DNA of 64,000 nucleotides from an uncultured Actinomycetes bacterium (GTDB lineage: Bacteria; Actinomycetota; Acidimicrobiia; Acidimicrobiales; SZUA-35). The notes below the pieces were generated by a model. It saw only the letters and a program-made list of their open reading frames with translations. It had not been told where the DNA came from and did no database searches. Every line of letters starts with the position of its first letter. Positions within the stretch are counted from its first letter, which is position 1. Shown piece by piece: positions 1 through 64,000 of this stretch. The stretch is taken from NCBI GenBank assembly GCA_902826025.1, contig CADEDH010000003.1, forward strand, positions 21,743-85,742, read 5' to 3'. The translations under genes were made by a program, and so were the position numbers.

Positions 1-288
1 GACTACTGCGCCGCCAACAGCCGGATCTTCTCTCTGGCCCCGGCCGAGGTCCGCGACCGCCACTACTCCCACCAACAGGCCTACGGAGAATTCTTCCACC
101 AGCTGATCGCCGACGCTCTGGCCAACGGCGAGTTGAAGGCGGGCATCGACCCTGCGGTCGTGCGCATGCTGCTGTTCGGGGCCATGAACTGGACCGTCGA
201 GTGGTATCGGCCCGACAGTGGACGCAGCCCCCAGCAGGTGATCGACGAGCTGGTGGCGATGGTGTTCGACGGCCTACGGAGGCCGTAA
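1..288 (+). CDS. TetR/AcrR-family transcriptional regulator, C-terminal fragment (5' end outside window)
   Basis: Frame 1 is open from the window edge to TAA at 286-288. My own translation ends ...[53 protein letters not shown], which resembles a TetR ligand-binding C-terminal domain. It is absent from the ORF track because there is no start codon in the window. Confidence 0.5.
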
Positions 289-382
289 CCGCAGGCCAGG
301 ACCCCAGGCCAGGACCCGGGCCGGACGGCCCAGCTGGCCCCAGCCGGCTCAACCCGACTCGGTACGGGCCGATACGGAGCCG

Positions 383-1864
383 GTGAACGACGGTTTCGAC
401 AGCTCCATCGCCGCCTTCGAGCGCGGCGCCGGTCAGGCACCGACCGTATCGGCGGGCGGCCCGCCCCGAACCGTCCGCTTCACGGTTCGTCGTCGGTTGG
501 CGCTGCTCGTCACCCTCCTCGCCCTGCCCCTGATCAGCCAGACCGTGGTCGGGCTCCGCAACACCGACAAGGTCCTCTTCAGCCAGCAGTCGTTCCGCCA
601 CTCGACCCCCGCCGCCCTGCTCCTGCTGAACATCGACCGGGACGCCTACCAGGCCCAGCTGGCGGCAGAGCGGGCGGCCGGTCTGCCCGACGGCCCGGCC
701 CGGGACACCGAGCTGGCCAACTTCGCCGAGAACTCGGGCCAGACCGCCGAGCGCTTCGCCCAGTTCGAGGAGCACCTGTTGGGCCTCGAGGGGGAGGCCG
801 CGCTGATCGCCGACTTCAAGCAGTTCCGCAAGACCTGGCTGGACGAGGTGCAGCGCTGGCTCGACACCGGCACCGGCGATGTGGAGGCCATCCAGACGGC
901 CTTCAGCGACATGCGGGACCGGATCGACCAGCTCGACGGGCTGTACGAGGACGCAACCAACGTCCAGCTCGACCTGCTCCAGCATCACGCCGAGACCGAA
1001 AAGCGCACCCTTCTCCTCCTGCTGGGCCTGGGAATCGCGGCCAGCGCCCTCTCCGGCTGGTTCATGTCCCGTTCGATCAACCGGGTGGTGGCGGTGAGCA
1101 CGAAGAGCCTGGAGTCGGCGTCGATCGCGGTGGAGACGGCCGTGGCCAGCATCGAGCGCATGAACGCCGCCACCGTCACCAAGGTGGAGGACGTGTCGTC
1201 GATGACCACCTCGGTATCGAGCCGGGTGGCCGAGGTCGGCCACGTCATCGACGGCCTGTCGGGCTCGATCGAGCAGATCGCCCACAAGACGGCCCGGGCC
1301 TCCACGGTGGCCACCGATGCGGCCCTCCGGGCCCAGGACACCAACGCCTCGGTGGCCAAGCTGGGCGAGTCGTCACAGGAGATCGGGCAGGTCATCGAGG
1401 TGATCACGTCGATCGCCAAGCAGACAAACCTCCTGGCTCTCAACGCCACCATCGAGGCGGCCCGGGCCGGCGAGGCGGGGAAGGGCTTCGCTGTGGTGGC
1501 CAACGAGGTGAAAGAGTTGGCCAAGCAGACCTCGTCGGCCACCGATCAGATCGCCGAGCGGATCTCGGCCATCCAGTCCGACACCAGCCGCTCGGTGGAG
1601 GCCATCGAGGCCATCACCGACGTCATGGATGAGATCTCCAACATCCAGTCGGCCATCGCCGCCTCGGTGGAGGAGCAGACCACGGCCACCACCGACATCG
1701 CCCGCAGCGTGGGCTACGCCGTCGACTCGACCAGCACCATCGCCGGCACCGTGCAGTCGGTGGCCGATCAGGCCCGCCAGGCCGACCCCGAGATCGAGGC
1801 CACCCTGGCCGCAGCCCGAGAGGTCCGCGCCATCGCCGCCGACCTCAGATCACTCGTGGGCTGA
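383..1864 (+). CDS. methyl-accepting chemotaxis protein
   Basis: 493 aa. It has an N-terminal TM segment ([13 protein letters not shown]) and a second TM segment, then the highly conserved MCP signalling hairpin [37 protein letters not shown]. The GTG start is uncertain because the RBS is weak. Confidence 0.85.
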
Positions 1865-1876
1865 GCAGTGCTTTTC

Positions 1877-1892
1877 GGGGGCTCGCGCCCCC
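1877..1892. terminator. GC-rich hairpin between convergent genes (GGGGGC-tcgc-GCCCCC)
   Basis: A 6-bp perfect stem with a 4-nt loop lies 13 nt after the MCP stop codon. There is no U-tract. The region also carries further hairpins and a 19-bp direct repeat. Confidence 0.35.
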
Positions 1893-1953
1893 GGCGGCGC
1901 TTCGCGCCTCCCCCATCGCCGGTGGGACCCCACCCACCGGCGGCGCTTCGCGC

Positions 1954-3135
1954 CTATTTATCTCGGGGGAAGTCGAAGAGCTGGCGGGCGACGACTACCC
2001 GCTGGACCTGCTGGGTGCCCTCGCCGATGTCGAGGATCTTCACGTCCCGGTACAGCTTCTCCAACATCTTGTCGTTGCGGACGCCGGCCTCGCCCAGGAT
2101 CTCGAGCGCGGCCGTCACCGCCTCCAGGATGATCGGCGGCGAGTACATCTTGGCGTAGCTGGCCTCCAGCGCGTTCGACTTGCCGGTCTTGGCCAGCCAC
2201 ACGGCGTTGAGGTACATCAGTCGGGCGGTGTGGAGCCCGCGCCGGATGCGGGCCAGGCGCTCCATGGCCAGCTGCCGGCGCCGGCTGTGCTTGGGGTACT
2301 CGGCCTTCACGAAGTCGAGGGCGAAGTCGTGGGCGGCCCGGCCCATGCCCACCCCGTGGGCGGTGTGCAGCGGACGGGTCATGTTGAACGTGGCCATCGA
2401 TGCCTTGAAGCCGGCCCGGCTCTGGTAGAACTCCTCGCCCCCGAGGAGGTTCTCGGCCGGCACCCGCACGTCGTCGAGGGTGAAGCTGGCCGTCTCGTAG
2501 CCCCGGGAGCCCATCTTGTGCTCGATCTTCAGGATCTCGAAGCCGGGCATACCCCGCTCCACCACGAACGCCCGATGGCCCTCCCGGCCCAGTGACGGGT
2601 CCACCGTGGCCCAGACCACCACCCACTCGGCCCGGGCCGAGTTGGAGCAGAACATCTTCTGCCCCGTCAGCACCCACTCGTCGCCGTCCTTGCGGGCCCG
2701 GGTGGCGATGCGGGCCACGTCGCTGCCGGCACCGGGTTCGGTCATGGCCATGGCCCCCCAGCGGGGCTTGGAGTGATCGGTGAACACCTCGAGGAATCGC
2801 TGGCGCTGCTCGGGGGTGGCGGTCGAGCGCATGGCCGGCCCGCCCAGGCCGGGGCCGGGCAGCGACAGGGCCACGCCTCGGTCCCAGTAGGCCGCCTCCT
2901 CCCCCACCAGGAAGTTGCGGAACGGCTTCCAGTCGAGGGCGCCCGACCCCTCGTCGGCCCCCACCATCCGGCTCACCAGGCCGTCCTGGCGGGCGCAGAT
3001 GTAGTAGAACTCGTGGTCCACGGGCGGGGGCATGGCCGACTGGTCGGCGTCCAGGCCCATCTGGCGGATGTGAAGGCGGCCCAGCTCGCGGACCTCCTCG
3101 ATCATCTCCCGGGTGCGGCGATCGAGCTCGATCAT
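1954..3135 (-). CDS. acyl-CoA dehydrogenase, catalytic (alpha-like) subunit
   Basis: The internal ATG (MIELDRRTREMIEEV...) of the 711-aa track ORF is the likely start; the upstream part is Arg/Gly/Pro junk. The protein has ACAD-like composition and the catalytic-base region DIGEGTQQVQRVVVAR near the C-terminus. Its start overlaps the stop of the upstream gene by 4 nt (ATGA). Confidence 0.85.
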   Translation of the reverse strand: MIELDRRTREMIEEVRELGRLHIRQMGLDADQSAMPPPVDHEFYYICARQDGLVSRMVGADEGSGALDWKPFRNFLVGEEAAYWDRGVALSLPGPGLGGPAMRSTATPEQRQRFLEVFTDHSKPRWGAMAMTEPGAGSDVARIATRARKDGDEWVLTGQKMFCSNSARAEWVVVWATVDPSLGREGHRAFVVERGMPGFEILKIEHKMGSRGYETASFTLDDVRVPAENLLGGEEFYQSRAGFKASMATFNMTRPLHTAHGVGMGRAAHDFALDFVKAEYPKHSRRRQLAMERLARIRRGLHTARLMYLNAVWLAKTGKSNALEASYAKMYSPPIILEAVTAALEILGEAGVRNDKMLEKLYRDVKILDIGEGTQQVQRVVVARQLFDFPRDK

Positions 3136-4199
3136 GACAACTCCCGTCCTGCGGTCAACGGATCCTCTATGTCCAGCACGAACGTGGCCACGTCGGCCTC
3201 GGCGCAGTCGCGCCCGCCCACCGACAGGGCCAACATACGGGCTTCCCGGAACCGCTTCTCGGCCAGGTGGTCGGCGATGAAGCCGTGACCGCCCAGAAGC
3301 TGGATGCCGGTGTTGGTGGCCCGGAAGGCGGCGTCCATGGCCTCCAGCCAGGCCTGGGTGGCCCAGAAGCCGGCATCGGGTTCCTCCCGGTCGTAGGCGG
3401 CAGCGGCGTCGCGCACCACCAGGCGGGCCCCGTGGACCCCCGCTGCGGCGGCGGCCAGGTCGAAGGCGTTGCCCTGGTGGTGGGCAACCGGCTTGCCGAA
3501 CACGATCCGGTCGGTGGCGTACTCGATCGTCTCCTCCAGCGCCGCCTGGGCGATGCCTACGGCCACCGCCGCCCCCCACAGGCGGGCCCGGGAGCGCACG
3601 TCGAGGCTGGTGCGGGGGCCGAGGCTCCAGCTGCCCCGCATCACGGTGTCGGCGTAGGCGATGCTCACCGGGGCCGAGGCCTGGAAGGCCAGCACCTGGA
3701 CCGGCGTGGGCGTGCCGGCCACCTCGTGAAGGCGGAGGGTGTCGCCCTCGCTCACCCAGATCCAGCGCAAGGGCGGCAGGCCGGGGCCCCAGGGCAGCTC
3801 GTGGGCCCCGTGCTCGGGGTCGATCACGGTGAGGGCGGCCTGGGCCGAGCGGTCGAGCCCGGTGGCCGCCACCTGGGCCGCCAGATCCCGGTCGGGGCAG
3901 GCCATGACGGCGCCCACGGTGGGGCCGGGGCGGTCGGCGCCGGCCAGGCCGCTGGCGTCGGCGTGGGCCAGCGTCTCCAGCGCCACCACCTTGGCCGTGG
4001 CGCCCGCACCCACGCCGCCCAGCTCCTCGGGCAGGTCGAGCCCGCCCAAGGGGAAACCGTCGAGCACATCGAGCACGGCGTCGGGCCACCGCCCGGCCGC
4101 CTCGGCGTCTCGGACGTTGGGTTCCAGCTCGGTCCGGGCCAATCGCTCGGCCGCCGCCTGCAGCTCCTCGATCTCAGGGGCCAGGGTGAAATCTCGCAC
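3132..4199 (-). CDS. acyl-CoA dehydrogenase-like protein lacking the catalytic Glu (beta-like subunit)
   Basis: The protein-like part of the 704-aa track ORF begins at GTG (VRDFTLAPEIEELQAAAERLA...). It looks ACAD-like throughout (GGHGFIADHLAEKRFREARM). However, the position of the usual YEGT catalytic base reads ALSVGGRDCAE. Confidence 0.75.
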   Translation of the reverse strand: MRDFTLAPEIEELQAAAERLARTELEPNVRDAEAAGRWPDAVLDVLDGFPLGGLDLPEELGGVGAGATAKVVALETLAHADASGLAGADRPGPTVGAVMACPDRDLAAQVAATGLDRSAQAALTVIDPEHGAHELPWGPGLPPLRWIWVSEGDTLRLHEVAGTPTPVQVLAFQASAPVSIAYADTVMRGSWSLGPRTSLDVRSRARLWGAAVAVGIAQAALEETIEYATDRIVFGKPVAHHQGNAFDLAAAAAGVHGARLVVRDAAAAYDREEPDAGFWATQAWLEAMDAAFRATNTGIQLLGGHGFIADHLAEKRFREARMLALSVGGRDCAEADVATFVLDIEDPLTAGRELS

Positions 4200-4285
4200 G
4201 GCCTCAACATAGAAGACCGACGGCCCCCAGCGCCCGTCCGGTGATCCCGCCGATCGGGGCCAGGTCCCCCGACACCCAACCAGCC

Positions 4286-6244
4286 CTATCCGGAGACGGC
4301 GTGCTCCAGGGTGGCGGCGGCGTCGGCCAGACGGTGGGCGGCCTGGCGGACGGCGTCGGCATCGGCGGCCGACGAGGCGGCGGCCTCGTTGGCCACGTGG
4401 GCCTGGGCCGAGATCGTCTGGGCCCGGTGGGCCACCTGCTCGATGGTGCGGGCGATGGCCATCGAGGTGTCGGTCTGCTGCTGCACGGCGGCGTCGATCG
4501 AGCGCTGGAGGTCCTCGATCCGCTGGATCACGTCGGCCACCCCGGTGATGGCGGCGTCGGCGGCGCTCGTCTCCTCGGTCATGGCCGACACCTTCTCGGC
4601 CACCGTGCCGGTCGACTCGGCGGTCTGCTGGGCCAGGCCCTTCACCTCGTCGGCCACCACGGCGAAGCCCCGACCGGCCTCGCCGGCCCGGGCCGCTTCG
4701 ATCGACGCGTTCAGCGCCAACAGCTTGGTCTCCTCGGCGATCTGGGTGATGAGGTCCACAACCTGGCCCACCTCGGCGCTGCGCTGGAGCACATGATCCA
4801 TGCTCGAAGTGCTGGTGCGGGCGGCATCGACGGCCGACGCCGCCACCATGCTCACCTCGGCCGTGGCGGCCGAGATCTGCTCGATGGCGGCGGTGAGCTC
4901 GTCGACCGTGTTCGACAAGCCGGCCAGATCGTCGCGGACCTGGTTGGCCGACGCCGCAGTGGCTTCCGCCGCCTGGGCCGACGCCTCGGCCGACTCGGCC
5001 AGATGGGCGCTCAGCACCGTGAGGCCGTCGTTGCCGCTCGAAACCCGCCGCACGTTCTCCCCCGCCCCCACCACCGGCCGGGTGAGGCGGCGGACCCGGA
5101 AGGCGATGAAGATCCCGCCGATGGCTGCGCCGGCCAGAGAGGTCAGGGCGATCAGGACCAGCAGCCGACCCCGCCCTTCGGCCATGGCCCGAAAGACCGT
5201 GTCGAACTCGTCGCGATGGGCCCGGCTGATGATCACCCAGTCCCACGACGGGTCGTAGGCCACCATCCCGAGCATGGCCCGCCCGTCGACGTCGGGCAGG
5301 GTGATGGGGGCCATCTGGCCCTCGTCGAGACCGGTGGCGGTGTCCAGCGCCGGGCCCAGCCAGCTGGCGGCGTCGGTCTGGAGGAGATCATCGCCCACCG
5401 CCGTGCCGTCGTCGCGGCCCACGAGCTTGCGGCCCCGGGTCGGCCCTGATCCCTGGACCACGGTGACGTAGCCCGACTGGCCGATGACCTTCTCCTCCAG
5501 CGACTCCGAAAGCAGCGACACGCTGCTCTGGGGGATGCCGACGAACAGCATGCCGACCACGCCGCCCCCGACGCCCGTGATCGGCTGGTAGACGGCCTGG
5601 TAGCCGGCGCCGAGGACGGTGGCCGTGCCCTGGTAGGTCTCACCCTGGAGCACGGCGGCCAGCACCTGGTTGGGTGTCCCGTCGGCGTTGGTGACGCGGA
5701 TGGCGGTGCCGATGCCCCGCTCGCCCTCGGCGTTGGGGACGGTCGTGGCCACCCGGAGCATGTCGCCGGCGTCGTTGAGGCGCTGGAAGACGGTGGCCCG
5801 GGCCCCCGTGATCTCCGTCACCCAGTCGACCACCGGCACCGGCCGGTCGAGGTCGGTCTCCTGGCCCAGCGAGGTGTCGCCCACCAGGAGCTGGGGCAGG
5901 CGGACCGGCTCCACCTCATCGTGGCCGGGGCTGGTGACCTCCCAGTCGAGCTGGGTGTCGCCCTCCCGGAACGGCCCGAGGGAGGCGGCGTGATCGGTCA
6001 TGGCCGCCATGTCGGTGGCCAGCTGCTGGGCCAGGGCCTGCTCGATCGCGTTGACCAGGGAGGCCGACGTGCTGGTCAGCTCGCGGAGCTGGGCCTGGGT
6101 CTGGGTCTCGGACTCGGTGCTGGCCGACTCGGCGAACCGGCCGCTGGAGCCATAGACCACCCCGGTGATGACGAGCGCGGTACCAGCCAGCGCCCCCAGC
6201 GCCGACAGCGTGATCTTGGACTCGAGGTTCCGGAACACGTCCAC
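4286..6244 (-). CDS. methyl-accepting chemotaxis protein with large periplasmic (Cache-like) sensor domain
   Basis: 652 aa. The order is TM1 ([20 protein letters not shown]), an extracytoplasmic domain of about 300 aa, TM2 ([22 protein letters not shown]), then the MCP hairpin [35 protein letters not shown]. Confidence 0.85.
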
Positions 6245-6291
6245 CCTGTCGGCCGATGGGCCGACAGGATGGAATCACCTTCCAGGCTGAA

Positions 6292-7071
6292 CTACCGGGG
6301 CGGCATCCGGATGCCGCCGTCGACCCGGATCACCTCGCCGTTCATGTACGGGTTGGTGATCACATCCACCACCATGAATGCCAGCTCCTCGGCCGAGCCG
6401 AGCCGCTTGGGGAACAGCACCGACTGACCCAGGTGGTTCTTGAACTTGTCGGCCTCCTCGCCGGAACCGTAGATCGGAGTGTCGATGAGTCCGGGGGCGA
6501 TCGTGTTGACCCGGATCCCGGCGGCCGACAGGTCGCGGGCGATGGGCAGGGTCATGCCCACCACGCCCCCCTTGGAGGCGGAGTAGGCGGCCTGGCCGAT
6601 CTGACCGTCGAAGGCGGCCACCGAGGCCAGGTTGACGATGGCACCCCGCTGGCCGTCGCCGTCGAGCGGCTCGGTCTTGCCCATGGCGGCGGCCGACAGC
6701 CGCAGCATGTTGAACGTGCCCAGCAGGTTGATGCGGATGACGAAGTCGAAGTCCTTCTGGGCCATCGGCTCGTTGTTGCGGTCGATGGTGCGTCCCGCCC
6801 GGCCCAGGCCAGCCGAGTTCACCAGCGCCCGCAGCGGGCCCATCTCCGAGGCGGCGAGCACCGCCGCCTGGCCGTCTTCCTCGCTCGACACGTCGCACCG
6901 CACGAACATGCCGCCGATCTCGGTGGCGACCTGCTGGCCGCGGTCTTCCTGGAGGTCGGCGATCACCACCTTGGCGCCCAGGGCGGCCAGCTGGCGGGCC
7001 GCCGCCTCGCCGATGCCCGAGGCACCTCCGGTGACGATGGCGGAGGCGTCGGTCAGGTTCATTCGGGGCAT
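6292..7071 (-). CDS. short-chain dehydrogenase/reductase (3-hydroxyacyl-CoA dehydrogenase type-2-like)
   Basis: Starts at the internal ATG (MPRMNLTDASAIVTGGASGIGEAAA...). It has the TGxxxGIG cofactor motif and the YSASKGGVVGMT (YxxxK) catalytic motif. Confidence 0.85.
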   Translation of the reverse strand: MPRMNLTDASAIVTGGASGIGEAAARQLAALGAKVVIADLQEDRGQQVATEIGGMFVRCDVSSEEDGQAAVLAASEMGPLRALVNSAGLGRAGRTIDRNNEPMAQKDFDFVIRINLLGTFNMLRLSAAAMGKTEPLDGDGQRGAIVNLASVAAFDGQIGQAAYSASKGGVVGMTLPIARDLSAAGIRVNTIAPGLIDTPIYGSGEEADKFKNHLGQSVLFPKRLGSAEELAFMVVDVITNPYMNGEVIRVDGGIRMPPR

Positions 7072-7124
7072 GGGGCAGTCCTTTCGGGACGGAAGGTGGG
7101 CGCTGGGGAGGATATTCCCGTTTG

Positions 7125-8843
7125 TCAGGCGAGCACGAAGCCGTCGTAGCCGGCTTCGGCGATCTCGGTGCACCGCTGGCGGTACCGGCCGAAGCCGCCG
7201 ACGTAGGGCATGAACACCCGGGCCTTGCCCTCGATGTTGGAGCCCAGGTACCAGCTGTTGCAGCTGGGGGCGGTGTACATGGTGCCCTCGGCCAGCTCGT
7301 TGACGTGGGCCACCCAGGCCTCTACCGCCTCCGGAGCCGGCTCCATCGTGGTGTGTCCGCTGGCGGCCAGGTGATCGAGAGCGGCGGCGATCCATTCCAC
7401 GTGCTGCTCGATCGACACGATCATGTTCGACAGCACCGAGGGGCTGCCCGGACCGTTGACCATGAACAGGTTGGGGAAGTCCTCCATCTGGAGCCCGAGG
7501 TAGGTGCGGGGGCCGTCGGCCCAGACATCGGTGAGCGGACGGCCGGCTCGTCCGGTGAGCTCGATTCGGCTCAGCGCACCGGTCATGGCGTCGAACCCGG
7601 TGGCCAGCACGAGCACGTCGAGGGCCACCTCGCCGTCGGTGGTGCGGACACCGGCCGGGGTCACCTCCACCAGCGGGCTGCGGCGTAGGTCGACCAGCTC
7701 CACGTTCGGGCGGTTGAACGTCTCGTAGTAGTGGGTGTCGATCACCGGCCGCTTGCAGGCCAACGGGTACTCCCGGGGTTCGAGGCCGGCTGCCGTGTCG
7801 GCGTCGTGCACGATCTTGCGGATCTCCCGGCGGAACAGCTCACAGGCCACCTCGTTGGCCTCGGGATCGAGGTAGACGTCACGGAAGCGCTGGTAGGCGC
7901 CGGGGCCGAAACGGTCGAACGCCGCCTCCCGCTCGTCGGGCGCGAGGTCGAGCAGGCCCTTGCGGCCGCCACCCCCGCTGCTGGCTCCGCCGCCGGTGCC
8001 GCCCTCACCCTCGGCCCGGGCCGGGCGGGATTCCTTGAGGGCCAGCGGGCCGAGGAAGCCGGTGGCCGAGTTGCGCTGGCGTTCCCGGATCTCGGGGTAG
8101 CGGGCCTTGAACTCGGCTGCCGTCTCGGCCCGTAGCGGCTTGTTGCCGGCGGGAACGGTGTACACCGGCGACCGCTGGAACACCGTGAGCTGCCCGGCCC
8201 GCTCGGCCAGCACGGGAATGGCCTGCACCCCGGACGAGCCGGTGCCCACCACACCCACCCGGAGGCCGGTGAGATCGGGCTCCTCTTTGGGCCAACGGCC
8301 GGTGTGGAGCAGGGTGCCGGCGAAGGAGTCGAGCCCGGGCAGGTCGGGGGTGTTGGGCACCGACAGGCAGCCGGTGGCCATGATGCACCACCGGGCCTCC
8401 ACCTCGTGGCCGGCGTCGGTGCGCACCCGCCACCGCTGCCGTTCGTCGTCCCAGTGGGCGGCCGTCACCCGGGTCTCGAACGTGATGTGCCGCCGGAGGT
8501 CGAAGCGGTCGGCCACGTGGCGGGCGTAGGACAGAATCTCGGGCTGGGCCGCCATCAGCTCGGTCCACTCCCAGTCCTGCTCCAGCCCTGGATCGAAGGA
8601 GTAGGAGTACTCCATCGAGGGCACGTCGCAGCGGGCCCCGGGATAGCGGTTCCAGTACCAGGTGCCGCCCACATCGGTGCCGGCCTCGAACACCATGGCG
8701 GTGAGGCCCCGCTCTCGCAGGCGGTACAGCATGTACATGCCGGCGAATCCGGCGCCCACCACCACGGCGTCGACGACGGCGGGCCCGGCGAACGGATCGG
8801 CGGCGGGATCGGCGGCGTTGGGGGTCGACGTCGGGTCAGTCAT
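7125..8843 (-). CDS. Baeyer-Villiger (flavin/NADPH) monooxygenase, cyclohexanone-monooxygenase family
   Basis: 572 aa. Motifs seen: FAD GxGxxG (VVGAGFAGM), GGTWYWNRYPGARCD, the BVMO fingerprint FAGTLLHTGRWP and a second Rossmann motif VVGTGSSGVQ. Confidence 0.9.
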   Translation of the reverse strand: MTDPTSTPNAADPAADPFAGPAVVDAVVVGAGFAGMYMLYRLRERGLTAMVFEAGTDVGGTWYWNRYPGARCDVPSMEYSYSFDPGLEQDWEWTELMAAQPEILSYARHVADRFDLRRHITFETRVTAAHWDDERQRWRVRTDAGHEVEARWCIMATGCLSVPNTPDLPGLDSFAGTLLHTGRWPKEEPDLTGLRVGVVGTGSSGVQAIPVLAERAGQLTVFQRSPVYTVPAGNKPLRAETAAEFKARYPEIRERQRNSATGFLGPLALKESRPARAEGEGGTGGGASSGGGGRKGLLDLAPDEREAAFDRFGPGAYQRFRDVYLDPEANEVACELFRREIRKIVHDADTAAGLEPREYPLACKRPVIDTHYYETFNRPNVELVDLRRSPLVEVTPAGVRTTDGEVALDVLVLATGFDAMTGALSRIELTGRAGRPLTDVWADGPRTYLGLQMEDFPNLFMVNGPGSPSVLSNMIVSIEQHVEWIAAALDHLAASGHTTMEPAPEAVEAWVAHVNELAEGTMYTAPSCNSWYLGSNIEGKARVFMPYVGGFGRYRQRCTEIAEAGYDGFVLA

Positions 8844-8897
8844 GGCTCACAGTGTGCTGCGTGCCACCGTCACGGGGCCAGACGAGCCGGCGGTAGA

Positions 8898-9887
8898 TCA
8901 GCGCCAGAGGGCGAAGGCCAGGCCGGTGCCCGTGGCGGCCGGGGTGCGGTAGCCGGGCACGTAGTCGAGCACCTCGAACCGGCGGTCGGCGCAGGCCGCG
9001 GCCACCGTGATCCAGTTCTTGATCTCCGACGTTCCGGCGGTGAACGTGGCCTCCGGCATGGCGGTGACGGCCGCCAGGTCATTGCGCTCCAGGGCAGCCA
9101 ACACGGAGCGGTCGAGCTCCTCCTCCACCAGGAAGTGGCTGAGGCCACCCGAGGCCAGCACCACCACCCGCTGAGCGGCCGGCCACGACTCGATGGCCCG
9201 ACGCAGCATGACCCCGAAGGCGGCGCACCGCCCGGCCCGGGGCTGGGCCGGCGGGTTGTAGGTGTTGACCATCACCGGCACGATCGGCACGTCGCCCTCG
9301 ATCAGGCGGCGCAGGGGGAAGGCGAAGGCGTGCCCCATCCCCTCCTCCTCCCGAGGGAGGCGGCGGCTGGCGGCCACGTCGAACCCCTCGTCGGCGGCGA
9401 CAGCCAGCACGTGGCGGGCCAGGTCGGAGGCAACCCGGTAGGTGCGGCGGCCGTCGGTCTCCTTGTAGCCGGGGAGGTAGTGCTGGGCCAGCGGCGGCAG
9501 CTCGTCGAAGTTCTCGATGGCGCCGTTGTCTATCGTGTCGCCCCAGTAGACGAGGAACGGCGGCAGATTGTCGGCCATGAGCTGCTCGTCCTGGTCGTCG
9601 CCCACGATCACCACCACGTCGGGCCGGGCAGCGGTGATGGCCTGGCGCACGGCAGCCACCGCCGCCTGCACCCGCTCCGCTCCGGCCCGGGTCACCTCCG
9701 GCTCGGCCAGGGCGACCTTGGTGTCGCCCACGGTGGCCAGGCGCTGCTCGTAGGTGACGTGCACCCCGTCGAGTGTGTACAGCATCGGGTGCTTGCGGTC
9801 CCGCTGGCCCCACTCCAGCCAGTCGGCTCCGTCCATCGTGACCATGGGGCTGTGGGACGAGCCCACACCCAGCACCAGCTCAGCCAT
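8898..9887 (-). CDS. class III extradiol ring-cleavage dioxygenase (LigB family)
   Basis: The internal ATG (MAELVLGVGSSHSPMV...) is preceded by a GAAGGA RBS. The SHSP start and overall composition fit the LigB/protocatechuate-4,5-dioxygenase-type family. Confidence 0.75.
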   Translation of the reverse strand: MAELVLGVGSSHSPMVTMDGADWLEWGQRDRKHPMLYTLDGVHVTYEQRLATVGDTKVALAEPEVTRAGAERVQAAVAAVRQAITAARPDVVVIVGDDQDEQLMADNLPPFLVYWGDTIDNGAIENFDELPPLAQHYLPGYKETDGRRTYRVASDLARHVLAVAADEGFDVAASRRLPREEEGMGHAFAFPLRRLIEGDVPIVPVMVNTYNPPAQPRAGRCAAFGVMLRRAIESWPAAQRVVVLASGGLSHFLVEEELDRSVLAALERNDLAAVTAMPEATFTAGTSEIKNWITVAAACADRRFEVLDYVPGYRTPAATGTGLAFALWR

Positions 9888-10033
9888 CGCTCGATCCTTC
9901 CCGGCGCCGGGGACGCCCTCCGGAGCCCGGCCGTTCACCTGTCACCGGGGCCCACCAGAGATTAGGGTGCACCCTCGGACGACGACAGGCAACCGGCCCG
10001 CCTCGCCGGCCGGCGAGAGGAGACAGCCCCGCG

Positions 10034-11047
10034 ATGTACGGTGACACCCCGGTCCTCGACGTGCACGGCCACGTGAGCCACCCCTGGGGCGGCATGGGTC
10101 AGCAGCTGCTGTTCATGCAGGCTCAGAACGCCCCGATGCCCTCGCCCATCGGTACCCCGGGGGCCGACGCGGCCGGGCTGGGCGAGGAGGCGTTCGCCGT
10201 GTCGGTGGGCCGCCACGTGGAGCAGCTCGACGACCGCCGGATCGACCGCCAGGTCATCGGGCCCCGGCCGTTCATGATGCAGGGGTTCATCGGGCAGAAC
10301 CTGTTGCCGGCCTGGACCCGCCTGGTCAACGACGCCATCCACCAGCAGTGCCGGATGGAGCCCAACCGCTTCCTCGGCGCCTGCCAGCTGCCCCAGAACA
10401 TCCACGAGCCCGACACCACCCATTGCCTGGCCGAGCTGCGGCGCTGCGTCGACGAGCTGGGATTCGTGGGGGTGTACGTGAGCCCCGACCCCGAAGGGCG
10501 GCGCAACGGCCCGGGCATGGCGGAGCCCTACTGGTACCCGCTCTACGCCGAGTGTGAGGAGCGCCAGCTGCCCATCGTGGTCCACGGCACGAACTGCCTC
10601 GACCCCCGGTTCGCCCCGGTGCCGGCGAACTACCAGCTCGGCTTCGTGGCCGAGCAGTACTGGGCCAACCAGATCCTGTCCCACTCCGACGTGTTCGAGC
10701 GCTTCCCCGGTCTGCAGGTGATCATCTGCCACTGCGGCGGGGCGCTCGACCGGTGGATCCCCAACGATCCCCACCTGTCGCAGAAGGACCTGGTCGACAA
10801 CCTCTTCTACGACACCTGCGCCCACGACGCCCCCTACCTGGAGTGCGCCATCAAGCAGCGGACGGCGAAGCGGCTGTGCTTCGGGTCCGAGGTGCCGGGC
10901 TCGGGTGGGGCCCTGCGGCTCGACACCGGCCGCCCGGCCGACGACCTCATCCCGATCATCGGCGGGTTCGAGTGGCTGAGCGAGGCCGACAAGGTGACGA
11001 TCTTCCACGACAACCCGGCCCGCCTGTTCCCCCGCCTCGCCGGCTGA
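10034..11047 (+). CDS. amidohydrolase-2 family metal-dependent hydrolase/decarboxylase (ACMSD/LigW/LigI-like)
   Basis: 337 aa. It has the N-terminal HxH motif (VLDVHGHV) and later His and Asp ligand contexts (IVVHGTN, IICHCGG, YDTCAHD). A GGAG RBS is present. Confidence 0.75.
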   Translation: MYGDTPVLDVHGHVSHPWGGMGQQLLFMQAQNAPMPSPIGTPGADAAGLGEEAFAVSVGRHVEQLDDRRIDRQVIGPRPFMMQGFIGQNLLPAWTRLVNDAIHQQCRMEPNRFLGACQLPQNIHEPDTTHCLAELRRCVDELGFVGVYVSPDPEGRRNGPGMAEPYWYPLYAECEERQLPIVVHGTNCLDPRFAPVPANYQLGFVAEQYWANQILSHSDVFERFPGLQVIICHCGGALDRWIPNDPHLSQKDLVDNLFYDTCAHDAPYLECAIKQRTAKRLCFGSEVPGSGGALRLDTGRPADDLIPIIGGFEWLSEADKVTIFHDNPARLFPRLAG

Positions 11048-11090
11048 TGGCCCCGCCGGCGACCGAACCTCGTCGAGAAAAGCGGAGGCC

Positions 11091-11765
11091 ATGACGAGTG
11101 CGGCGACCGCCGACGTGGTGGCCCGGCTGCGGCGGCTCGACTCGTGCGCCGTGTCCGACGCCTGCGACCGGCTCGGCCTGGCCGACCGGGTGGTCACCGG
11201 CCTCGCTCCGCTCACCGGCCCGGCCCACGTGGCGGGTCGGGTGGTCACCGTCGAGCTGGGCCCGTGGACGGGCGGCGGCGGGGGGTCACACCTGTGCGCG
11301 GCGGCCACCGACTCGGCCACGGCCGACGATGTGATCGTGGTGGCGCACCACGGCCGCACCGACTGCGCCGGCTGGGGCGGCAATCTCTCCCGCGCCGCTC
11401 GGGCCCGGGGGGCAGCGGCCACCATCGTGGATGGGGCCGCCCGCGACATCGACGAGTCCCGTACCGTCGGCCACCCCGTGTTCGCCTCGGCGGCGACGCC
11501 CCGCACGGCCCGGGGCCGCACCGAGGAGGTGGCGTGGGGCGGGCCGGTGGCGATCGGGGGCGTGGCCGTGAACCAGGGCGACTACGTGGTGGCCGACTCC
11601 ACCGGCATCGTGTTCGTTCCAGCGGCGCAGATCGATGCGGTGCTGGCGGCGGCCGAGGCCATCGCGGCCAAGGAGGCGGCGATGGCCGGCGCGCTCGACG
11701 CCGGCCAACCGGTGAGCGACGTCATGGGCCGGGACTACGAGACCATGCTCCACCCCAACGCCTGA
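11091..11765 (+). CDS. RraA-family protein / 4-hydroxy-4-methyl-2-oxoglutarate aldolase-like
   Basis: 224 aa. The N-terminus VARLRRLDSCAVSDACDRLGL and the GG-rich core are typical of the RraA/HMG-CHA aldolase family. Confidence 0.7.
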   Translation: MTSAATADVVARLRRLDSCAVSDACDRLGLADRVVTGLAPLTGPAHVAGRVVTVELGPWTGGGGGSHLCAAATDSATADDVIVVAHHGRTDCAGWGGNLSRAARARGAAATIVDGAARDIDESRTVGHPVFASAATPRTARGRTEEVAWGGPVAIGGVAVNQGDYVVADSTGIVFVPAAQIDAVLAAAEAIAAKEAAMAGALDAGQPVSDVMGRDYETMLHPNA

Positions 11766-11769
11766 CCCG

Positions 11770-13062
11770 TCACGGCGAGGGGCGGGTGTCGGTCAGGCCC
11801 ATGGCCCAGGCCCATTGCTGGTGAACGTCGTCGGGCTGACCTTCGAGGAGGAAGAAGTAGTCGTCGGGGCGGCTGCCGGGCATGACCCGCTTGAGCACGG
11901 CCATCCGGGCCGCCAGCCGTTCGGGGGTGGGCGCCTCCACGAACTGGTTGCGCAGCTCGTTGGGAAACCGGATGCAGCGGTTCGCGTCCGGGTCGCGGAC
12001 CAGGCCCGACGGATCCTCGCCCCGTTCCACCGCTTCCATGTCGGCGATCAGCCGGCGGCGGAACATCTGCACCCCGCGGTCGCTGCGGCCCAGGTGCTCT
12101 CTGGTCCGGTCGGCGATCACGCCCTGGCCGGTCCAGCTCACCACGTCCTGGCCCAGCACGTGGGTGGTGATCGGGTGGCCGTCGGCATCGACGTGCTGGC
12201 CCCACCACGAGGGGATGACATCCTGGCGGTAGGGCTCCCGCTCCGCCACCACCCGCTCGTACATCCAGATCACGCTGAGCGTGCGGTGGTCGTCGATCGG
12301 CACCCGCCACTCGAAGTGCAGGGGGGCGAACAGGTTGGGCATGATGCACAGCCGCCCGTTGCGCCACGAGTCGGACGACTCGTCTTCGCCCTCGTGGAGG
12401 CGACGGTACATGAAGCCGTGCTCCCACTCGTCGAACCCCAGCGTGGCGTGCTTGGCCGCGTAGCGCTCGGGATGCCCCGAGCGCCCGGCGTGCCAGTTGT
12501 CGTGCAGCCACTCGAAATGCACCGGGTCGATCGAGTTCTCCTGACACTGGAGCCAGTTGCACTCCACCACGTGCTGAACGATCTGGGTGAAGCAGTTCTC
12601 GTAGGTGAACGGCTCCCAGGTGGGGATGAGGGGGGCGGGGGCCGGGCCCAGGTAGGCCCACACCAGACCGAAGCGGACCTCGGCCCGGTAGGCCAGGGCG
12701 CAGATCTGCTCCCGGAAGCGGGTGGAACCCGACGACAGGTCTTCGAACGGGGCCTCCACGCACTGTCCGCCGAGGTCGAACTTCCAGCCGTGATAGCTGC
12801 AGCGGATTCCGCCCTCCTCGGCGTAGCCATTGGCCATCCCGGCCCGGCGGTGGGGGCAGTGGGGCTCGATGAGGCCGAAGCGACCATCCAACGTGCGGTA
12901 CAGCACCAGGTCCTCACCCAGGATCCGCACCGGCTTCACCGGCTCGGCCACCAGTTCGGCCTCGGACGCGATGGGGTGCCAGTAGCGGCGCAAGAGGTTG
13001 CCCATCGGCGTGCCCGGCCCAACGCGGGTCAGCCGTTCGTTCTGCTCGGCGGTCACGACCAT
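11770..13062 (-). CDS. Rieske [2Fe-2S] aromatic/steroid ring-hydroxylating oxygenase, alpha subunit
   Basis: 430 aa. It has the Rieske motif CPHRRAGM...CSYHGWKF and the mononuclear-iron motif NSIDPVHFEWLH. Confidence 0.9.
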   Translation of the reverse strand: MVVTAEQNERLTRVGPGTPMGNLLRRYWHPIASEAELVAEPVKPVRILGEDLVLYRTLDGRFGLIEPHCPHRRAGMANGYAEEGGIRCSYHGWKFDLGGQCVEAPFEDLSSGSTRFREQICALAYRAEVRFGLVWAYLGPAPAPLIPTWEPFTYENCFTQIVQHVVECNWLQCQENSIDPVHFEWLHDNWHAGRSGHPERYAAKHATLGFDEWEHGFMYRRLHEGEDESSDSWRNGRLCIMPNLFAPLHFEWRVPIDDHRTLSVIWMYERVVAEREPYRQDVIPSWWGQHVDADGHPITTHVLGQDVVSWTGQGVIADRTREHLGRSDRGVQMFRRRLIADMEAVERGEDPSGLVRDPDANRCIRFPNELRNQFVEAPTPERLAARMAVLKRVMPGSRPDDYFFLLEGQPDDVHQQWAWAMGLTDTRPSP

Positions 13063-13115
13063 CGTGCTAAGGGTAGGGTTGATGTACCTACACGGCCAAA
13101 GGGGGGCCCAAGGTC

Positions 13116-14363
13116 ATGAAGTCCATCTTTTTCCATCTCATGCCGTACCGCGACCTGCCGGACGACTTCGAACAACGATACGAGAGCGTGTGGGTCACAC
13201 CACCGAACGCCGAGCTGTGCGACCCGGTCAAGGTCGCCCAGTACTACCAGTGGAACCTCGACGAACTGGAGCTGGCCGATCAGCTCGGGTTCGACGGGCT
13301 CGGTATCAACGAACACCACCAGAACGCCTACGGGTTCATGGCGTCGCCCAACCTGATGGCGGCCGCCCTGTCCCGTCGCACCAGCTCGAAGAGCGCCATC
13401 CTGGTGCTGGGCAACACGCTGGCCCTGTACTCGCCGGCCCTGCGGGTGGCCGAGGAGTTCGCCATGCTCGATTGCATGACCAACGGGCGCCTGGCCGCCG
13501 GGTTCCCGGTTGGCACCTCGATGGATGTGAACCGCTGTTACGGGATCACGCCCACCGAGACCCGGCCCCGGTTCTACGAGGCCCACGACCTCATCATGAA
13601 AGCGTGGACCCAGCCCGGGCCATTCGCCTACAACGGCCGCTACAACCAGCTCCGCTACGTCAACCCGTGGCCCCAGCCGCTGCAGAAGCCGCACCCGCCG
13701 GTGTGGTTGGCCGGCGGCGGATCGGTGGAGACATGGGAGATGGCGGTCAACCACAACTACACCTACTCCTACCTCAGCTTCTTCGGCTACCACTTCGCCA
13801 AGCGGCTGATGGACGGGTTCTGGGAGACCTCTGAGCGCTTGGGCGGCACGTTCAACCCGTACCAGGCCGGTTTCGCCCAGCAGATCTGTGTGGCCGAGAC
13901 CGACGCCCAGGCCAAGGAGCAGTACCTGGAGCACGTGGCCTACTTCTTCTCCAAGTGCCTCCACATCCCGGACTACTACTTCGAGACCCCGGGCTACCGC
14001 ACCCGGCGCAGCGCCGAGTTCGCCATCAAGACCGGCCAGCCGGGCGAGATCGCCAAGATCGCCACGCTGGAGAAGAACTGGGAGACGCTGGTGGATACCG
14101 GCATGATCATCGCCGGCAGCCCGGCCACGGTGGCCGACCGCCTCACCGAGGCCTGCAAGCAGCTGCGGGTGGGCAACCTGATCGCCCTGCTGCAGATCGG
14201 CTCCATGCCCCACGAGCTCACCAAACAGAACATCACCCTGTTCGCCGAGGGGGTGCTGCCCAAGATCCGGGGCCTATGGGCCGACGACGGCTACGAGCAC
14301 AAGTGGTGGCCCCAGGGGGCCGAGCAGCCGGCCACCGAGCCGGCCCCGGTGGCGGGGAGCTGA
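13116..14363 (+). CDS. LLM-class (luciferase-like) flavin-dependent oxidoreductase
   Basis: 415 aa. The N-terminus MKSIFFHLMPYRDLPDDFE and the segment LGFDGLGINEHHQNAYG are typical of luciferase-like monooxygenases. Confidence 0.75.
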   Translation: MKSIFFHLMPYRDLPDDFEQRYESVWVTPPNAELCDPVKVAQYYQWNLDELELADQLGFDGLGINEHHQNAYGFMASPNLMAAALSRRTSSKSAILVLGNTLALYSPALRVAEEFAMLDCMTNGRLAAGFPVGTSMDVNRCYGITPTETRPRFYEAHDLIMKAWTQPGPFAYNGRYNQLRYVNPWPQPLQKPHPPVWLAGGGSVETWEMAVNHNYTYSYLSFFGYHFAKRLMDGFWETSERLGGTFNPYQAGFAQQICVAETDAQAKEQYLEHVAYFFSKCLHIPDYYFETPGYRTRRSAEFAIKTGQPGEIAKIATLEKNWETLVDTGMIIAGSPATVADRLTEACKQLRVGNLIALLQIGSMPHELTKQNITLFAEGVLPKIRGLWADDGYEHKWWPQGAEQPATEPAPVAGS

Positions 14364-14371
14364 CGGCGGCC

Positions 14372-15151
14372 ATGGCTGATCCAACCGAAACCTACATCGA
14401 GCTCAAGGACGGGGCGTTCAAGATCCGGGTGCTGCAGGCCGGCACCGGGGCCCCGCTGGTGTACCTCCACGGCGCCGGAGGCCTGTTCTGGGACCCCCTG
14501 CTGGCCGGCCTGGCCGACCGGTTCGCCGTCACCGCCCCCGAGCATCCGGGGTTCGGCCAGAGCCAGGGCCTGGAGCACGTCCCCGACCTGTGGGACCTGG
14601 TGCTGTACTACAACGAGCTGCTCGACACGCTCGGCATCGAACGGGCCACCGTCGTCGGTCACTCCTTCGGCGGGATGGTGGCAGCGGAGATCGCAGCGAA
14701 CAACCCCGAACGGGTGGACCGGCTGGTGCTGATCGCTCCGATCGGGTTGTGGCTCGACGAGCACCCGGTGCCCGACATCAGCGGCATCCCGCCCGCCGAC
14801 ATTCCGGCGCTGGTATTCGCCGATCCCACCGGGCCGGTGGCCGCCTCCATGCCGGCCCCCGACCCCACCGACCCCGAGTCGCTGCTGATGGCGGTGAACT
14901 CGATGAGCTCGATCCTGCAGTTCATCTGGCCCCTGCCCGACAAGGGCCTGCACAAGCGGCTCTACCGGGTCCGGGCCCCCACGCTCCTGGTGTGGGGGGC
15001 GCAGGACCGCCTGGTGGACCCGGCCTACGGCCCGGCCTTCACAAGGGCCATCGACGGGGCCCGCCTCGAGGTGATCGAGGGCGCCGGCCACGTACCTCAG
15101 CTGGAGCAGGTGACGGCCACGCGGGCCGTGATCGACGCCTTCCTCGACTGA
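14372..15151 (+). CDS. alpha/beta hydrolase (meta-cleavage-product C-C hydrolase-like)
   Basis: Starts at the internal ATG (MADPTETYIELKDGAFKIRVLQAG...). It has an HG oxyanion motif (YLHGAGG), the nucleophile elbow GHSFGG, and C-terminal EGAGHVPQLE. Confidence 0.8.
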   Translation: MADPTETYIELKDGAFKIRVLQAGTGAPLVYLHGAGGLFWDPLLAGLADRFAVTAPEHPGFGQSQGLEHVPDLWDLVLYYNELLDTLGIERATVVGHSFGGMVAAEIAANNPERVDRLVLIAPIGLWLDEHPVPDISGIPPADIPALVFADPTGPVAASMPAPDPTDPESLLMAVNSMSSILQFIWPLPDKGLHKRLYRVRAPTLLVWGAQDRLVDPAYGPAFTRAIDGARLEVIEGAGHVPQLEQVTATRAVIDAFLD

Positions 15152-15272
15152 GGTCAGCGCAATTCATCTTGTTTCGCCAGAACGAGTCGAGTTGGCCTAA
15201 ACATTTCCGTCATCCTCGGTTCACGTGGATGACCTTGCTCCGACATTGGCGTGAAATCGGTGCTCCATAGCT

Positions 15273-15297
15273 TTCGAGTTCTAACACCCGCTCGAAA
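15273..15297 (+). promoter_or_regulatory. 7-bp inverted repeat TTTCGAG-n11-CTCGAAA just upstream of the urtA RBS
   Basis: Seen directly in the lower-GC 157-bp intergenic region. It ends 5 nt before GGAGAGAC-ATG. It could be an operator or a 5'-UTR hairpin. Confidence 0.3.
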
Positions 15298-15308
15298 CAG
15301 GGAGAGAC

Positions 15309-16658
15309 ATGATCACGTCGAGAAGGCTGCGGCTCTGGCATGCACTGGTACTGGTGCTAGCCATGGTGGCCGCAGCGTGCGGAAGCAGCAGTGATTCCTC
15401 CGAAACATCATCGGGGTCTGAAAGTTCCACGTCAGAAGCGGCCGGCGGTAGCGCCACCAGCGAAGCTGGCGGTACCGATACCAGTGAGGGGGCAGCGGCG
15501 CCCGAGGGCGACCCGATCAAGGTCGGGGTGCTCCACTCACTGAGCGGCACGATGTCGATCAGCGAGGTGGCGGTGCACGACGCCGAGCTCCTCGCCATCA
15601 AGGAGATCAACGCCAAGGGCGGCGTGCTCGGCCGGCCCCTCGAGCCGGTGGTGGAGGACGGCGCCTCCGACTGGCCCACCTTCGCCTCCAAGGCCGAGAA
15701 GCTGCTCACCGTGGACAAGGTGGCGGTGGTGTTCGGCGGCTGGACGTCGGCCTCCCGCAAGGCCATGTTGCCGGTGTTCGAGGGCCTCGACGGCCTGCTC
15801 TTCTACCCCGTGCAGTACGAGGGTCTCGAGGCGTCGCCCAACATCTTCTACACGGGCGCCACCACCAACCAGCAGATCATCCCCGCTCTCGACTACATGG
15901 TCGAGCAGAAGTTGACCGACGTGTACCTCGTGGGCTCCGACTACGTGTTCCCCCGAACGGCCAACAAGATCATCAAGGCTTATGCCGCCAAGTACGGGCT
16001 CAACATCGTGGGCGAAGACTACCTCCCGCTGGGTGAGACCGATACGGCCACGCTCGTGTCGAAAGTGATCGATGCCAAGCCCACCGTGGTGTTCAATACC
16101 CTGAATGGCGACTCCAACGTCGCCTTCTTCAAGGAGCTGACGGCCAAGGGCAACACACCCGACAAGATCCAGACGATCTCGGTTTCGGTGGCCGAAGAGG
16201 AAGTGTCGGGTATCGGGGTCGACAACATCGCCGGCCATCTCGTGGCCTGGAACTACTACCAGACCACCGACACCCCGGCCAACACCGAGTTCGTCGAGGC
16301 GTTCAAGGCCGAATACGGCGACAAGCGGGTCACCGCCGACCCGATCGAGGCCGGCTACGTGGGCGTCTACCTGTGGGCCGCCGCCGTGGAGAAGGCCGGT
16401 TCCACCGATGTGGCCGAGGTGAAGGAAGCGGCCAAGGGCCTCACCTTCGACGCCCCTGAGGGCAAGGTGACGGTGAGCGACTGGAACCAGCACATCTTCA
16501 AGACGGCCCGCATCGGCGAGATCGACGCCACCGGCCAGATCAAGGAGGTGTGGGCGTCGGACGGGCCCATCGAGCCCGATCCCTGCCTGTTCAACTACGA
16601 CTGGGCCACCGGCCTGGCCCAGGGCGAGTGCGACGCAGCCAAGGCGGCCGGCGGCTGA
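15309..16658 (+). CDS. urtA: urea ABC transporter substrate-binding lipoprotein
   Basis: 449 aa. It has a lipobox-type signal ([12 protein letters not shown]) and a LivJ/UrtA-like body ([16 protein letters not shown]). It is the first gene of the urt-ure block. Confidence 0.85.
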
Positions 16659-16743
16659 CGGCCGACGCCACCCCTCACCCCTGACCGACCGGGGGTGGGC
16701 GGGCAATCCCCGCCCACCCCGGTCCCGGAGGCTCGGACCCCTC

Positions 16744-17646
16744 ATGCAGACCTTTCTCGAACAACTCTTCATCGGACTCAGCCTCGGCTCGATCCTGCTG
16801 ATCGTGGCCCTCGGCCTCACCTTCACCTTCGGCCAGATGGGCGTGATCAACATGGCCCACGGCGAGCTGATCATGGCCGGCGCCTACGTGCCCTACGTGC
16901 TGCAGACCAAGGTCGGAGGCGCTCTCGGCGGGCGGGCCGGCCTGGCCTTCCTGGCGGCCCTCCCCATCGGGTTCGCCGTGGCCGGTGCTCTCGGCCTGGT
17001 CATGGAGCGCACGGTGCTGGCCCGCATGGTCGACCGGCCGCTCGACACCCTGTTGGTGACGTTCGGGATCAGCCTCATGCTCCAGCAGGCAGCCCGCGAT
17101 CTCTTCGGCGCCTCCAATGTGGAGGTGGTCGCTCCCTCCTGGCTATCGGGCCGGTGGGAGCTGCTGGGGGTGGTGATGCCCCACAGCCGCCTGTTCATCA
17201 TCGCCCTGGTGGCCGTGCTGGTGGGCCTGGTCTCGGCCTTCCTGTCCACCCGGCCCGAGGGGCGCCGGATGCGGGCGGTCATGCAGAACCGCGACCTGGC
17301 CGCCATCTCCGGTCTGTCGACCCGCCGGGTCGACGCCACCACCTTCTTCCTCGGCTCCGGCCTGGCCGGCGTGGCCGGCGTGGCCGTCACCCTGATCGGC
17401 TCGATCGGCTCCCAGGTGGGGGCGGGCTACATCATCGACGCCTTCCTGGTGGTCATCGTGGGCGGCCTGGGCAAGATGCGGGGCACGATCATCGCCGCCT
17501 TCGGGCTGGGGATGCTCAACGCCTTCAGCGAGTACTGGACTTCGGCCAGCCTGGGCAAGGCGATCCTGTTCATCGCCGTCATCGCCTTCCTCCAGTTCCG
17601 CCCGAACGGCCTGGTGTCGTTCCAGACCCGGGGGCTCACGGGATGA
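16744..17646 (+). CDS. urtB: urea ABC transporter permease
   Basis: 300 aa polytopic membrane protein of the LivH type (MQTFLEQLFIGLSLGSILLIVALGL...). Confidence 0.85.
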   Translation: MQTFLEQLFIGLSLGSILLIVALGLTFTFGQMGVINMAHGELIMAGAYVPYVLQTKVGGALGGRAGLAFLAALPIGFAVAGALGLVMERTVLARMVDRPLDTLLVTFGISLMLQQAARDLFGASNVEVVAPSWLSGRWELLGVVMPHSRLFIIALVAVLVGLVSAFLSTRPEGRRMRAVMQNRDLAAISGLSTRRVDATTFFLGSGLAGVAGVAVTLIGSIGSQVGAGYIIDAFLVVIVGGLGKMRGTIIAAFGLGMLNAFSEYWTSASLGKAILFIAVIAFLQFRPNGLVSFQTRGLTG

Positions 17647-18809
17647 CAGCCACCACCGCCTTGGCCCCGGCCAGCGCCGCCGGCCCCGCCTGGATGCCCT
17701 GGGCCCGCCGGGCCGCTCTGGCCCTCGGTGTGGTGCTGATCATGGCCGGACCGAACCTGATCGGCGACCCCACCCGCACCCGCCAGTGGGCCGAGTACCT
17801 GTGCTACGCCATGATCGCCGTAGGGCTCGACCTGGCCTGGGGGTACGGCGGCATGCTGGCCCTCGGCCAGGGCGTGTTCTTCGGCCTGGGGGCTTACGCC
17901 ATGGGCATGTACCTGACGCTGGAGCAGGTCGAGCCGGGCCAGCTTCCCCAGTTCATGTCGCTCTACAGCGACTACACCGAGCTCCCGCTCCTGTGGCGGC
18001 CGTTCGGGAGCCTGTGGTTCGCCACCGCCGCCGCCGTGCTGGTGCCGACCCTGCTGGCCGCCGCCGTGGGCTGGCTGGTTTTCCGGCGTCGGATCCGGGG
18101 CCCCTACTTCGCCCTGCTCACCCAGGCCGCCACGCTGGTGTTCTGGTTGCTGCTGGTGGGCCAGCTGAAGCTGACGGCCGGCACCAACGGCCTCACCAAC
18201 TTCACCACCATCTTCGGCCGCAACAAGTATCAGCCCGACACCAACAAGTTCCTGTATTACCTGGCGGCGGCCGGTCTGGTGGCGTGCGTGGTGGTGGCCC
18301 GCCAGCTCGTCAACAGCCGCTTCGGTCGCCTGCTGGTGGCAGTGCGGGACGGGGAGGACCGGGTGCGGTTCCTGGGCTACGACCCGGCCCTGGTGAAAAC
18401 GGCGGCCTTCGCCGTGGCCGCCGGAATGGCCGGTCTGGCCGGCGCCCTCTCGGCCCCCGTCATCGGCATCGTGGCCCCCAACCAGTTCGCCGTGCTCCCC
18501 TCGATCCTCATGATCGTGTGGGTGGCCGTTGGCGGACGGGGCACGATCTACGGCCCGCTGGTGGGAGCGCTCGCCGTGAGCTGGCTGCGGACCAGGGTGA
18601 GCGAGACCCGACCGGAGGACTGGGAGTACTTCCAGGGCCTGCTTTTCGTGATCGTGGTGGCCCTGGTGCCGGGCGGCCTGGCCGGCCTGCTCGTTTCGCT
18701 CCGCAACCGGCTGGGGGCCCGCCTCGGGGCCGGCGGCACCGCCGCCGACGGCCCGGTGGGCGCCTCCCCGGCGGCCACCGCCCCGGCCACCGCGGCGGTG
18801 GCGGAATGA
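17643..18809 (+). CDS. urtC: urea ABC transporter permease
   Basis: The internal ATG overlaps the urtB stop (ATGA). It is a LivM-type polytopic protein (GYGGMLALGQGVFFGLGAYAMG). Confidence 0.85.
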   Translation: MTATTALAPASAAGPAWMPWARRAALALGVVLIMAGPNLIGDPTRTRQWAEYLCYAMIAVGLDLAWGYGGMLALGQGVFFGLGAYAMGMYLTLEQVEPGQLPQFMSLYSDYTELPLLWRPFGSLWFATAAAVLVPTLLAAAVGWLVFRRRIRGPYFALLTQAATLVFWLLLVGQLKLTAGTNGLTNFTTIFGRNKYQPDTNKFLYYLAAAGLVACVVVARQLVNSRFGRLLVAVRDGEDRVRFLGYDPALVKTAAFAVAAGMAGLAGALSAPVIGIVAPNQFAVLPSILMIVWVAVGGRGTIYGPLVGALAVSWLRTRVSETRPEDWEYFQGLLFVIVVALVPGGLAGLLVSLRNRLGARLGAGGTAADGPVGASPAATAPATAAVAE

Positions 18810-19669
18810 CGGCGACCACGACCGACACGGCCTCCGCTCCCGCCGGCCCGGCCGATCCCCTGTTGCGGGTGGAAGACATCGTGGTGTCGTTCGACGGGTT
18901 CCGGGCCATCGACGGTCTCAGCCTGTCGGTGGCTCCGGGTGAGCTGCGCTTCCTGATCGGGCCGAACGGGGCAGGCAAGACCACGCTGGTCGACGTCGTG
19001 ACCGGCCTCACCCGGGCCGCCAGCGGCCGGGTGGTGTTCGACGGGGCCGACATCACCGGGATGGCGTCGCACCGGATCGTGCGCCGAGGCATAGGCCGCA
19101 GCTTTCAGACCCCCACCGTGTTCGAGTCGCTCACCGTGACCGAGAACCTCGACCTGGCCCATTCGTTCCGCCGCCCCTTCGTGCGGCTGCTGGGCCGGCG
19201 GCGGGGAACGAGCGAAGCGGTGGCGGCCACGCTGGAGCGGGTGGGCCTCGGCCCCCACGCCGACCGCCCGGCCGGGGCGCTGAGCCACGGTCAGAAACAG
19301 TGGCTCGAGATGGGGATGCTGCTGGTGCAGAACCCCCGCCTGCTCCTGCTCGACGAGCCGGTGGCCGGCATGAGCCCCCAGGAGCGGACCGAAACCGGCG
19401 AACTGCTCCGGTCGTTGGCCGGCGAGCACACGATCCTGGTCATCGAGCACGACATGGCCTTCCTCCGGGCCTACGCCGACACGGTGACCGTGCTCCACGA
19501 AGGCAAGCTGCTGTCGGAGGGCGACGTCGACTACGTGCAGCACGACCCCCGGGTGCGGGAGGTCTACCTGGGCCGGGCCCGGGACCGCCGCTCGGGTTCG
19601 GAAGCCGATGGCGACGACGACGCCGGGTCCGGCACCGGGCCCGCAGCCGATGAGGGAGCGACGACATGA
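18806..19669 (+). CDS. urtD: urea ABC transporter ATP-binding protein
   Basis: The ATG overlaps the urtC stop (ATGA). It has Walker A GPNGAGKTT, the signature LSHGQKQWLE and Walker B LLLLDEP. It also has an acidic Gly/Asp-rich C-terminal tail. Confidence 0.9.
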   Translation: MTATTTDTASAPAGPADPLLRVEDIVVSFDGFRAIDGLSLSVAPGELRFLIGPNGAGKTTLVDVVTGLTRAASGRVVFDGADITGMASHRIVRRGIGRSFQTPTVFESLTVTENLDLAHSFRRPFVRLLGRRRGTSEAVAATLERVGLGPHADRPAGALSHGQKQWLEMGMLLVQNPRLLLLDEPVAGMSPQERTETGELLRSLAGEHTILVIEHDMAFLRAYADTVTVLHEGKLLSEGDVDYVQHDPRVREVYLGRARDRRSGSEADGDDDAGSGTGPAADEGATT

Positions 19670-20385
19670 GCGGCCTGGTGGTGGACGACGTGCGGGTGGC
19701 CTACGGCCGCACTGAGGTGCTGTTCGGGGTGTCGCTCGAGGTACCCGACGGCTCGCTGGTGTGCGTGATGGGCCGCAACGGCGTGGGCAAGACCACCCTG
19801 CTCAATACGATCGCCGGTCTGCTGAAACCCCAGAGTGGCTCGGTGAGCTTCGACGGGAGCAGCCTGGCCGGGGTCGGGGCCCACCAGCGGGCCCGGCTCG
19901 GCCTCGGGTACGTACCCCAGGGCCATGCCGTGTTCCCCCAGCTCACCACGAGGGAGAACCTGCAGGTGGTGATGGAGCGCCAGGGCCGCCGGGCCCGGGC
20001 CGCCTCGCTGCGCCAGCAGGACCTCGACGAGGTGCTCGACTTGTTCCCCGCCTTGACCACACTGATGAACCGCCCGGCCGGGCTGCTCAGCGGCGGACAG
20101 GCCAAGCAGCTCGCCATCGCCCGGGCCCTCGTCACCGGGCCCCGCCTGCTCGTGCTCGACGAGCCGACCGAGGGCATCCAGCCATCGATCATCCACGAGA
20201 TCGAGGACACGATCGCCAAGCTCCACGCCGCCATCGGGATGACCATCCTGCTGGTCGAGCAGTACGTGGAGTTCGCTCTCCGTCTGGCCGACCGTTACGC
20301 CGTGCTCGACGCCGGCCGGGTGGTGTCGACCGGACTGACGTCCGAGGCCGACCCCTCGGCCTTCGCCGAGCTCATGGCTGTTTGA
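19666..20385 (+). CDS. urtE: urea ABC transporter ATP-binding protein
   Basis: 239 aa. It has Walker A GRNGVGKTT, the signature LSGGQAKQLAIARAL and Walker B LLVLDEP. There is a 4-nt overlap with urtD. Confidence 0.9.
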   Translation: MSGLVVDDVRVAYGRTEVLFGVSLEVPDGSLVCVMGRNGVGKTTLLNTIAGLLKPQSGSVSFDGSSLAGVGAHQRARLGLGYVPQGHAVFPQLTTRENLQVVMERQGRRARAASLRQQDLDEVLDLFPALTTLMNRPAGLLSGGQAKQLAIARALVTGPRLLVLDEPTEGIQPSIIHEIEDTIAKLHAAIGMTILLVEQYVEFALRLADRYAVLDAGRVVSTGLTSEADPSAFAELMAV

Positions 20386-20421
20386 GTCGACCGTGAAACC
20401 AACTGACGCGAAAGGACCCGC

Positions 20422-20724
20422 GTGCACCTGACCCAGCACGAGCAGGAGCGCCTGCTCATCACGGTGGCCGCCATGGTGGCCCGCGACCGAAGGGACCGGG
20501 GCCTGCGGCTCAACCACCCCGAGACGGTGGCCCTGCTGTCGTCGTGGGTGATGGAAGGAGCCCGCGACGGGCGCACCGTGGCCGACCTCATGGACGCCGG
20601 CCGGCGGGTGCTGACCCGGGACGACGTGATGGACGGCGTGGCCGACCTGATCCCCGAGATCCAGATCGAGGCCACGTTCCCCGACGGCACCAAGCTCGTC
20701 ACCCTGCACGGACCCATCTCATGA
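20422..20724 (+). CDS. ureA: urease subunit gamma
   Basis: 100 aa. (M)[33 protein letters not shown] is the canonical UreA N-terminus. The start codon is GTG. Confidence 0.95.
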
Positions 20725-21140
20725 GCGGCGGGGAAGGTATGTTCAGCCCGATCGGCCCGCCGGGGCAGGTCATCGTGGGCGAGGGTGCCGTCGAGCTGTT
20801 CGCCGGTCGCCCGGTCATCACGCTCGTGGTGGCGAACACGGGCGACCGGCCGGTGCAGGTGGGGTCCCACTACCACTTCGCCGAGGCCAACCCGGCCCTG
20901 TCCTTCGACCGGGGCGCGGCCTGGGGTCACAAGCTGGCCATCCCGGCCGGCACCTCGGTGCGCTTCGAGCCCGGCATCGAGCGTGAGGTCGATCTCGTGC
21001 CCCTGGCCGGGGCCCGGGTGGTGCCCGGCCTGCGGGGGGCGGCGGCCGGGCCCCTGGGCGACGGCCCGGGCGTCAATGCCGGCGCCGGCAACCGCCCGTG
21101 GGATCACCATCCAGGGTCCGAGCGAGGAGAGGTGCACTGA
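20721..21140 (+). CDS. ureB: urease subunit beta (with C-terminal extension)
   Basis: The ATG overlaps the ureA stop. The core is [30 protein letters not shown] Gly/Pro-rich tail of about 35 aa follows the conserved core. Confidence 0.9.
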
Positions 21141-22861
21141 TGGAGATCGACCGGCGACGCTACGCCCAGCTCTACGGGCCCACCACCGGCGACCGGGTTC
21201 GCCTGGCCGACACCGACCTCTTCATCGAGGTCACCTCTGACGCCTGCGCCGGCGGCGACGAGGCCGTGTTCGGTGGGGGCAAGGTGATCCGGGAGTCGAT
21301 GGGGCAGTCCCGGGCCACCCGGGCCGAGGGCACGCCCGATCTGGTGATCACCGGTGCCGTCATCCTCGACCATTGGGGGGTGGTGAAGGCCGACGTCGGC
21401 ATCCGCGACGGGCGCATCGTGGGTATCGGCCGGGCCGGCAACCCCGACATCACCGACGGGGTGCACCCGGCCCTGGTCATCGGGCCGTCCACCGAGATCC
21501 TGGCCGGCAACGGCAAGATCCTCACCGCCGGGGCCATCGACTCCCACGTCCACCTGATCTGTCCCCAGATCCTCGACACCGCCCTGGCCTCCGGCATCAC
21601 CACCGTGATCGGGGGCGGTACCGGGCCCGCCGAAGGCACCAAGGCCACCACCGTCACCCCCGGGGCCTGGCACACGGCGATGATGCTGCGGGCCATGGAC
21701 TCGTGGCCGATCAACGTGGCCCTGTTGGCCAAGGGCAACACGGTGTCGCCCGAGGCGCTGCGGGAGCAGTTGGCCGGCGGGGCGTCGGGGTTCAAGCTCC
21801 ACGAGGACTGGGGAACCACCCCGGCCGTGATCGACGCCTGCCTCACCGTGTGCGACGAGCAGGGGGTGCAGGTGGCGATCCACACCGACACCCTCAACGA
21901 GGCCGGCTACGTGGAGGCAACGCTGGCCGCCATCGGGGGCCGGTCGATCCACACGTACCACACCGAGGGCGCAGGCGGCGGCCACGCTCCCGACATCATC
22001 ACCGTGGTGTCGCAGCCCAACGTGCTGCCGTCGTCGACCAACCCCACCCGACCCCACACGATCAACACGCTCGACGAGCACCTCGACATGTTGATGGTGT
22101 GCCACCACCTCTCCCCCACCATCCCCGAAGACCTGGCCTTCGCCGAGAGCCGGATCCGGCCCTCCACCATGGCGGCCGAGGACGTCCTCCACGACCTGGG
22201 GGCGATCTCCATGATCGGGTCCGACGCCCAGGCCATGGGTCGGGTGGGTGAGGTGATCCTTCGCACCTGGCAGACGGCGCACGTGATGAAGCGGCGGCGG
22301 GGTTCGCTGCCCGGCGACAACGGCTCGGACAACGGGGCCGATAACCTGCGGGCCCGGCGCTACGTGGCCAAGTACACGATCTGCCCCGCCCTGGCCCACG
22401 GGCTGGCCGGTGAGGTGGGGTCGGTCGAGGTGGGCAAGTTGGCCGACCTCGTGCTGTGGGACCCCGCCTTCTTCGCCGTGCGGGCCCACGTGGTGGTGAA
22501 GGGCGGGGCGATCGCCTGGGCCCAGATGGGCGACGCCAACGCCTCCATCCCCACGCCCCAGCCGATCCTGCCCCGACCCATGTTCGGCGCCGCCCCCGGG
22601 GCGGCTCCCGGCTTGAGCCTCACGTTCGTGGCCCCGCTGGCGCTGGAGTCTGGTGATCTGGCCGACCGCCTCGGCGTGGCCAAGCCCCTGGTGGCGGTGG
22701 CCGACTGCCGCCGGGTGGCCAAGGCTGATCTGCCGGAGAACACCGCCGTTCCCTCGGTCACCGTCAGCCCCGACACGTTCGCCGTGCGGATCGACGGGGA
22801 GCTGATCGAGCCCAGCCCGGCGACGGAGCTGCCCATGGCCCAGCGCTACTTCCTCTTCTAG
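21140..22861 (+). CDS. ureC: urease subunit alpha
   Basis: Starts [27 protein letters not shown]. Motifs seen: [20 protein letters not shown] (carbamylated Lys context) and MVCHHL. The start overlaps the ureB stop by 1 nt. Confidence 0.95.
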
Positions 22862-22888
22862 GGCCGTGGCTGCCGGAATGAGCATCCG

Positions 22889-23602
22889 ATGAGCGCCGAC
22901 GGCGGTGCGGCCGCCCTCCTGCTCCTGGCCGACGGGCGGTTCCCGGCCGGTGGCCATGTGCATTCAGGTGGGGCCGAGGCGGCCCTGCTCGACGGACGGC
23001 TGACCGGGCCCGACAGCCTGGCCGCTTATGCCGTGGGCCGGCTCCACACCACCGGCCTGGTTGATGCCGCCCTCACCGCCGCGGTGGTAGTGGGCCTGGC
23101 TGCGGACTGCGATCAGCACGGTTGCGGTCCGGGACGGACCCTGCGCCTGCTCGACGCCGAGGCTGAGGCCAGGATGGCTATGGCCCCGCTGCGGGAGTCG
23201 TCGCGCCGGTTGGGCCGCCAGCTGACCCGGGCCGCCGCCGGCTGCTGGCCCGGACCGACGCTGGTGGCGGTGGCCGCCCTCCACCCCGATGGGCCCCATC
23301 AGTCCGTGGCCCTGGGGGCGGTGGCCAACGCCGCCGGAATCGGAGCGCTCGACGCCGCCCGGCTCAGCCTCCACCACACGCTCACCACACCGCTGCAGGC
23401 CGCCCTCCGGCTGGGCGGGCTCGACCCGTTCGCCGTGGCCGCCCTGGCCGCCTCCCTGGCCCCCGTGGTCGACGAGGTGGCGGCCGAAGCGGCGCAGGCC
23501 GCCACCGGCCCGATCGACGAGTTGCCCTGCCTGGTGGGGCCGTTCACCGAGATCGCCGCGGTGGAGCACGCGGCCCGCACCGACCGGTTGTTCGCCACCT
23601 GA
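22889..23602 (+). CDS. ureF: urease accessory protein UreF
   Basis: 237 aa. LLLLADGRFPAGGHVHSGGAEAA is the typical UreF N-terminus. Its position between ureC and ureG fits. Confidence 0.85.
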   Translation: MSADGGAAALLLLADGRFPAGGHVHSGGAEAALLDGRLTGPDSLAAYAVGRLHTTGLVDAALTAAVVVGLAADCDQHGCGPGRTLRLLDAEAEARMAMAPLRESSRRLGRQLTRAAAGCWPGPTLVAVAALHPDGPHQSVALGAVANAAGIGALDAARLSLHHTLTTPLQAALRLGGLDPFAVAALAASLAPVVDEVAAEAAQAATGPIDELPCLVGPFTEIAAVEHAARTDRLFAT

Positions 23603-23633
23603 CCTCACTCGTCCCGACCTCCACTGCTGACCG

Positions 23634-24410
23634 ATGCAAAGGACCGACCCTGTGCCTCCTCACGACCCGGGCCATGCCCACGACCACGATCACGACCCAC
23701 TGGCCGCCGGGCGATGGCCCGGTCTGAGCGGACCAACCGGCGACGGGGGCGGCCCGGCCCGGCGCAGCCTGCGAGTGGGTATCGGCGGGCCGGTGGGGAG
23801 CGGCAAGACCGAGCTGGTGTCGTGCCTGTGCCGGGCCTTCGCCTCCGACCTCGGGCTGGCCGTGGTCACCAACGACATCTTTACCCGGGAGGACGCCGCC
23901 ATCCTGGAGCGCAAGGGGGTGCTGCCGACCGAACGGATCAGGGCCGTGCAGACGGGCTGCTGCCCTCACACCGCCATCCGGGACGACATCAGCGAGAACC
24001 TCGACACGGTGGAACAGCTCGAAGCCCGCTTCGATCCCGACCTGGTGCTGGTGGAGAGCGGGGGCGACAACCTGACCGCCACCTTCAGCTACGCCCTGGT
24101 GGACGTGCAGATCTTCGTGATCGACGTGTCGGGGGGAGACAAGGTGCCCCGCAAGGGTGGCCCCGGCATCACCCGCTCCGACCTGCTCGTGGTCAACAAG
24201 ACCGACCTGGCCGAGATGGTGGGGGCCGACCTGGGGGTGATGGCCCGCGACGCCGAGGCGGGGCGGGGCGGGCGACCCACGGCGTTCGTGTCGCTCCGGC
24301 TCGACCCGCGGGCCGAGCCGGTGGCGGCCTGGATCCGGGGCCTGCTGGCCGATCGGGCCGCCGCCTCCCTCGCCCTCGGCACCGCCACCGCGCCGGCTGG
24401 CGGCGCATGA
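23634..24410 (+). CDS. ureG: urease accessory GTPase UreG (His-rich N-terminus)
   Basis: 258 aa. It has the P-loop GGPVGSGKT and the CPH motif ([11 protein letters not shown]). The N-terminal region [12 protein letters not shown] is His-rich. Confidence 0.95.
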
Positions 24411-25261
24411 CGCTCACGGCGCCGACCCCACCCGCCGTTCCGGTGGCGGAAGCCCACCTGGACGGTGGTGCTGTGCACCGGGGACGGTCCGGGGGGCTCG
24501 GGGCCGGCCGGGGCCACCGGGCGTCGGCATCGCTGGCGGTGGAAGCGTCCGGGGGGCGCACCCGGGTGACGACGCTGCGCAACGATCCCCCCTTCACCTT
24601 CCGGCCAACGCCCGACGGCCCGCATCCCGGCGGGGTCGTGTGGGTCGGCACCGCTGCCGGCCCGGTGGGGGGCGATGACCTGCGGCTACGGGTCGACGTG
24701 GGCCCCGGGGCCGAGCTGAGGCTCACGTCGGTGGCGGCCTCGCTGGTGTTGCCCGGCCCCCGGGGCGACACGTCGGCCACCGTCGTCACGGTGACGGTGG
24801 GCGACGGGGGTCGACTGTGGTGGTGCCCCGAGCCGGCGATCATCGCCGCTGAGGCCGACCACCGGGCCGACACGGTGGTCCGTGTGGGCGACGGGGTGGA
24901 GTTGGTGTGGGTGGAGGAGGTGGTGCTGGGTCGCCACGGCGAGACGGCGGGGAGGCTGCGGTCCCGCCTCCGGATCGAGGGCCGGGCCGGTGCTCCCCTG
25001 CTGTGCTCCGGCCTCGACACGGGCCGCCCCGGCTGGGACGGCCCGGCCGGCCTGGCCGGCAGCCGGGCCGTGGCCCAGGTGGTGCTGCTGGGCACCCCGG
25101 CCGAGCGGGTGCTGGGGGCCGGGGCCCCGCCGGCGACCGAGGGCTGCCGGGTGGCCCTGTCGGCCCTCACCGGGGGCGGCGCCGTGGCCGCCGTGGCCGG
25201 GCCGTCGACCCTCGCCGTCCGGCGGGCCGTGGCCGGCATCGTGGATCTCGCCGCCGGTTGA
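24407..25261 (+). CDS. ureD: urease accessory protein UreD/UreH
   Basis: The internal ATG overlaps the ureG stop (ATGA). At 284 aa it is the last gene of the cluster. The call rests on position and size, because the sequence is poorly conserved. Confidence 0.7.
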
Positions 25262-25353
25262 CGCCGCGAAAACCGCGACACGGTTCGATCCGCGTCGCGG
25301 TTGGCGCGCCCAGCGCGCACACTGCGACACGGTTCGAGCTGTGGGGCGGGGGG

Positions 25354-26658
25354 TCAGCCGGTGTGGCGGTGGCGGTAGCGGCGGGCCAGGGCGACCACGG
25401 TGCCGGGGAGGAAGAACATCCGGGCCGGGAGCGACACCTCGTCCCACGGGCGCTTGACCAGGGGTGAGCGCCAGGCCCGCATCCGGTAGAGGAAGAAGGC
25501 GACGAGGGCCAGATGGATGCCGTTGATCGCCCACCAGAACCCGGCGGGGCCGGCCACCACCATCAGCCCGGCCAGCACGAGGGGACCCACGATCGCCCCC
25601 AGCCCGTAGAGCGTGATGAGCTGGGAGGCGGCCGAGCTGACGTGGCGGGGGTCGATCCAGTCGTTGGTGTAGGCCGCGGCGATCGAGTAGAGCGGGAAGC
25701 TGAACCCGCCGAGCACGAGCGCCACCGGCAGCACCGCCGGATGTTCCGCCGGCACCAGGAGCAGCAACCCCCCGGCCACCAGGGAGGCGGCCGCCGCCAC
25801 CGCTCCCACGGCCCGCCGGTCGACCTCGTCGGACGCCGCCGCGATCGGCCACTGGAGCAGCATGCCGCCGACGTTGGGGGCGGCCACGAACAGCCCGGTG
25901 CGGGCGGGCGACATCCCCACCCGGGTGGCGTAGATGGCGGCCATGCCGGTGAGCCCGCCGTGCACCAGGCCCACCAGCAGGCACGAGCCCACCCCGGTGG
26001 GCACCTCCCGGGCCAGCTGCCGCAGGGTGAGGCCGGCCTCGTCGCCCCGCACCACCGGCACCACGGCGTGCTCCGACAGGGCCACCGGCACCACCGCCAG
26101 GGAGGCGGCGATGCCGGCCAGGGCGTAGCCGGTGGCGGTGCGGGCGTCGAGGGCGAACAGCAGCACCTGGCCCACGCCGAAGGCACCGGTGCTGACCACC
26201 AGGTACACGGCCAGCAGCCGGCCCCGGTTGTCGTTGGTGGCCAGGTTGTTGAGCCAGCTCTCGGCCACCACGTACAGCCCGGCCAGGCACAGGCCGGTGA
26301 CGAAGCGGAGGAGCATCCACGCCGCCGGCTCGGCGGTGAGGCCCACCGCCACCATGGCCGCCGATAGCACCGCCGCCAGCGCACTGTAGACCCGGATGTG
26401 ACCCACCCGGCCCAGCGCCTCCAGCGTCACCCGGGTGCCGAGCAGGAAGCCGGCGTAGTAGGCGGCGCTGATCAGGCTGCTGAGCGCGGTGGGGAGCTGG
26501 GCCAGCTCGGAACGGACGCCGAGCAGGGTGCCGAACAGTCCGCCGGCCAGCTGGAGGAAGGCGAACCCGACGAACAGGCCCCAGGTGGCCAGGGCCACGC
26601 CGGCCGGAGGCGATGCATCGGCCATGACCAGGTCCGCATCGGCTCCGGCGTCGGTCAT
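25354..26658 (-). CDS. MFS transporter
   Basis: The protein-like part of the 711-aa track ORF starts at MTDAGADADLVMADASPPAGVALATWGLFVGFAFLQ. There are about 12 hydrophobic helices. The start could instead be the downstream ATG at 26625. Confidence 0.8.
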   Translation of the reverse strand: MTDAGADADLVMADASPPAGVALATWGLFVGFAFLQLAGGLFGTLLGVRSELAQLPTALSSLISAAYYAGFLLGTRVTLEALGRVGHIRVYSALAAVLSAAMVAVGLTAEPAAWMLLRFVTGLCLAGLYVVAESWLNNLATNDNRGRLLAVYLVVSTGAFGVGQVLLFALDARTATGYALAGIAASLAVVPVALSEHAVVPVVRGDEAGLTLRQLAREVPTGVGSCLLVGLVHGGLTGMAAIYATRVGMSPARTGLFVAAPNVGGMLLQWPIAAASDEVDRRAVGAVAAAASLVAGGLLLLVPAEHPAVLPVALVLGGFSFPLYSIAAAYTNDWIDPRHVSSAASQLITLYGLGAIVGPLVLAGLMVVAGPAGFWWAINGIHLALVAFFLYRMRAWRSPLVKRPWDEVSLPARMFFLPGTVVALARRYRHRHTG

Positions 26659-26742
26659 GCTGCCAGGGTGCCACGCCGCCACCTCGCTGCGACGATTCGG
26701 TTGTTGACGTTCATTGTCACACCACAACAGTAGAGTACGTCC

Positions 26743-27990
26743 ATGACTCGATTCGATCCTGGGTATCGCCGCACACCGGGCAGTTGGGCCGAGCCGCCGG
26801 AGGCCGTCGAGCCCCATCTGCTGGCCGTACTCGACAGCCTCTGGGGGCGGGGTTGGTTGCCGGGCGAGATCCTCCGCCAGGTGGAGCGGACCATGAAGCC
26901 GCCGGCCCGGGAGATCGCGGCCCTGGCCATCGCCGTCGACCTGGCCCGGCGCCCGCCCGGTACCGTCCACCGCCGGTGGACGGCCCACGTGGCCGGCCTC
27001 GGCCTGGCCCCCCCGGGCGACACCGCCGAGGGCTGGCTCCGTCGGGGCCATGAGCGCCTCGGCGCCACGCCCGAGGTGTGCGGGACAACCGCCCTGTACC
27101 TCTACCGCAACCTCGACGAGCTCGGACGCGTCGGCACCCTCATCCCCCCGCCGGGGTCCGACGAGGCGCGGAGCGGTGCCGGGTCCCCCGCTCCCGGGTC
27201 GTGGTTCACCGCTGGTCTCGCCGACCACCTCCTGGCCGACGCCGAGGCCGCCGACGCCTCCCTGGCCCCGATCCTCACCAAGGTCCGGGCCCTGCTGGCC
27301 CAGGCCGAGTCCACCACCTTCGAGGCCGAGGCGGCCACGTTCACGGCCAAGGCGCAGGAGCTGATGGCCCGCCACGCCATCGACGCCGCCCTGCTGTGGG
27401 GTCGCACGTCGGGCTCGCGCGACGAGCCCACCATGGTCCGCCTCCCGGTCGACGAGCCCTACCTCAGGGCCAAGACCACCCTGCTCCACGTGGTGGCGGC
27501 CCGATCATCGTGCCGATCGGTCTACTACCCGGCCTACGCCCTGGTGGCCCTTATCGGCTTCGACCAGGATCTGCTGGCCGCCGAGACGCTCTACACCTCA
27601 CTGCTGGTGCAGGCCCAGCTGGCGGTGCAGGCCGCAGGGGCATCGGCGCCGGCCGGGGCCCACGAGCGCAGCCGGGGCTTCCGCAGCTCGTTCCTCCACG
27701 CCTACGCCCACCGGGTGGGCCAGCGGCTGGCCGAGGTCAACGAGCAGGTGCAGGCCGAGGCCGCGGCCGGAGGCGACGGGGCCGACCTGCTACCCGTGCT
27801 GGCCGATCGGGCGGAGCGGGTGGAGGCCTGGATGGCGGCCGAACTGGGGCCGTTGCGGCGGCAACGGGCATCGTCGTCGATGGACGCCAGTGGATGGGCC
27901 GCCGGCTCGCGTGCGGCCAACCGGGCCGATCTGGGCCGGGCCGGCTCGCTCGGGCGGTCCGGGCCAGCGGTCGGCCCCGGCGGCAGCTAG
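26743..27990 (+). CDS. DUF2786-domain protein of unknown function
   Basis: 415 aa. The central segment ILTKVRALLAQAESTTFEAEAATFTAKAQELMARHAID matches the DUF2786 signature as I remember it. Confidence 0.6.
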   Translation: MTRFDPGYRRTPGSWAEPPEAVEPHLLAVLDSLWGRGWLPGEILRQVERTMKPPAREIAALAIAVDLARRPPGTVHRRWTAHVAGLGLAPPGDTAEGWLRRGHERLGATPEVCGTTALYLYRNLDELGRVGTLIPPPGSDEARSGAGSPAPGSWFTAGLADHLLADAEAADASLAPILTKVRALLAQAESTTFEAEAATFTAKAQELMARHAIDAALLWGRTSGSRDEPTMVRLPVDEPYLRAKTTLLHVVAARSSCRSVYYPAYALVALIGFDQDLLAAETLYTSLLVQAQLAVQAAGASAPAGAHERSRGFRSSFLHAYAHRVGQRLAEVNEQVQAEAAAGGDGADLLPVLADRAERVEAWMAAELGPLRRQRASSSMDASGWAAGSRAANRADLGRAGSLGRSGPAVGPGGS

Positions 27991-28025
27991 GATATTGACA
28001 CGTCAACCTCTTGATGGGAGTCGGG

Positions 28026-28814
28026 ATGAGCGACAGCGCTGAGACCACCCTGCCGGCCGTGTTCGTGGGCCATGGGAGCCCGATGAACGCCCTGCAGTCC
28101 AACCGCTACACCGAGGCGTGGGCCGCCTTCGGGGCCGCCCTCCCCCAGCAGCCCCGGGCCATCCTCGCCATCTCAGCCCACTGGTACATCAACGCCTCGG
28201 CCGTCACCGCCATGACGGCACCGAACACGATCCACGACTTCTTCGGCTTTCCCGAGGAACTGTTCGCCTTTCGGTATCCGGCCCCCGGCGACCCGGACCT
28301 GGCCCAGGAGATCGCCGAGGTGGTGAAACCCACGTGGATCGGAATGGACCGTGACTCGTGGGGAATCGACCACGGCACGTGGTCGGTGCTGGCCCACCTC
28401 TACCCGGCGGCCGACGTCCCCGTGCTGCAGCTCTCGGTCGACGCCTCCAAGTCGCCCGACTACCACGTGGCCCTGGGGGCGGCCCTCGCCCCCCTGCGCC
28501 AGCGGGGTGTGTTGATCGTGGCCAGCGGCAACGTGGTTCACAATCTCCCCGCCCTCGACCCGAACCGGCCCGACACCGGGTTCGACTGGGCCGAGGAGTT
28601 CGACGAAGCCGCCCGCACGCTCATGGCCCAGGCCCCGGGAGACATCGCTGCGCTCAGCCGGCACCAGCGCTACTCGCTGGCCGCCCCCACGCCCGACCAT
28701 CTCCTCCCGCTCTACTATTTGGGCGGGCTGGCCGCCGCCGCCGGCGAGACCGGCCGGGTGCTGATCGACGGCTACGCCCTGGGCTCGTTGTCGATGACCA
28801 CCCACGCCATCTGA
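28026..28814 (+). CDS. 4,5-DOPA dioxygenase extradiol-like (LigB superfamily, YgiD type)
   Basis: Starts MSDSAETTLPAVFVGHGSPMNAL, preceded by a GGGAG RBS. The track ORF starts 15 nt earlier. About 260 aa. Confidence 0.8.
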   Translation: MSDSAETTLPAVFVGHGSPMNALQSNRYTEAWAAFGAALPQQPRAILAISAHWYINASAVTAMTAPNTIHDFFGFPEELFAFRYPAPGDPDLAQEIAEVVKPTWIGMDRDSWGIDHGTWSVLAHLYPAADVPVLQLSVDASKSPDYHVALGAALAPLRQRGVLIVASGNVVHNLPALDPNRPDTGFDWAEEFDEAARTLMAQAPGDIAALSRHQRYSLAAPTPDHLLPLYYLGGLAAAAGETGRVLIDGYALGSLSMTTHAI

Positions 28815-28936
28815 GCGCACCACTCCCGCCGGAGCCAGCGGAAACCAGACGGGTTACCACCACGTACGGTGGCCGGTATTATGAACAAAATGCGTCGGCC
28901 AGCGCGGTTCGTGACGGTCAGGGTTACCTTTTGCCC

Positions 28937-29920
28937 ATGATCACACGACAATCCACCACCAAGGTGGCCACCGACCGCGCCCCCGGCGCCTCCCGCCGGT
29001 CGTGGCGCATCACCCTGCTGGCCCTCATGGGCCTCCTCGGCTTGGTCGCCGCCGCCTGCGGCAGCGACAGCGCCACCACCGACACCTCCACCGGTGCGTC
29101 CACCGAGACGGACAGCTCCACGGCAACCAGCGAGGCCAGCGGTTCGACAGGCGCCACCACAGGCGGCGGGGCCGCCGGCAGCGACTGCCCAACCGACTTC
29201 ACGCCGATCAAGGCCGGCACCCTCACGGTGGTCACCTCCCTGCCCGGGCCCGGCTTCTGGGACGGGTCGGAAACCGACCCCACCCAGATCACCGGCGGCT
29301 ACGAGTACGACATCGTGCAGGCCATCAAGGACGAGCTCTGCCTCGACTCGGTGGAGGTGCGCAACGTGCCTTTCGACGGTCTCGTGGCCGGCACCGTGAC
29401 CGGCTTCGACGTCGCCTTCTCCCAGGTCACGGTCACCGACGAGCGGGCCGAGGTGGTGGAGTTCACCGAGCCCTACTTCGAGGCCGACCAGGGCGTGCTG
29501 GTGGCCAAGGGCACCACGCTGAGCACCCTCGACGAGGCGAAGAAGCTCCGCTGGGGGGCCCAGGCCGGCACCACCGGGCTCGACTTCCTCAACGACACGC
29601 TGAAGCCCGACGCCGACCCCCAGATCTTCCAGGCCCTGCCCGACGGCTTCACCGCCCTCCAGGCCGGCCAGGTCGACGCCTTCATCATGGACGTGCCGAT
29701 CGTGCTGTCGCAGGCCGCTAAGTCGGGCGGGGTGCAGGAGGTGGTGGCCCAGTTCAAGACGGGCGAGCAGTACGGCGCCATCCTGCCCAAGGGCTCCGAG
29801 AACAAAGCCGCCGTCGACGCCGCCATCACCGCCTTGAAGGATGACGGCACGTTGGGCAAGCTTGCGGCTGAGAACCTCGGTGCCGATCCGTCGAAGGTGC
29901 CGGTGATCGACGTCAAGTAG
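28937..29920 (+). CDS. amino-acid ABC transporter substrate-binding lipoprotein (family 3 SBP)
   Basis: Starts at the internal ATG (MITRQSTTKV...). It has the lipobox LVAAACGSDS, a Thr/Ser-rich linker and then an SBP_bac_3-like body (GTLTVVTSLPGPGFW...DAFIMDVPI). Confidence 0.8.
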   Translation: MITRQSTTKVATDRAPGASRRSWRITLLALMGLLGLVAAACGSDSATTDTSTGASTETDSSTATSEASGSTGATTGGGAAGSDCPTDFTPIKAGTLTVVTSLPGPGFWDGSETDPTQITGGYEYDIVQAIKDELCLDSVEVRNVPFDGLVAGTVTGFDVAFSQVTVTDERAEVVEFTEPYFEADQGVLVAKGTTLSTLDEAKKLRWGAQAGTTGLDFLNDTLKPDADPQIFQALPDGFTALQAGQVDAFIMDVPIVLSQAAKSGGVQEVVAQFKTGEQYGAILPKGSENKAAVDAAITALKDDGTLGKLAAENLGADPSKVPVIDVK

Positions 29921-29952
29921 CACCACCACCCGACGGCGTTGAGGATCCCTCC

Positions 29953-31077
29953 ATGACCGATTCCCCGATCACGGCCCCGCCGGCAGCGGCGGAGCGGCTG
30001 CGGGCCACCCGTCCCCGGGTACGGACCCGGCTCGGCTCCTCCATCGTCGCCATGGCGGCGGCCCTGATCGTGGTGGCGCTCACCTGGTGGAGCCTGTTCG
30101 CCTTCTGGGCCTCGTTCGCCGACGGCGCCCCGTGGCCGGTCACGGTGATCGTGGTGTTCCTGGCCGCCGCTGCGTTGGCCGTACCGGCCGCGGCGGGGCA
30201 GGCCGTCCAGGCTGCGTTGCAGGCCCGGTCGCTCGACCGGGCCGGCAACCACGCCGCGGCCCGGGTGGCGGCGGCCCGGGCCAGGGACATGCAGTGGTAC
30301 GTGCTCGGATTCGGCCTCGCCGCCCTGGTGGTGGCGTTCCTGGCCTTCCTCCTGGGCACGAACGACGGTGCTGTGCGGGAGGTCTTCTTCCGCTCGGACA
30401 TCTTCGGCAAGTCGTTCCGGGGCCTGACGGCGGCGTTCTGGCTGAACATCAAGATCTTCATGGCCACCGAGGTGCTGGTGCTGGTGTGGGCCCTGCTGGT
30501 GGCCGTGGTCCGCCAGATCCCGGGCCGGGCCGGCGCCCCCATCCGGTTCCTGGCCGTGGCCTACGTCGACGTGTTCCGGGGCCTGCCCGCCATCCTCGTG
30601 CTGACGCTGGTGGTGTTCGGCTTCCAGCTGGCCAAGCTGCCCGGGCTGTCGTTGCTGTCGCCCCCGCAGCAGCTGTTCTGGCTGGTGGTGCTGGCCCTCA
30701 CCCTGGTCTACGGAGCCTACGTGGCCGAGGTGTACCGGGCCGGGATGGACTCGATCCACTGGAGCCAGGCGGCGGCCGCCCGATCACTCGGGCTGTCGCA
30801 GGGCCAGACCCTCCGCTACGTCATCATCCCCCAGGGGGTGCGGCGGATGCTGCCGCCCCTGCTGAACGACTTCATCGGCCTCCAGAAGGACACGGCGCTG
30901 GCCTCGGTGGTGGGCACGGTTGAGGTGTTCAACAAGGCCGGGCTGTACAAGAGCCAGTTCTTCAACCTCACGGCGGTGGCGGTGGCCGGTCTGCTGTTCC
31001 TGATCATGACGATTCCCCTGGCCCGCTTCACCGACTGGCTGATCCGCCGGGACCAGCAGCGGACGCTGGTGGGCTGA
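29953..31077 (+). CDS. amino-acid ABC transporter permease (His/Glu/Gln/Arg family) with extended N-terminal membrane region
   Basis: 374 aa. It has the EAA-type loop AARSLGLSQGQTLRYVIIPQGVRRMLPPL. About 150 extra N-terminal residues carry additional TM helices. Confidence 0.85.
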   Translation: MTDSPITAPPAAAERLRATRPRVRTRLGSSIVAMAAALIVVALTWWSLFAFWASFADGAPWPVTVIVVFLAAAALAVPAAAGQAVQAALQARSLDRAGNHAAARVAAARARDMQWYVLGFGLAALVVAFLAFLLGTNDGAVREVFFRSDIFGKSFRGLTAAFWLNIKIFMATEVLVLVWALLVAVVRQIPGRAGAPIRFLAVAYVDVFRGLPAILVLTLVVFGFQLAKLPGLSLLSPPQQLFWLVVLALTLVYGAYVAEVYRAGMDSIHWSQAAAARSLGLSQGQTLRYVIIPQGVRRMLPPLLNDFIGLQKDTALASVVGTVEVFNKAGLYKSQFFNLTAVAVAGLLFLIMTIPLARFTDWLIRRDQQRTLVG

Positions 31078-31079
31078 CC

Positions 31080-31856
31080 ATGGCCGCCACCGACGACCAG
31101 CCAGGCCAGTTGCCCCCCTACGTCGAGTTCGCCGGCGTCCACAAGCACTACGGCCCCAACCACGTGCTGCGGGGTATCGACCTCGACATCGGCCACCACG
31201 AGGTGGTCTGCTTCATCGGGGCCTCGGGGTGCGGCAAGTCCACCCTGCTGCGCTGCGTCAATGCCCTGGAGGAGATCCAGCAGGGACAGATCCGGGTGGC
31301 CGGCGAGGCGGCCAGCGGGCCGGGGGTCGACGTCGACTTCCTGCGCCGGGTGGTGGGCATCGTGTTCCAGGGGTTCAACCTGTTCCCCCACATGACCGTG
31401 CTCCGCAACATCACGCTGGCCCCCACCAAGGTGCTGAAACTCCCCGAGGCCGAGGCTCGGGCCCGAGCCATTGCTCTGCTGGAACGGATCGGACTGGCCG
31501 ACAAGGCGGGCGAGTACCCCGACCGCTTGTCGGGCGGACAGCAGCAGCGGGTGGCCATCGCCCGGGCCCTGGCCATGGAGCCTGAGGTGATGCTGCTCGA
31601 CGAGATCACCAGCGCCCTCGACCCGGCGCTGGTGGGCGAGGTGCTGGCCATGGTGCGGGAGTTGGTGGACGAGGGCATGACGATCCTCATGGCCACCCAC
31701 GAGATGGGATTCGCCCGCGATGTGGCTAACCGGATCTGCTTCATGTCCGAGGGCAACCTGGCCGAGGTGGGCACGCCCGACGAGATCTTCCAGGATCCGC
31801 AGGACGAGCGGCTCCGCTCGTTCCTCCGCCGGGTCACCGAGGCCCGGCGCATGTAG
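31080..31856 (+). CDS. amino-acid ABC transporter ATP-binding protein
   Basis: 258 aa. It has Walker A GASGCGKST, the signature LSGGQQQRVAIARAL and Walker B MLLDEITSALD. Confidence 0.9.
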   Translation: MAATDDQPGQLPPYVEFAGVHKHYGPNHVLRGIDLDIGHHEVVCFIGASGCGKSTLLRCVNALEEIQQGQIRVAGEAASGPGVDVDFLRRVVGIVFQGFNLFPHMTVLRNITLAPTKVLKLPEAEARARAIALLERIGLADKAGEYPDRLSGGQQQRVAIARALAMEPEVMLLDEITSALDPALVGEVLAMVRELVDEGMTILMATHEMGFARDVANRICFMSEGNLAEVGTPDEIFQDPQDERLRSFLRRVTEARRM

Positions 31857-31883
31857 CCGACCGGTTCGGGGTAGCGCCCGAGC

Positions 31884-32339
31884 ATGGCGAAGCGAGACGA
31901 CAAGCGAGAGTCGGCCAAGGGGAGCACCACCGATCTGCCGTCGACCCTGGACCGGTCGGATGAGCACGCCCAGGCCATCTGGCGGGAGACCCACGACTCG
32001 GCAGTGGAGAGCTACGGGGAGGGCGAGCGGGCCCATCGCACCGCCTTCTCCGCCCTCAAGCACAGCTACGAGAAGGTTGGCGACCACTGGGAGCCCAAGG
32101 AGCACAAGGGCCCATCGGACGCCCAGGCCGCTCGCAGCGGAGCCGCTGCCCGGCGAGGTGGTGACCGTCGGGGAGCCACGGCGGGCGGGGTCGACGCCAA
32201 CGCCACCAAGGCCCACCTGATGGACCTGGCCCGCCGCCTCGAGGTCAAGGGCCGGTCGTCGATGACCAAGCAGGAGCTGGTGGAGGCGATCGACAAGGCC
32301 AACCGCCGCGAGACTGCGGCTGCCCGCCGCGCCGGCTGA
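31884..32339 (+). CDS. ChaB-like domain protein with Rho-N-like C-terminal domain
   Basis: 151 aa. LPSTLDRSDEHAQAIWRETHDSAVESYGEGERAHRTAFSALKHSYEKVGDHW is ChaB-like. LMDLARRLEVKGRSSMTKQELVEAI is Rho_N/SAP-like. Confidence 0.65.
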   Translation: MAKRDDKRESAKGSTTDLPSTLDRSDEHAQAIWRETHDSAVESYGEGERAHRTAFSALKHSYEKVGDHWEPKEHKGPSDAQAARSGAAARRGGDRRGATAGGVDANATKAHLMDLARRLEVKGRSSMTKQELVEAIDKANRRETAAARRAG

Positions 32340-32388
32340 TCCCCTACCTGCCTCCGCCGATCAGGGGGACGGCCCCGATCCCGCCGGG

Positions 32389-32616
32389 ATGGCCACGGCG
32401 CACGATACGACCATGACCGCTCTGCTCGACACCCGCACCCCCGCCACCACCGCCCGCATGACCATCCCGCCCGCCGCGCCGGTGACGGCCAAGGGCTGGC
32501 ACGACGACCCCTGGCACCACCACGAGCTCCGCTACCACGACGGCGCCGGCTGGACCGGGCATGTCACCCACTTCGGTCCCGTCCCCTGCGCCGGCTGCCG
32601 CGGCAGCGCCCGCTGA
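32389..32616 (+). CDS. DUF2510-like small protein
   Basis: 75 aa. GWHDDPWHHHELRYHDGAGWTGHV matches the GW.DP....RYWDG..WT pattern of DUF2510. Confidence 0.5.
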   Translation: MATAHDTTMTALLDTRTPATTARMTIPPAAPVTAKGWHDDPWHHHELRYHDGAGWTGHVTHFGPVPCAGCRGSAR

Positions 32617-32684
32617 CCCGGTCGGCCTGAGCGACAGCCGCAACACGGGTCGGACCTGCGTCGCGGTCGGCGCGCTCAGCGGGA

Positions 32685-33638
32685 TCATCGCGACGCAGAA
32701 GCGGCGGCCGCGGCGGCGGCCGATCGCAGCTCGGCCACCAGCTCGGCCGGGGTCAGATCGGGGCAGCCGGCCTGGGTTCGGAACCAACGCAGGATCTCCC
32801 ACTCGCTGTCGGCCTCAGGCCCCGCCTGCAGATACCGGATCAGCTCCCGGCTCCCCGCCTGGTGGACGAAGTTCCACGTGACCGATAGCGAGTCCTCCAG
32901 CACCAGCACGTCGTGCAGCCAGCCCCGGGGGATGTAGATGAGGTCGCCGGGGTGAACCAGCCCCCGCAGGTCGGGCTCGGCCGCCAGGCGCCCCGAACCG
33001 TCGCCCCGGACATCGAGAAAGCCGCCGTAGGAGCTGGTGTCGTCACCGAGGTGGAGCTCTGCGGCCCGACCCGGTGCGTACAGCACAGCCTCCTTCACCC
33101 CGGCGAACTGGGCGACCACGGCATCGGTGCCGAACGGGTCGCGGTGGAGTCGGGTGCGGGCGCCCCGGGCCGCCACCAGGAGGCCCCGGTACGGGAAGCG
33201 ATCGGACACCGGATCACCACCGCCCACCGGTAGCACCAGGTCGTGGCGGGGCAGACAGGCCGGAGCGGCCCAGGTGTCGGCCATGCGGGCCAGGGCCTCG
33301 TCGCCCCAGGCCGCCTCCACGTCTCGCAGCCGGTTGTACCAGCGGACATAGGGGACCTCATCGCCGGGGTCGAGGAGACCCGGATCTCCCGGAACGCCAT
33401 CTCCCCTGGCGAACCAGTCGTCGAGGTAGTCGTCGAGGGTGGCGATGTCCTCCAGGTCGAACAAAGAGCCGTAGACCAGGGTGGCCAGGCCCCCGGCCCG
33501 GGCCCGGAGCCCCTGGGCCGTCCAGGCCTCCCGGTCGTAGCTGAGCCCCCGCACCACCACCGGCCGGCCGGGGGCCAGCCAGCGGCCAACGAACTCGTCG
33601 GGGCTGGGCATGTCGATCACGTCGAGTGGTGTGGTCAT
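32685..33638 (-). CDS. JmjC/cupin-8-like Fe(II)/2-oxoglutarate-type oxygenase
   Basis: The internal ATG (MTTPLDVIDMPSPDEFVGRWLAPGRPVVVRGL...) overlaps the stop of the synthetase by 4 nt. The candidate facial triad is HxD in TRLHRDPF plus His in YIPRGWLHDV. Confidence 0.75.
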   Translation of the reverse strand: MTTPLDVIDMPSPDEFVGRWLAPGRPVVVRGLSYDREAWTAQGLRARAGGLATLVYGSLFDLEDIATLDDYLDDWFARGDGVPGDPGLLDPGDEVPYVRWYNRLRDVEAAWGDEALARMADTWAAPACLPRHDLVLPVGGGDPVSDRFPYRGLLVAARGARTRLHRDPFGTDAVVAQFAGVKEAVLYAPGRAAELHLGDDTSSYGGFLDVRGDGSGRLAAEPDLRGLVHPGDLIYIPRGWLHDVLVLEDSLSVTWNFVHQAGSRELIRYLQAGPEADSEWEILRWFRTQAGCPDLTPAELVAELRSAAAAAAASASR

Positions 33639-36600
33639 GAGATCACCTGCAGTTCGTTGACAGACGAGTCGGGAAACGTGACCTGGCGCTGGCCCGCCGG
33701 TGGGGAGACCGGGCGGGCCGGGTTCCCCTGCCAATGGCCGCCCGACTCCACCGTGGTTCCCTTCATCACGAACGAGTCGGCGTCGATCACGCAGTGGTCG
33801 CCCAGCTCGGTGGCGTAGTGGACGAGGGCGGCGGGGCCCACGGTGCAGCCCGTTCCGAGGTGGACGCGGTCGGACTTGAACGTGCCGTCCTCCAGCGAGT
33901 GGGCCTGGAGCACGGCGCCGTGGTTGAGGCAGCAGTCGTCGCCGATGGCCACCAGGCCCGGCTCGGTGAGGCCGGCGCCGTCGTCGAACACCCGGGCCCC
34001 TACCTGGGCCCCCTGCAACCGCAGGAACCAGGGCTTGACCGGCGTCCCGTCGAACACCCGGAGGAAGGCGTTGTAGTTCAGCTTCCAGAAGCGCTCGTGG
34101 GCCCAGAAGCGGGGGTCGTAGAGCGAGCAGTACAGCGGCTGGACGGGCTGGAACCGCACCACGAGCCGCTCCAGGAGAACGGAGACGAGTGCGCCGCCCA
34201 CGACGGTGGTGGCAGCGGCCGCGGCCAGGGCCAGGGCCGTGGGCGCGAGGCCGGCACCGGGGCCGACCAGGTTCAGCGCCGCCGCCCCCGACCCCAGGGC
34301 CAGCACCGTCAACAGCCACCACCGAGCCAGGTACAACGCCATCGTCACCAGGTTGGACCGCAGCTTTCGGGCCAGCCGCTGTTCCAACAGGCCCGGCTGC
34401 TTGTAGAGGTCGAACAAGTGGTCCCGCTGCACCGAGCGGGGGATCTCGAACGCCGGCGATCCGAGGAGGCCCACCCCGGTGCGAACCGGGCCGTCGAGGG
34501 GGACCGCCGCCTTCGTGGCGATGAGACAGTTCGGGCCGACGGCGGCATCGGCCGGGTAGCGCACCACGTTGCCCAGGTAGGTGTCGGCCGGCACCGACAC
34601 CGCCCGGAGCCGGAACGAGGTGCCCGACACCTCCAGATTGGTCAACCGGAGCCCGTCGGACACCAGCGTGTTGCGGTTGAAGGTGCACAGGAAGGGGCTG
34701 TGATGGCGTTGGTCGACCCCGAAGTTGGACCCGGTCTGGGTGGCCTGGGACAAGTCGTAGCCCACCGCCGACAGCCAGCCGACGATCATCGCCGAGTCGC
34801 CGAAGACGGTGCACAAGAAGCGGTTGTTGCTGAAGCGGGCCAGGGCCCGGGCCGCCTGCCACCGCAGGCCGTGGAGCGGGTGCGACACCTCGGGGGCCAC
34901 CAGCGGCCGCAGCAGGCGGGGTACGACGAGCACGGTGGCGGCGGCGGTGACGAGGCTCGCCGCTTCGAGGGCCAGGGCGGCCAGACCGAGCCGCAGGGCC
35001 GTGCCCGCCGGGCCGCCGCCCGTGCCCAGCAGCGTCTCGGCCGAGAGGTCGAACCGGGCGGCCGCCGCCAGGGGGGCCAAGGAGGCAGGGAGAGTGACCA
35101 ACAGCAGCGACAGGATCTGGCCGAGGGTGAAGAGCGCCCGTTTCCGGGGTTCCACCGGTCGGGGTTCGCACCGGTCGAAGGTGGTGGCGCACGGCTCGGC
35201 CGGCGAGCCCTGCCACACCGTCCCGTCGGGCACCCGCTGGCCCGCCAGCAAGGCCGAGGCGGGGCCGAGCTGGGCCCCGGCGCCCACGGCCGTGCCCGGC
35301 GACAGCACGGTGCCGTCGCCCACCAGGGCCCCGGCGCCGATGGCTATGGGGCCGGGCCGCAGCCAACCGCCGATGGCCACGTAAGTGGCCAGCACCGCTT
35401 CGTGGCGGACTACGGCCCCGGCGCCGATCGAGACCAGGTCGGTGCACACAGGGGGTGGGGCCAGCACCACCGCCCCTGCCCCGACCCGGGTGCCGACGGC
35501 CCGCAGGTAGACGTTGTAGGCCGGAGTGCCGGCCAGCAGGACCATGGGGTTGAGGGTGACGGCCAGCCGGGCCACCCAGAACCGCAGGTAGGCGACGGTC
35601 CACAGCGGCACCGGCTCGTCCCGGAACCGGCCGACGGCCAGCCACTTGACCGCCACCAGGCCCACCACGGTGGCCAGCCACAGGCCGCCGCCGGCGGCGA
35701 CGAGCCGCAACCACGTGCCCACCGGCCCGGCCGGTTGGCCGAGGAGGCGGAAGGCCGCCAACCCGGCCATGGCCGACACCGCCAGGACCAGCAGCTGGAT
35801 CCCCACCTGGGCCACCCCCGTGGCCACATGGGCCGCTCGGCTCGGCACCCGCAGCGGGTGGGCGGGAACCGGCCCCGGATCGGCCGCCGGCGCCGGGGGC
35901 TCCGCCGACCGATCCGACCAACCGGCTGCCGCCGGCGACGCTGCCGGGGGCGGCGCCGTGTCGGTGGCCGGCGATGGTGGCAGCAAGGCGGCCAGGGCGG
36001 CGACGGTCGGATGCTGGTAGAGCTGTTTGAGGGTCAGCCGGCGGACGCCCAGCGTTGAGCGGAGCTCGGTGACGAATCGGGCCATGGTGAGCGAGTCGGC
36101 GCCCAGCTCGGCGAAGAAGTCGGCCTCCACCGACACGGCCGGCAGGTCGAGCACCTCGGCCAGGAGGCCGGCCAGGCGGGCCTCGGTCTCGGTCCTGGGC
36201 ACCACCAGGTCCACCTCGTCGGCCACGAACCGGCGGCCGGCCGGGGCGGGCAGGGCCGACCGGTCGGCCTTGCCACTGGCCAGGAGGGGGACCTCGGCGA
36301 TCGGCTCCAGCAGGGTCGGCACCATGTAGGCCGGCAGGCCCGCCCGCAGGGCGGCGTACACCGCGCCCAGGTCCATCTCCCCGCCGGACGTGGCCGGCGC
36401 CAACCAGGCGGCCAGCACCACCGAGCCGTCGGGCAGGGTGTGGGGGGCCACCACGGCGTTGCCCACCCCGGGCACGGCCCGGGCCGTCGCCTCGATCTCG
36501 CTCAGCTCGATCCGGTAGCCGCGGATCTTCACCTGGGTGTCGATCCGACCCAGGTACTCCACCTCGCCGTCGTCGGTGAGCCGGCCCAGGTCGCCGGTTC

Positions 36601-37804
36601 GGTACAGGCGTCGGCCCGGGTTGTCGGGCAGGCCCAGCACGTCGTCCACGAAGGCCGCCGCCGTCTGCTCGGGCCGGTTGAGGTACCCCTCGGCCACCCC
36701 GATGCCGCCCACGGTGATCTCCCCCACCTCGCCCCGGGGAACCGGACGGGCACCGCCGTCGGGATCGAGCAGGGCCACGGTGTAGGTGGGCAGGGGGCGT
36801 CCGATCGTGATCGGCCGCCCCGGAATCAGCTCGCCCCAGGTGGCGCTGACCGTGGTTTCGGTGGGTCCGTACAGGTTGAGCACCCGGCGCCCGGGCTCGA
36901 ACCACGGCCCGATCACGTCGGCCGGGCAGGCCTCCCCCGACACCAGCAGCAGGCGGAGCGCCGGCAGCGGGGGCCGCACCGTGGCCAGCACGGTGGGCAC
37001 GGTGGCCAGGGCCGTGATCCGCTGCTCGTCGAGGAACTGGCGCAGGTCGTCGGCCACCAGCTGGGCTCCGGGCGGAGCCGGCACCAGGGTGGCCCCGGCC
37101 ACCAGGGGAACCCAGATCTCCTCGAAGGCGTAGTCGAAGGCGATCGTGAGCCCCTGGTAGACCCGGTCGTCGGGACGGTAGCCGTAGAGGCCGGCGGCCA
37201 CCCGTACGAAGCTCACGATGCTCGACTGCCGGATCGGTACCCCCTTCGGCTGGCCGGTTGAGCCCGAGGTGTAGATCACGTAGCACTCGGGATCGGGGTC
37301 GGACGACGCCGAGGTGTATCCCCCACGGGAGCGGCGGGCGATCTCGGGCTGGGCCTGATCGAGGGCGACCACGGGCACGCCGGCCGATTCGAACCGCCCG
37401 GTGAGCTCCGAGACCGTCAGCACAGCGGCCGCCCCGCTGTCGGCCAGCAGGAACCGGAGCCGCTCGGGTGGGAACGACGCGTCGAGGGGCACCCAGGACA
37501 CCCCGATGCGAGACAGCGCCAGCACCGTGGCGTAGGCGTCGACCGACCGCCCGAGCAGCAGGGCCACCCGCTGGCCGGGGGTGATGCCGGCGTCGGTCAG
37601 GTGGTGGGCCAGCTGGTGGGAACGGCCCCGCAGCTCGGCGAAGCTGTATCCGATGCCGCCGTAGTCGACGGCCAGGCGGCGTCGGGCGCGCCGGCCCAGA
37701 GCGGCGCAGGTCTGGTCGAACAGGTCGTGTAACCGCTCACCGGCGAACCATGCCGTCGGGTGGTCGGGGTCGCCAACGAGCACCGACACCGACTCGCCGT
37801 TCAC
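33635..37804 (-). CDS. Pls-type (epsilon-poly-lysine-synthetase-like) membrane-embedded single-module NRPS: A-T-(TM pair + hexapeptide-repeat domain)x3
   Basis: The GTG start (VNGESVSVLVGDPD...) overlaps the aminotransferase stop (GTGA). Adenylation motifs seen: YVIYTSGSTGQPKGV, NLYGPTETT, YRTGDLG, GRIDTQVKIRGYRIELSEIE and SGKADR. The carrier domain is FFAELGADSLTMARF. Three soluble blocks rich in [LIV]G hexapeptide-like repeats follow, each flanked by hydrophobic helices. I saw no canonical C (HHxxxDG) or TE (GxSxG) domain. 1389 aa. Confidence 0.85.
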   Translation of the reverse strand: MNGESVSVLVGDPDHPTAWFAGERLHDLFDQTCAALGRRARRRLAVDYGGIGYSFAELRGRSHQLAHHLTDAGITPGQRVALLLGRSVDAYATVLALSRIGVSWVPLDASFPPERLRFLLADSGAAAVLTVSELTGRFESAGVPVVALDQAQPEIARRSRGGYTSASSDPDPECYVIYTSGSTGQPKGVPIRQSSIVSFVRVAAGLYGYRPDDRVYQGLTIAFDYAFEEIWVPLVAGATLVPAPPGAQLVADDLRQFLDEQRITALATVPTVLATVRPPLPALRLLLVSGEACPADVIGPWFEPGRRVLNLYGPTETTVSATWGELIPGRPITIGRPLPTYTVALLDPDGGARPVPRGEVGEITVGGIGVAEGYLNRPEQTAAAFVDDVLGLPDNPGRRLYRTGDLGRLTDDGEVEYLGRIDTQVKIRGYRIELSEIEATARAVPGVGNAVVAPHTLPDGSVVLAAWLAPATSGGEMDLGAVYAALRAGLPAYMVPTLLEPIAEVPLLASGKADRSALPAPAGRRFVADEVDLVVPRTETEARLAGLLAEVLDLPAVSVEADFFAELGADSLTMARFVTELRSTLGVRRLTLKQLYQHPTVAALAALLPPSPATDTAPPPAASPAAAGWSDRSAEPPAPAADPGPVPAHPLRVPSRAAHVATGVAQVGIQLLVLAVSAMAGLAAFRLLGQPAGPVGTWLRLVAAGGGLWLATVVGLVAVKWLAVGRFRDEPVPLWTVAYLRFWVARLAVTLNPMVLLAGTPAYNVYLRAVGTRVGAGAVVLAPPPVCTDLVSIGAGAVVRHEAVLATYVAIGGWLRPGPIAIGAGALVGDGTVLSPGTAVGAGAQLGPASALLAGQRVPDGTVWQGSPAEPCATTFDRCEPRPVEPRKRALFTLGQILSLLLVTLPASLAPLAAAARFDLSAETLLGTGGGPAGTALRLGLAALALEAASLVTAAATVLVVPRLLRPLVAPEVSHPLHGLRWQAARALARFSNNRFLCTVFGDSAMIVGWLSAVGYDLSQATQTGSNFGVDQRHHSPFLCTFNRNTLVSDGLRLTNLEVSGTSFRLRAVSVPADTYLGNVVRYPADAAVGPNCLIATKAAVPLDGPVRTGVGLLGSPAFEIPRSVQRDHLFDLYKQPGLLEQRLARKLRSNLVTMALYLARWWLLTVLALGSGAAALNLVGPGAGLAPTALALAAAAATTVVGGALVSVLLERLVVRFQPVQPLYCSLYDPRFWAHERFWKLNYNAFLRVFDGTPVKPWFLRLQGAQVGARVFDDGAGLTEPGLVAIGDDCCLNHGAVLQAHSLEDGTFKSDRVHLGTGCTVGPAALVHYATELGDHCVIDADSFVMKGTTVESGGHWQGNPARPVSPPAGQRQVTFPDSSVNELQVIS

Positions 37805-39090
37805 GCCGCCACCTCCCCGCATCCGGTGCCCACCAGTGGGCCGGCGGCCGTGCGGTGCACGACCTCGGCCACGATGCTCATGCCCTCGGCCAGCTGGACA
37901 TCGGGTGTGGTGAGGGGGGCCAGCACCTTCACCACCTGGTCGCGGGGTCCTGCCGTCTCGATCACCAGGCCCCGCTGGAAGCAGCCGGCGGTCACCGCCG
38001 CCGCCACCTCGGTGGTGCCCACGTCGAGTCCGGCCATCAGGCCCCGGCCCTTCACCCGCCACCCGGGGACCAGGCCGGCCAGCGGTTCGAGGACCGAGCG
38101 CACCAAGCGGGCCCGGCGGTCGACGTCGAGAGTGAGACGATCGTCGGACCAGAACTTCTCCAGAGCCACGGCGGCGGTCACGAAGGCCAGGTTGTTGCCC
38201 CGGAAGGTGCCGTTGTGCTCGCCCGGGCGCCACTGGTCGAGCTCGGGCCGCAGCAGCACCAGCGCCATGGGCAGCCCGAACCCGGAGATCGACTTGGACA
38301 GGGTGACAAGGTCGGGCACCACCCCGGTGCCCTCGAAGCTGAAGAACGGCCCGGTGCGCCCGCACCCGGCCTGGATGTCGTCCACGATCAGCAGGGCACC
38401 CACCCGGCGGGCCAGGTCGGCGATCCGCCGCAGCCAACCGGCCGAGGCCGGATTGAGGCCGCCCTCGCCCTGCACCACCTCCACCAGGAAGGCGGCGGGA
38501 GGGTCGAATCCGCTCGACGGGTCGTCGAGCACGGCCTCCAGCACGGCGGCGGTGTCGACGTCGGGGCCGAGGTAGCCGTCGTAGAAGGCCCGGGTGACGC
38601 CGCTCAGGGGCAGCGGACCGGAGGCGCCCCGGTGGTGGCTGTTCCCGGTGGCGGCCAGGGCGCCGAGGGTGACACCGTGGAACCCGTTGGTGAAGGCCAC
38701 CACGGTGGAGCGCCCGGTCACCTTTCGGGCCAGTTTGATCGCCGCCTCCACCGCGTTGGTGCCGGTGGGCCCGGTGAACTGCACCCGGTAGTCGAGGCCT
38801 CGGGGGCGGAGGATCAGCCGGTCGATCCGATCGAGGAACCGGTCCTTGGCCTCGGTCCGCAGGTCGAGGCCGTGGGTGATGCCCCCGGCGGTCAGGTGGG
38901 CCACGAGGGCGTCGGCCATGTCGGGGTCGTTGTGGCCGTAGTTGAGGGCGGAGCAACCGGCCAGGAAGTCGAGGTAGCGACGGCCGGTGTGGTCGAACAG
39001 CTCGCTGCCGCGGGCCGAGGTGAAGGTGGTGGGGAAGGTGCGGCAGTAGCTACGCACCTCCGACTCGATGGTCGGCTCGACGATGGTCAT
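37801..39090 (-). CDS. diaminobutyrate--2-oxoglutarate transaminase (class III PLP aminotransferase, EctB/Dat/PvdH type)
   Basis: 429 aa. The N-terminus ESEVRSYCRTFPTTFTSARGSELFDHTGRRYLDFLAGCSALNYGHN is typical of DABA aminotransferases. The PLP-Lys context is VTLSKSISGFGLPMA. A strong AGGAGG RBS is present. Confidence 0.85.
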   Translation of the reverse strand: MTIVEPTIESEVRSYCRTFPTTFTSARGSELFDHTGRRYLDFLAGCSALNYGHNDPDMADALVAHLTAGGITHGLDLRTEAKDRFLDRIDRLILRPRGLDYRVQFTGPTGTNAVEAAIKLARKVTGRSTVVAFTNGFHGVTLGALAATGNSHHRGASGPLPLSGVTRAFYDGYLGPDVDTAAVLEAVLDDPSSGFDPPAAFLVEVVQGEGGLNPASAGWLRRIADLARRVGALLIVDDIQAGCGRTGPFFSFEGTGVVPDLVTLSKSISGFGLPMALVLLRPELDQWRPGEHNGTFRGNNLAFVTAAVALEKFWSDDRLTLDVDRRARLVRSVLEPLAGLVPGWRVKGRGLMAGLDVGTTEVAAAVTAGCFQRGLVIETAGPRDQVVKVLAPLTTPDVQLAEGMSIVAEVVHRTAAGPLVGTGCGEVAA

Positions 39091-39190
39091 GGGAGCGCCT
39101 CCTGGGCCGGAACGGTGCGAAGAGCCCCTTCATCGTCGGTTGCCGTCGGCTAAGACGGTGCTAAGCCCGCCCGAAGGAGGGGTCAGCAAT

Positions 39191-39211
39191 GGTCGTAGTA
39201 CCGGGTCGTAG
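39191..39211. promoter_or_regulatory. direct repeat GGTCGTAG-n5-GGTCGTAG upstream of the aminotransferase-NRPS operon
   Basis: Two perfect 8-mers with 13-bp periodicity lie about 100-120 bp upstream of the operon start codon at 39090, inside the 323-bp intergenic region. Confidence 0.3.
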
Positions 39212-39413
39212 ACCCTGCACCGCCAACCTGCGCCCGTGACGATCCGGACCGAGTTGCTGGGCACCGAGATCACCTGGATCGAGGGCCGTCACCGTACTGG
39301 GGCAGCTTCAACATGGGCGGCCGGGAGATGGGCGATGCCCTGGCCCCTCTGATCCCCGGCGGGCGCTACCACTGCGCCCAGGTGGGCCACTGGGTCCGGG
39401 GCGGCTCCCGGTC

Positions 39414-40334
39414 TCAGCTCCGAGGCCGGATGACGGCCAGCACGCACAGACCGGTGCTGGTGGCGCAGGGGCTGAGCGAGATCTCGACCGGTAGCTCGAC
39501 GCCATCGGACCGGAGGGCCACCAGATCGAGACCGGAGGCCACCGACCGGGGCACCGGATCGTCCACGTAGCGCTGGCGGCTGCGCATGTGATCCTCCCGC
39601 CAGCGGTGCGGTAGCAGCACCTCGATCGGGCGGCCGACGAGCTGGGCCGGCGTGTAGCCGAGCAGCTCGCACAGCCGCTCGTTGCACTGCAGGATCGTGC
39701 CGGTGCCGTCGACGGCCACGATGCCCTCGGACCCCGCCCCCAGCAGGGCCGACGCCATCTCGTCGGTCAGGAGGTGGCGGACGCCGTCGCCCGCCGCCCG
39801 AGCTTCGAAGATCCGTGAGAGGGCGAGAGCAGCGACGTCGGCCAGGGTACGGATGTAGTCGCGCTCGGGCTCGTCGAACACCGGTGGGCGGGAGAACGAC
39901 AGGGTGAACGCACCGAAGGGCCGGCCCCGGCCGAGCAGGGGGATGACCACCCAGCCCTGCGACGCCGGCGAGGCGAGGCGAAGGTCGGCGAAGCGTCGCA
40001 ACCCCTCCTCCCGGTTGGGGATCCAGATCTCCTCCGCCTCCCGGATCGCCTGGCATGCCGGGTTGGCCCGATCCAGGGGCATCGACTCGCGACCGGCGTC
40101 CTGCTCCATGCGCCGGATCGACCGGGCCGTCGTTCCCGCCGCCGCCACGGAGCGCACAACATCGCCGTCGACGAACAGCAGACCTACACCGGAGGCGTTC
40201 ATCCCGGCCATGCCCTGCTGTACCACGATCCGCGTGATCTCCTCCGGCCCGATCTCGGAGGTGAAAGCCCGGGCCATCATGGCCAGGCGCTCGTAGCGGT
40301 CTGCCCGCAAGTCGGCGTTCGAGGTCACGGGCAC
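39414..40334 (-). CDS. GAF-PAS sensor protein without recognisable output domain
   Basis: 306 aa. The N-terminal half is GAF-like (GVGLLFVDGDVV...WVVIPLLGRGRPFGAFTLSF). The C-terminal part is a PAS fold (GIVAVDGTGTILQCNERLCELLGYTPAQLVGRPIEVLLP...GVELPVEISLSP). Confidence 0.75.
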   Translation of the reverse strand: MPVTSNADLRADRYERLAMMARAFTSEIGPEEITRIVVQQGMAGMNASGVGLLFVDGDVVRSVAAAGTTARSIRRMEQDAGRESMPLDRANPACQAIREAEEIWIPNREEGLRRFADLRLASPASQGWVVIPLLGRGRPFGAFTLSFSRPPVFDEPERDYIRTLADVAALALSRIFEARAAGDGVRHLLTDEMASALLGAGSEGIVAVDGTGTILQCNERLCELLGYTPAQLVGRPIEVLLPHRWREDHMRSRQRYVDDPVPRSVASGLDLVALRSDGVELPVEISLSPCATSTGLCVLAVIRPRS

Positions 40335-40403
40335 CAGTATCGCAGGGACGAAGCCCGGCGGGTGGGAACAGGTAGCCCCCGCTGCTCGGCTGCGACCCGA
40401 CTG

Positions 40404-40745
40404 TCAGGACACCAGGCGGTGGACCACCGACAGGTTCCACGCCACCACGGCCAGGTAGTAGGTCAGGGCCAGATTGACCAGCAGCCTTGCCTCCCGGGAG
40501 CGGGCCGGGGCGTCGAGGATGCGTCGGCTCAGCAGAGCCAGCACCACCGCCTTCACCGCCACCACCAGCCACCATCGGTGCACGATGGGGGCCAGCACCG
40601 GGTTTCCCTCCGACCCCCCGAGCATCAGGAACCACACCGTGGTGGCCACGTCGGCCCCGTTCAGCACAGCCAGACCGCCGATGCCCCGCAGCCGCTGGGC
40701 CCGCACCCGCTCCACCAGATCCACGATGGCGTGGAGGGCCCCCAC
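40404..40745 (-). CDS. small polytopic membrane protein (DUF5658-like)
   Basis: Hydrophobic, with AVLNGADVATTVWFLMLGGSEGNPVLAPIV, which is the D..T......E.NP motif as I recall it for DUF5658. The start is uncertain: GTG at 40745 or GTG at 40820. Confidence 0.5.
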   Translation of the reverse strand: MGALHAIVDLVERVRAQRLRGIGGLAVLNGADVATTVWFLMLGGSEGNPVLAPIVHRWWLVVAVKAVVLALLSRRILDAPARSREARLLVNLALTYYLAVVAWNLSVVHRLVS

Positions 40746-40827
40746 CAGCTCACGGTGCTCGTCGTCCCGCCCCGCCCGCCGGACCGGGGGTGGCGGCCAG
40801 TTGCGGGGCTGTCCGGTCACGATCCGA

Positions 40828-43332
40828 TCACGGGCCGGCCTCGGCCAGCAGGAGGCCAGACGGGGCGGCACCCGCACCGGTCCACCACCGCTCGAGATCG
40901 GGCGCCGGCACGGGCCGGCTGAACAGATAGCCCTGGCCCAGCTTGCACACCATCTGTTCGAGCATCACCCGGGCGGTCACCGTCTCGACGCCTTCCGCCA
41001 CCACGTCGAGCTTCAAGCTCCGGCCCAGGTCGACGATCGCTCGCACCACGGTCTCGGCCGTGCGGTCCACCCCGAGGCCCTGGGTGAACGAGCGGTCGAT
41101 CTTCAGCTTGTCGAGGGGGAGGCTGGTGAGGTGACTGAGCGACGAGTGGCCGGTGCCGAAGTCGTCGATGGCCACCCGCATGTCCATGGCCCGGAGCTGG
41201 GCCATCACCGAGGCGGCGAGGCCGGCGTTGGCCATGATCGTGGTCTCGGTCAGCTCCACCTCCAACAGGTGGGCCGGGAGGCCGGCCGTGGCCAGCATGC
41301 GCCGGATGCGGGGCACGAGGTCGGCCTCGGTCAGGTTCCGGGCCGACACGTTCACCGCCACCCGCAGCGGGTGCCCGGCGCGGTACCAGGCGGCGGCCTG
41401 ATCGATGGCCAGCTCCAGCACCCGGTTGGTCAGGGGGTGGATGAGGTCGGTCCGCTCCGCCACCTCCACGAACTCGGCCGGCGGCACGGCGCCCCGTCCG
41501 GGATCGTCCCACCGGGCCAGGGCCTCCACCGCCACCAGGCGGCCCGTGGCCAGGTCGATCTGGGGCTGGTAGTGGAGCCGGATACCGCCGGCGTCGATGG
41601 CCGAGCGGAGGCGGGCCGCCATGGCCAGACGCTTCGGGCTGTAGTGATCGCGGTCGGCGGCGTACACCTCCACCCCGGTGTGGGCGGTCTTGGCGTTGTA
41701 CATGGCCACGTCGGCCCGGCGCAGCAGCTCGTCGCCGTCGAGCGGGGCGGTGGCCAGGGCGATGCCGATGCTGGCGTCGATGTCCACGTCGACCGACTGC
41801 ACGGCGTAGGGCGCCCGCAGGTGGTCGAGCACGAGGCGGGCCCGGTCGGCGGCGTCGATCTCACCCCGGGCCATGATCTGGAGCACGAACTCGTCGCCCC
41901 CCAGCCGGGCCAGCAGCTCGCCGCCCCGCAACACCGGCTGGAGGCGCTTGCCGATCTCCATGAGCAGCTTGTCGCCGCAGGCGTGGCCCAGGGTGTCGTT
42001 GACCTCCTTGAACCGCTCCAGGTCGATGAGCAGTACCGCCACCTCGGTGCCGGGGGCCACCGCCTCCAGATGACGGGTGAACAGCGTGCGGTTGGCCAGA
42101 CCGGTGAGCGGGTCGTGGGTGGCCTGGAACTCGAGGCTGGTCGACTCGGCCCGGAGCTCCTCGATCAGGGTCAGGTTCCGGGCGGCCACGGCGGCGTGGG
42201 CGCACAGGGTGCCGAAGATGCGGACGTCGTCGGCGTCGAAGTCCCGCACCGCACCGGCCCGGTCGCCCACCCCCAGGACGAGGAGGCTGCCATCGGCCAG
42301 GTGCAGGGGGCCGACGATGGCCTGGCCGACGCCGAGGGCGGCCAGCTCGTCGCCCCGCGGCCCGGCCGAACCGATCAGCTCCGGGCCGCCCCGGCTCACC
42401 CGAGCCGCCGTCGCCGTGTCGAAGGAGGTGAGGTCGGCCACCGTGGCTCCGCCGTGGCTGGTGAGCAGCGTGCGCCGACCCTCCGCCGGGCGGCACAGCC
42501 ATGCCTGCTCGGCGTGCATGACGTCGGCCACCCGGGCCAGCAGCCGACGGTCGAAGTCGCCGGTGGCCGTCTCGCGGCCCAGCTCCCGGGCGAAGCTGTC
42601 GAGGCGGAGCATGCTCCGGTAGCGGTTGGCCAGGCGGGCGAAGCGGTGGGTCAGGGCGACGGCGAACACGCCGAGGGGGATCAGCAGCCACACTTCGGCC
42701 GACGCGGCGTGCAGCTCGGTCGCCACGTGCAAGGCGTAGGACGAGTCGATGGCGGCCACCACCAGGGGCAGCCACACCCCCGACAGGAACGACCGGTCCC
42801 ACGAACGCTGGAACAGGCTGATGGCGATCGTCACCACCAGGCCGCCGATCAGGTCGGCCCCCACCACAGCCAGGGCCGTCACCGGCCACGCCCCCAGGCC
42901 CAGCCCCGGCGGTAGGCCCAGGGCGGCCATCAGCAGGCCCGCCAACAGGATCTCGATGGTGTGGGAAGTCAGGTTGACGGCCAACTTGGTGCCGCCCTGA
43001 CGGTGCACGCCGGCCAGCACCAGCAACGACGACACCACCCGGAGCAGCACAACGATCTGGAGCGGCAACAGCAGCAGCCCGATCACCAGCGGTACCGAGG
43101 TGAAGGTGAAGGTATGGGTGTCGTTGCGGAGCTCGATCTCCACCGACCACAGCTCGGCCCCGGCGTAGAGGGCCAGCACCAGCACCGCCACCACCCACGA
43201 TCCGATCGCCGGCACCATCGGGGCTGGCGGGGCGATCCCCAGGAGCAGCCCGCACAACGCCACCAGCACGGTGGCGAAGAGCTGGACGTGCAGAGGTCCG
43301 GCGTCGGTGGATCGAGGTGCCATGAGCCGCAC
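40828..43332 (-). CDS. membrane-bound GGDEF-EAL (diguanylate cyclase/phosphodiesterase) signalling protein
   Basis: 834 aa. The N-terminal domain has about 8 TM helices, followed by a GAF-like linker region. GGDEF elements are RLGGDEFVL and the upstream DLERFKEVNDTLGH. EAL elements are VEALARW, NVSARNL, ELTET and DDFGTGHSSLS. Confidence 0.9.
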   Translation of the reverse strand: MRLMAPRSTDAGPLHVQLFATVLVALCGLLLGIAPPAPMVPAIGSWVVAVLVLALYAGAELWSVEIELRNDTHTFTFTSVPLVIGLLLLPLQIVVLLRVVSSLLVLAGVHRQGGTKLAVNLTSHTIEILLAGLLMAALGLPPGLGLGAWPVTALAVVGADLIGGLVVTIAISLFQRSWDRSFLSGVWLPLVVAAIDSSYALHVATELHAASAEVWLLIPLGVFAVALTHRFARLANRYRSMLRLDSFARELGRETATGDFDRRLLARVADVMHAEQAWLCRPAEGRRTLLTSHGGATVADLTSFDTATAARVSRGGPELIGSAGPRGDELAALGVGQAIVGPLHLADGSLLVLGVGDRAGAVRDFDADDVRIFGTLCAHAAVAARNLTLIEELRAESTSLEFQATHDPLTGLANRTLFTRHLEAVAPGTEVAVLLIDLERFKEVNDTLGHACGDKLLMEIGKRLQPVLRGGELLARLGGDEFVLQIMARGEIDAADRARLVLDHLRAPYAVQSVDVDIDASIGIALATAPLDGDELLRRADVAMYNAKTAHTGVEVYAADRDHYSPKRLAMAARLRSAIDAGGIRLHYQPQIDLATGRLVAVEALARWDDPGRGAVPPAEFVEVAERTDLIHPLTNRVLELAIDQAAAWYRAGHPLRVAVNVSARNLTEADLVPRIRRMLATAGLPAHLLEVELTETTIMANAGLAASVMAQLRAMDMRVAIDDFGTGHSSLSHLTSLPLDKLKIDRSFTQGLGVDRTAETVVRAIVDLGRSLKLDVVAEGVETVTARVMLEQMVCKLGQGYLFSRPVPAPDLERWWTGAGAAPSGLLLAEAGP

Positions 43333-43490
43333 CGGTCATCGGCCGGTTCCGCCCCGCCCTGAAGGCCGGAGCCGGCCCGGCGGGCCACAACGAGCCGGTC
43401 GACCCATACAGCGGGGCCCGCACCTGGCCGATAGCCCTACCTGCCGCCCCATCCGACGCCATCGAGGTTGACACCCATGAGGTTGACACT

Positions 43491-45026
43491 GTGAACGACC
43501 GCTCGCCCGGCATGCTCCCCGACGGCTGGCGGTGGTCGCCCCCCCGACGCCGGGGGCCCCTCAGCGGCGTGGTGCTGGCTGTGCTGCTGGTGCTGTCGGC
43601 CGGCGTGGCCAGCAACACCTACGATCCCACCGCCGCCAACTACGGCACCAGCCTGAAGACGGCGTTGAACAGCGGATCGTCGTTCACCGAGTGGAACTCG
43701 ACCCGCAACATCCTTCGTACCGAGGTGAAGAGGGCGATCGGGATCCCGCTGACCGCCGCCCTGACCGGCGGCCCCACCGGCAAGGGCATCGACGTGGCCG
43801 TGATCGACACCGGCGTGGCTCCGGTGAGATACCTCGACTCGGCCGAGGCCGTGGTCAACGGGCCCGACCTGTCTCTCGACCGCCAGCTGGGGTTGCCCAC
43901 CGCGGTGGACGCCTATGGCCACGGCACCCATCTGGCCGGCATCATCGCCGGGCGGGACGCCGGGGTGGCCCCCGGCTCCCGGATCGTGAACCTGAAGGTG
44001 GGAGCGGCCGATGGGGCGGTGGACGTGTCACAGGTGATCGCCGCCATCGACTGGGTGGTGACCCACCGGGCCGACCCCGGCTTCAACATCCGGGTCATCA
44101 ACCTGGCCTACGGCACCGACAGCACGCAGAGCTACCTCAACAGCCCCCTCACCCACGCCGTCGAGTCGGCGTGGCGGGCCGGGATCGTGGTGGTGGTGGC
44201 CTCCGGGAACAGCGGCGGGGCGTTGGCCATGCCGGCCACCGATCCCTTCGTGCTCACGGTCGGGGCGGCCGACATCAACGATCCGCTGCAGACCAGCGAC
44301 GACGTGGTGGCCCCCTACTCGGCCGTGGGCACCACCGCCCGGGGGGTCGACCTGCTCGCTCCCGGCACCTCGATCACGAGCTTGCGGGTGCCGGGCGGCT
44401 ACGTCGACACCGCCTACCCCGAGTCGCGCTTCAACTTCGCCGGGACCACCTATGCCAAAGGGTCCGGCACCTCCCAGGCCGCCGCCGTGGTCTCCGGAGT
44501 GGTGGCCCTGGTGCTCCAGGCTCATCCGGAGATGAACCCCGATCAGGTGAAGGCGCTGCTCAAGAGCACGGCCCGGCCTCTGGCCGGCGCCCCGGCCGAC
44601 GCCCAGGGGGCGGGCCTGATCGATGTGGCCGGCGCCTTGGCGGCCAAGGTGCCGTCGGCCAGCAGCGTCAAGCAGCGGTGGAAGGCGTCCACCGGCACGG
44701 GCCCGCTCGAGGCGTCCCGGGGCGACGCCCACCTGGTGGCCGACGACGGCACCGTGCTGGCCGGCGAGATCGATCTGCTGGGCCAGCCGTGGAAGGGGTC
44801 GATCTGGGCCCCGCTGTCCACCACCGGCACGGCGTGGAAGGGCGGCACCTGGAACGGCAACGTGTGGGCCGGCACCGACTTCGAGCCGTCACTGACCGTG
44901 GACGGGGTGGTCTGGACCGGCCGGACCTGGCGCAGCGCCACCTGGACCGGCCGCACCTGGCGGGCCGACCTGTGGCTCGGTCATACCTGGTACGGGCGGA
45001 CCTGGCGCTCCGACGGCTGGGCCTAG
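43491..45026 (+). CDS. secreted S8 (subtilisin-family) serine peptidase with Trp-rich C-terminal repeats
   Basis: 511 aa. It has a signal/TM segment (VVLAVLLVLSAGVAS) and the catalytic triad contexts VAVIDTGV, HGTHLAGIIAG and GTSQAAAVVSG. The C-terminal 80 aa contain repeated TW/VW motifs. The start is GTG or the ATG 21 nt downstream. Confidence 0.9.
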   Translation: MNDRSPGMLPDGWRWSPPRRRGPLSGVVLAVLLVLSAGVASNTYDPTAANYGTSLKTALNSGSSFTEWNSTRNILRTEVKRAIGIPLTAALTGGPTGKGIDVAVIDTGVAPVRYLDSAEAVVNGPDLSLDRQLGLPTAVDAYGHGTHLAGIIAGRDAGVAPGSRIVNLKVGAADGAVDVSQVIAAIDWVVTHRADPGFNIRVINLAYGTDSTQSYLNSPLTHAVESAWRAGIVVVVASGNSGGALAMPATDPFVLTVGAADINDPLQTSDDVVAPYSAVGTTARGVDLLAPGTSITSLRVPGGYVDTAYPESRFNFAGTTYAKGSGTSQAAAVVSGVVALVLQAHPEMNPDQVKALLKSTARPLAGAPADAQGAGLIDVAGALAAKVPSASSVKQRWKASTGTGPLEASRGDAHLVADDGTVLAGEIDLLGQPWKGSIWAPLSTTGTAWKGGTWNGNVWAGTDFEPSLTVDGVVWTGRTWRSATWTGRTWRADLWLGHTWYGRTWRSDGWA

Positions 45027-45056
45027 GTCGCCGTAGGCAACTACCCTCTTCCGATC

Positions 45057-46676
45057 ATGACTACTGAGGAACGCCACCACGAGGTCATCGTTCTGGGGGC
45101 CGGGGTGTCCGGCATCTACCAGATCAAGAAGCTGGTCGATCTGGGGATCGACGCCATCGTGCTCGAGGGCGACGAAGACCTGGGCGGCACCTGGTACCGC
45201 AACCGCTATCCCGGGGCCCGATTCGACTCCGAGAGCTACACCTACGGCTACTCGTTCTCGAAGGAGCTGCTCGACGAGTGGCACTGGAGCGAACGCTTCT
45301 CGCCCCAGCCCGAGAACCTGCGGTACCTGAACCATGTGGCCGACAAGTTCGACCTTCGGCGCCACATGCGCTTCGACTGCCGGGTCGAGACCATGACCTG
45401 GAACGAAGCCGAGCGCCAGTGGCGCCTCGATCTGACCGACGGCACGAGCTACACGGCCCGGTTCGTGATCACCAGCCTCGGCCCGCTGTCGGCCCCCACC
45501 CTGCCTCGCTACGAGGGGATGGACGAGTTCCAGGGTCTGGCTTTTCACACCTGGGCCTGGCCCAAGGAGCCGGTGGAGCTGGCGGGCAAGCGGGTGGGCG
45601 TGATCGGCACGGGGGCCACCGGGATCCAGGTCATCGCCGAGATCGCCGACAAGGTGGCCGACCTCACTGTGTTCCAGCGGCGGCCCAACTGGAGCACGCC
45701 GCTCAACAACTCGCCGATCTCGGCCGAGGAGATGGACCAGATCCGGGCCCGCTACGACGAGATCTTCGACAACTGCTCCAAGTCACCAGGCGGGTTCGAG
45801 CACGTGCCCGACCGCCGCGGGTTCTGGAACCTCACGGCCGAGGAGCGCCGGGCGTTCTGGGACGAGCTGTACGCCCAGCCCGGGTTCGCCATCCTGGCCG
45901 GCAACTTCATGGAGATCTTCCTCGACGAGGAGGCCAACCGGGAGGTTTCGGAGTACATCGCCGACCGGATCCGCCAGCGGGTGACCGACCCGGTGGTGGC
46001 CGAGAAGCTGATCCCCAAGGATCACGGCTTCGGCGGGCAGCGCCTGCCGCTGGAGACCCGGTACTTCGAGGCCTACAACCGGGACAACGTGCACCTGGTG
46101 AGCCTGCAGGACACGCCGATCGAGCGGTTCACCCCCACCGGCATCCAGACCACAGCCGGCCATCACGACCTCGACATCATCGTGTACGCCACCGGGTTCG
46201 ACGCCATCACCGGCGCCTACGACCGCATCGACATCCGCGGCGTCGGCGGCCAGACCCTGCGCGACAAGTGGAGCGACGGCCCGTCCACGTTCTACGGCGT
46301 GCTGACCACCGGGTTCCCCAACCTGTTCATGGTGGCCGGGCCCCAGAGCGTGTCGGGTTCGACCAACTTCCCCCGGGCCATCGAGGGCGGGGTCGACTGG
46401 GTCACCGGGCTGCTCCAGCACGCTCGGGACGCCGGCCGGACCCGGGTCGAGGCCGAGGCCGACGCCGAGGAGGAGTGGGTCCGAGAGGTGGTGAAAGCCC
46501 ATGAGCGGATGCTGTTCCGCCGCTCCAAGGGCTGGTTCACCGGCTACAACTCCAACGTGGCCGGTCACCAGGAGGGCAAGATCCGATACCAGGCGTACTT
46601 CGGCGGCGCTCCCAAGTACAACGCCATGGCCAACCAGGTGGTGGCCGACGGTTACCGGGGCGTCGCTCTGAGCTGA
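45057..46676 (+). CDS. Baeyer-Villiger monooxygenase (second paralogue)
   Basis: 539 aa. Motifs seen: VLGAGVSGIY, GGTWYRNRYPGARFD, the fingerprint FQGLAFHTWAWP and VIGTGATGIQ. Confidence 0.9.
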   Translation: MTTEERHHEVIVLGAGVSGIYQIKKLVDLGIDAIVLEGDEDLGGTWYRNRYPGARFDSESYTYGYSFSKELLDEWHWSERFSPQPENLRYLNHVADKFDLRRHMRFDCRVETMTWNEAERQWRLDLTDGTSYTARFVITSLGPLSAPTLPRYEGMDEFQGLAFHTWAWPKEPVELAGKRVGVIGTGATGIQVIAEIADKVADLTVFQRRPNWSTPLNNSPISAEEMDQIRARYDEIFDNCSKSPGGFEHVPDRRGFWNLTAEERRAFWDELYAQPGFAILAGNFMEIFLDEEANREVSEYIADRIRQRVTDPVVAEKLIPKDHGFGGQRLPLETRYFEAYNRDNVHLVSLQDTPIERFTPTGIQTTAGHHDLDIIVYATGFDAITGAYDRIDIRGVGGQTLRDKWSDGPSTFYGVLTTGFPNLFMVAGPQSVSGSTNFPRAIEGGVDWVTGLLQHARDAGRTRVEAEADAEEEWVREVVKAHERMLFRRSKGWFTGYNSNVAGHQEGKIRYQAYFGGAPKYNAMANQVVADGYRGVALS

Positions 46677-46701
46677 ACCGGGCGCCCCGGCCGGGCCGGC
46701 G

Positions 46702-46968
46702 TCAGCTCCCGATGCTGATGTCGGGCCCGTCCACCGACACGTCCGGCACCGACACGTCGGGGGCGGTGATGTCCGGAGCTGTGATGTCGGGGGCAGTGAT
46801 GTCGGGCGCCGTCACGTCAGGGGCGGTGACATCGACATCGGGAACCTCGATGGTGATCGTGGTGCCGTCACCGACACCGTCCCCGTCGTCGTCGCTCCCG
46901 CAAGCGCCCACCGCCAGGGTGAGAGCGGCGAAGGTCACGGGCACGGCAATACGGGGGGAGATGTTCAT
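46702..46968 (-). CDS. small lipoprotein with (A/V)PD(V/I)(T/S) pentapeptide tandem repeats
   Basis: 88 aa. It has the signal plus lipobox FAALTLAVGACGSDD, then VPDVDVTAPDVTAPDITAPDITAPDITAPDVSVPDVSVDGPDIS. Confidence 0.6.
   Translation of the reverse strand: MNISPRIAVPVTFAALTLAVGACGSDDDGDGVGDGTTITIEVPDVDVTAPDVTAPDITAPDITAPDITAPDVSVPDVSVDGPDISIGS
46736..46840. repeat. about 7 tandem copies of a degenerate 15-bp unit (GTGATGTCGGGGGCn) inside the lipoprotein gene
   Basis: Read directly in the sequence: gacacgtccggcacc / gacacgtcgggggcg / gtgatgtccggagct / gtgatgtcgggggca / gtgatgtcgggcgcc / gtcacgtcaggggcg / gtgacatcgacatcg. Confidence 0.8.
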
Positions 46969-46975
46969 GGCCGAT

Positions 46976-47389
46976 CTACTCCCCCTCCTGGACGGTCGTC
47001 AAACGCTCCCCCGGCACTGCCGGGTTGAAATAGGCCCAGGATCGCTGGATGGAGGGGCCGTCGAACTCGAGCATCGTGACGCCGTCGTAGCTGACGCCTT
47101 CGCCGGCGGGTGACTCCGTCTGCCATTCGAGGGCGGCCCGGTCGCCCTCCACCACGATCGAGCGGAATCGGGAGTGGGCAGCACCGACGCTGGCCCGGTA
47201 CGAGGTCCAGAACGCCCGGGCCGCCTCGGGGCCGCGGGCCGGTGGGGCCGACTGAACGCTGCCCACCTCGGCGTCATCGCCATAGAGCTGGCACAGGGGG
47301 TCCACCTCGCCGTCGCGTTCCAGGCTGGACAGCGCGTCGACGAAGGCGGCGACGCGAGGATCGGCGGCGGTGACGTCCTCAGCCGCCAC
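46976..47389 (-). CDS. SnoaL/NTF2-like fold protein
   Basis: The protein-like part starts at GTG (VAAEDVTAADPRVAAFVDALSSLERDGEVDPLCQLYGDDAEV...GVTMLEFDGPSIQRSWAYFN). The upstream part of the track ORF is Pro/Arg junk. Confidence 0.55.
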   Translation of the reverse strand: MAAEDVTAADPRVAAFVDALSSLERDGEVDPLCQLYGDDAEVGSVQSAPPARGPEAARAFWTSYRASVGAAHSRFRSIVVEGDRAALEWQTESPAGEGVSYDGVTMLEFDGPSIQRSWAYFNPAVPGERLTTVQEGE

Positions 47390-47648
47390 TGCTGGCACCG
47401 GTCCCGACCGAAGTCGGCGTGGTGGAGCCGCCGATGATGGAGGTAGCGGTGGTCGACCCCACGGTGGACGAACCCTCACCCGAGCCGGCATTGCCGCCGG
47501 CGGCGGTAGTGGTGGTGGTGGTGGCAAGCGAGGTGACCGTCTCCACGCTGCTCGGCGACGGGTCCTCGGCATCGTCGCTGCCGCAGGCGGCCAGCAGCAC
47601 CGCGGCGACCAGCACGGCCGGGCCCGCAGTCCGTGACGAAAGCTTCAT
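47379..47648 (-). CDS. small Ser/Thr/Gly-rich lipoprotein
   Basis: Starts at the internal ATG (MKLSSRTAGPAVLVAAVLLAACGSDD...), which carries a lipobox. It has a low-complexity T/S/G tail. It overlaps the next gene's start by 11 nt. Confidence 0.5.
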   Translation of the reverse strand: MKLSSRTAGPAVLVAAVLLAACGSDDAEDPSPSSVETVTSLATTTTTTAAGGNAGSGEGSSTVGSTTATSIIGGSTTPTSVGTGASSGG

Positions 47649-47753
47649 GGGTGTCGTTCCTCTCGTTGGTGCGTCCCCGCCCTCCCCCGCTTCCCGTCGG
47701 CCCCGACGTTCCAAACGACCGAGATCGGCGGCGTCAGCGGCTACGGTCGGCCC

Positions 47754-49046
47754 GTGGTTCCCGCCGCTGTCGACACTGCCGTGCCCGTTGCCTCGACCCG
47801 TCCGGGCCCGGCCCCGCCCACCACGGGGCTGAGCGGGCTCGACGTGGCCGTGCTGAGCTGCGTGGTGCTGCTGGCCTGGCTGGTGGCGGCCCGGGTGAAC
47901 CTGTATCCCCACGTCCGCTACAGCGACATCCCGGTGTACGAGCAGGTGACCCAGCGGATGTCGGAGGGGGCCGTCCCCTACCGGGACTTCGACGTGGAGT
48001 ACCCGCCGGCGGCGGTAGCGGTGATCTGGTTGGCCGACCGGTTGCCGGGGTCGTTGGCCGGCGGGTTCTCCCTGATGATGCTGGCCTCGTCGTGGCTGGC
48101 GGTGGTGGGCGGGGCGGCAGCGGCGGCGGCCCTCGGCCTCGGGCGGCGCCGGCTGGTGGTGGGCGCCGTGCTCGCCCTGTTGCCGGTGTTGCTGGGAGAT
48201 CTCGTGCAGAGCCGGTTGGACCTGGCCGTGACGGCCTGTCTGGCCTGGCTGCTGTGGGCGGTGGCCTCCGGACGGTGGGGCCTGGCCTGGGCCCTGCTGG
48301 CCGGGGCGGCGGCGCTCAAGCTCGTCCCGTTCGTGCTGGTGCCGCTCCTGGTCCTGGCCCATCGCCGCCACGGGGGCTCCCGAGCCGCCGGCCGGGCCGC
48401 CGGCTGGGCCGTGGCCGGTGCCGCCGCCACGTTCGCCCCGTTCGCCGTCCTGGCCCCGGCCGGGGTGTGGCGGATCTTCAGCTACCACCTGCGGCGGCCG
48501 CTCCAGCTGGAGTCGGTGGGGGCGAACGCCCTCCTCGTCACCCGCTGGTTCACCGGCCAGTCGCTGCGGGTGGAGACGTCGTTCGGGAGCCAGAACCTGA
48601 TCGGCCCGGGGGCGAAGGCGGTGACGATGTGCTCGTCGGCCTTGGCTGTGGCCGCCATCGGGGCCGTGCTGATCCGCTGCCATCGTGCGTCGGCGTCTAT
48701 GTCAGCGTCGCCGGCTGGCAGCGGTTCGGACGCGGTCGAGATCTTCGTGGCCGCCAGCGCCGCCGTGTTGTCGCTGGCGTTGGTGTTCGGCAAGGTGCTG
48801 TCGCCCCAGTACCTGCTGTGGGTCGCCCCGACCGCACTGGTCCTCGGCGGCCGACGGGGCCAGGTGGCATGTGCCCTCATGGTGGCCGCCCTGATCGCCA
48901 CCCAGCTCTACTTCCCGGCCCGGTATCCCGGTCTCCGGGAGCTCGAGGCCGGTGCTGTCGTGCTGCTCACGCTGCGCAACGGGCTCCTGGTCGCTCTGGC
49001 CGCCTGCACCTGGGGGGCGCTCCGCTCCCCAGCTGCGGACCGTTAG
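47754..49046 (+). CDS. polytopic membrane glycosyltransferase (GT87/DUF2029-like)
   Basis: 430 aa with about 10 TM helices. The early loop is DIPVYEQVTQRMSEGAVPYRDFDVEYPPAAVAV, typical of DUF2029 polyprenyl-phosphate-sugar-dependent transferases. Confidence 0.65.
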   Translation: MVPAAVDTAVPVASTRPGPAPPTTGLSGLDVAVLSCVVLLAWLVAARVNLYPHVRYSDIPVYEQVTQRMSEGAVPYRDFDVEYPPAAVAVIWLADRLPGSLAGGFSLMMLASSWLAVVGGAAAAAALGLGRRRLVVGAVLALLPVLLGDLVQSRLDLAVTACLAWLLWAVASGRWGLAWALLAGAAALKLVPFVLVPLLVLAHRRHGGSRAAGRAAGWAVAGAAATFAPFAVLAPAGVWRIFSYHLRRPLQLESVGANALLVTRWFTGQSLRVETSFGSQNLIGPGAKAVTMCSSALAVAAIGAVLIRCHRASASMSASPAGSGSDAVEIFVAASAAVLSLALVFGKVLSPQYLLWVAPTALVLGGRRGQVACALMVAALIATQLYFPARYPGLRELEAGAVVLLTLRNGLLVALAACTWGALRSPAADR

Positions 49047-49097
49047 GTGTTCGCAGGCGCAGTACTCTGCACCGGGGTGGAAAGGAACGGGACGGGT

Positions 49098-49979
49098 ATG
49101 GAGACGGTGGAGCTGCGGGGGGAGTCGGGGCTTCGCCTGGCGGCCGACGCCTACGGGCCGGCCGATGGGCCACCGGCGCTATTCCTGCACGGGCTGGGCC
49201 AGAGCCGCCAGTCGTGGGGTATGGCGGCGTCGCGGCTGGGTGAACAGGGGTGGCGGGCCTACGCCGTAGACCTGCGGGGCCACGGCGACAGCGACCGGCC
49301 GGTGGAGTCGGCCTACCAGCACAGCGACGTGGGGCTCGACGTCCTGGCCCTGTGCGCCGATCTCGACGAGCCGCCGCTGGTGGTGGGGGCGTCGATGGGC
49401 GGGGCCGGTTCGCTGTTCGCCCAGGGCGTGGCCGACACCCAGCTCTTCCGGGGCCTCGTGCTGGTCGACATCACGCCCGACGTCGACATGGAGGGCGGCC
49501 GCCGGATCATCGCCTTCATGTCGGCCCATCCCGACGGCTATCCCGATCTGGAGACGGCGGCCGAGGCGATCGGCGCCTACCGGGGCGGACGGGGCAAGCC
49601 CTCGCCGGCGGGCCTCACCCGGGTGCTGCGCCAGGGCGAGGACGGCCGCTGGCGGTGGCACTGGGATCCCCGGATCCTCGACGTCCGCAAGATCTGGCTC
49701 GACGATCCGGCCCTGGCCGACGACTACGCCGCCGGGATGCGGGAGGGCATGACCCGGGGGGCCGATCGCCTGGAGGCGCCGGTGATGCTGGTGCGGGGCG
49801 GCAGCAGCGACGTGGTGACGGTGGAGGCGGCCCAGGCGCTGCTGCGCATGATCCCCCACGCCCGCTACGTCGACGTGGCCGATGCCACCCACATGGTGGC
49901 CGGCGACCGCAACGACGCCTTCGCGGCCGCTGTGCTGGAGTTCGCCCAGCCCTTGTTGCGGGCGGCCCGGGCCGGCTGA
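49098..49979 (+). CDS. alpha/beta hydrolase
   Basis: The internal ATG (METVELRGESGLRLAADAYGP...) follows a GGAAAGGA RBS. It has HG (FLHGLGQ), the nucleophile elbow GASMGG and a C-terminal DATHMVAGD. Confidence 0.8.
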   Translation: METVELRGESGLRLAADAYGPADGPPALFLHGLGQSRQSWGMAASRLGEQGWRAYAVDLRGHGDSDRPVESAYQHSDVGLDVLALCADLDEPPLVVGASMGGAGSLFAQGVADTQLFRGLVLVDITPDVDMEGGRRIIAFMSAHPDGYPDLETAAEAIGAYRGGRGKPSPAGLTRVLRQGEDGRWRWHWDPRILDVRKIWLDDPALADDYAAGMREGMTRGADRLEAPVMLVRGGSSDVVTVEAAQALLRMIPHARYVDVADATHMVAGDRNDAFAAAVLEFAQPLLRAARAG

Positions 49980-50008
49980 CCAGCCGATCGGGTCGGCCTC
50001 GGCGGCGC

Positions 50009-50818
50009 TCAGCGCTGCCAGTCGGGTTGGCGTTTGGCCAGGAACGCGGCCACGCCCTCGGCGAAGTTGGCGGTGCCGGCCAGCCGGACGGCCTCCTCGG
50101 CCTCGATCCGCAGACCGTCGTCGAACGTCTGCCCGCCACCGTCGGTGATCGTGCGGCGGATGGCGGCCAGGGCCTCCGGCGGCTTGGCCGCCAGCACCTC
50201 GCCGTAGGCCTGCACCGTGGCCCGCAGGGCGTCGGGCTCGGTCAGCTCGTCGACCAGGCCCAGGGCCAGGGCAGCCTCGGCATTGACCAGCTCGCCGCCG
50301 TAGAGGAGGCGGAGGGCGGCCGGGCGGCCGATGAGGCGGACCAGGGCCTGGGTGGCCCCGACCGGGGGGATGAAGTTGATGTTGACCTCGGGCTGGCCGA
50401 GGCGGGCGGTGCTGGCGGCGAAGCGGACATCGCAGTGCAGGGTCATCTCCAGGCCGCCGCCCACGGCCACCCCGTCGATGGCGGCCAGCATCGGCTTGGC
50501 CGAGCCCCGGAAGCGGTGGACGAGCCCGTGCACCAGCTCACACCATTCGGCCATGCCGGCCTGGTCGATGCCGGCGAACGTCTCCAGGTCGGCACCGGCG
50601 CTGAAGTAGCGGGGGTTGGCGCTGCCCAGCACGACGACCCGCACGTCGCCGTCGTCGGCCAGGGTGTCGAGCGCCTCGGCCACCTGGCGCACCATGGTCC
50701 AGTCGAAGGCGTTCACCGGTGGGCGGTCGAACAGGAGCCAACCGACGTGGGCCACCGTCTCGATCCGGATGTGCCGGTCGCCCGGTGTCGTCGCCGCCGT
50801 TGTCCCGCTCTCGGCCAT
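50009..50818 (-). CDS. enoyl-CoA hydratase/isomerase (crotonase) family protein
   Basis: Starts at the internal ATG (MAESGTTAATTPGDRHIRIETVAHVGWLLFDRPPVNAFD). It has the oxyanion-hole motifs YFSAGADL and AIDGVAVGGGLEMTLHCD. Confidence 0.85.
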   Translation of the reverse strand: MAESGTTAATTPGDRHIRIETVAHVGWLLFDRPPVNAFDWTMVRQVAEALDTLADDGDVRVVVLGSANPRYFSAGADLETFAGIDQAGMAEWCELVHGLVHRFRGSAKPMLAAIDGVAVGGGLEMTLHCDVRFAASTARLGQPEVNINFIPPVGATQALVRLIGRPAALRLLYGGELVNAEAALALGLVDELTEPDALRATVQAYGEVLAAKPPEALAAIRRTITDGGGQTFDDGLRIEAEEAVRLAGTANFAEGVAAFLAKRQPDWQR

Positions 50819-50897
50819 TCGCTGATGGTAGCCAGCGGGCGATGCAGCAGGAGCCGAGGCAGGTGAGAGCAGACGTCGGGTTGGGTACGGTTCGCCC

Positions 50898-51179
50898 ATG
50901 ACGTCACGATTGAGTGGGGACGAGGCACACGAGCGGCTGGCCGGCGTGCCCGGGTGGGAGCTCGAAGGAGAGGCGCTGGTGCGCACGTTCACCTTCGACG
51001 ATTTCGCCCGGGCGTTCGGATTCATGGCGTCGGCGGCCGTGGTGGCGGAGAAGATGAACCACCATCCCGAGTGGTCGAACGTCTACAACCGGGTGACGGT
51101 GCGACTGTCCACCCACGACGTCGGCGGCCTGAGCGAGCTCGACTTCCAACTGGCGGCCCGGATGTCGGATCTGGCCTGA
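50898..51179 (+). CDS. 4a-hydroxytetrahydrobiopterin (pterin-4a-carbinolamine) dehydratase
   Basis: 93 aa. [25 protein letters not shown]...[24 protein letters not shown] is the classical PCD/DCoH pattern. Confidence 0.85.
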
Positions 51180-51272
51180 GGAGAACCGGGCGCGAACCGG
51201 AGCGACGGTTGGTGCGTAGAGGTGGGCACGTGGCGAGTCGCCACGGCTCACCCACCACACCGAGGAACTCCG

Positions 51273-51890
51273 ATGAAACGCCACACCCCCGTCCTGATTG
51301 CTGCTGGTTTCGCCAGCGCCGCTCTTGGCGCCGCCGCCCTCGCCGGGCCGGTGGCCGCCTCGACCGGCGACACCACCGCTGCCCTGGGGTCGATCAGCTA
51401 CCCGTGGGACCGCCACCACCACGACCTGGACTTCGACCTCACCCCGACGAACGCTGCGGTCGCCGCCTGTCTGCCCAACGCCCGGGCTCGGGTCACGGTT
51501 GACCTGACCACCGACAAGGTCGGGTTCGACACCTTCGCCATCGACGCCAGCGGCCTCGTCCCCAATCAGGACTACACGGTCTTCCTGCTGGAGGAACCGG
51601 GTAACCCGTTCGGCGCCGCCGAGTACATCGGCGACTTCGCGACCAACGGCAAGGGCAAGGGCAAGGGCCAGTTCCGCCTCATCGTGGAGGAGGCGTTCGC
51701 CTCGACGCTGGTCGACGGGAACCGGGTTCGGGCCGAGCTCGATCACGTCGGGTTCTGGTTCGCCGATCCCGCCGGCGACGACAAGTGCTTCGCCGACGGC
51801 GGCCCCATCACCCCCTTCGACGGTGACGACGAAGCCGGGACGCAGGTGATGAACTCGGCCAACATCCTGCCCGCCGCTCCCCTGCCTTGA
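51273..51890 (+). CDS. secreted hypothetical protein
   Basis: The internal ATG follows a GAGGAA RBS. It has the signal peptide MKRHTPVLIAAGFASAALGAAALAGPVAAS. I recognise no family. It contains a KGKGKG patch. Confidence 0.55.
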   Translation: MKRHTPVLIAAGFASAALGAAALAGPVAASTGDTTAALGSISYPWDRHHHDLDFDLTPTNAAVAACLPNARARVTVDLTTDKVGFDTFAIDASGLVPNQDYTVFLLEEPGNPFGAAEYIGDFATNGKGKGKGQFRLIVEEAFASTLVDGNRVRAELDHVGFWFADPAGDDKCFADGGPITPFDGDDEAGTQVMNSANILPAAPLP

Positions 51891-51920
51891 TGCCGGCGAG
51901 TACCTATCCGACCACCGCCA

Positions 51921-51959
51921 TCCCCCAACTCCAACCCCCAACCCCCAACCCCCAACCCC
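51921..51959. repeat. C-tract microsatellite (AACCCCC)n; G5T2 tracts on the minus strand
   Basis: Read directly: tcccccaactccaacccccaacccccaacccccaacccc. There are five C4-5 tracts within 39 nt, in the gap between convergent genes. Confidence 0.85.
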
Positions 51960-52007
51960 ACGAGCCGAGACCGGTCCAGCGACGCCGGTCTCGGCTCGTG
52001 TGGTTTT
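51959..52007. terminator. perfect 16-bp-stem hairpin (bidirectional terminator candidate)
   Basis: CACGAGCCGAGACCGG-tccagcgacg-CCGGTCTCGGCTCGTG, followed by TGGTTTT on the plus strand. It lies between the stops of convergent genes (51890 and 52018). Confidence 0.8.
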
Positions 52008-52017
52008 CCATCAACCG

Positions 52018-52557
52018 TCAGTGTGTGTGACCTTCGGTGTCGGGGCACAGGACGGTGGGATTCCAGTCGGCGTGGGCGCCGGTGGGATTGTCCCTCCAGG
52101 CCCAGGCGTGAAGCTCGTAGTACGCCGGGATGCCATAGCGATTGGGCTCGGCGATCAGGTGGAAGGTCTCGCCGAACAGCTGCGGCGGCTCGGTGTGCTC
52201 GGCGTCCCACGCCGCCTGGAAGACCACGTATTCGGCCCCGATGAGCTTCCACGATCCATCAGGCTCGGCGTCGTACATCAGCGCCTCCGGGGTCGTGGCC
52301 TCGATCCGGCCGTCGCCTGTCAGCTCGGCGTTCACGAAGTGGGTACCCATCGAGCCGGCCAGCGGTTCATGGACGCAACCGAAGAACTGCACGTAGCCGT
52401 CGGCGATTGCTTTGTCGATGTCGCGATAGGGCCGGGTGGCAGCCCGGACTTCCTGCATGGGGTTGCGCGCATCGTCCCGGGCGAACGAGGCCGGCACGGC
52501 GATGCCCAGACCGGCGAACGCCAGCGCCCCGGTGGCCACCAGCTTGCGGTATCTCAC
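52018..52557 (-). CDS. secreted hypothetical protein
   Basis: 179 aa. It has the signal peptide MRYRKLVATGALAFAGLGIAVPASFA, globular composition and a His/Cys-containing C-terminus (CPDTEGHTH). There is a 4-nt overlap with the upstream gene. Confidence 0.6.
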   Translation of the reverse strand: MRYRKLVATGALAFAGLGIAVPASFARDDARNPMQEVRAATRPYRDIDKAIADGYVQFFGCVHEPLAGSMGTHFVNAELTGDGRIEATTPEALMYDAEPDGSWKLIGAEYVVFQAAWDAEHTEPPQLFGETFHLIAEPNRYGIPAYYELHAWAWRDNPTGAHADWNPTVLCPDTEGHTH

Positions 52558-52838
52558 GACGAACCCCCGCCGTAGGAATAGGGATCGAGCACACGTACCT
52601 GCACGATCTCATCGACTGGCAGTCCGTTGTGACCGGCGGCCGCCCGGATCGCCTCGGGGTTGGGGCCGTCGTAGATGCACCATGTGGTCTTGTCGTCATC
52701 GTCGACGTAGGAATGGACCCAGGTGATGTCCTCCCTCGTGTTGGCTGCGACCACATCGGCGGCCGCCACCGCCCCTGCCTTGCCCCCGGGGAAGCGGAGG
52801 CCTTCGGGGAAGGTCCGTCGTACGAGGTACCGCGGCAT
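52554..52838 (-). CDS. DUF4242-like small protein
   Basis: The internal ATG follows a GAGGAG RBS. The sequence MPRYLVRRTFPEGL...ITWVHSYVDDDDKTTWCIYDGPNPEAIRAAA matches the DUF4242 pattern from memory. Confidence 0.6.
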   Translation of the reverse strand: MPRYLVRRTFPEGLRFPGGKAGAVAAADVVAANTREDITWVHSYVDDDDKTTWCIYDGPNPEAIRAAAGHNGLPVDEIVQVRVLDPYSYGGGSS

Positions 52839-53026
52839 GGTTGCTCCTCTCGGTCGGTGCGTGTGCACCGTCTGTGTTCGTGGTGACCGTACGGCGCCTC
52901 GACAGCAGGGATCATCGGGAGGGCTCCCCATCTTGACCATCCGACCACCCCATGTTGGGAGGGGGCCCACCGTCCGGCCGGGAAAGCCGAGCGGCTGTCG
53001 CCGGGACGGGCCTAGGCTGAGCACCG

Positions 53027-55630
53027 GTGTCGCTGCTGGAACGTGAATCGCTCCTCACCCGCCTGGCCGACCTCCACACCGCGGCCCGGGGTAGACGGCC
53101 GCACATCGTCGTCGTCAGCGGCGAAGCAGGGGCCGGCAAGACGGTGCTGATCGAAGCCTTCTGCGCCCAGTTGGAGCCTGGCCGAGTGGTCTGGGGCGCC
53201 TGCGACCCGGTGGTACCGGCTCATCCTTTCGGCCCGCTCGTCGACATCGCCCAGCAGGTGGGCGGCGAGTTCGCCGCCGTGTTCCGCCGCGGTGTTCCCC
53301 GGGAGGTCCACGAAGCGTTCCTCCACCTGCTGCGGGGGCACGACGGCCCCCAGGTGGTCGTTCTGGACGACATGCAGTGGGCCGACGACGCCACGCTCGA
53401 TCTCGTCCGCGTGGTCGGTCGGCGTCTGCGGAGCGTCGCCGGCCTGATCATCGTGATCGTTCGCCACGACGACCTCCACCCCGGGCATCCGGTGCGTCTG
53501 GCCCTGGGTGACCTGCCGGCCCCGTCGACCACGACCCTGACCGTGCCCGGCCTGTCTCTGCCGACAGTCGAGGCCCTCACGGCGGGCACGCCGATCGACG
53601 GCGCCGCCCTCCACGCCGCAACGGGCGGTAACCCGTTCTACGTCACCGAGGTCGTGGCCTCCGGCTGCGCCGACGTGCCGCTGACCGTGCGCGACGCCGT
53701 GCTGGCCCGGGCCAACCGGTTGCCGACCACCGCCCGGGCGGTGCTGCACGTCGTGGCGGTGGCCGGCAGTCGGTGCGAGCGATCCGTGCTGCGGACCATC
53801 TGCGGTCCCGACGCCGCCATCGACATCTGCCTCGACACCGGGATGCTCGTGCCCGTCGCTGGCTCGGCGGTCGGATTCCACCACGAGTTGGCCCGCCTCG
53901 CCATCCTCGACGGCCTGGCGAACCGAGACCGGGCCGAGTTGCATCAACGCCTCCTCCGCGTCCTGATCGAGTCGAGTTCCGACGCACCGGTCGACCTGGC
54001 CCGACTGGCCCATCACGCCGAGGCGGCCGGTGACGAGGCCGCCGTGCAGCGGTTCAGCCCGGCCGCCGCCCGCCAGGCGGCCGCGGGCGGTGCCCACCGG
54101 CAGGCCCGGGCCCACTACGCCACCGCCCTGGCCCGAGCCGCCGACATCGACCGGCCGACCCGGGGCCAACTGTTGGCCGCCCACGCCCACGAGGCGTACC
54201 TCGTGGGCGACCTCACCGCCGCCATCACCTCCCAGACCGAAGCCGTGGCGCTGTGGCACGATCTCGGCGACCGGACGGTCGAGGGCGACGCCGTGCAAGC
54301 CCTCGCCTATCTGACCTGGACCGGCGGCGACAGCGAACGGGCGGATGATCTCGCCGCCCACGCCGTGGCCCTGTTGGAGGCCGAGCCGACAAGTCCGGAG
54401 TTGGCCCGGGCCTATGCCACCCAGGCCCAGCTGCTGATGATCGGGGGTGTCCAGCAGGCGGCGGTCGCCATCGGCCACCGGGCCCTGGCACTGGCCGATG
54501 AACTCGGGGTGGAGTCGGTGATGATCCACGCCCTCAACACCATTGGAACGGCCCAGCTGTGCGGTGGCGACCATGCTGGCTGGGCCAAGCTGGAGGAGAG
54601 CCTCCAGCGAGCGCAGGCGGCCGATCTCGACGACGACATCGGTCGGGCTCTCGTCAACCTCGTGGGCGAAGCTCGCCACACCCGCCGCTACGACATCGCC
54701 GAGCGGTACCTGGCCGACGCGCTGCGCTTCACCACGGAGCGCCAACTCGACCTCAACCGCCAGCATCTCCTGGCCGACGTGGCCGAGATACAGCTGGAGC
54801 AGGGCCGCTGGGATGAGGCCGCCGACGCCGCCATCCAGGCCCTGGCCGTCAGCCAGCCGCACGACGGGATGCCGCCGCGGCTCCAGGCTCTTACCGTCCT
54901 CGGCCGGCTCCGGGCCCGGCGGGGAGACCCTGACACCTGGGCGGCGCTGGACACGGGCCTGGGCCTGGCCCTGGCCCAGGGTCAGCCGGGTACGGTCTGC
55001 CCCATCCGAGCGGCGAGGGCCGAGGCCGCCTGGCTGGCCGGCAACCACGAAACGGCGGCGATCGAAGCCGACGCCGGGATGGCAGCGGCCCTGGGCGACG
55101 AGAGCCCGTGGCTGCGCGGTGAGCTGGCGTTCTGGCGGTGGAAGGCGACCGGATCGACCGACCGCCCCGACGGCTGTGCGCCGCCCTTCACTCTGCACAT
55201 CGACGGCGATGTCGGTGCCGCCGCTGCGGCGTGGGCGGCCGCCGGCTGTCCCTATCGGCAGGCATTGGCCCTAGCCGACAGCGACGACGAGCCGCACCTG
55301 CGCCAGGCCCTCGAGCTGTTCCACTCGCTCGGTGCCCGCCCTGCCGCTCGAATTACGACCAGCCGGATGCAGGCCCGGGGCGCCCGGCGGATCCCCCGAG
55401 GACCCCGGCCGGGCACTGCGGCCAACCCGGCCCGGCTCACCACCCGCCAACTCGACGTCCTCGCCCTCCTGGCCCAGGGGGCGACCAACGCTCAGATCGC
55501 CGAGAGGCTCACCGTGTCTCCCAAGACCGTCGACCACCACGTGTCAGCCGTGCTGGCCAAGCTGGGGGTGGCCACCCGCCAACTCGCCGCCGCCGAAGCC
55601 CACCGGCTCGGGCTCATCGATCCCGGCTGA
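53027..55630 (+). CDS. large ATP-binding LuxR-family (LAL/MalT-like) transcriptional regulator
   Basis: 867 aa. It has an N-terminal P-loop (VVSGEAGAGKT), a Walker B-like VVVLDDMQWAD, a long helical/TPR-like middle and a C-terminal LuxR HTH (LTTRQLDVLALLAQGATNAQIAERLTVSPKTVDHHVSAVLAKLGV). The start codon is GTG. Confidence 0.9.
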   Translation: MSLLERESLLTRLADLHTAARGRRPHIVVVSGEAGAGKTVLIEAFCAQLEPGRVVWGACDPVVPAHPFGPLVDIAQQVGGEFAAVFRRGVPREVHEAFLHLLRGHDGPQVVVLDDMQWADDATLDLVRVVGRRLRSVAGLIIVIVRHDDLHPGHPVRLALGDLPAPSTTTLTVPGLSLPTVEALTAGTPIDGAALHAATGGNPFYVTEVVASGCADVPLTVRDAVLARANRLPTTARAVLHVVAVAGSRCERSVLRTICGPDAAIDICLDTGMLVPVAGSAVGFHHELARLAILDGLANRDRAELHQRLLRVLIESSSDAPVDLARLAHHAEAAGDEAAVQRFSPAAARQAAAGGAHRQARAHYATALARAADIDRPTRGQLLAAHAHEAYLVGDLTAAITSQTEAVALWHDLGDRTVEGDAVQALAYLTWTGGDSERADDLAAHAVALLEAEPTSPELARAYATQAQLLMIGGVQQAAVAIGHRALALADELGVESVMIHALNTIGTAQLCGGDHAGWAKLEESLQRAQAADLDDDIGRALVNLVGEARHTRRYDIAERYLADALRFTTERQLDLNRQHLLADVAEIQLEQGRWDEAADAAIQALAVSQPHDGMPPRLQALTVLGRLRARRGDPDTWAALDTGLGLALAQGQPGTVCPIRAARAEAAWLAGNHETAAIEADAGMAAALGDESPWLRGELAFWRWKATGSTDRPDGCAPPFTLHIDGDVGAAAAAWAAAGCPYRQALALADSDDEPHLRQALELFHSLGARPAARITTSRMQARGARRIPRGPRPGTAANPARLTTRQLDVLALLAQGATNAQIAERLTVSPKTVDHHVSAVLAKLGVATRQLAAAEAHRLGLIDPG

Positions 55631-56101
55631 CGGCGCCACCCGATTCACTCGGTCGGGGGGGCACCGATGCGGGCAGAGCGAGCGCTCGGTGAACAGTAGG
55701 CCCAGGGACAGGGCCGATTTCCCGCGGGAAATTCGCTCACGCACCGCGATCGAGCCTCACGGCCCGCTGTCACTCGCCGCCACCCACGCCCGCGTCCATC
55801 ATGCGCAGCCACCGTCGGCAAGCGGGCTCAGGTCGTGGCGGTGGCAGCGATCTGACACGCATCAAGACCTTGCACGCCCTTTGGCCCACCCCTGTCTGTC
55901 AGGGTGAGGTGAGAGCAGCGGTGGACAGGCAGACCGGGTGATCCACAAGAGCCGTGATCGCATCTGTTACCCCCAACCATCAGTGATCCACCTTGGCGTT
56001 GATCAGCAGGGCTACCATGTCGCAGCTTGTCTCTGGTGGTTGCCGGTGCGGCGATGCCGAGATGTCCGATACGGAAGGGCGACATTGGAGGGGAATTTGA
56101 G

Positions 56102-56221
56102 ATGGGATCTCTCGCCCAGACAAGAAGTCTGCGCAACCGAACGATGTGCGTGTTCGCCCTGATATTGTTCGCGTTCGGGTTCCTTCTCTCTGTTCTCTGG
56201 TCCACAGCCTTGACCAGCTGA
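56102..56221 (+). CDS. candidate 39-aa hydrophobic small protein
   Basis: ATG preceded by GGAGG (about 10-nt spacer). MGSLAQTRSLRNRTMCVFALILFAFGFLLSVLWSTALTS has a basic N-terminus followed by one TM helix. It lies in a locally lower-GC stretch. Speculative. Confidence 0.25.
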   Translation: MGSLAQTRSLRNRTMCVFALILFAFGFLLSVLWSTALTS

Positions 56222-56516
56222 TCGCCCTTTCTGTGTGATAGCGCCCCTTGGCGCGGGACCTGCGGCCAGGCGTTCGTCCTGGTCCGCTGCGTCTGCAGCT
56301 CCGTTCGCGCCTCCGACAGGTACAGCGCGCACGCTGCCCGCACCGTGCGAGCCCTGGTGGCCGTCGGCGCCTCTCCCCCATCGACGCCACCAGCCACCAG
56401 GCAGCTCCGAGCGACGTGATGCCGCCCGACCTACGAGGTCGAATGGCCCGGTTCAACACCCGAGCCCAAAACCACCGATCGGCCGGACACGAGTGCCGGC
56501 TGACCTGGGGAAACTC

Positions 56517-56592
56517 TGGAGCGGACGACGCGATTTGAACGCGCGACCCTCACCTTGGCAAGGTGATGCTCTACCAGCTGAGCTACGTCCGC
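56517..56592 (-). tRNA. tRNA-Gly (anticodon GCC)
   Basis: The reverse complement is GCGGACGTAGCTCAGCTGGTAGAGCATCACCTTGCCAAGGTGAGGGTCGCGCGTTCAAATCGCGTCGTCCGCTCCA. It folds as a cloverleaf: a 7-bp acceptor stem, D arm GCTC/GAGC, anticodon stem TCACC/GGTGA with loop TTGCCAA, a T arm with loop TTCAAAT, and an encoded CCA. Confidence 0.95.
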
Positions 56593-56650
56593 ATGTTTGC
56601 GAGATCGAATGATAGCGGGCCAGGCTGGCCTTGACACCGCTTTCCCGGCA

Positions 56651-56872
56651 TCAGGTCGTCGGCCGCAGATCGATCTTGAGGGTGAGCACGCCATCGTCGA
56701 CCGACGCCTCGGCGTCGCCGATGATGGCGAAGTCCATGTAGTCGGCCTCGGCCTGGCGGATGAACATCTGACGCTCCTCGCCCCCCACCGGGGGCAGGTT
56801 CCGCTTGCGGACGGCCGCCGCCCGCTCCTGGAACCGGACGATCATCGCCTGGGGGTCGAAGCTCTCAGCCAT
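56651..56872 (-). CDS. small conserved-looking hypothetical protein
   Basis: 73 aa with balanced composition (MAESFDPQAMIVRFQERAAAVRKRNLPPVGGEERQMFIRQAEADYMDFAIIGD...). I recognise no family. Confidence 0.5.
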   Translation of the reverse strand: MAESFDPQAMIVRFQERAAAVRKRNLPPVGGEERQMFIRQAEADYMDFAIIGDAEASVDDGVLTLKIDLRPTT

Positions 56873-56893
56873 CGCCCCACACTATCGGCCCCG

Positions 56894-57391
56894 CTAGTGA
56901 CGGCGGGCCGGAGGATAGCCGTAGGGATCGCCCTCGTCGTCCTGCAGCAGGCGCCGCCTTGGCTCGCCCTGCTGCGACCGGTACGGGTCACTGCCGGTCG
57001 GGCTGGCATAGCGAGGGTCGTACCCGCGCCCATCGACACCGCGAGGGTCGTAGACCTGGCTGCGGGGGTCGTAGGCCTGGCTGCGGGGATCGTAGGCCTG
57101 GTTGCGGGGGTCACGCCGGGGGTCGTAGCCGCCCTGTTGTGTGGCGTATCCCGCTTGGGCCGCCAAGCGGGGATCCGCCGCCGGATAGGAGGGGCCGCCC
57201 CGCAGATCGACATCGGGACCGCCCCCGGCCGGCTGGAGCACACGCCGCACCCGGCGCTTGGGGTTGGTGGAACGCCAGTACCACAGGGTGATCAGGAACA
57301 GCAGCCCGGCGAACACGAGCAGAGCGATGATCAGCATCGTGATGAACCGCTGAGTCTCTTCCGACTCCGTCACGAGGACCAGGCTGAGCAC
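56894..57391 (-). CDS. single-pass membrane protein with YDPR-type repeats
   Basis: It has a TM helix (MLIIALLVFAGLLFLITLWYW), then a Pro/Arg/Gln-rich tail containing GYDPRRDPRNQAYDPRSQAYDPRSQVYDPRGVDGRGYDPRY. The start is GTG at 57391 or ATG at 57337. Confidence 0.55.
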   Translation of the reverse strand: MLSLVLVTESEETQRFITMLIIALLVFAGLLFLITLWYWRSTNPKRRVRRVLQPAGGGPDVDLRGGPSYPAADPRLAAQAGYATQQGGYDPRRDPRNQAYDPRSQAYDPRSQVYDPRGVDGRGYDPRYASPTGSDPYRSQQGEPRRRLLQDDEGDPYGYPPARRH

Positions 57392-57460
57392 TGTTCAAAG
57401 CTACCCCATCGCCCGCCGACCCAGGCGACACCCATCCCCCGACTCCCGCTCGTCGGCCCG

Positions 57461-58243
57461 TCAGTGCTGGTGGCGGGGGCAGGAGTAGGTGGTTCGCCCC
57501 CCGATCTGGCGCCGCAACAGCTCGGCCCCGTCCTTGGGGCAACGCCCGCCCCGTACCCGGGCCGGCATCAGCTTCCCGGTGTGGGAACCGCCGTCCCGCA
57601 GGAAGTCCTCCAGCACCCGTCGCAGATGACGCAGCACCTTCGACCTCTCCTGGTCCGACAACGACCCCGCCGCTCGGGCCGGATCGATCCCGGCCCGCCA
57701 CAGCACCTCGTCGCAGATGAGGTTGCCCACGCCGGCCAGGCGGGACTGGTCCATCAGCCGGGCCTTGAGCGCCACCTCTCCTTTGAACACCCGTTCGTTC
57801 AGGTCACCCAGGGTGGCGGTGAAGGCATCGACCCCCAAGGCCTCCTCGTCGGGCTCGAGCTGCACGCCGCCCAGCCGCCGCGGATCCTGGATCCGAAGAT
57901 GGCCGCCATCGGTGAAGCGGAGCCCGAACCGGTCCCACGCCGGGTCGGCCCGGATGCTGGCGTATTCCAGGTACTCGATGGCCGACAGGTCGTCGACGAT
58001 CAGCCGCCCCGTCATCCCGAACCGCAACCCCAGGCGGACCCCGTTCGACATCACCAGCACCAGCAGCTTGCCCCTCCGGGTGGCGGCCACCACCTCGTGA
58101 CCCGTCAGGGCTTCGGTGACCTCCCGGGCGGTGATCCCGCCCTTGAGGAACCAGTCGTCGTTGGCCTCGACGGCGGCCACCGTCCGGCCCACCACCCGTT
58201 CGGCAGCCCGCCGGTAGATCTCGATCTCGATTCCCTCGGGCAC
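57461..58243 (-). CDS. Fpg/Nei-family DNA glycosylase/AP lyase
   Basis: 260 aa. It has the N-terminal MPEGIEIE (catalytic Pro2/Glu3), an H2TH region (MDQSRLAGVGNLICDEVLWRAGI) and a C-terminal finger CPKD-x16-CPRH. Confidence 0.85.
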   Translation of the reverse strand: MPEGIEIEIYRRAAERVVGRTVAAVEANDDWFLKGGITAREVTEALTGHEVVAATRRGKLLVLVMSNGVRLGLRFGMTGRLIVDDLSAIEYLEYASIRADPAWDRFGLRFTDGGHLRIQDPRRLGGVQLEPDEEALGVDAFTATLGDLNERVFKGEVALKARLMDQSRLAGVGNLICDEVLWRAGIDPARAAGSLSDQERSKVLRHLRRVLEDFLRDGGSHTGKLMPARVRGGRCPKDGAELLRRQIGGRTTYSCPRHQH

Positions 58244-58258
58244 CGGCTGTCGCCCGAC

Positions 58259-59458
58259 CTACTGCAGGACCTTGTACTGCTCGGCCAGATACCGGCTGAC
58301 CATCGGGTTCACCTGATCGGCCTCGATCAGGAACCCGTCGTGGCCGTGAGCCGACTCGATGAGATGGAACTCCACCGGCACCCCGCTGGCCTTCAACCCG
58401 GCGGCCAGCTCCTGTTGCTGGCGGGGGGTGTAGAGGATGTCGCTGGTGACCGAAGCCACCAGGCTCGGGGCCCGGACCCGGCCCAGGGCCGAACTCACCC
58501 CGCCCCGCCCCCGGCCCACATCGTGGAGGTCCATCGCCTTGTTGAGCACCAGGTAGCTGTTGGCGTCGAACCGGCGCACCAGCTTCTGTCCGTGGTAGTC
58601 GAGGTAGCTCTCGATCTGGAACCGGTCCCACAGGTTGAACTGATCGAGACGGTCGACCGAGGCCCGGCCGAAGCGCTGCTCGAACGACTCGTCGCTCCGG
58701 TAGTGGATCTGGGCGATCCGCCGGGCCAGCATCAGCCCCTCGTGGGGACCCTGCCCCGGCGGGGCGTCGTAGTACTCGCCGCCATTCCAGCAGGGATCCT
58801 GCACCACGGCCAGCCGGCCGACCTGGCTCCACCCGATCTGGATGGGGCTGGCCGACGCCGCCGAGGCCAGGTTGACCATGCAGGTCACCCGGTCGGGGAA
58901 CATCACCGCCCACTCCAGCGCCTGCATGCCCCCCATCGACCCCCCGACAACGGCGAACCAACGCTTGATACCGAGGTGGTCGGCCAGGAGGGCCTGGGTT
59001 CGGACCATGTCGCGGATCGACACCACGGGGAACCGGGAGGCGTACGGCCGCCCGTCTTCCGGGTGGGGCGACGCCGGCCCGGTTGAGCCCTGGCACCCGC
59101 CCAGCACGTTGGCGCACACGATGAACCACCGCTCAGGGTCGAGCGCCTTGCCCGGGCCGATGAAATCGTTCCACCAGCCCTCCGACCGCTGCCCGGCCCC
59201 CGACGGGCCGGCGGCATGGGCGTCACCGGTGAGGGCGTGGCACAACAGCACGGCGTTGGACGCCTCGGCGTCGAGCTCACCCCACGTCTCGAAGGCCAGG
59301 GTCACCTCGTCGAGCCGGCTCCCCCCCTCCAGGGCGAAGCAGCGGCCCTCGGCCACCCGGGCGAACCGGCGCCACGCCACCGGATCACCGGCGCGCCAGG
59401 CACCGGTGGCGGGAAAGGGCTCATGCTCCGGAGCCGGAGGCCGGCGGAGGGACGACAC
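58259..59458 (-). CDS. metX: homoserine O-acetyltransferase
   Basis: The protein-like part starts at GTG (VSSLRRPP...). Motifs seen: NAVLLCHALTGDAHAAG and the nucleophile VVGGSMGGMQALEW. The C-terminal ESAHGHDGFL is typical of MetX. Confidence 0.85.
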   Translation of the reverse strand: MSSLRRPPAPEHEPFPATGAWRAGDPVAWRRFARVAEGRCFALEGGSRLDEVTLAFETWGELDAEASNAVLLCHALTGDAHAAGPSGAGQRSEGWWNDFIGPGKALDPERWFIVCANVLGGCQGSTGPASPHPEDGRPYASRFPVVSIRDMVRTQALLADHLGIKRWFAVVGGSMGGMQALEWAVMFPDRVTCMVNLASAASASPIQIGWSQVGRLAVVQDPCWNGGEYYDAPPGQGPHEGLMLARRIAQIHYRSDESFEQRFGRASVDRLDQFNLWDRFQIESYLDYHGQKLVRRFDANSYLVLNKAMDLHDVGRGRGGVSSALGRVRAPSLVASVTSDILYTPRQQQELAAGLKASGVPVEFHLIESAHGHDGFLIEADQVNPMVSRYLAEQYKVLQ

Positions 59459-59468
59459 GGCCCCGAGC

Positions 59469-61277
59469 CTACCGAACCTGGTCCGGGCCGGCCTCAACCA
59501 TTTCCGGGCCACCGGCACCGTGGTACCCGCCGCCGGCCGGGCCCGACCAGCTCCGCCGGCCCCCGGAGCGCTCGGGTAGCCGATGCTGCCACCAATCGAA
59601 CACATCGCCCGACGCCCCGTAGGCCTCGGTCATGAGCCGCGCCACCCCAACCGCCACGGCCCGGGCCGCGGCCCGCCCTCCGTCGTCCTGGCCCCCGTCG
59701 AGGGGCTGCCTGGCCAGAGCAGCCACCAGGGCCGCCGCCTCGTCCCACCGGTCGAGGTCGGGCGGCAACGGCAGCTCCACCACCTGGCGGGCGGCCAGCT
59801 TCACCGCGTCGATGGCCATGGCCGTGCCGAACCAGCGGCGCCAGGCCCAGGCCACCACCGGCGGGGCCAGCAGCACGGCCGCCACCCGGTTCAGCTGGTC
59901 GACGTCGGCGTGGACGGCGACGAGAGGGGTGGCCGGGGCCACGATCCCGTGGCGGTCCACGCACGGCTCCAGCAGCCGGGTCTGGGTGGCGAGCAGTACC
60001 TTCGGCCGGAGCTGGCGGTCGAGCCAGCCTGCGATCCGGGGCGGCAGGGCACTGCGGTCGACCACCGGGCGCTCCCAGTCCCGCCCACCGAAGCGGATCG
60101 GGCCCGTGCCCCAAGCCGTCCACAGGGGGTCGACGGCGCCCACCGTCATCAGCCGGGCCGTGGCCCGCCCGTCGGCTTCCTCCCCCGCCGCCGCCTCTCG
60201 GCACGCCGCCACCAGGGCGTAGTGCTCGTCGCGGAACCCGGCCGTGGCCGACGCCAGGTCGCCCAGCCGCCGTCGTCCGGGCCCCGAACCCGGACTGGCC
60301 GTCGACCCCGATGGCGAGGGGGCGAGCGACGGAGGCAGGGCCGGGGCCCCCAGGGCGTCGGCCGCCAGCTCACCCCACGAGGCCCGGGGCCTCACACCCC
60401 CGACCGTCACCGCCGGCCCGTGGGCCACCAGAACGTCGGCCCCTCCCCCACCGCCCACGTCGAGCACCACGGCACAGGCCCGCACCCCGGCGTCGAACAC
60501 GGCCTCCCGGGCCGCCCAGAGTGCCCGCAGGGGGGCGGCCGAGGCCAGATGGTCCCGCAGCCCGGCCGTGTCCCGCCCGGCCAGAACGGACTGGGGCTGC
60601 ACCAACGCCACCGTCGACCCCGGGGCCACCTGCCCTGCGGCCTGGAGCAGGTGGATGGCGGCCAGGTCGGCGTAGGGACCCAGCACATCGGCCCGATCGG
60701 CCCGGAACCGGGCCGCCGTCTCAGGAAGGGTGCCCTGCTTGAGTGGGGTGGCGAACGGCGGGTTGCCGACCACGAGCACCGGACCCCGCCGCCACCGGTC
60801 GGGCCATTGGGCCAGAGCGTCGCCCTGGGTCACATCGAACGACGGCACCGGACCGGTGCCGTCCCGGGCCAGCCACCACAGGGCCAGGCCCCACCGGGTG
60901 ACCTGGACGGCGCCGGGATCGACGTCGAGCCCGGCCACCCGGGCCAGTGCCTCGGCCGGGTCGGCTCCGGCCGCCACGAACCGGTCGAGGGCGGCCAGGA
61001 GGAACGCCCCACCGCCACACGTGGGGTCCACCACCAGATCGGGCGGCGCTCCCGTCGGGCCGATGGCCAGGGCGAGCAGCCCATCGACCACCGGGCCGGG
61101 CGTGTACCAGGCCCCGCGGGCCCGACGATCGGCGGACGGGGCCGACAGCTCGTGTACCAGGCCCACCAGCCACGGGTCGGCCCACCCCCGCGGCGGATCG
61201 GGCCCATCGGTCCCCAGAACGGCCGGATTCGGCACGTCGAGCTCTGATCCCGACGGATCGCCCAGCTCGGCTGCCAC
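59469..61277 (-). CDS. N6-adenine DNA methyltransferase (gamma-class, Eco57I/TaqI-like) with C-terminal target-recognition domain
   Basis: Motifs seen: GAWYTPGPVV, motif I VVDPTCGGGAFL, motif IV VVGNPPFATP, and a TaqI_C-like tail ending ...KLAARQVVELPLP. The start is uncertain. GTG at 61277 is the first start codon I identified downstream of the helicase stop, whereas the track ORF extends to 61502. Confidence 0.7.
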   Translation of the reverse strand: MAAELGDPSGSELDVPNPAVLGTDGPDPPRGWADPWLVGLVHELSAPSADRRARGAWYTPGPVVDGLLALAIGPTGAPPDLVVDPTCGGGAFLLAALDRFVAAGADPAEALARVAGLDVDPGAVQVTRWGLALWWLARDGTGPVPSFDVTQGDALAQWPDRWRRGPVLVVGNPPFATPLKQGTLPETAARFRADRADVLGPYADLAAIHLLQAAGQVAPGSTVALVQPQSVLAGRDTAGLRDHLASAAPLRALWAAREAVFDAGVRACAVVLDVGGGGGADVLVAHGPAVTVGGVRPRASWGELAADALGAPALPPSLAPSPSGSTASPGSGPGRRRLGDLASATAGFRDEHYALVAACREAAAGEEADGRATARLMTVGAVDPLWTAWGTGPIRFGGRDWERPVVDRSALPPRIAGWLDRQLRPKVLLATQTRLLEPCVDRHGIVAPATPLVAVHADVDQLNRVAAVLLAPPVVAWAWRRWFGTAMAIDAVKLAARQVVELPLPPDLDRWDEAAALVAALARQPLDGGQDDGGRAAARAVAVGVARLMTEAYGASGDVFDWWQHRLPERSGGRRSWSGPAGGGYHGAGGPEMVEAGPDQVR

Positions 61278-61369
61278 CCGGAGGGCGACGGCACCGGCCA
61301 GGGCGACCGGATCAGCCCTGGCGTGACGGCGGCGCAGCTCCCGGGCCCAGCGGGCCGGAGCAGCCAGGG

Positions 61370-62536
61370 TCAGTGGGCGACCGCCGCCGGATCCCAGCCG
61401 GTCAGGTCGCCCAGGCGGGGATCGTTGGAGAACATCTCCACGATCGGGATGTCGAGCGCCAGACGCTTCTGCATCCGCTTGACCTCGAGCTCCTGGTTCC
61501 ACAGCACGAGGGTGACGGCCAGGCCCGATCCGCCGGCCCGGGCCGTACGGCCCGAACGGTGGAGGTAGGTCTTGTGATCGTCGGGCGGGTCGAAGTGGAT
61601 CACCACGTCGACATCGTCGACATGGATGCCCCGGGCCGCCACGTCGGTGGCCACCAGCGCCTGGGTCTTGCCCTCGGAGAAGTCCTTGAGGGCCTTCTCC
61701 CGCTGGCGCTGGCGCAGATCACCGTGGATGGCCTCGGCCACCACGTCAAGCTTCTGGAGGCTCTCGGCCAGCCGGTCACAGGCCCGCTTGGTGTTGCAGA
61801 ACACCATCGTGCGCTTGTTGGCGTTGACGATGGCCGCCACCACCCGGGTGCGGTCCATCTCGTGCACGGTGACGAAGCGGTGGGTCATCGCCGAGACGGT
61901 GACCTCCTTCTCCTCCACCTCATGGCGCACTGGATCGTGCTGGTAGCGCCGCACGAGGGTGTCGATCGCACCGTCCAGCGTGGCCGAGAACAGCAGGGTC
62001 TGATGGTCGCCGTCGATCCGGCGCAGTATCCACTCCACCTGGGGGAGGAAGCCCATGTCGGCCATGCGGTCGGCCTCGTCGATCACCACATGGTCAACCC
62101 GGGCGACGTCGATCACCCCCCGCTCCATGAGGTCGATCATGCGGCCCGGGGTGGCGACGATGAGGTCGACCCCCTTGCGCACCTTGGCGATCTGGCGATC
62201 CATGTCGGCGCCGCCGTAGACGGCGAGGCTCTGGAGGCCCATGCCCTTGGCCAGCGGCTCCAGCTCGGAGAACACCTGGACGGCCAGCTCCCGGGTGGGG
62301 ACGAGGATGAGAGCTCCGATGCCTTCCCTCTCACGGGCAGCCATGAGCTGCACGAGGGGAATACCGAAGGCGAGAGTCTTGCCCGAGCCGGTCTTGGCCT
62401 TGCCGCAGACGTCGCGGCCGGCGAGGGCATCGGCGATAGTCAGCTCTTGGATGGGGAACGCCTGCTCAATCCCTTTTGCCTGCAGTGCGTCCACGATGGC
62501 CGGAGCTACGCCTAGCTCGACGAACGTTGTGGTCAA
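61370..62536 (-). CDS. DEAD-box ATP-dependent RNA helicase
   Basis: Motifs seen: Q-motif region TFVELGVAPAIVDALQAKGIEQAFPIQ, Walker A AKTGSGKT, DEAD (VIDEADRM), SAT and HRSGRTARAG. The TTG start with an AGGA RBS was chosen, but the start is uncertain. Confidence 0.9.
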   Translation of the reverse strand: MTTTFVELGVAPAIVDALQAKGIEQAFPIQELTIADALAGRDVCGKAKTGSGKTLAFGIPLVQLMAAREREGIGALILVPTRELAVQVFSELEPLAKGMGLQSLAVYGGADMDRQIAKVRKGVDLIVATPGRMIDLMERGVIDVARVDHVVIDEADRMADMGFLPQVEWILRRIDGDHQTLLFSATLDGAIDTLVRRYQHDPVRHEVEEKEVTVSAMTHRFVTVHEMDRTRVVAAIVNANKRTMVFCNTKRACDRLAESLQKLDVVAEAIHGDLRQRQREKALKDFSEGKTQALVATDVAARGIHVDDVDVVIHFDPPDDHKTYLHRSGRTARAGGSGLAVTLVLWNQELEVKRMQKRLALDIPIVEMFSNDPRLGDLTGWDPAAVAH

Positions 62537-62678
62537 CTTGAGTCCTGATCTGATGAGTTTTAGACGGTGCTGTCCCAGTCGGCATCCGCACGAAGAGCTT
62601 GACCGCACTTCCAGGCTACCGGCACCACGGGGGCGGGACGCGCATCCTGGTCAGCCCACCGCGTAGTGTAGGCCGACG

Positions 62679-63494
62679 ATGACCGCCCTGGACCAGCTGA
62701 GCGAATGGCCGGCCTCCCACGCCGAAGCCGGCTGGACCGCCCTCGACGGCCGCGGGGCCCGCACCGACGGCGCCCAGCGACCCTTTCCCCTCGCCTCGGT
62801 GACCAAGCCGCTGACCGCCTTCGCCGTCCTGGTGGCGGTGGAGGAGGGCACGTTGGCCCTCGACCAGCCGGCCGGGCCGCCGGGCTCCACCATCGCCCAC
62901 CTGCTGGCCCACGCCTCGGGCCTGGGCGAAGACCCCGCTGCGCCCCTGGCCGCCCCCGGCCGGCGCCGGATCTATTCCAACGCCGGTTTCGACGCGCTCG
63001 GGGCCGAGCTGGCTGAGGCCGCCGGGATGAGCACGGCCGACTACATCCGCGAGGCGGTGGCCGAGCCGCTGGGCCTGTCGGCTACCGCCCTGGACGGCCC
63101 GTCGCCGGCCAAAGATGGCGTCAGCACCGTCGCTGACCTGCTGAAACTCGGCCTGGAGTGGTTGGCCCCCACGCTGGTGGACCCGACCACGCTGGCTCGG
63201 GCCACCACCCCGTGCTGGCCCGACCTGGTGGGCGTGCTGCCCGGTTTCGGCCGCCAGGATCCCAACCCGTGGGGCCTGGGCTTCGAGATCCGTGGCCACA
63301 AGCAGCCCCACTGGACAGGCGCCGCCAACAGCCCCACCACCTTCGGCCACTTCGGGCGCGCCGGCACCTTCCTGTGGGTCGATCCCGCCCGCCGCCTGGT
63401 GTGCTGCGCGCTCAGCGACGAGCCGTTCGGTCCGTGGGCCACCGTCGCCTGGCCTGCCCTGGCCGACGGGGTGATCGCCGACGCCGGCGCCTGA
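62679..63494 (+). CDS. serine hydrolase, beta-lactamase/transpeptidase-like family
   Basis: 271 aa. It has the SxxK motif in FPLASVTKPLTAFAVL and a YSN motif (RIYSNAGF). Confidence 0.75.
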   Translation: MTALDQLSEWPASHAEAGWTALDGRGARTDGAQRPFPLASVTKPLTAFAVLVAVEEGTLALDQPAGPPGSTIAHLLAHASGLGEDPAAPLAAPGRRRIYSNAGFDALGAELAEAAGMSTADYIREAVAEPLGLSATALDGPSPAKDGVSTVADLLKLGLEWLAPTLVDPTTLARATTPCWPDLVGVLPGFGRQDPNPWGLGFEIRGHKQPHWTGAANSPTTFGHFGRAGTFLWVDPARRLVCCALSDEPFGPWATVAWPALADGVIADAGA

Positions 63495-63498
63495 CGTA

Positions 63499-63545
63499 TT
63501 CTGGCGCGTATAAATAGCGCTGAGCGCACAATAGGCGCGCCAGAA
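63499..63545. other. 10-bp perfect inverted repeat TTCTGGCGCG-n27-CGCGCCAGAA with AT-rich loop
   Basis: Read directly. It lies in the 102-bp gap between the hydrolase stop and the next gene. It could be a terminator or an operator. Confidence 0.4.
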
Positions 63546-63596
63546 CGCGACGAGAGTCAAGCCGGGCCGGCACCGGGCCGATCATCGTTGGGAACT

Positions 63597-64000
63597 ATGG
63601 CTGCCGTCCTCCCATCGTCGATCCTGGCCGAGGCGAGGGCCCGTCACGTCCTGCGGGCCTCCCGCCTGCCCTACAAGGGGCCGCTGGAGCGGGCCAGCAG
63701 CACCCGCAACGAGATCTGGCTGACCGACCGTCACGTGGTGCGGGTCAACCGCACGCTCAGTCACCGCCTCCGTCGGGAGGCCGCCCTCTACCCCCACCTG
63801 CCCGCCGCCCCCTGGGCTCCCCGCCTGGTGGCCGCCGGCCGGGCCGAGCACGACTACCTCGTGGTGGAACGCCGCCCGGGCCGTCCCCTGGCCCACTGTT
63901 GGCCCGACCTCGACCGGTCCCAGCGGCGCCGGGCCGTGGCCCAGCTGGCCAGCTGCCTGCGGGCCATCCACGCCACGCCGGCCCCGGCCGAGATCGCGCC
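63597..64000 (+). CDS. phosphotransferase (APH/choline-kinase-like) family protein, 3' end outside window
   Basis: My own translation from the ATG at 63597 is MAAVLPSSILAEARARHVLRASRLPYKGPLERASSTRNEIWLTDRHVVRVNRTLSHRLRREAALYPHLP...DYLVVERRPGRPLAH...LRAIH. This is the typical N-lobe pattern of aminoglycoside/homoserine-kinase-type phosphotransferases. The frame stays open to the window end. Confidence 0.6.
   Translation, partial: MAAVLPSSILAEARARHVLRASRLPYKGPLERASSTRNEIWLTDRHVVRVNRTLSHRLRREAALYPHLPAAPWAPRLVAAGRAEHDYLVVERRPGRPLAHCWPDLDRSQRRRAVAQLASCLRAIHATPAPAEIA

Follow-up and report, generated by a model that had tools for sequence, protein, structure and literature searches.

A candidate three-gene operon for a cationic, most likely hydroxylated, diaminobutyrate homopoly(amino acid)

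Cationic homopoly(amino acid)s attract practical interest for use as preservatives, antivirals and cell-penetrating carriers. To our knowledge, every known member (poly-Lys, poly-Orn, poly-Dab, poly-Dap and poly-beta-Lys) consists of diamino acids that carry no modification. The locus considered here lies in the window (the whole 64-kb stretch of DNA that was analysed, to which all positions refer) and combines a putative L-2,4-diaminobutyrate (Dab) transaminase, a Pls-type synthetase and a JmjC/Cupin_8 oxygenase. It raises the question of what an oxygenase would contribute to a pathway for poly-Dab. Judged from sequence, there is somewhat better than an even chance that these genes form a self-contained operon for a cationic Dab homopoly(amino acid), most likely a hydroxylated one.

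The open reading frames of the three genes are present on the minus strand at 37801-39090 (gene 1, 429 aa), 33635-37804 (gene 2, 1389 aa) and 32685-33638 (gene 3, 317 aa). The original prediction had described them as joined by start/stop overlaps, and re-reading of both junctions bears this out: the stop of gene 1 and the GTG start of gene 2 share GTGA at 37801-37804 (GCG GCG TGA / GTG AAC), while the stop of gene 2 and the ATG start of gene 3 share ATGA at 33635-33638 (TCA TGA / ATG ACC). A ribosome-binding site, AGGAGG, is located at 39098-39103 on the same strand, 7 nt upstream of the gene 1 ATG. Third-position GC is about 0.93 (0.935 for gene 1), 0.93 and 0.87 for genes 1, 2 and 3, respectively, and exceeds that of the antisense shadow ORFs (0.70-0.75); the three minus-strand frames are therefore taken as the coding frames. 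A scan of 32200-39500 for promoters and terminators found none, a result that is uninformative at the 72% GC of this actinobacterial genome.

Synteny across related genomes had been proposed as a check and is observed. About 19 other genomes, drawn from Acidimicrobiia, Alpha- and Gammaproteobacteria (such as Roseovarius aestuarii and Crenothrix polyspora), carry the same operon with unchanged gene order and tight junctions. The nearest named genome is the Acidimicrobiales MAG GCA_041394285.1. In 15 related loci the junctions were measured; with few exceptions they are -4, -7 or a few tens of nt, and the -4 junction between genes 1 and 2 recurs in 10 of the 14 loci measured for it. Since order and tight junctions recur in this manner, the arrangement is not due to chance. 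No further gene is conserved with the operon across 19 loci; at 10 of them an Sfp-type phosphopantetheinyl transferase (PPTase) is added, and Roseovarius aestuarii has a PPTase adjacent to its operon. The window had been described as devoid of a PPTase, and a homologue search throughout its 64 kb likewise found none.

The first of the three genes is the most readily assigned. It matches PRK09264 at 611.3 bits (curated cut-off 438) and the TIGR02407 ectB equivalog at 573.2 bits (cut-off 552.2) in NCBIfam, along with Pfam Aminotran_3 (PLP-dependent, class III). With both NCBIfam models matched above their curated cut-offs, the proposed identity as a diaminobutyrate-2-oxoglutarate transaminase holds, and by homology gene 1 is an EctB-type Dab transaminase. 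A role in ectoine synthesis was considered and ruled out: the gene does not lie in an ectABC cluster, no ectA- or ectC-like partner is conserved, the neighbours of the operon are unrelated across the 19 loci and only the three operon genes travel together. By this genomic context, the enzyme is EctB-like yet outside an ectoine pathway.

Gene 2 opens with a single module, in which an adenylation domain (aa 39-518, 36251-37690; Pfam AMP-binding, with TIGR01733 at aa 54-452) is followed by a peptidyl carrier domain with a GADS phosphopantetheine site (aa 543-608, 35981-36178; Pfam PP-binding, 7e-14). The remainder is a Pls/PosA terminal region (aa 665-1363, 33716-35812) with the order TM1-2, C1, TM3-4, C2, TM5-6, C3. 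A hydropathy scan, which is the sole basis of this topology, places six transmembrane segments at aa 660-690, 699-725, 890-918, 939-969, 1152-1182 and 1184-1216, that is, in three pairs (660-725, 890-969 and 1152-1216) bracketing three soluble domains. Pfam yields only AMP-binding, PP-binding, Hexapep (aa 822-848) and AMP-binding_C, with neither a Condensation nor a Thioesterase domain. A profile search with the Pls/PosA-family model had been suggested, and TIGR02353 matches at 534.7 bits (cut-off 423.1) over model positions 2-695 of 695. The module, the three membrane-flanked domains and the lack of condensation and thioesterase domains thus stand as originally described, and by every sequence-level feature gene 2 belongs to the Pls/PosA family. 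The full-length TIGR02353 match and the Pls topology, together with the lack of any conserved acceptor or scaffold gene nearby, speak against a short oligomer, or transfer of Dab to another amine acceptor, in place of a long homopolymer. Such a product is improbable, even though sequence cannot tell chain length and, according to PMC10522769, PosA gives only 7-12-mers in vitro and some members of the family have products that are not known.

The substrate of gene 2 can be predicted from its adenylation-domain code, which was read by alignment at positions anchored on the published PosA/CHPA alignment and compared with the reference codes of PMC10522769 (suppl. Table 2). Residues 224, 225, 228, 267, 287, 289, 311, 319, 320 and 512 give DYEALSLVSK. 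This code keeps the Asp at position 1 and Glu at position 3 that constitute the rule for diamino acids (PMC10522769) and bind the two amines in the Pls/PosA family, while position 2, which relates to chain length, is a bulky Tyr as against Phe in the Dab and Dap enzymes. All codes of gene 2 and its best 120 relatives fall within the group D[FY]E.[LIM]S.V[TS]K, which includes experimentally characterised L-Dab and D-Dab polymer synthetases, and most operon orthologues carry DFECLSAVTK, the code of a characterised poly-L-Dab synthetase. Dab, named as the likely substrate in the original prediction, is upheld by these codes, and by alignment the gene 2 code belongs to the poly-Dab group. The portrayal of the family as an actinomycete system proved too narrow: PosA comes from Acinetobacter, the three-gene operon is mostly proteobacterial and the gene 2 branch consists mostly of proteobacteria and Acidimicrobiia. 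Monophyly of the cupin-linked synthetases was also considered and holds only in part, as the smallest neighbour-joining clade with all of them also contains operons with a multicopper oxidase or an unrelated third gene.

Gene 3 matches Pfam Cupin_8 and JmjC_2 above gathering scores. Its H165-x-D167...H242 motif and K182 are invariant in 29 homologues and align with the metal and 2-oxoglutarate ligands of JMJD5. The AlphaFold model (pLDDT 90) has JMJD6, JMJD5, TYW5 and FIH as its nearest PDB folds, with JMJD7 ranking lower, and a PDB fold search found no close bacterial relative among the solved structures. From sequence motifs and model, gene 3 is a JmjC/Cupin_8 Fe(II)/2-oxoglutarate oxygenase with the double-stranded beta-helix of this group. 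The fold relatives comprise a lysyl hydroxylase (JMJD6) and hydroxylases of Arg C3 (JMJD5), Asn C3 (FIH) and Lys C3 (JMJD7), and gene context and fold together suggest that the cupin is most likely a Dab 3-hydroxylase. The usual substrates of JmjC hydroxylases in this clade are protein residues, or a tRNA base in the case of TYW5, and not free amino acids, which counts against hydroxylation of the free amino acid by gene 3. Orphan cupins of the gene 3 type (44-47% identity), away from any transaminase or NRPS, occur in some Rhizobiaceae and count against a role dedicated to Dab.

Such orphan copies in housekeeping contexts agree with the view that the operon makes ordinary gamma-poly-L-Dab while the cupin serves elsewhere, for example in modification of cellular proteins, regulation or immunity. 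So do the specificity codes identical to that of the L-Dab enzyme and the close synthetase relatives that work with other third genes or with none. This view is nonetheless unlikely, for the translational coupling of cupin and synthetase is conserved across phyla, the adjacency of the cupin to the Dab transaminase is constant, and the cupin is tied to Dab-type adenylation domains: these are found in 30 of the 31 loci where a cupin of 44% identity or more has any adenylation domain within 10 kb.

Further evidence for a Dab-directed oxygenase comes from multimodular NRPSs. Beside those with Dab-type modules, the cupin directly follows an EctB equivalog and, in Lysobacter enzymogenes, shares a 4-nt overlap with it. 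An assignment of the Lysobacter locus to the WAP-8294A cluster, with a transaminase supplying ornithine, was considered and rejected, since the terminal modules are Ser-type and Dab-type instead of Orn and N-Me-Val and the transaminase is an EctB equivalog. In Pseudoalteromonas ostreae hOe-66, the transaminase and cupin pair precedes an NRPS that opens with Dab-type and then Thr-type modules, an order that, as read from sequence, is compatible with the make-up of alterins, whose residues include Dab, Dhb and three beta-OH-Dab. The genus is known to make beta-hydroxy-Dab lipopeptides (alterins and ogipeptins), and the occurrence there of a like pair serving Dab-module NRPS clusters strengthens the idea of a hydroxylated polycation. 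Against an assignment of the beta-OH-Dab hydroxylation to the gene 3-type cupin, the alterin-type and several other clusters also hold a second, different Cupin_8 gene. The NRPS code DIWELTADDK is provisionally taken here to be a Dab code; a literature search found no printed source for it, and only the related code DVWQMIGDDK is stated to be specific for beta-OH-Dab. Beta-hydroxy-Dab is also known from odilorhabdins, whose OdlB is an experimentally shown Dab hydroxylase. Among the best 120 matches of the cupin profile search, none is named as a Xenorhabdus or Photorhabdus cupin or as OdlB, and the literature searched describes neither the accessory genes of odilorhabdins nor the residue composition of turnercyclamycin.

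The conserved adjacency of EctB and cupin also bears on when the oxygenase would act. Should the synthetase activate plain L-Dab and the cupin later hydroxylate carrier-bound Dab or the nascent or finished polymer, a partly hydroxylated poly-Dab would result; this accords with the plain L-Dab code of most orthologues and with the peptidyl substrates of the enzymes nearest to the cupin in structure. Pls-type products, however, probably emerge outside the membrane, as established for epsilon-poly-lysine, and would there lie beyond a soluble cytoplasmic enzyme. Moreover, the pairing is kept in clusters with quite different synthetases, so a shared monomer fits better than a shared peptide substrate. 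Late hydroxylation is therefore given a minor, though not negligible, likelihood.

Under the preferred reading of a hydroxylated Dab polymer, the EctB-type transaminase would convert aspartate-4-semialdehyde and glutamate to L-Dab and 2-oxoglutarate, as its equivalog-level homology suggests. The by-product 2-oxoglutarate may then be used by the JmjC oxygenase which, with Fe(II) and O2, would hydroxylate Dab, either as the free amino acid or bound to the carrier domain. The likely position is C3, giving beta-hydroxy-Dab. By family membership, the Pls-type synthetase would adenylate the monomer and load it onto its own carrier domain, presumably activated by a PPTase encoded elsewhere. The three membrane-anchored C-terminal domains would join the monomers iteratively via the side-chain gamma-amine, with no condensation or thioesterase domain, and the polycation would leave the cell. 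The hydroxy-Dab step is weakened by the code of most cupin-linked synthetases, which is exactly that of the plain L-Dab enzyme, and by a pocket with no visible adaptation to a hydroxyl group, although modules for beta-hydroxy-Asn are likewise Asn-coded. The most specific form of the proposal, in which a mobile three-gene unit makes poly(3-hydroxy-Dab), with the 2-oxoglutarate of the transaminase feeding a JmjC hydroxylase that acts on the free amino acid, is advanced tentatively and at a little under even chance. Such a polymer would be the first cationic homopoly(amino acid) known to be tailored in nature, and the unit would be spread among Acidimicrobiia, Alpha- and Gammaproteobacteria, cultured marine strains included.

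If true, a hydroxylated member would open up a new polymer chemistry, adding hydrogen bonds and changing both charge density and protease stability, and would show that Pls-type enzymes accept tailored monomers. Furthermore, it would provide a function for a JmjC family that is widespread in bacteria and also supplies antibiotic NRPS pathways in which the rare residue beta-hydroxy-Dab is used. With a span of only 6.4 kb and cultured carriers such as Roseovarius aestuarii KCTC 22174, the operon allows the prediction to be tested at low cost.

In comparison with known systems, gene 3 shares the fold, the HxD...H iron triad and the 2-oxoglutarate-binding Lys of the eukaryotic JMJD5, JMJD6, JMJD7, FIH and TYW5, but is only 16-20% identical to them over structural alignments, and their substrates are proteins or tRNA. 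Parallels are also found in the beta-hydroxy-Dab NRPS clusters: in P. ostreae hOe-66 and Pseudoalteromonas sp. HM-SA03, an EctB-type transaminase adjoins a gene 3-type cupin (44-46% identical) next to a Dab-module NRPS, and for a Photorhabdus NRPS cluster a JmjC gene and a DABA transaminase gene are both recorded, as in the window operon. In these clusters the building block enters a multimodular lipopeptide or linear peptide, whereas in the window operon it would enter a one-module polymerase.

Among the polymer synthetases, the epsilon-poly-L-lysine synthetase Pls and the delta-poly-L-ornithine synthetase PosA resemble gene 2 in architecture, in the six-TM/three-domain topology and in the Asp/Glu pair of the code. 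Pls uses Lys (DAESIGTVVK) and PosA uses Orn (DMEHNGTVSK), both drawn from primary metabolism, while the gene 2 code is of the Dab type; precursor or tailoring genes with either are not described in the literature searched. The gamma-poly-L-Dab synthetase of Streptomyces celluloflavus (BCD58482.1) likewise has a single A-PCP module and a TM-anchored terminal region. Its DFECLSAVTK is the code of most operon orthologues, and DYEALSLVSK of the window differs from it at four of ten positions. Identity between gene 2 and its named actinomycete relatives is 42-50%. Gene 2 differs from the S. celluloflavus enzyme in its translational coupling to a JmjC oxygenase and in its mostly proteobacterial and Acidimicrobiia branch. 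A coupled JmjC oxygenase, and hence a hydroxylated polycation, is not described in the literature searched; the original view of this oxygenase as a new partner agrees with its absence from the Pdd cluster (PMC8225329) and with the PosA survey (PMC10522769), where no cupin is mentioned. The polymer class and the dedicated supply of Dab are already known from the poly-D-Dab system PddA-D of Streptoalloteichus hindustanus (PMC8225329), a cluster with racemase, transaminase and Asp kinase, in which a Pls-type synthetase is accompanied by the DABA transaminase PddC, as here. Gene order differs, and the window operon contains neither the coupled DapF-like Dab racemase nor the Asp kinase (PddD) that characterise the Pdd type. 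Nevertheless, PddB, which tailors the monomer and is translationally coupled to the poly-Dab synthetase of that cluster, is a precedent for gene 3, the tailoring enzyme being a DapF-like racemase in the Pdd cluster and a JmjC oxygenase in the window operon.

The three genes lie on the minus strand of a region of about 72% G+C and encode a 2,4-diaminobutyrate (Dab) transaminase (gene 1, 37801-39090, 429 aa, ATG start), a Pls-type synthetase (gene 2, 33635-37804, 1389 aa, GTG start) and a JmjC/Cupin_8 oxygenase (gene 3, 32685-33638, 317 aa, ATG start). The 4-nt start/stop overlaps claimed in the original prediction can be read in the sequence (GTGA between genes 1 and 2, ATGA between genes 2 and 3), and AGGAGG stands 5' of the gene 1 ATG. 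GC3 values are 0.93, 0.93 and 0.87 in the frames of genes 1, 2 and 3, and the long antisense ORFs opposite the operon have a shadow-like composition, as judged from third-position G+C. The genes on either side are functionally unrelated: GAF-PAS, DUF5658 and GGDEF-EAL genes upstream (39414-43332, minus), and ChaB/Rho_N and ABC transporter genes downstream, on the strand opposite to the operon. The upstream block shares the strand of the operon and begins 323 bp from gene 1; since it is kept in the closest relative only, it probably lies outside the unit. Beyond it, a subtilase S8 gene (43491-45026, plus) and a flavin monooxygenase gene with Lys/Orn N-monooxygenase-like matches (45027-46676, plus) adjoin with zero gap; the subtilase gene is syntenic in a related Acidimicrobiales MAG, whose locus (L007) stops inside it, so that the comparison covers the subtilase only.

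Gene 1 exceeds the curated cut-offs of the NCBIfam diaminobutyrate:2-oxoglutarate transaminase models, including the EctB equivalog. In gene 2, an adenylation (A) domain is joined by a carrier domain bearing a GADS site, and in a search with the NCBI profile the C-terminal region gave a full-length match to TIGR02353, "Pls/PosA family" (535 bits, cut-off 423). No condensation or thioesterase domain was detected in domain-model scans, while three hydrophobic segment pairs, setting apart three soluble domains, appeared in a hydropathy scan, the topology described for epsilon-poly-lysine synthetase. Thus, both the transaminase identity and the Pls-type architecture originally proposed, with its A-T module and membrane-flanked domains, are borne out. 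Among the homologues, some proteins are longer and carry additional domains: P0222 has a fused ACPS-type phosphopantetheinyl transferase (PPTase) domain (PF01648), P0145 and P0153 an extra PF05857 domain, and P0178 and P0180 span 1767-1807 aa.

The closest named relative, an Acidimicrobiales MAG, has identical synteny with 81-89% protein identity. A cupin-profile scan of one genome per species yielded 80 loci, in 19 of which a Pls-type synthetase gene stands immediately before the cupin gene; the gene order is invariant across these operon loci, and the transaminase gene precedes the synthetase in 18 of them (L031 being without it), which answers the question of synteny in relatives. Junction lengths were measured in 15 loci and are, with few exceptions, -4, -7 or some tens of nt, and no other gene of the window is co-conserved with the operon. 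The hosts include MAGs of Ilumatobacteraceae and other Actinomycetota, as well as Filomicrobium, many alphaproteobacterial MAGs, Roseovarius aestuarii KCTC 22174, Rhizobiaceae and Crenothrix polyspora, so the family is not confined to the actinomycete setting assumed earlier. Furthermore, 10 of the 19 loci (L009:3662-4429, L015:10958-11662, L036:10887-11618 and seven others) have an Sfp/EntD-type PPTase gene next to the operon, usually in convergent orientation to the cupin gene. As had been stated for the window, no PPTase homologue was found in its 64 kb; carrier-domain activation must therefore come from elsewhere in the genome. Six related alphaproteobacterial loci (for example, L016:11834-13186) carry a Porin_4 outer-membrane porin gene just 3' of the operon.

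The monomer of the synthetase was addressed through its ten specificity positions, anchored on the sequence alignment and the table of codes published by Patel and Gulick (PMC10522769). In the Pls/PosA family, the Asp of position 1 and the Glu of position 3 hold the two amines of the monomer, and position 2 determines chain length, being Ala in Lys enzymes, Met in Orn enzymes and Phe in those for Dab and 2,3-diaminopropionate (Dap) (PMC10522769). The gene 2 code, DYEALSLVSK, retains both acidic residues and has a bulky aromatic at position 2. The pattern D[FY]E.[LIM]S.V[TS]K fits all 119 readable codes among the 120 nearest relatives of gene 2, and most synthetases of the same operon type have DFECLSAVTK, exactly as in the characterised Streptomyces celluloflavus synthetase that makes L-Dab polymer. 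On the strength of the family code and this identity, the predicted monomer is Dab or a compound of the same size, in agreement with the original prediction.

Gene 3 is a Cupin_8/JmjC protein (Pfam). Across 29 aligned homologues, H165-x-D167, K182 and H242 never vary, and they correspond to the iron triad (H165/D167/H242) and the 2-oxoglutarate-binding lysine of JMJD5. The AlphaFold model of gene 3, built on the same alignment, is confident (pLDDT 90, pTM 0.90), with JMJD6, JMJD5, TYW5 and FIH as top structural matches; a structure search of the PDB gave no close bacterial match.

A link between this cupin and Dab also emerges from a second context, where homologues with 44-56% identity to gene 3 directly follow an EctB-equivalog transaminase gene beside giant multimodular NRPSs (Lysobacter enzymogenes, other Lysobacteraceae, Thermomonas, Teredinibacter turnerae, Pseudoalteromonas and others); in L. 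enzymogenes the transaminase and cupin genes share a 4-nt overlap. The module code DIWE[LM]TADDK, which we take to be the proteobacterial Dab code, recurs in these NRPSs. The closely similar DVWQMIGDDK is given in print as a beta-hydroxy-Dab code. Of the 40 loci whose cupin shares 44% or more identity with gene 3, an A domain lies within 10 kb in 31, and 30 of these include one of Dab type (either kind), as against about 4% of A domains activating Dab (86/2051) in a published survey (PMC12283262), a comparison that carries no formal probability as the loci are mutually related. Beta-hydroxy-Dab is a rare residue, reported only from odilorhabdins, ogipeptins and alterins, the latter two being Pseudoalteromonas products. 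In Pseudoalteromonas ostreae hOe-66, genes for EctB, the gene 3-type cupin, a second cupin, Asp kinase and an ABC transporter precede an NRPS whose modules 1 and 2 are Dab-type and Thr-type, a predicted organisation that would fit an alterin-like peptide with Dab and dehydrobutyrine residues. Further, Iyer and colleagues described a Photorhabdus NRPS cluster with an FIH/TYW5-clade JmjC gene and a DABA transaminase gene, and in Xenorhabdus NRPS products the conversion of Dab to beta-hydroxy-Dab is carried out by the accessory gene odlB. The second cupin belongs to a distinct Cupin_8/JmjC family found next to or near the gene 3-type cupin in multimodular NRPS clusters (L034:10957-11829, L032:10957-11826, L005:18555-19487, L039 and several Tenacibaculum and Aquimarina loci) and absent from the three-gene operons; in alterin-type clusters it may also be a candidate beta-hydroxy-Dab hydroxylase. 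Orphan gene 3-type cupins (44-47% identity; Rhizobiaceae and Lentilitoribacter) occur in L025, L027, L033, L045 and L055, with no transaminase or NRPS gene within 10 kb; some in Rhizobiaceae lie near secA, that of L055 (10004-10906) between a YkuD-domain gene and secA.

In the proposed pathway, the transaminase would form L-Dab with release of 2-oxoglutarate, the cupin would consume 2-oxoglutarate and O2 in hydroxylating Dab, most likely at C3, and the synthetase would adenylate and tether the monomer and polymerise it via the gamma-amine. Hydroxylases of this JmjC clade usually act on residues within proteins (TYW5 on a tRNA base), and hydroxylation of carrier-bound Dab or of the polymer must therefore be taken seriously as an alternative; most cupin-linked synthetases have the L-Dab-identical code, without adaptation to a hydroxylated monomer. 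The position after the synthetase looks, from gene content, like a variable tailoring slot: next to Dab-type Pls synthetases it is occupied by the cupin in most relatives, by a multicopper oxidase in L088 (8275-9834) and by an unrelated protein overlapping the synthetase stop in L089 (7838-8677), and it is empty in Amycolatopsis lexingtonensis (L090:3736-10372), where translational coupling joins Asp kinase, synthetase and transaminase.

Neither the Pls/PosA class nor poly-Dab products are new, and a dedicated Dab transaminase likewise has precedent. In the literature searched, no description was found of a JmjC oxygenase coupled to a Pls/PosA-type synthetase, in keeping with the novelty originally claimed, nor of a cationic homopolymer bearing hydroxyl groups or of the unit's broad occurrence outside actinomycetes. 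The unit is easily tested and holds solid interest for natural-product and biopolymer specialists. Its closest precedent is the poly-D-Dab system, in which a Pls-type synthetase and a dedicated transaminase are likewise combined, with a monomer-modifying racemase translationally coupled to the synthetase (PMC8225329).

Follow-up and report, generated by a model that had tools for sequence, protein, structure and literature searches.

The window considered here, by which we mean the whole 64,000-nucleotide stretch of DNA that was analysed, carries on its minus strand three overlapping genes: an EctB-type transaminase, an adenylation-carrier (A-T) synthetase and a Cupin_8/JmjC-type oxygenase. 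The features of this locus are as follows.

37801..39090, minus strand: EctB-type L-2,4-diaminobutyrate--2-oxoglutarate transaminase, 429 aa, upstream gene (TIGR02407, NF006733)
33635..37804, minus strand: synthetase coding sequence, 1389 aa plus stop (open reading frame and start context)
36269..37690, minus strand: adenylation (A) domain, aa 39-512 (Pfam AMP-binding, 245.9 bits; TIGR01733, 392.9 bits)
35981..36178, minus strand: carrier (T) domain, aa 543-608 (Pfam PP-binding, 52.3 bits)
36092-36094, minus strand: Ser571 of GADSL in the carrier domain, phosphopantetheine attachment
35840..35980, minus strand: Pro/Ala-rich linker between the T domain and the first transmembrane hairpin, aa 609-655 (sequence)
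35636..35839, minus strand: predicted transmembrane hairpin 1, aa 656-689 and 694-723 (hydropathy, AlphaFold2; loop without Lys or Arg)
35180..35635, minus strand: block C1, aa 724-875, three short helices and a predicted left-handed beta-helix (AlphaFold2, Pfam Hexapep)
35381-35383, minus strand: Tyr808 of block C1, at the position of the LacA catalytic His
34901..35149, minus strand: predicted transmembrane hairpin 2, aa 886-917 and 931-968 (hydropathy, AlphaFold2, loop charge)
34430..34900, minus strand: block C2, aa 969-1125, divergent paralogous block, predicted beta-helix (model, Foldseek, conservation)
34637-34639, minus strand: Asn1056 of block C2, at the His-equivalent position
34160..34390, minus strand: predicted transmembrane hairpin 3, aa 1139-1180 and 1186-1215 (hydropathy, AlphaFold2, loop charge)
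33707..34159, minus strand: block C3, aa 1216-1366, predicted helices and beta-helix, ending in WQGNPARP (hhalign against LacA)
33899-33901, minus strand: His1302 codon, block C3, equivalent to LacA His115
33638..33691, minus strand: C-terminal tail, aa 1372-1389, predicted disordered (pLDDT <50)
32685..33638, minus strand: Cupin_8/JmjC-type Fe(II)/2-oxoglutarate oxygenase, 317 aa, downstream gene (Pfam Cupin_8, E 6.5e-11)

The synthetase starts at GTG 37804, which has GGAGG 7 nt upstream, and not where the long open reading frame begins. The resulting protein is identical to the 1389-aa database protein P0001. Its GTG overlaps the TGA stop of the transaminase (GTGA) and its own TGA stop overlaps the ATG of the oxygenase (ATGA), such that the synthetase is translationally coupled to both neighbours and the stretch encoding its C-terminal tail reaches into the oxygenase gene. 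Promoter, terminator and Rfam scans of the operon found nothing. The peptides quoted in the initial annotation were all recovered in the minus-strand translation of 33635-38956, and the coordinates that it gave for the GADSL serine codon are correct. The stretch under study, 33635-35990, encodes the C-terminal ~740 residues of the synthetase, in which the A and T domains are followed by three transmembrane hairpins with one soluble block after each. The linker that joins the T domain to the first hairpin is poorly conserved, with a mean identity to orthologues of 0.28.

Comparison with curated models places this region within a known family. TIGR02353, the NCBIfam model of the Pls/PosA family terminal domain, matches the synthetase at 534.7 bits (cut-off 423.1) and does so end to end, from model position 2 to 695 of 695 and over aa 665-1363 in the 1389-aa numbering (aa 671-1369 in a 1395-aa reading of the synthetase). 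More than 100 homologues of the synthetase are named Pls/PosA, and the Pls/PosA terminal domain is represented by 534 cluster representatives at E<=1e-30. In the N-terminal A-T module the Pfam matches are limited to AMP-binding, AMP-binding_C and PP-binding, and the synthetase shows no match to a Condensation or Thioesterase domain. The region very probably serves as the polymerising C-terminal domain of a Pls/PosA-family synthetase that makes a cationic homopoly(amino acid). Given that hexapeptide acyltransferases normally transfer once, and that the polymer made by the window enzyme is predicted rather than observed, one might consider instead an enzyme that is not a polymerase and moves one T-domain-bound aminoacyl group onto a lipid or an envelope acceptor. 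This seems very unlikely, however, as all characterised enzymes with this terminal domain (those making Lys, Orn, Dab, Dap and beta-Lys polymers) are iterative polymerases and the match to the curated model is both full-length and above cut-off.

The prediction of helix pairs downstream of the carrier domain is borne out by three lines of analysis. Kyte-Doolittle hydropathy in 19-residue windows (threshold >=1.6) yields six segments in three pairs, all located after the carrier domain, and the A-T half contains no such window at that threshold. AlphaFold2 likewise predicts six long helices (aa 656-689, 694-723, 886-917, 931-968, 1139-1180 and 1186-1215). In addition, the three loops within the pairs contain 0, 1 and 0 Lys and Arg residues and the flanks contain 2-6, a distribution that fits hairpins returning to the cytoplasm according to the positive-inside rule. 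At ~1319 aa, the epsilon-poly-L-lysine synthetase Pls of Streptomyces albulus is shorter than the window enzyme. It is likewise a single A-T module without C or TE domains, with six transmembrane helices in three pairs around three tandem soluble domains. That architecture was published in 2008 (Yamanaka et al., via PMC9205021 and PMC10522769).

The three soluble blocks that alternate with these hairpins are, judged by their sequence profiles, paralogues that are homologous in register. Pairwise alignment with hhalign links C1 to C3 most strongly (probability 99.6%, E 4.7e-25), followed by C1 to C2 (94%, E 1e-7) and C2 to C3 (92%, E 6e-7). The [LIV]-G-x4 periodicity that had been attributed to all of the soluble blocks is present in the first and third, with values of 0.37 and 0.40 for the autocorrelation of L/I/V at lag 6 and a Pfam Hexapep score of 31.8 bits (cut-off 27), and is missing from the second, where the autocorrelation is 0.00. 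The middle block was correctly singled out as the most divergent and has no period-6 signal, yet it is the best conserved of the three among orthologues: no other segment of the protein is as conserved as its beta-helix, with a mean identity of 0.64 (block 1, 0.51; block 3, 0.56). Its conserved motifs are FGDS, QTGSNFG, SDGL..N, GN..YP, NCL.ATK and LLGSPAFEIPRS. Block C3 has the invariant residues H1236-E-R, H1302-S-L-E-D-G and H1329-Y, and block C1 ends in WQGSPAEP.

When the C-terminal 784 aa were compared by sequence with all PDB chains, nothing matched at E<=1, and the fold is therefore taken from structure prediction. The AlphaFold2 model of the 740-residue C-terminal part has a pLDDT of 94.8 and a pTM of 0.93, and when the whole domain is compared with the PDB by Foldseek the top matches are only hexapeptide acetyltransferases, with probability 1.0. 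Among PDB entries, the three soluble blocks best resemble O-acetyltransferases for maltose, galactoside and serine, together with a sugar N-acetyltransferase. Block 2 modelled alone (pLDDT 93.3) has as its top match the maltose O-acetyltransferase 3hjj (TM 0.63-0.65, E 1.6e-5). Each soluble block is thus predicted to have the fold of one subunit of the LacA/Maa type (E. coli LacA; B. anthracis Maa, PDB 3hjj), with an N-terminal helical part and a left-handed beta-helix, so that all three of the beta-helix-like domains proposed from the raw sequence are recovered in the models. Blocks 1 and 3 are hexapeptide-repeat domains in sequence as well as in predicted fold; for block 2, the predicted fold alone shows the beta-helix. 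Because membrane helices and beta-helices are both predicted, the matched folds are those of acetyltransferases rather than of an unrelated characterised domain, and Pfam detects no condensation or thioesterase domain, the description of the region as an acyltransferase-like, rather than condensation-domain-like, platform in the membrane is right.

This picture agrees with a published model of PosA, the delta-poly-L-ornithine synthetase of Acinetobacter baumannii, which belongs to the same curated family model. In that AlphaFold/RoseTTAFold model, published in 2023, six bent helices lie under three five-turn left-handed beta-helices that form a pseudo-trimer and are packed like sugar-nucleotide acyltransferases (PMC10522769); the same arrangement is predicted for the window enzyme. 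Both proteins share the block-3 motif Q-x-H-x-x-E-D and the block endings G-[SN]-P-A, and they differ in that the middle block of PosA is still hexapeptide-like in sequence. The membrane-anchored polymerising architecture is therefore real but already described, the idea of "condensation" chemistry on a membrane-tethered hexapeptide-acyltransferase scaffold is already in print, and the analysis as stated re-derives from raw sequence, with little that is new, the known Pls/PosA layout. Given what had been published on Pls and PosA, the window enzyme adds a member to a known family; what it contributes is an extension of that family from organisms such as the Streptomyces that makes Pls to an Acidimicrobiales-like lineage, with a product that is probably a poly-diaminobutyrate (poly-Dab). 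In practical terms, cationic isopeptide polymers attract interest as antimicrobials and as preservatives.

It is informative to ask where in this scaffold the chemistry may take place. Aligned to E. coli LacA, block C3 (probability 97%, E 7.7e-11) places H1302 on the catalytic His115, and block C1 aligns nearly as well (96.5%, E 8e-10) with Tyr at this position. The LacA-type His is thus found only in block 3 of the three, block 2 having Asn. The position of His1302 is His in 109/109 homologues and in 113/115 cluster representatives, that of Tyr808 is Tyr in 104/109 homologues, and PosA keeps the His within QTHLFED. As in LacA/Maa, the block-3 His lies at the start of a loop or hairpin that interrupts the helix, and the beta-helix ends in G-x-P-A; unlike LacA/Maa, the window enzyme has three "subunits" in one chain, with transmembrane hairpins between them and the His in one only. 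That a single block retains the LacA-aligned His points to one composite active site. More tentatively, the family as a whole may work through a single LacA-like His of block 3, with blocks 1 and 2 as non-catalytic pseudo-subunits.

From the pTM of 0.93, the PosA study and the alignment with LacA, we infer that the three blocks of the one chain would assemble into a pseudo-trimer at the cytoplasmic face, where the six helices would tether it, with H1302 at an interface. In the mechanism that we propose, the phosphopantetheine arm of the T domain would deliver the aminoacyl thioester, in the manner that acyl-CoA is delivered to free acetyltransferases (acetyl-CoA in the case of LacA/Maa). His1302 would act as general base in one composite active site, not three, and the attack on the thioester would come from a side-chain amine, either that of a free monomer or that of the growing chain, which would be held non-covalently. 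Unlike in LacA/Maa, amide formation would be iterative, with repeated cycles producing an isopeptide polymer that leaves the cell. Iterative polymerisation with a free acceptor and a T-bound donor has been described for Pls (PMC9205021). No catalytic residue in the beta-helix domain of PosA is named in PMC10522769, and our literature search found no newer experimental structure or catalytic-residue study of the Pls C-terminal domain. His1302, as the sole LacA-type catalytic His among the three blocks, offers a concrete and cheap mutational handle on the mechanism.

The existence of three homologous blocks, each with its own invariant residues, invites a different view, namely that they are separate catalytic condensation domains (C1, C2 and C3), and the strong conservation of block 2, which clearly implies some specific role, might then be ascribed to chain-length control, as suggested in the initial annotation. 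We regard this as unlikely. Free hexapeptide acyltransferases such as LacA, LpxA and GlmU have their active sites between subunits, the catalytic His equivalent is present in one block only, and the 740-residue part is modelled as one tightly packed unit. The PosA model was also interpreted as a single domain (PMC10522769), and the chain length of the Pls product has been attributed to the linkers joining the transmembrane helices, not to C2 (review, PMC9205021). Nothing in the present analysis favours control of chain length by the divergent block 2. A single composite site within the pseudo-trimer is therefore the arrangement that we prefer.

The likely substrate can be approached through the A domain, whose specificity code reads D-Y-E-A-L-S-L-V-S-K. 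The V-P-T motif served as the anchor for reading the code, and the procedure was calibrated on homologues that give the published L-Dab code DFECLSAVTK, because a fixed offset from GrsA for Stachelhaus position 4 does not hold here. Among the published codes (L-Dab, DFECLSAVTK; D-Dab, DFECLSCVSK; Lys, DAESIGTVVK; PMC10522769, supplementary table 2), the closest are the two Dab codes, with agreement at 7/10 positions for D-Dab and 6/10 for L-Dab. The first and third positions keep the Asp and Glu that mark diamino-acid activation (PMC10522769). The core D-x-E-x-L-S-x-V-x-K is shared with PddA of Streptoalloteichus hindustanus and with the L-Dab enzyme of Streptomyces celluloflavus, and the PosA code, DMEHNGTVSK, is unlike that of the window enzyme. 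The assignment is not exact, since the code differs from both Dab codes at positions 2 (Y/F), 4 (A/C) and 7 (L versus A/C). Most homologues at 41-56% identity carry exactly Dab codes of the type DFECLS[A/C]V[T/S]K, a statistic that is indicative only, as motif anchoring fails in ~30% of homologues and misreads P0003.

The neighbouring gene points in the same direction. The co-translated transaminase matches TIGR02407 at 573.2 bits (cut-off 552.2) and NF006733 at 611 bits, the same transaminase adjoins the synthetase in relatives, and a diaminobutyrate--2-oxoglutarate transaminase is likewise present in poly-Dab synthetase clusters (PMC8225329). Combined with the code, this argues for a poly-diaminobutyrate product: the monomer is most probably L-2,4-diaminobutyrate supplied by the EctB-type transaminase, and the product of the gamma-poly-Dab type. 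A Lys-polymerising enzyme of the Pls type would have the same overall layout and match the same NCBIfam model, but we find it barely credible here, as the code has Tyr at position 2 (Ala in the Lys code) and Ala-Leu-Ser at positions 4-6 (Ser-Ile-Gly), nearly all of the closest homologues have Dab-type codes (with the caveat just given, indicatively), and the precursor gene coupled upstream, unlike that of Pls, yields diaminobutyrate and not lysine. The stereochemistry deserves separate consideration. Ser at position 9, found in the D-Dab code where the L-Dab enzyme has Thr, and a PddC-like diaminobutyrate transaminase next to the synthetase would both suit gamma-poly-D-Dab, the product of the S. 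hindustanus PddA. This outcome is nonetheless improbable, because clusters of the PddA type have a DapF-like racemase gene, pddB, translationally coupled to the synthetase (PMC8225329), the two coupled neighbours here are instead EctB and Cupin_8, and no DapF-like gene occurs among the scanned genes of the 64-kb window. The window cluster also differs from those of the known poly-Dab synthetases in having no pathway-specific aspartate kinase among the scanned genes. No pathway-specific phosphopantetheinyl transferase occurs among these genes either, and both absences weigh against the explanation that we prefer.

With L-diaminobutyrate as the most probable monomer, it is also worth considering the downstream oxygenase, which is conserved together with the EctB transaminase and the synthetase as a three-gene cassette and is absent from the Amycolatopsis-type cluster. 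The protein has no matching model in NCBIfam; across 38 homologues its HxD...H triad (H165/D167/H242) and K182 do not vary, and its nearest solved structures are JMJD6 and JMJD5. Our literature search found no characterised Dab-acting Cupin or JmjC enzyme and no discussion of a conserved accessory JmjC/Cupin_8 oxygenase. Because the cassette includes this coupled gene, the product may not be plain poly-Dab, and we tentatively raise the possibility, which we do not favour over the unmodified polymer, that the cassette makes an undescribed cationic homopolymer such as a hydroxylated poly-diaminobutyrate. If so, the substrate of the oxygenase could be free Dab, Dab loaded on the T domain or the completed polymer. 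The oxygenase could mark a cationic polymer with new tailoring, or else a Dab modification of a new type. The EctB-Cupin_8 pair is also found in ordinary NRPS clusters of Lysobacter, Pseudoalteromonas and others, a distribution that, on this reading, would make the oxygenase a general Dab-modifying tailoring enzyme.

The synthetase lies within the minus-strand open reading frame at 33635-38956, in which all of the peptide strings quoted in the initial annotation are found. Its start is the GTG at 37804, with GGAGG 7 nt before it, and the resulting 1389-aa protein (the numbering used here) is identical to a database entry of equal length. The carrier-domain serine, Ser571, is encoded within the GADSL motif at 36092-36094, as previously given. 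Hydropathy peaks (Kyte-Doolittle at least 1.6 in 19-residue windows) are confined to the part after the carrier domain, where they form six segments in three pairs. The lysine and arginine counts are 0, 1 and 0 in the loops within these pairs and 2-6 in their flanks, a distribution that fits hairpins with both ends cytoplasmic, on the side of the adenylation (A) and carrier (T) domains. The peptide strings, the GADSL codon and the three hydrophobic helix pairs together confirm the earlier observation that membrane hairpins and soluble blocks alternate in the C-terminal part. The carrier domain is joined to the first transmembrane helix by a 47-residue Pro/Ala-rich linker (35840-35980, minus strand), the least conserved part of the synthetase (mean identity 0.28 between orthologues and the window protein), and how far the carrier domain can reach may depend on the length of this linker.

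The feature is real and was read correctly, and it belongs to an already known family that is both large and curated. Pfam matches are to AMP-binding, AMP-binding_C, PP-binding and Hexapep, with no condensation or thioesterase domain found, and the NCBIfam model TIGR02353 for the terminal domain of the "Pls/PosA family non-ribosomal peptide synthetase" is matched over positions 2-695 of 695, with a score of 534.7 bits where the curated cut-off is 423.1. Thousands of homologues turn up among 5.8 billion proteins searched. The nearest are 80-82% identical (one of them from an Acidimicrobiales MAG), followed by a second tier, mostly from Alphaproteobacteria, at about 54% and then by many actinomycete proteins at 41-50%; where the source names them, it is always as Pls/PosA family. 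When the 740 C-terminal residues serve as query in an exhaustive HMMER search, 534 representatives of clusters built at 50% identity are matched at E<=1e-30, a number that rises to 1757 at E<=1e-10. In some family representatives, long proteins of 1362-2309 aa (P0239, P0258, P0284 and P0302), the Pls-type domain lies near the N-terminus and is followed by several hundred to about 1500 residues, so the family has further architectures.

No PDB chain matching the C-terminal part was found by sequence. The AlphaFold2 model of residues 650-1389, built with 107 aligned homologues, has a mean pLDDT of 94.8 and a pTM of 0.93; it contains six long helices (656-689, 694-723, 886-917, 931-968, 1139-1180 and 1186-1215), each pair of which is followed by three short helices and then a series of short strands (791-871, 1032-1121 and 1285-1365 in blocks C1, C2 and C3, respectively). 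The top Foldseek matches of this model in the PDB (entries to April 2026) are maltose, galactoside and serine O-acetyltransferases and a sugar N-acetyltransferase, at E values of about 1e-5 and probability 1.0. No PDB match spans more than one block, so a Pls-type domain has no experimental structure in the PDB as searched. Because the middle block, C2, was the doubtful one, it was also folded separately (residues 970-1125; pLDDT 93.3). Its first Foldseek match is the maltose O-acetyltransferase 3hjj, with a TM-score of 0.63-0.65 (an alignment of about 185 columns, including gaps); as modelled, therefore, the whole of C2, helices plus beta-helix, resembles a single subunit of a LacA/Maa-type hexapeptide O-acetyltransferase.

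This architecture is already in print. For Pls it is established that six transmembrane helices surround three soluble domains in tandem and that the enzyme works iteratively with a free acceptor (Yamanaka et al. 2008, per PMC9205021 and PMC10522769). AlphaFold and RoseTTAFold models of PosA show three five-turn left-handed beta-helices that pack like those of sugar-nucleotide acyltransferases, atop six bent helices, and their authors suggest that the three "C domains" are one domain (PMC10522769). Judged against these published models, the interpretation of the terminal domain as a membrane-embedded, acyltransferase-like beta-helix platform is correct and not new.

Profiles of the three blocks, cut from a family alignment of 109 sequences, align mutually in register, with C1 and C3 the closest (probability 99.6%, E 4.7e-25), followed by C1 and C2 (94%, 1e-7) and C2 and C3 (92%, 6e-7), and the block endings share G-[SN]-P-[AF] (WQGSPAEP, LLGSPAFEIPR and WQGNPARP). 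The middle block is indeed the most divergent of the three, as proposed, and it lacks the period-6 signal: the lag-6 autocorrelation of L/I/V is 0.00 in C2 versus 0.37 and 0.40 in the other two. The C2 beta-helix is also the most conserved segment of the entire synthetase among orthologues, with a mean identity to the window protein of 0.64; the corresponding values are 0.51 for C1, 0.56 for C3, 0.54 for the A domain and 0.28-0.35 for the transmembrane pairs. Rather than decaying, C2 is a paralogue that has diverged and is strongly constrained. The further idea that it sets chain length finds no support; the review literature assigns this control in Pls to the linkers between the transmembrane helices (PMC9205021).

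Alignment of the E. coli LacA sequence to the three block profiles points to a candidate catalytic residue. LacA matches C3 with probability 97% (E 7.7e-11), C1 with 96.5% (E 8e-10) and C2 with 75.6% over the last coils only. His1302 of C3 (in LQAHSLEDG) pairs with the histidine of the LacA TGHPV motif, residue 115, the catalytic base of this galactoside acetyltransferase; the equivalent positions are Tyr808 in C1 and Asn1056 in C2. All 109 homologues keep His1302, as do 113 of the 115 cluster representatives that cover the position; Asn1056 is likewise present in all 109 homologues, and Tyr808 in 104 of them. The block-3 motif recurs in the characterised PosA, as QTHLFED (from the supplementary sequence in PMC10522769). 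In the AlphaFold2 model His1302 opens a beta-hairpin that interrupts the beta-helix, just as the histidine-bearing loop does in LacA. These observations suggest that there may be a single composite active site using the block-3 histidine, in which blocks 1 and 2 would be pseudo-subunits that give the grooves for acceptor and pantetheine their shape. This proposal may be a small addition to knowledge, because the main text of the PosA paper does not name any catalytic residue in the terminal domain (PMC10522769). Earlier mutagenesis of Pls by Kito et al. 2013, cited in PMC9205021, may already cover it.

The synthetase gene stands between two others:

37801-39090, minus strand: EctB equivalog, L-2,4-diaminobutyrate--2-oxoglutarate transaminase (TIGR02407, 573.2 bits against a cut-off of 552.2)
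33635-37804, minus strand: synthetase, 1389 aa
32685-33638, minus strand: Cupin_8/JmjC Fe(II)/2-oxoglutarate oxygenase, 317 aa, its start overlapping the synthetase stop (ATGA) and translationally coupled

The TGA stop of the EctB gene overlaps the synthetase GTG (GTGA). The Stachelhaus code of the synthetase, read by motif anchoring, is D-Y-E-A-L-S-L-V-S-K; most homologues have DFECLS[V/A]VTK. Among the published codes (Lys DAESIGTVVK, Orn DMEHNGTVSK, L-Dab DFECLSAVTK, D-Dab DFECLSCVSK, Dap DFEYVGTVTK and beta-Lys DGESVSVVNK; PMC10522769, supplementary table 2) the nearest are those for 2,4-diaminobutyrate (Dab), and Asp1 and Glu3 are kept. No ectA, ectC or DapF-like racemase gene was found next to the EctB gene or elsewhere among the window genes scanned, and EctB appears to be dedicated to precursor supply rather than to ectoine synthesis. 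Since in the poly-D-Dab cluster it is the racemase gene pddB that is coupled to the synthetase gene (PMC8225329), and no such racemase gene is among those scanned here, an L-Dab polymer is the more likely product. The probable role of the protein in this Acidimicrobiales-like bacterium is that of a membrane-bound poly-diaminobutyrate synthetase.

Only the conserved Cupin_8 partner could lead to something new; literature searches found no paper on this oxygenase. It has an invariant HxD...H triad and one conserved lysine, and its nearest solved relatives, JMJD6 and JMJD5, are hydroxylases of basic residues in peptides. The order transaminase-synthetase-Cupin_8 is kept in the Acidimicrobiales MAG, whose entire neighbourhood is syntenic with the window, as well as in Roseovarius aestuarii and a further metagenomic contig; an Amycolatopsis cluster without Cupin_8 has an aspartate kinase, a synthetase and a transaminase. 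In a Cupin_8 profile scan limited to one genome per species (80 loci kept), a Pls-type terminal domain lies directly upstream of the Cupin gene in 19. In about 20 others, from Lysobacter, Pseudoalteromonas, Granulosicoccus and others, an EctB-type gene lies directly upstream, adenylation domains of ordinary NRPS type are close by, and a Pls-type domain is absent; the order in Lysobacter enzymogenes, for example, is C-A-T-C NRPS, ABC transporter, EctB, Cupin_8 and RND pump. The occurrence of such pairs in NRPS clusters indicates that the oxygenase tracks Dab supply rather than the polymerase, and we would guess that it hydroxylates Dab or Dab residues. The EctB-synthetase-Cupin_8 cassette recurs in Acidimicrobiales, Alphaproteobacteria and Crenothrix. 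Cupin_8 is directly followed by a gene for a 4'-phosphopantetheinyl transferase in the alphaproteobacterial and metagenomic cassettes (L002, 10193-10885; L003, 10157-10786); no such gene was found in the 64-kb window.

Other features of the window are as follows:

39414-43332, minus strand: GAF-PAS, DUF5658 and GGDEF-EAL proteins, directly upstream of the operon
32389-32616, plus strand: small DUF2510 protein, 75 aa, convergent to the operon
31884-32339: ChaB/Rho_N protein, after the DUF2510 gene
21290-21581, minus strand: Rfam 5_ureB_sRNA match, 51.9 bits, antisense within the urease alpha-subunit gene (21098-22861, plus strand)
15309-24410, plus strand: urea-type ABC transporter genes (Peripla_BP_5, permease, ATPase), then urease genes ureC, ureF and ureG
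6292-14363 and 28011-28814: aromatic-compound catabolism gene group

The first of these may be a c-di-GMP-linked regulatory neighbourhood. Its genes have the same order in the related Acidimicrobiales MAG (L001), where the DUF2510 and ChaB/Rho_N proteins are both found too. The 5_ureB_sRNA match most likely reflects coding-sequence conservation and not a real sRNA in this organism. The aromatic catabolism group comprises two LigB-type extradiol dioxygenases, a LigXa-like Rieske oxygenase and an Amidohydro_2 protein, together with an RraA-like aldolase, a luciferase-like monooxygenase and a flavin monooxygenase.
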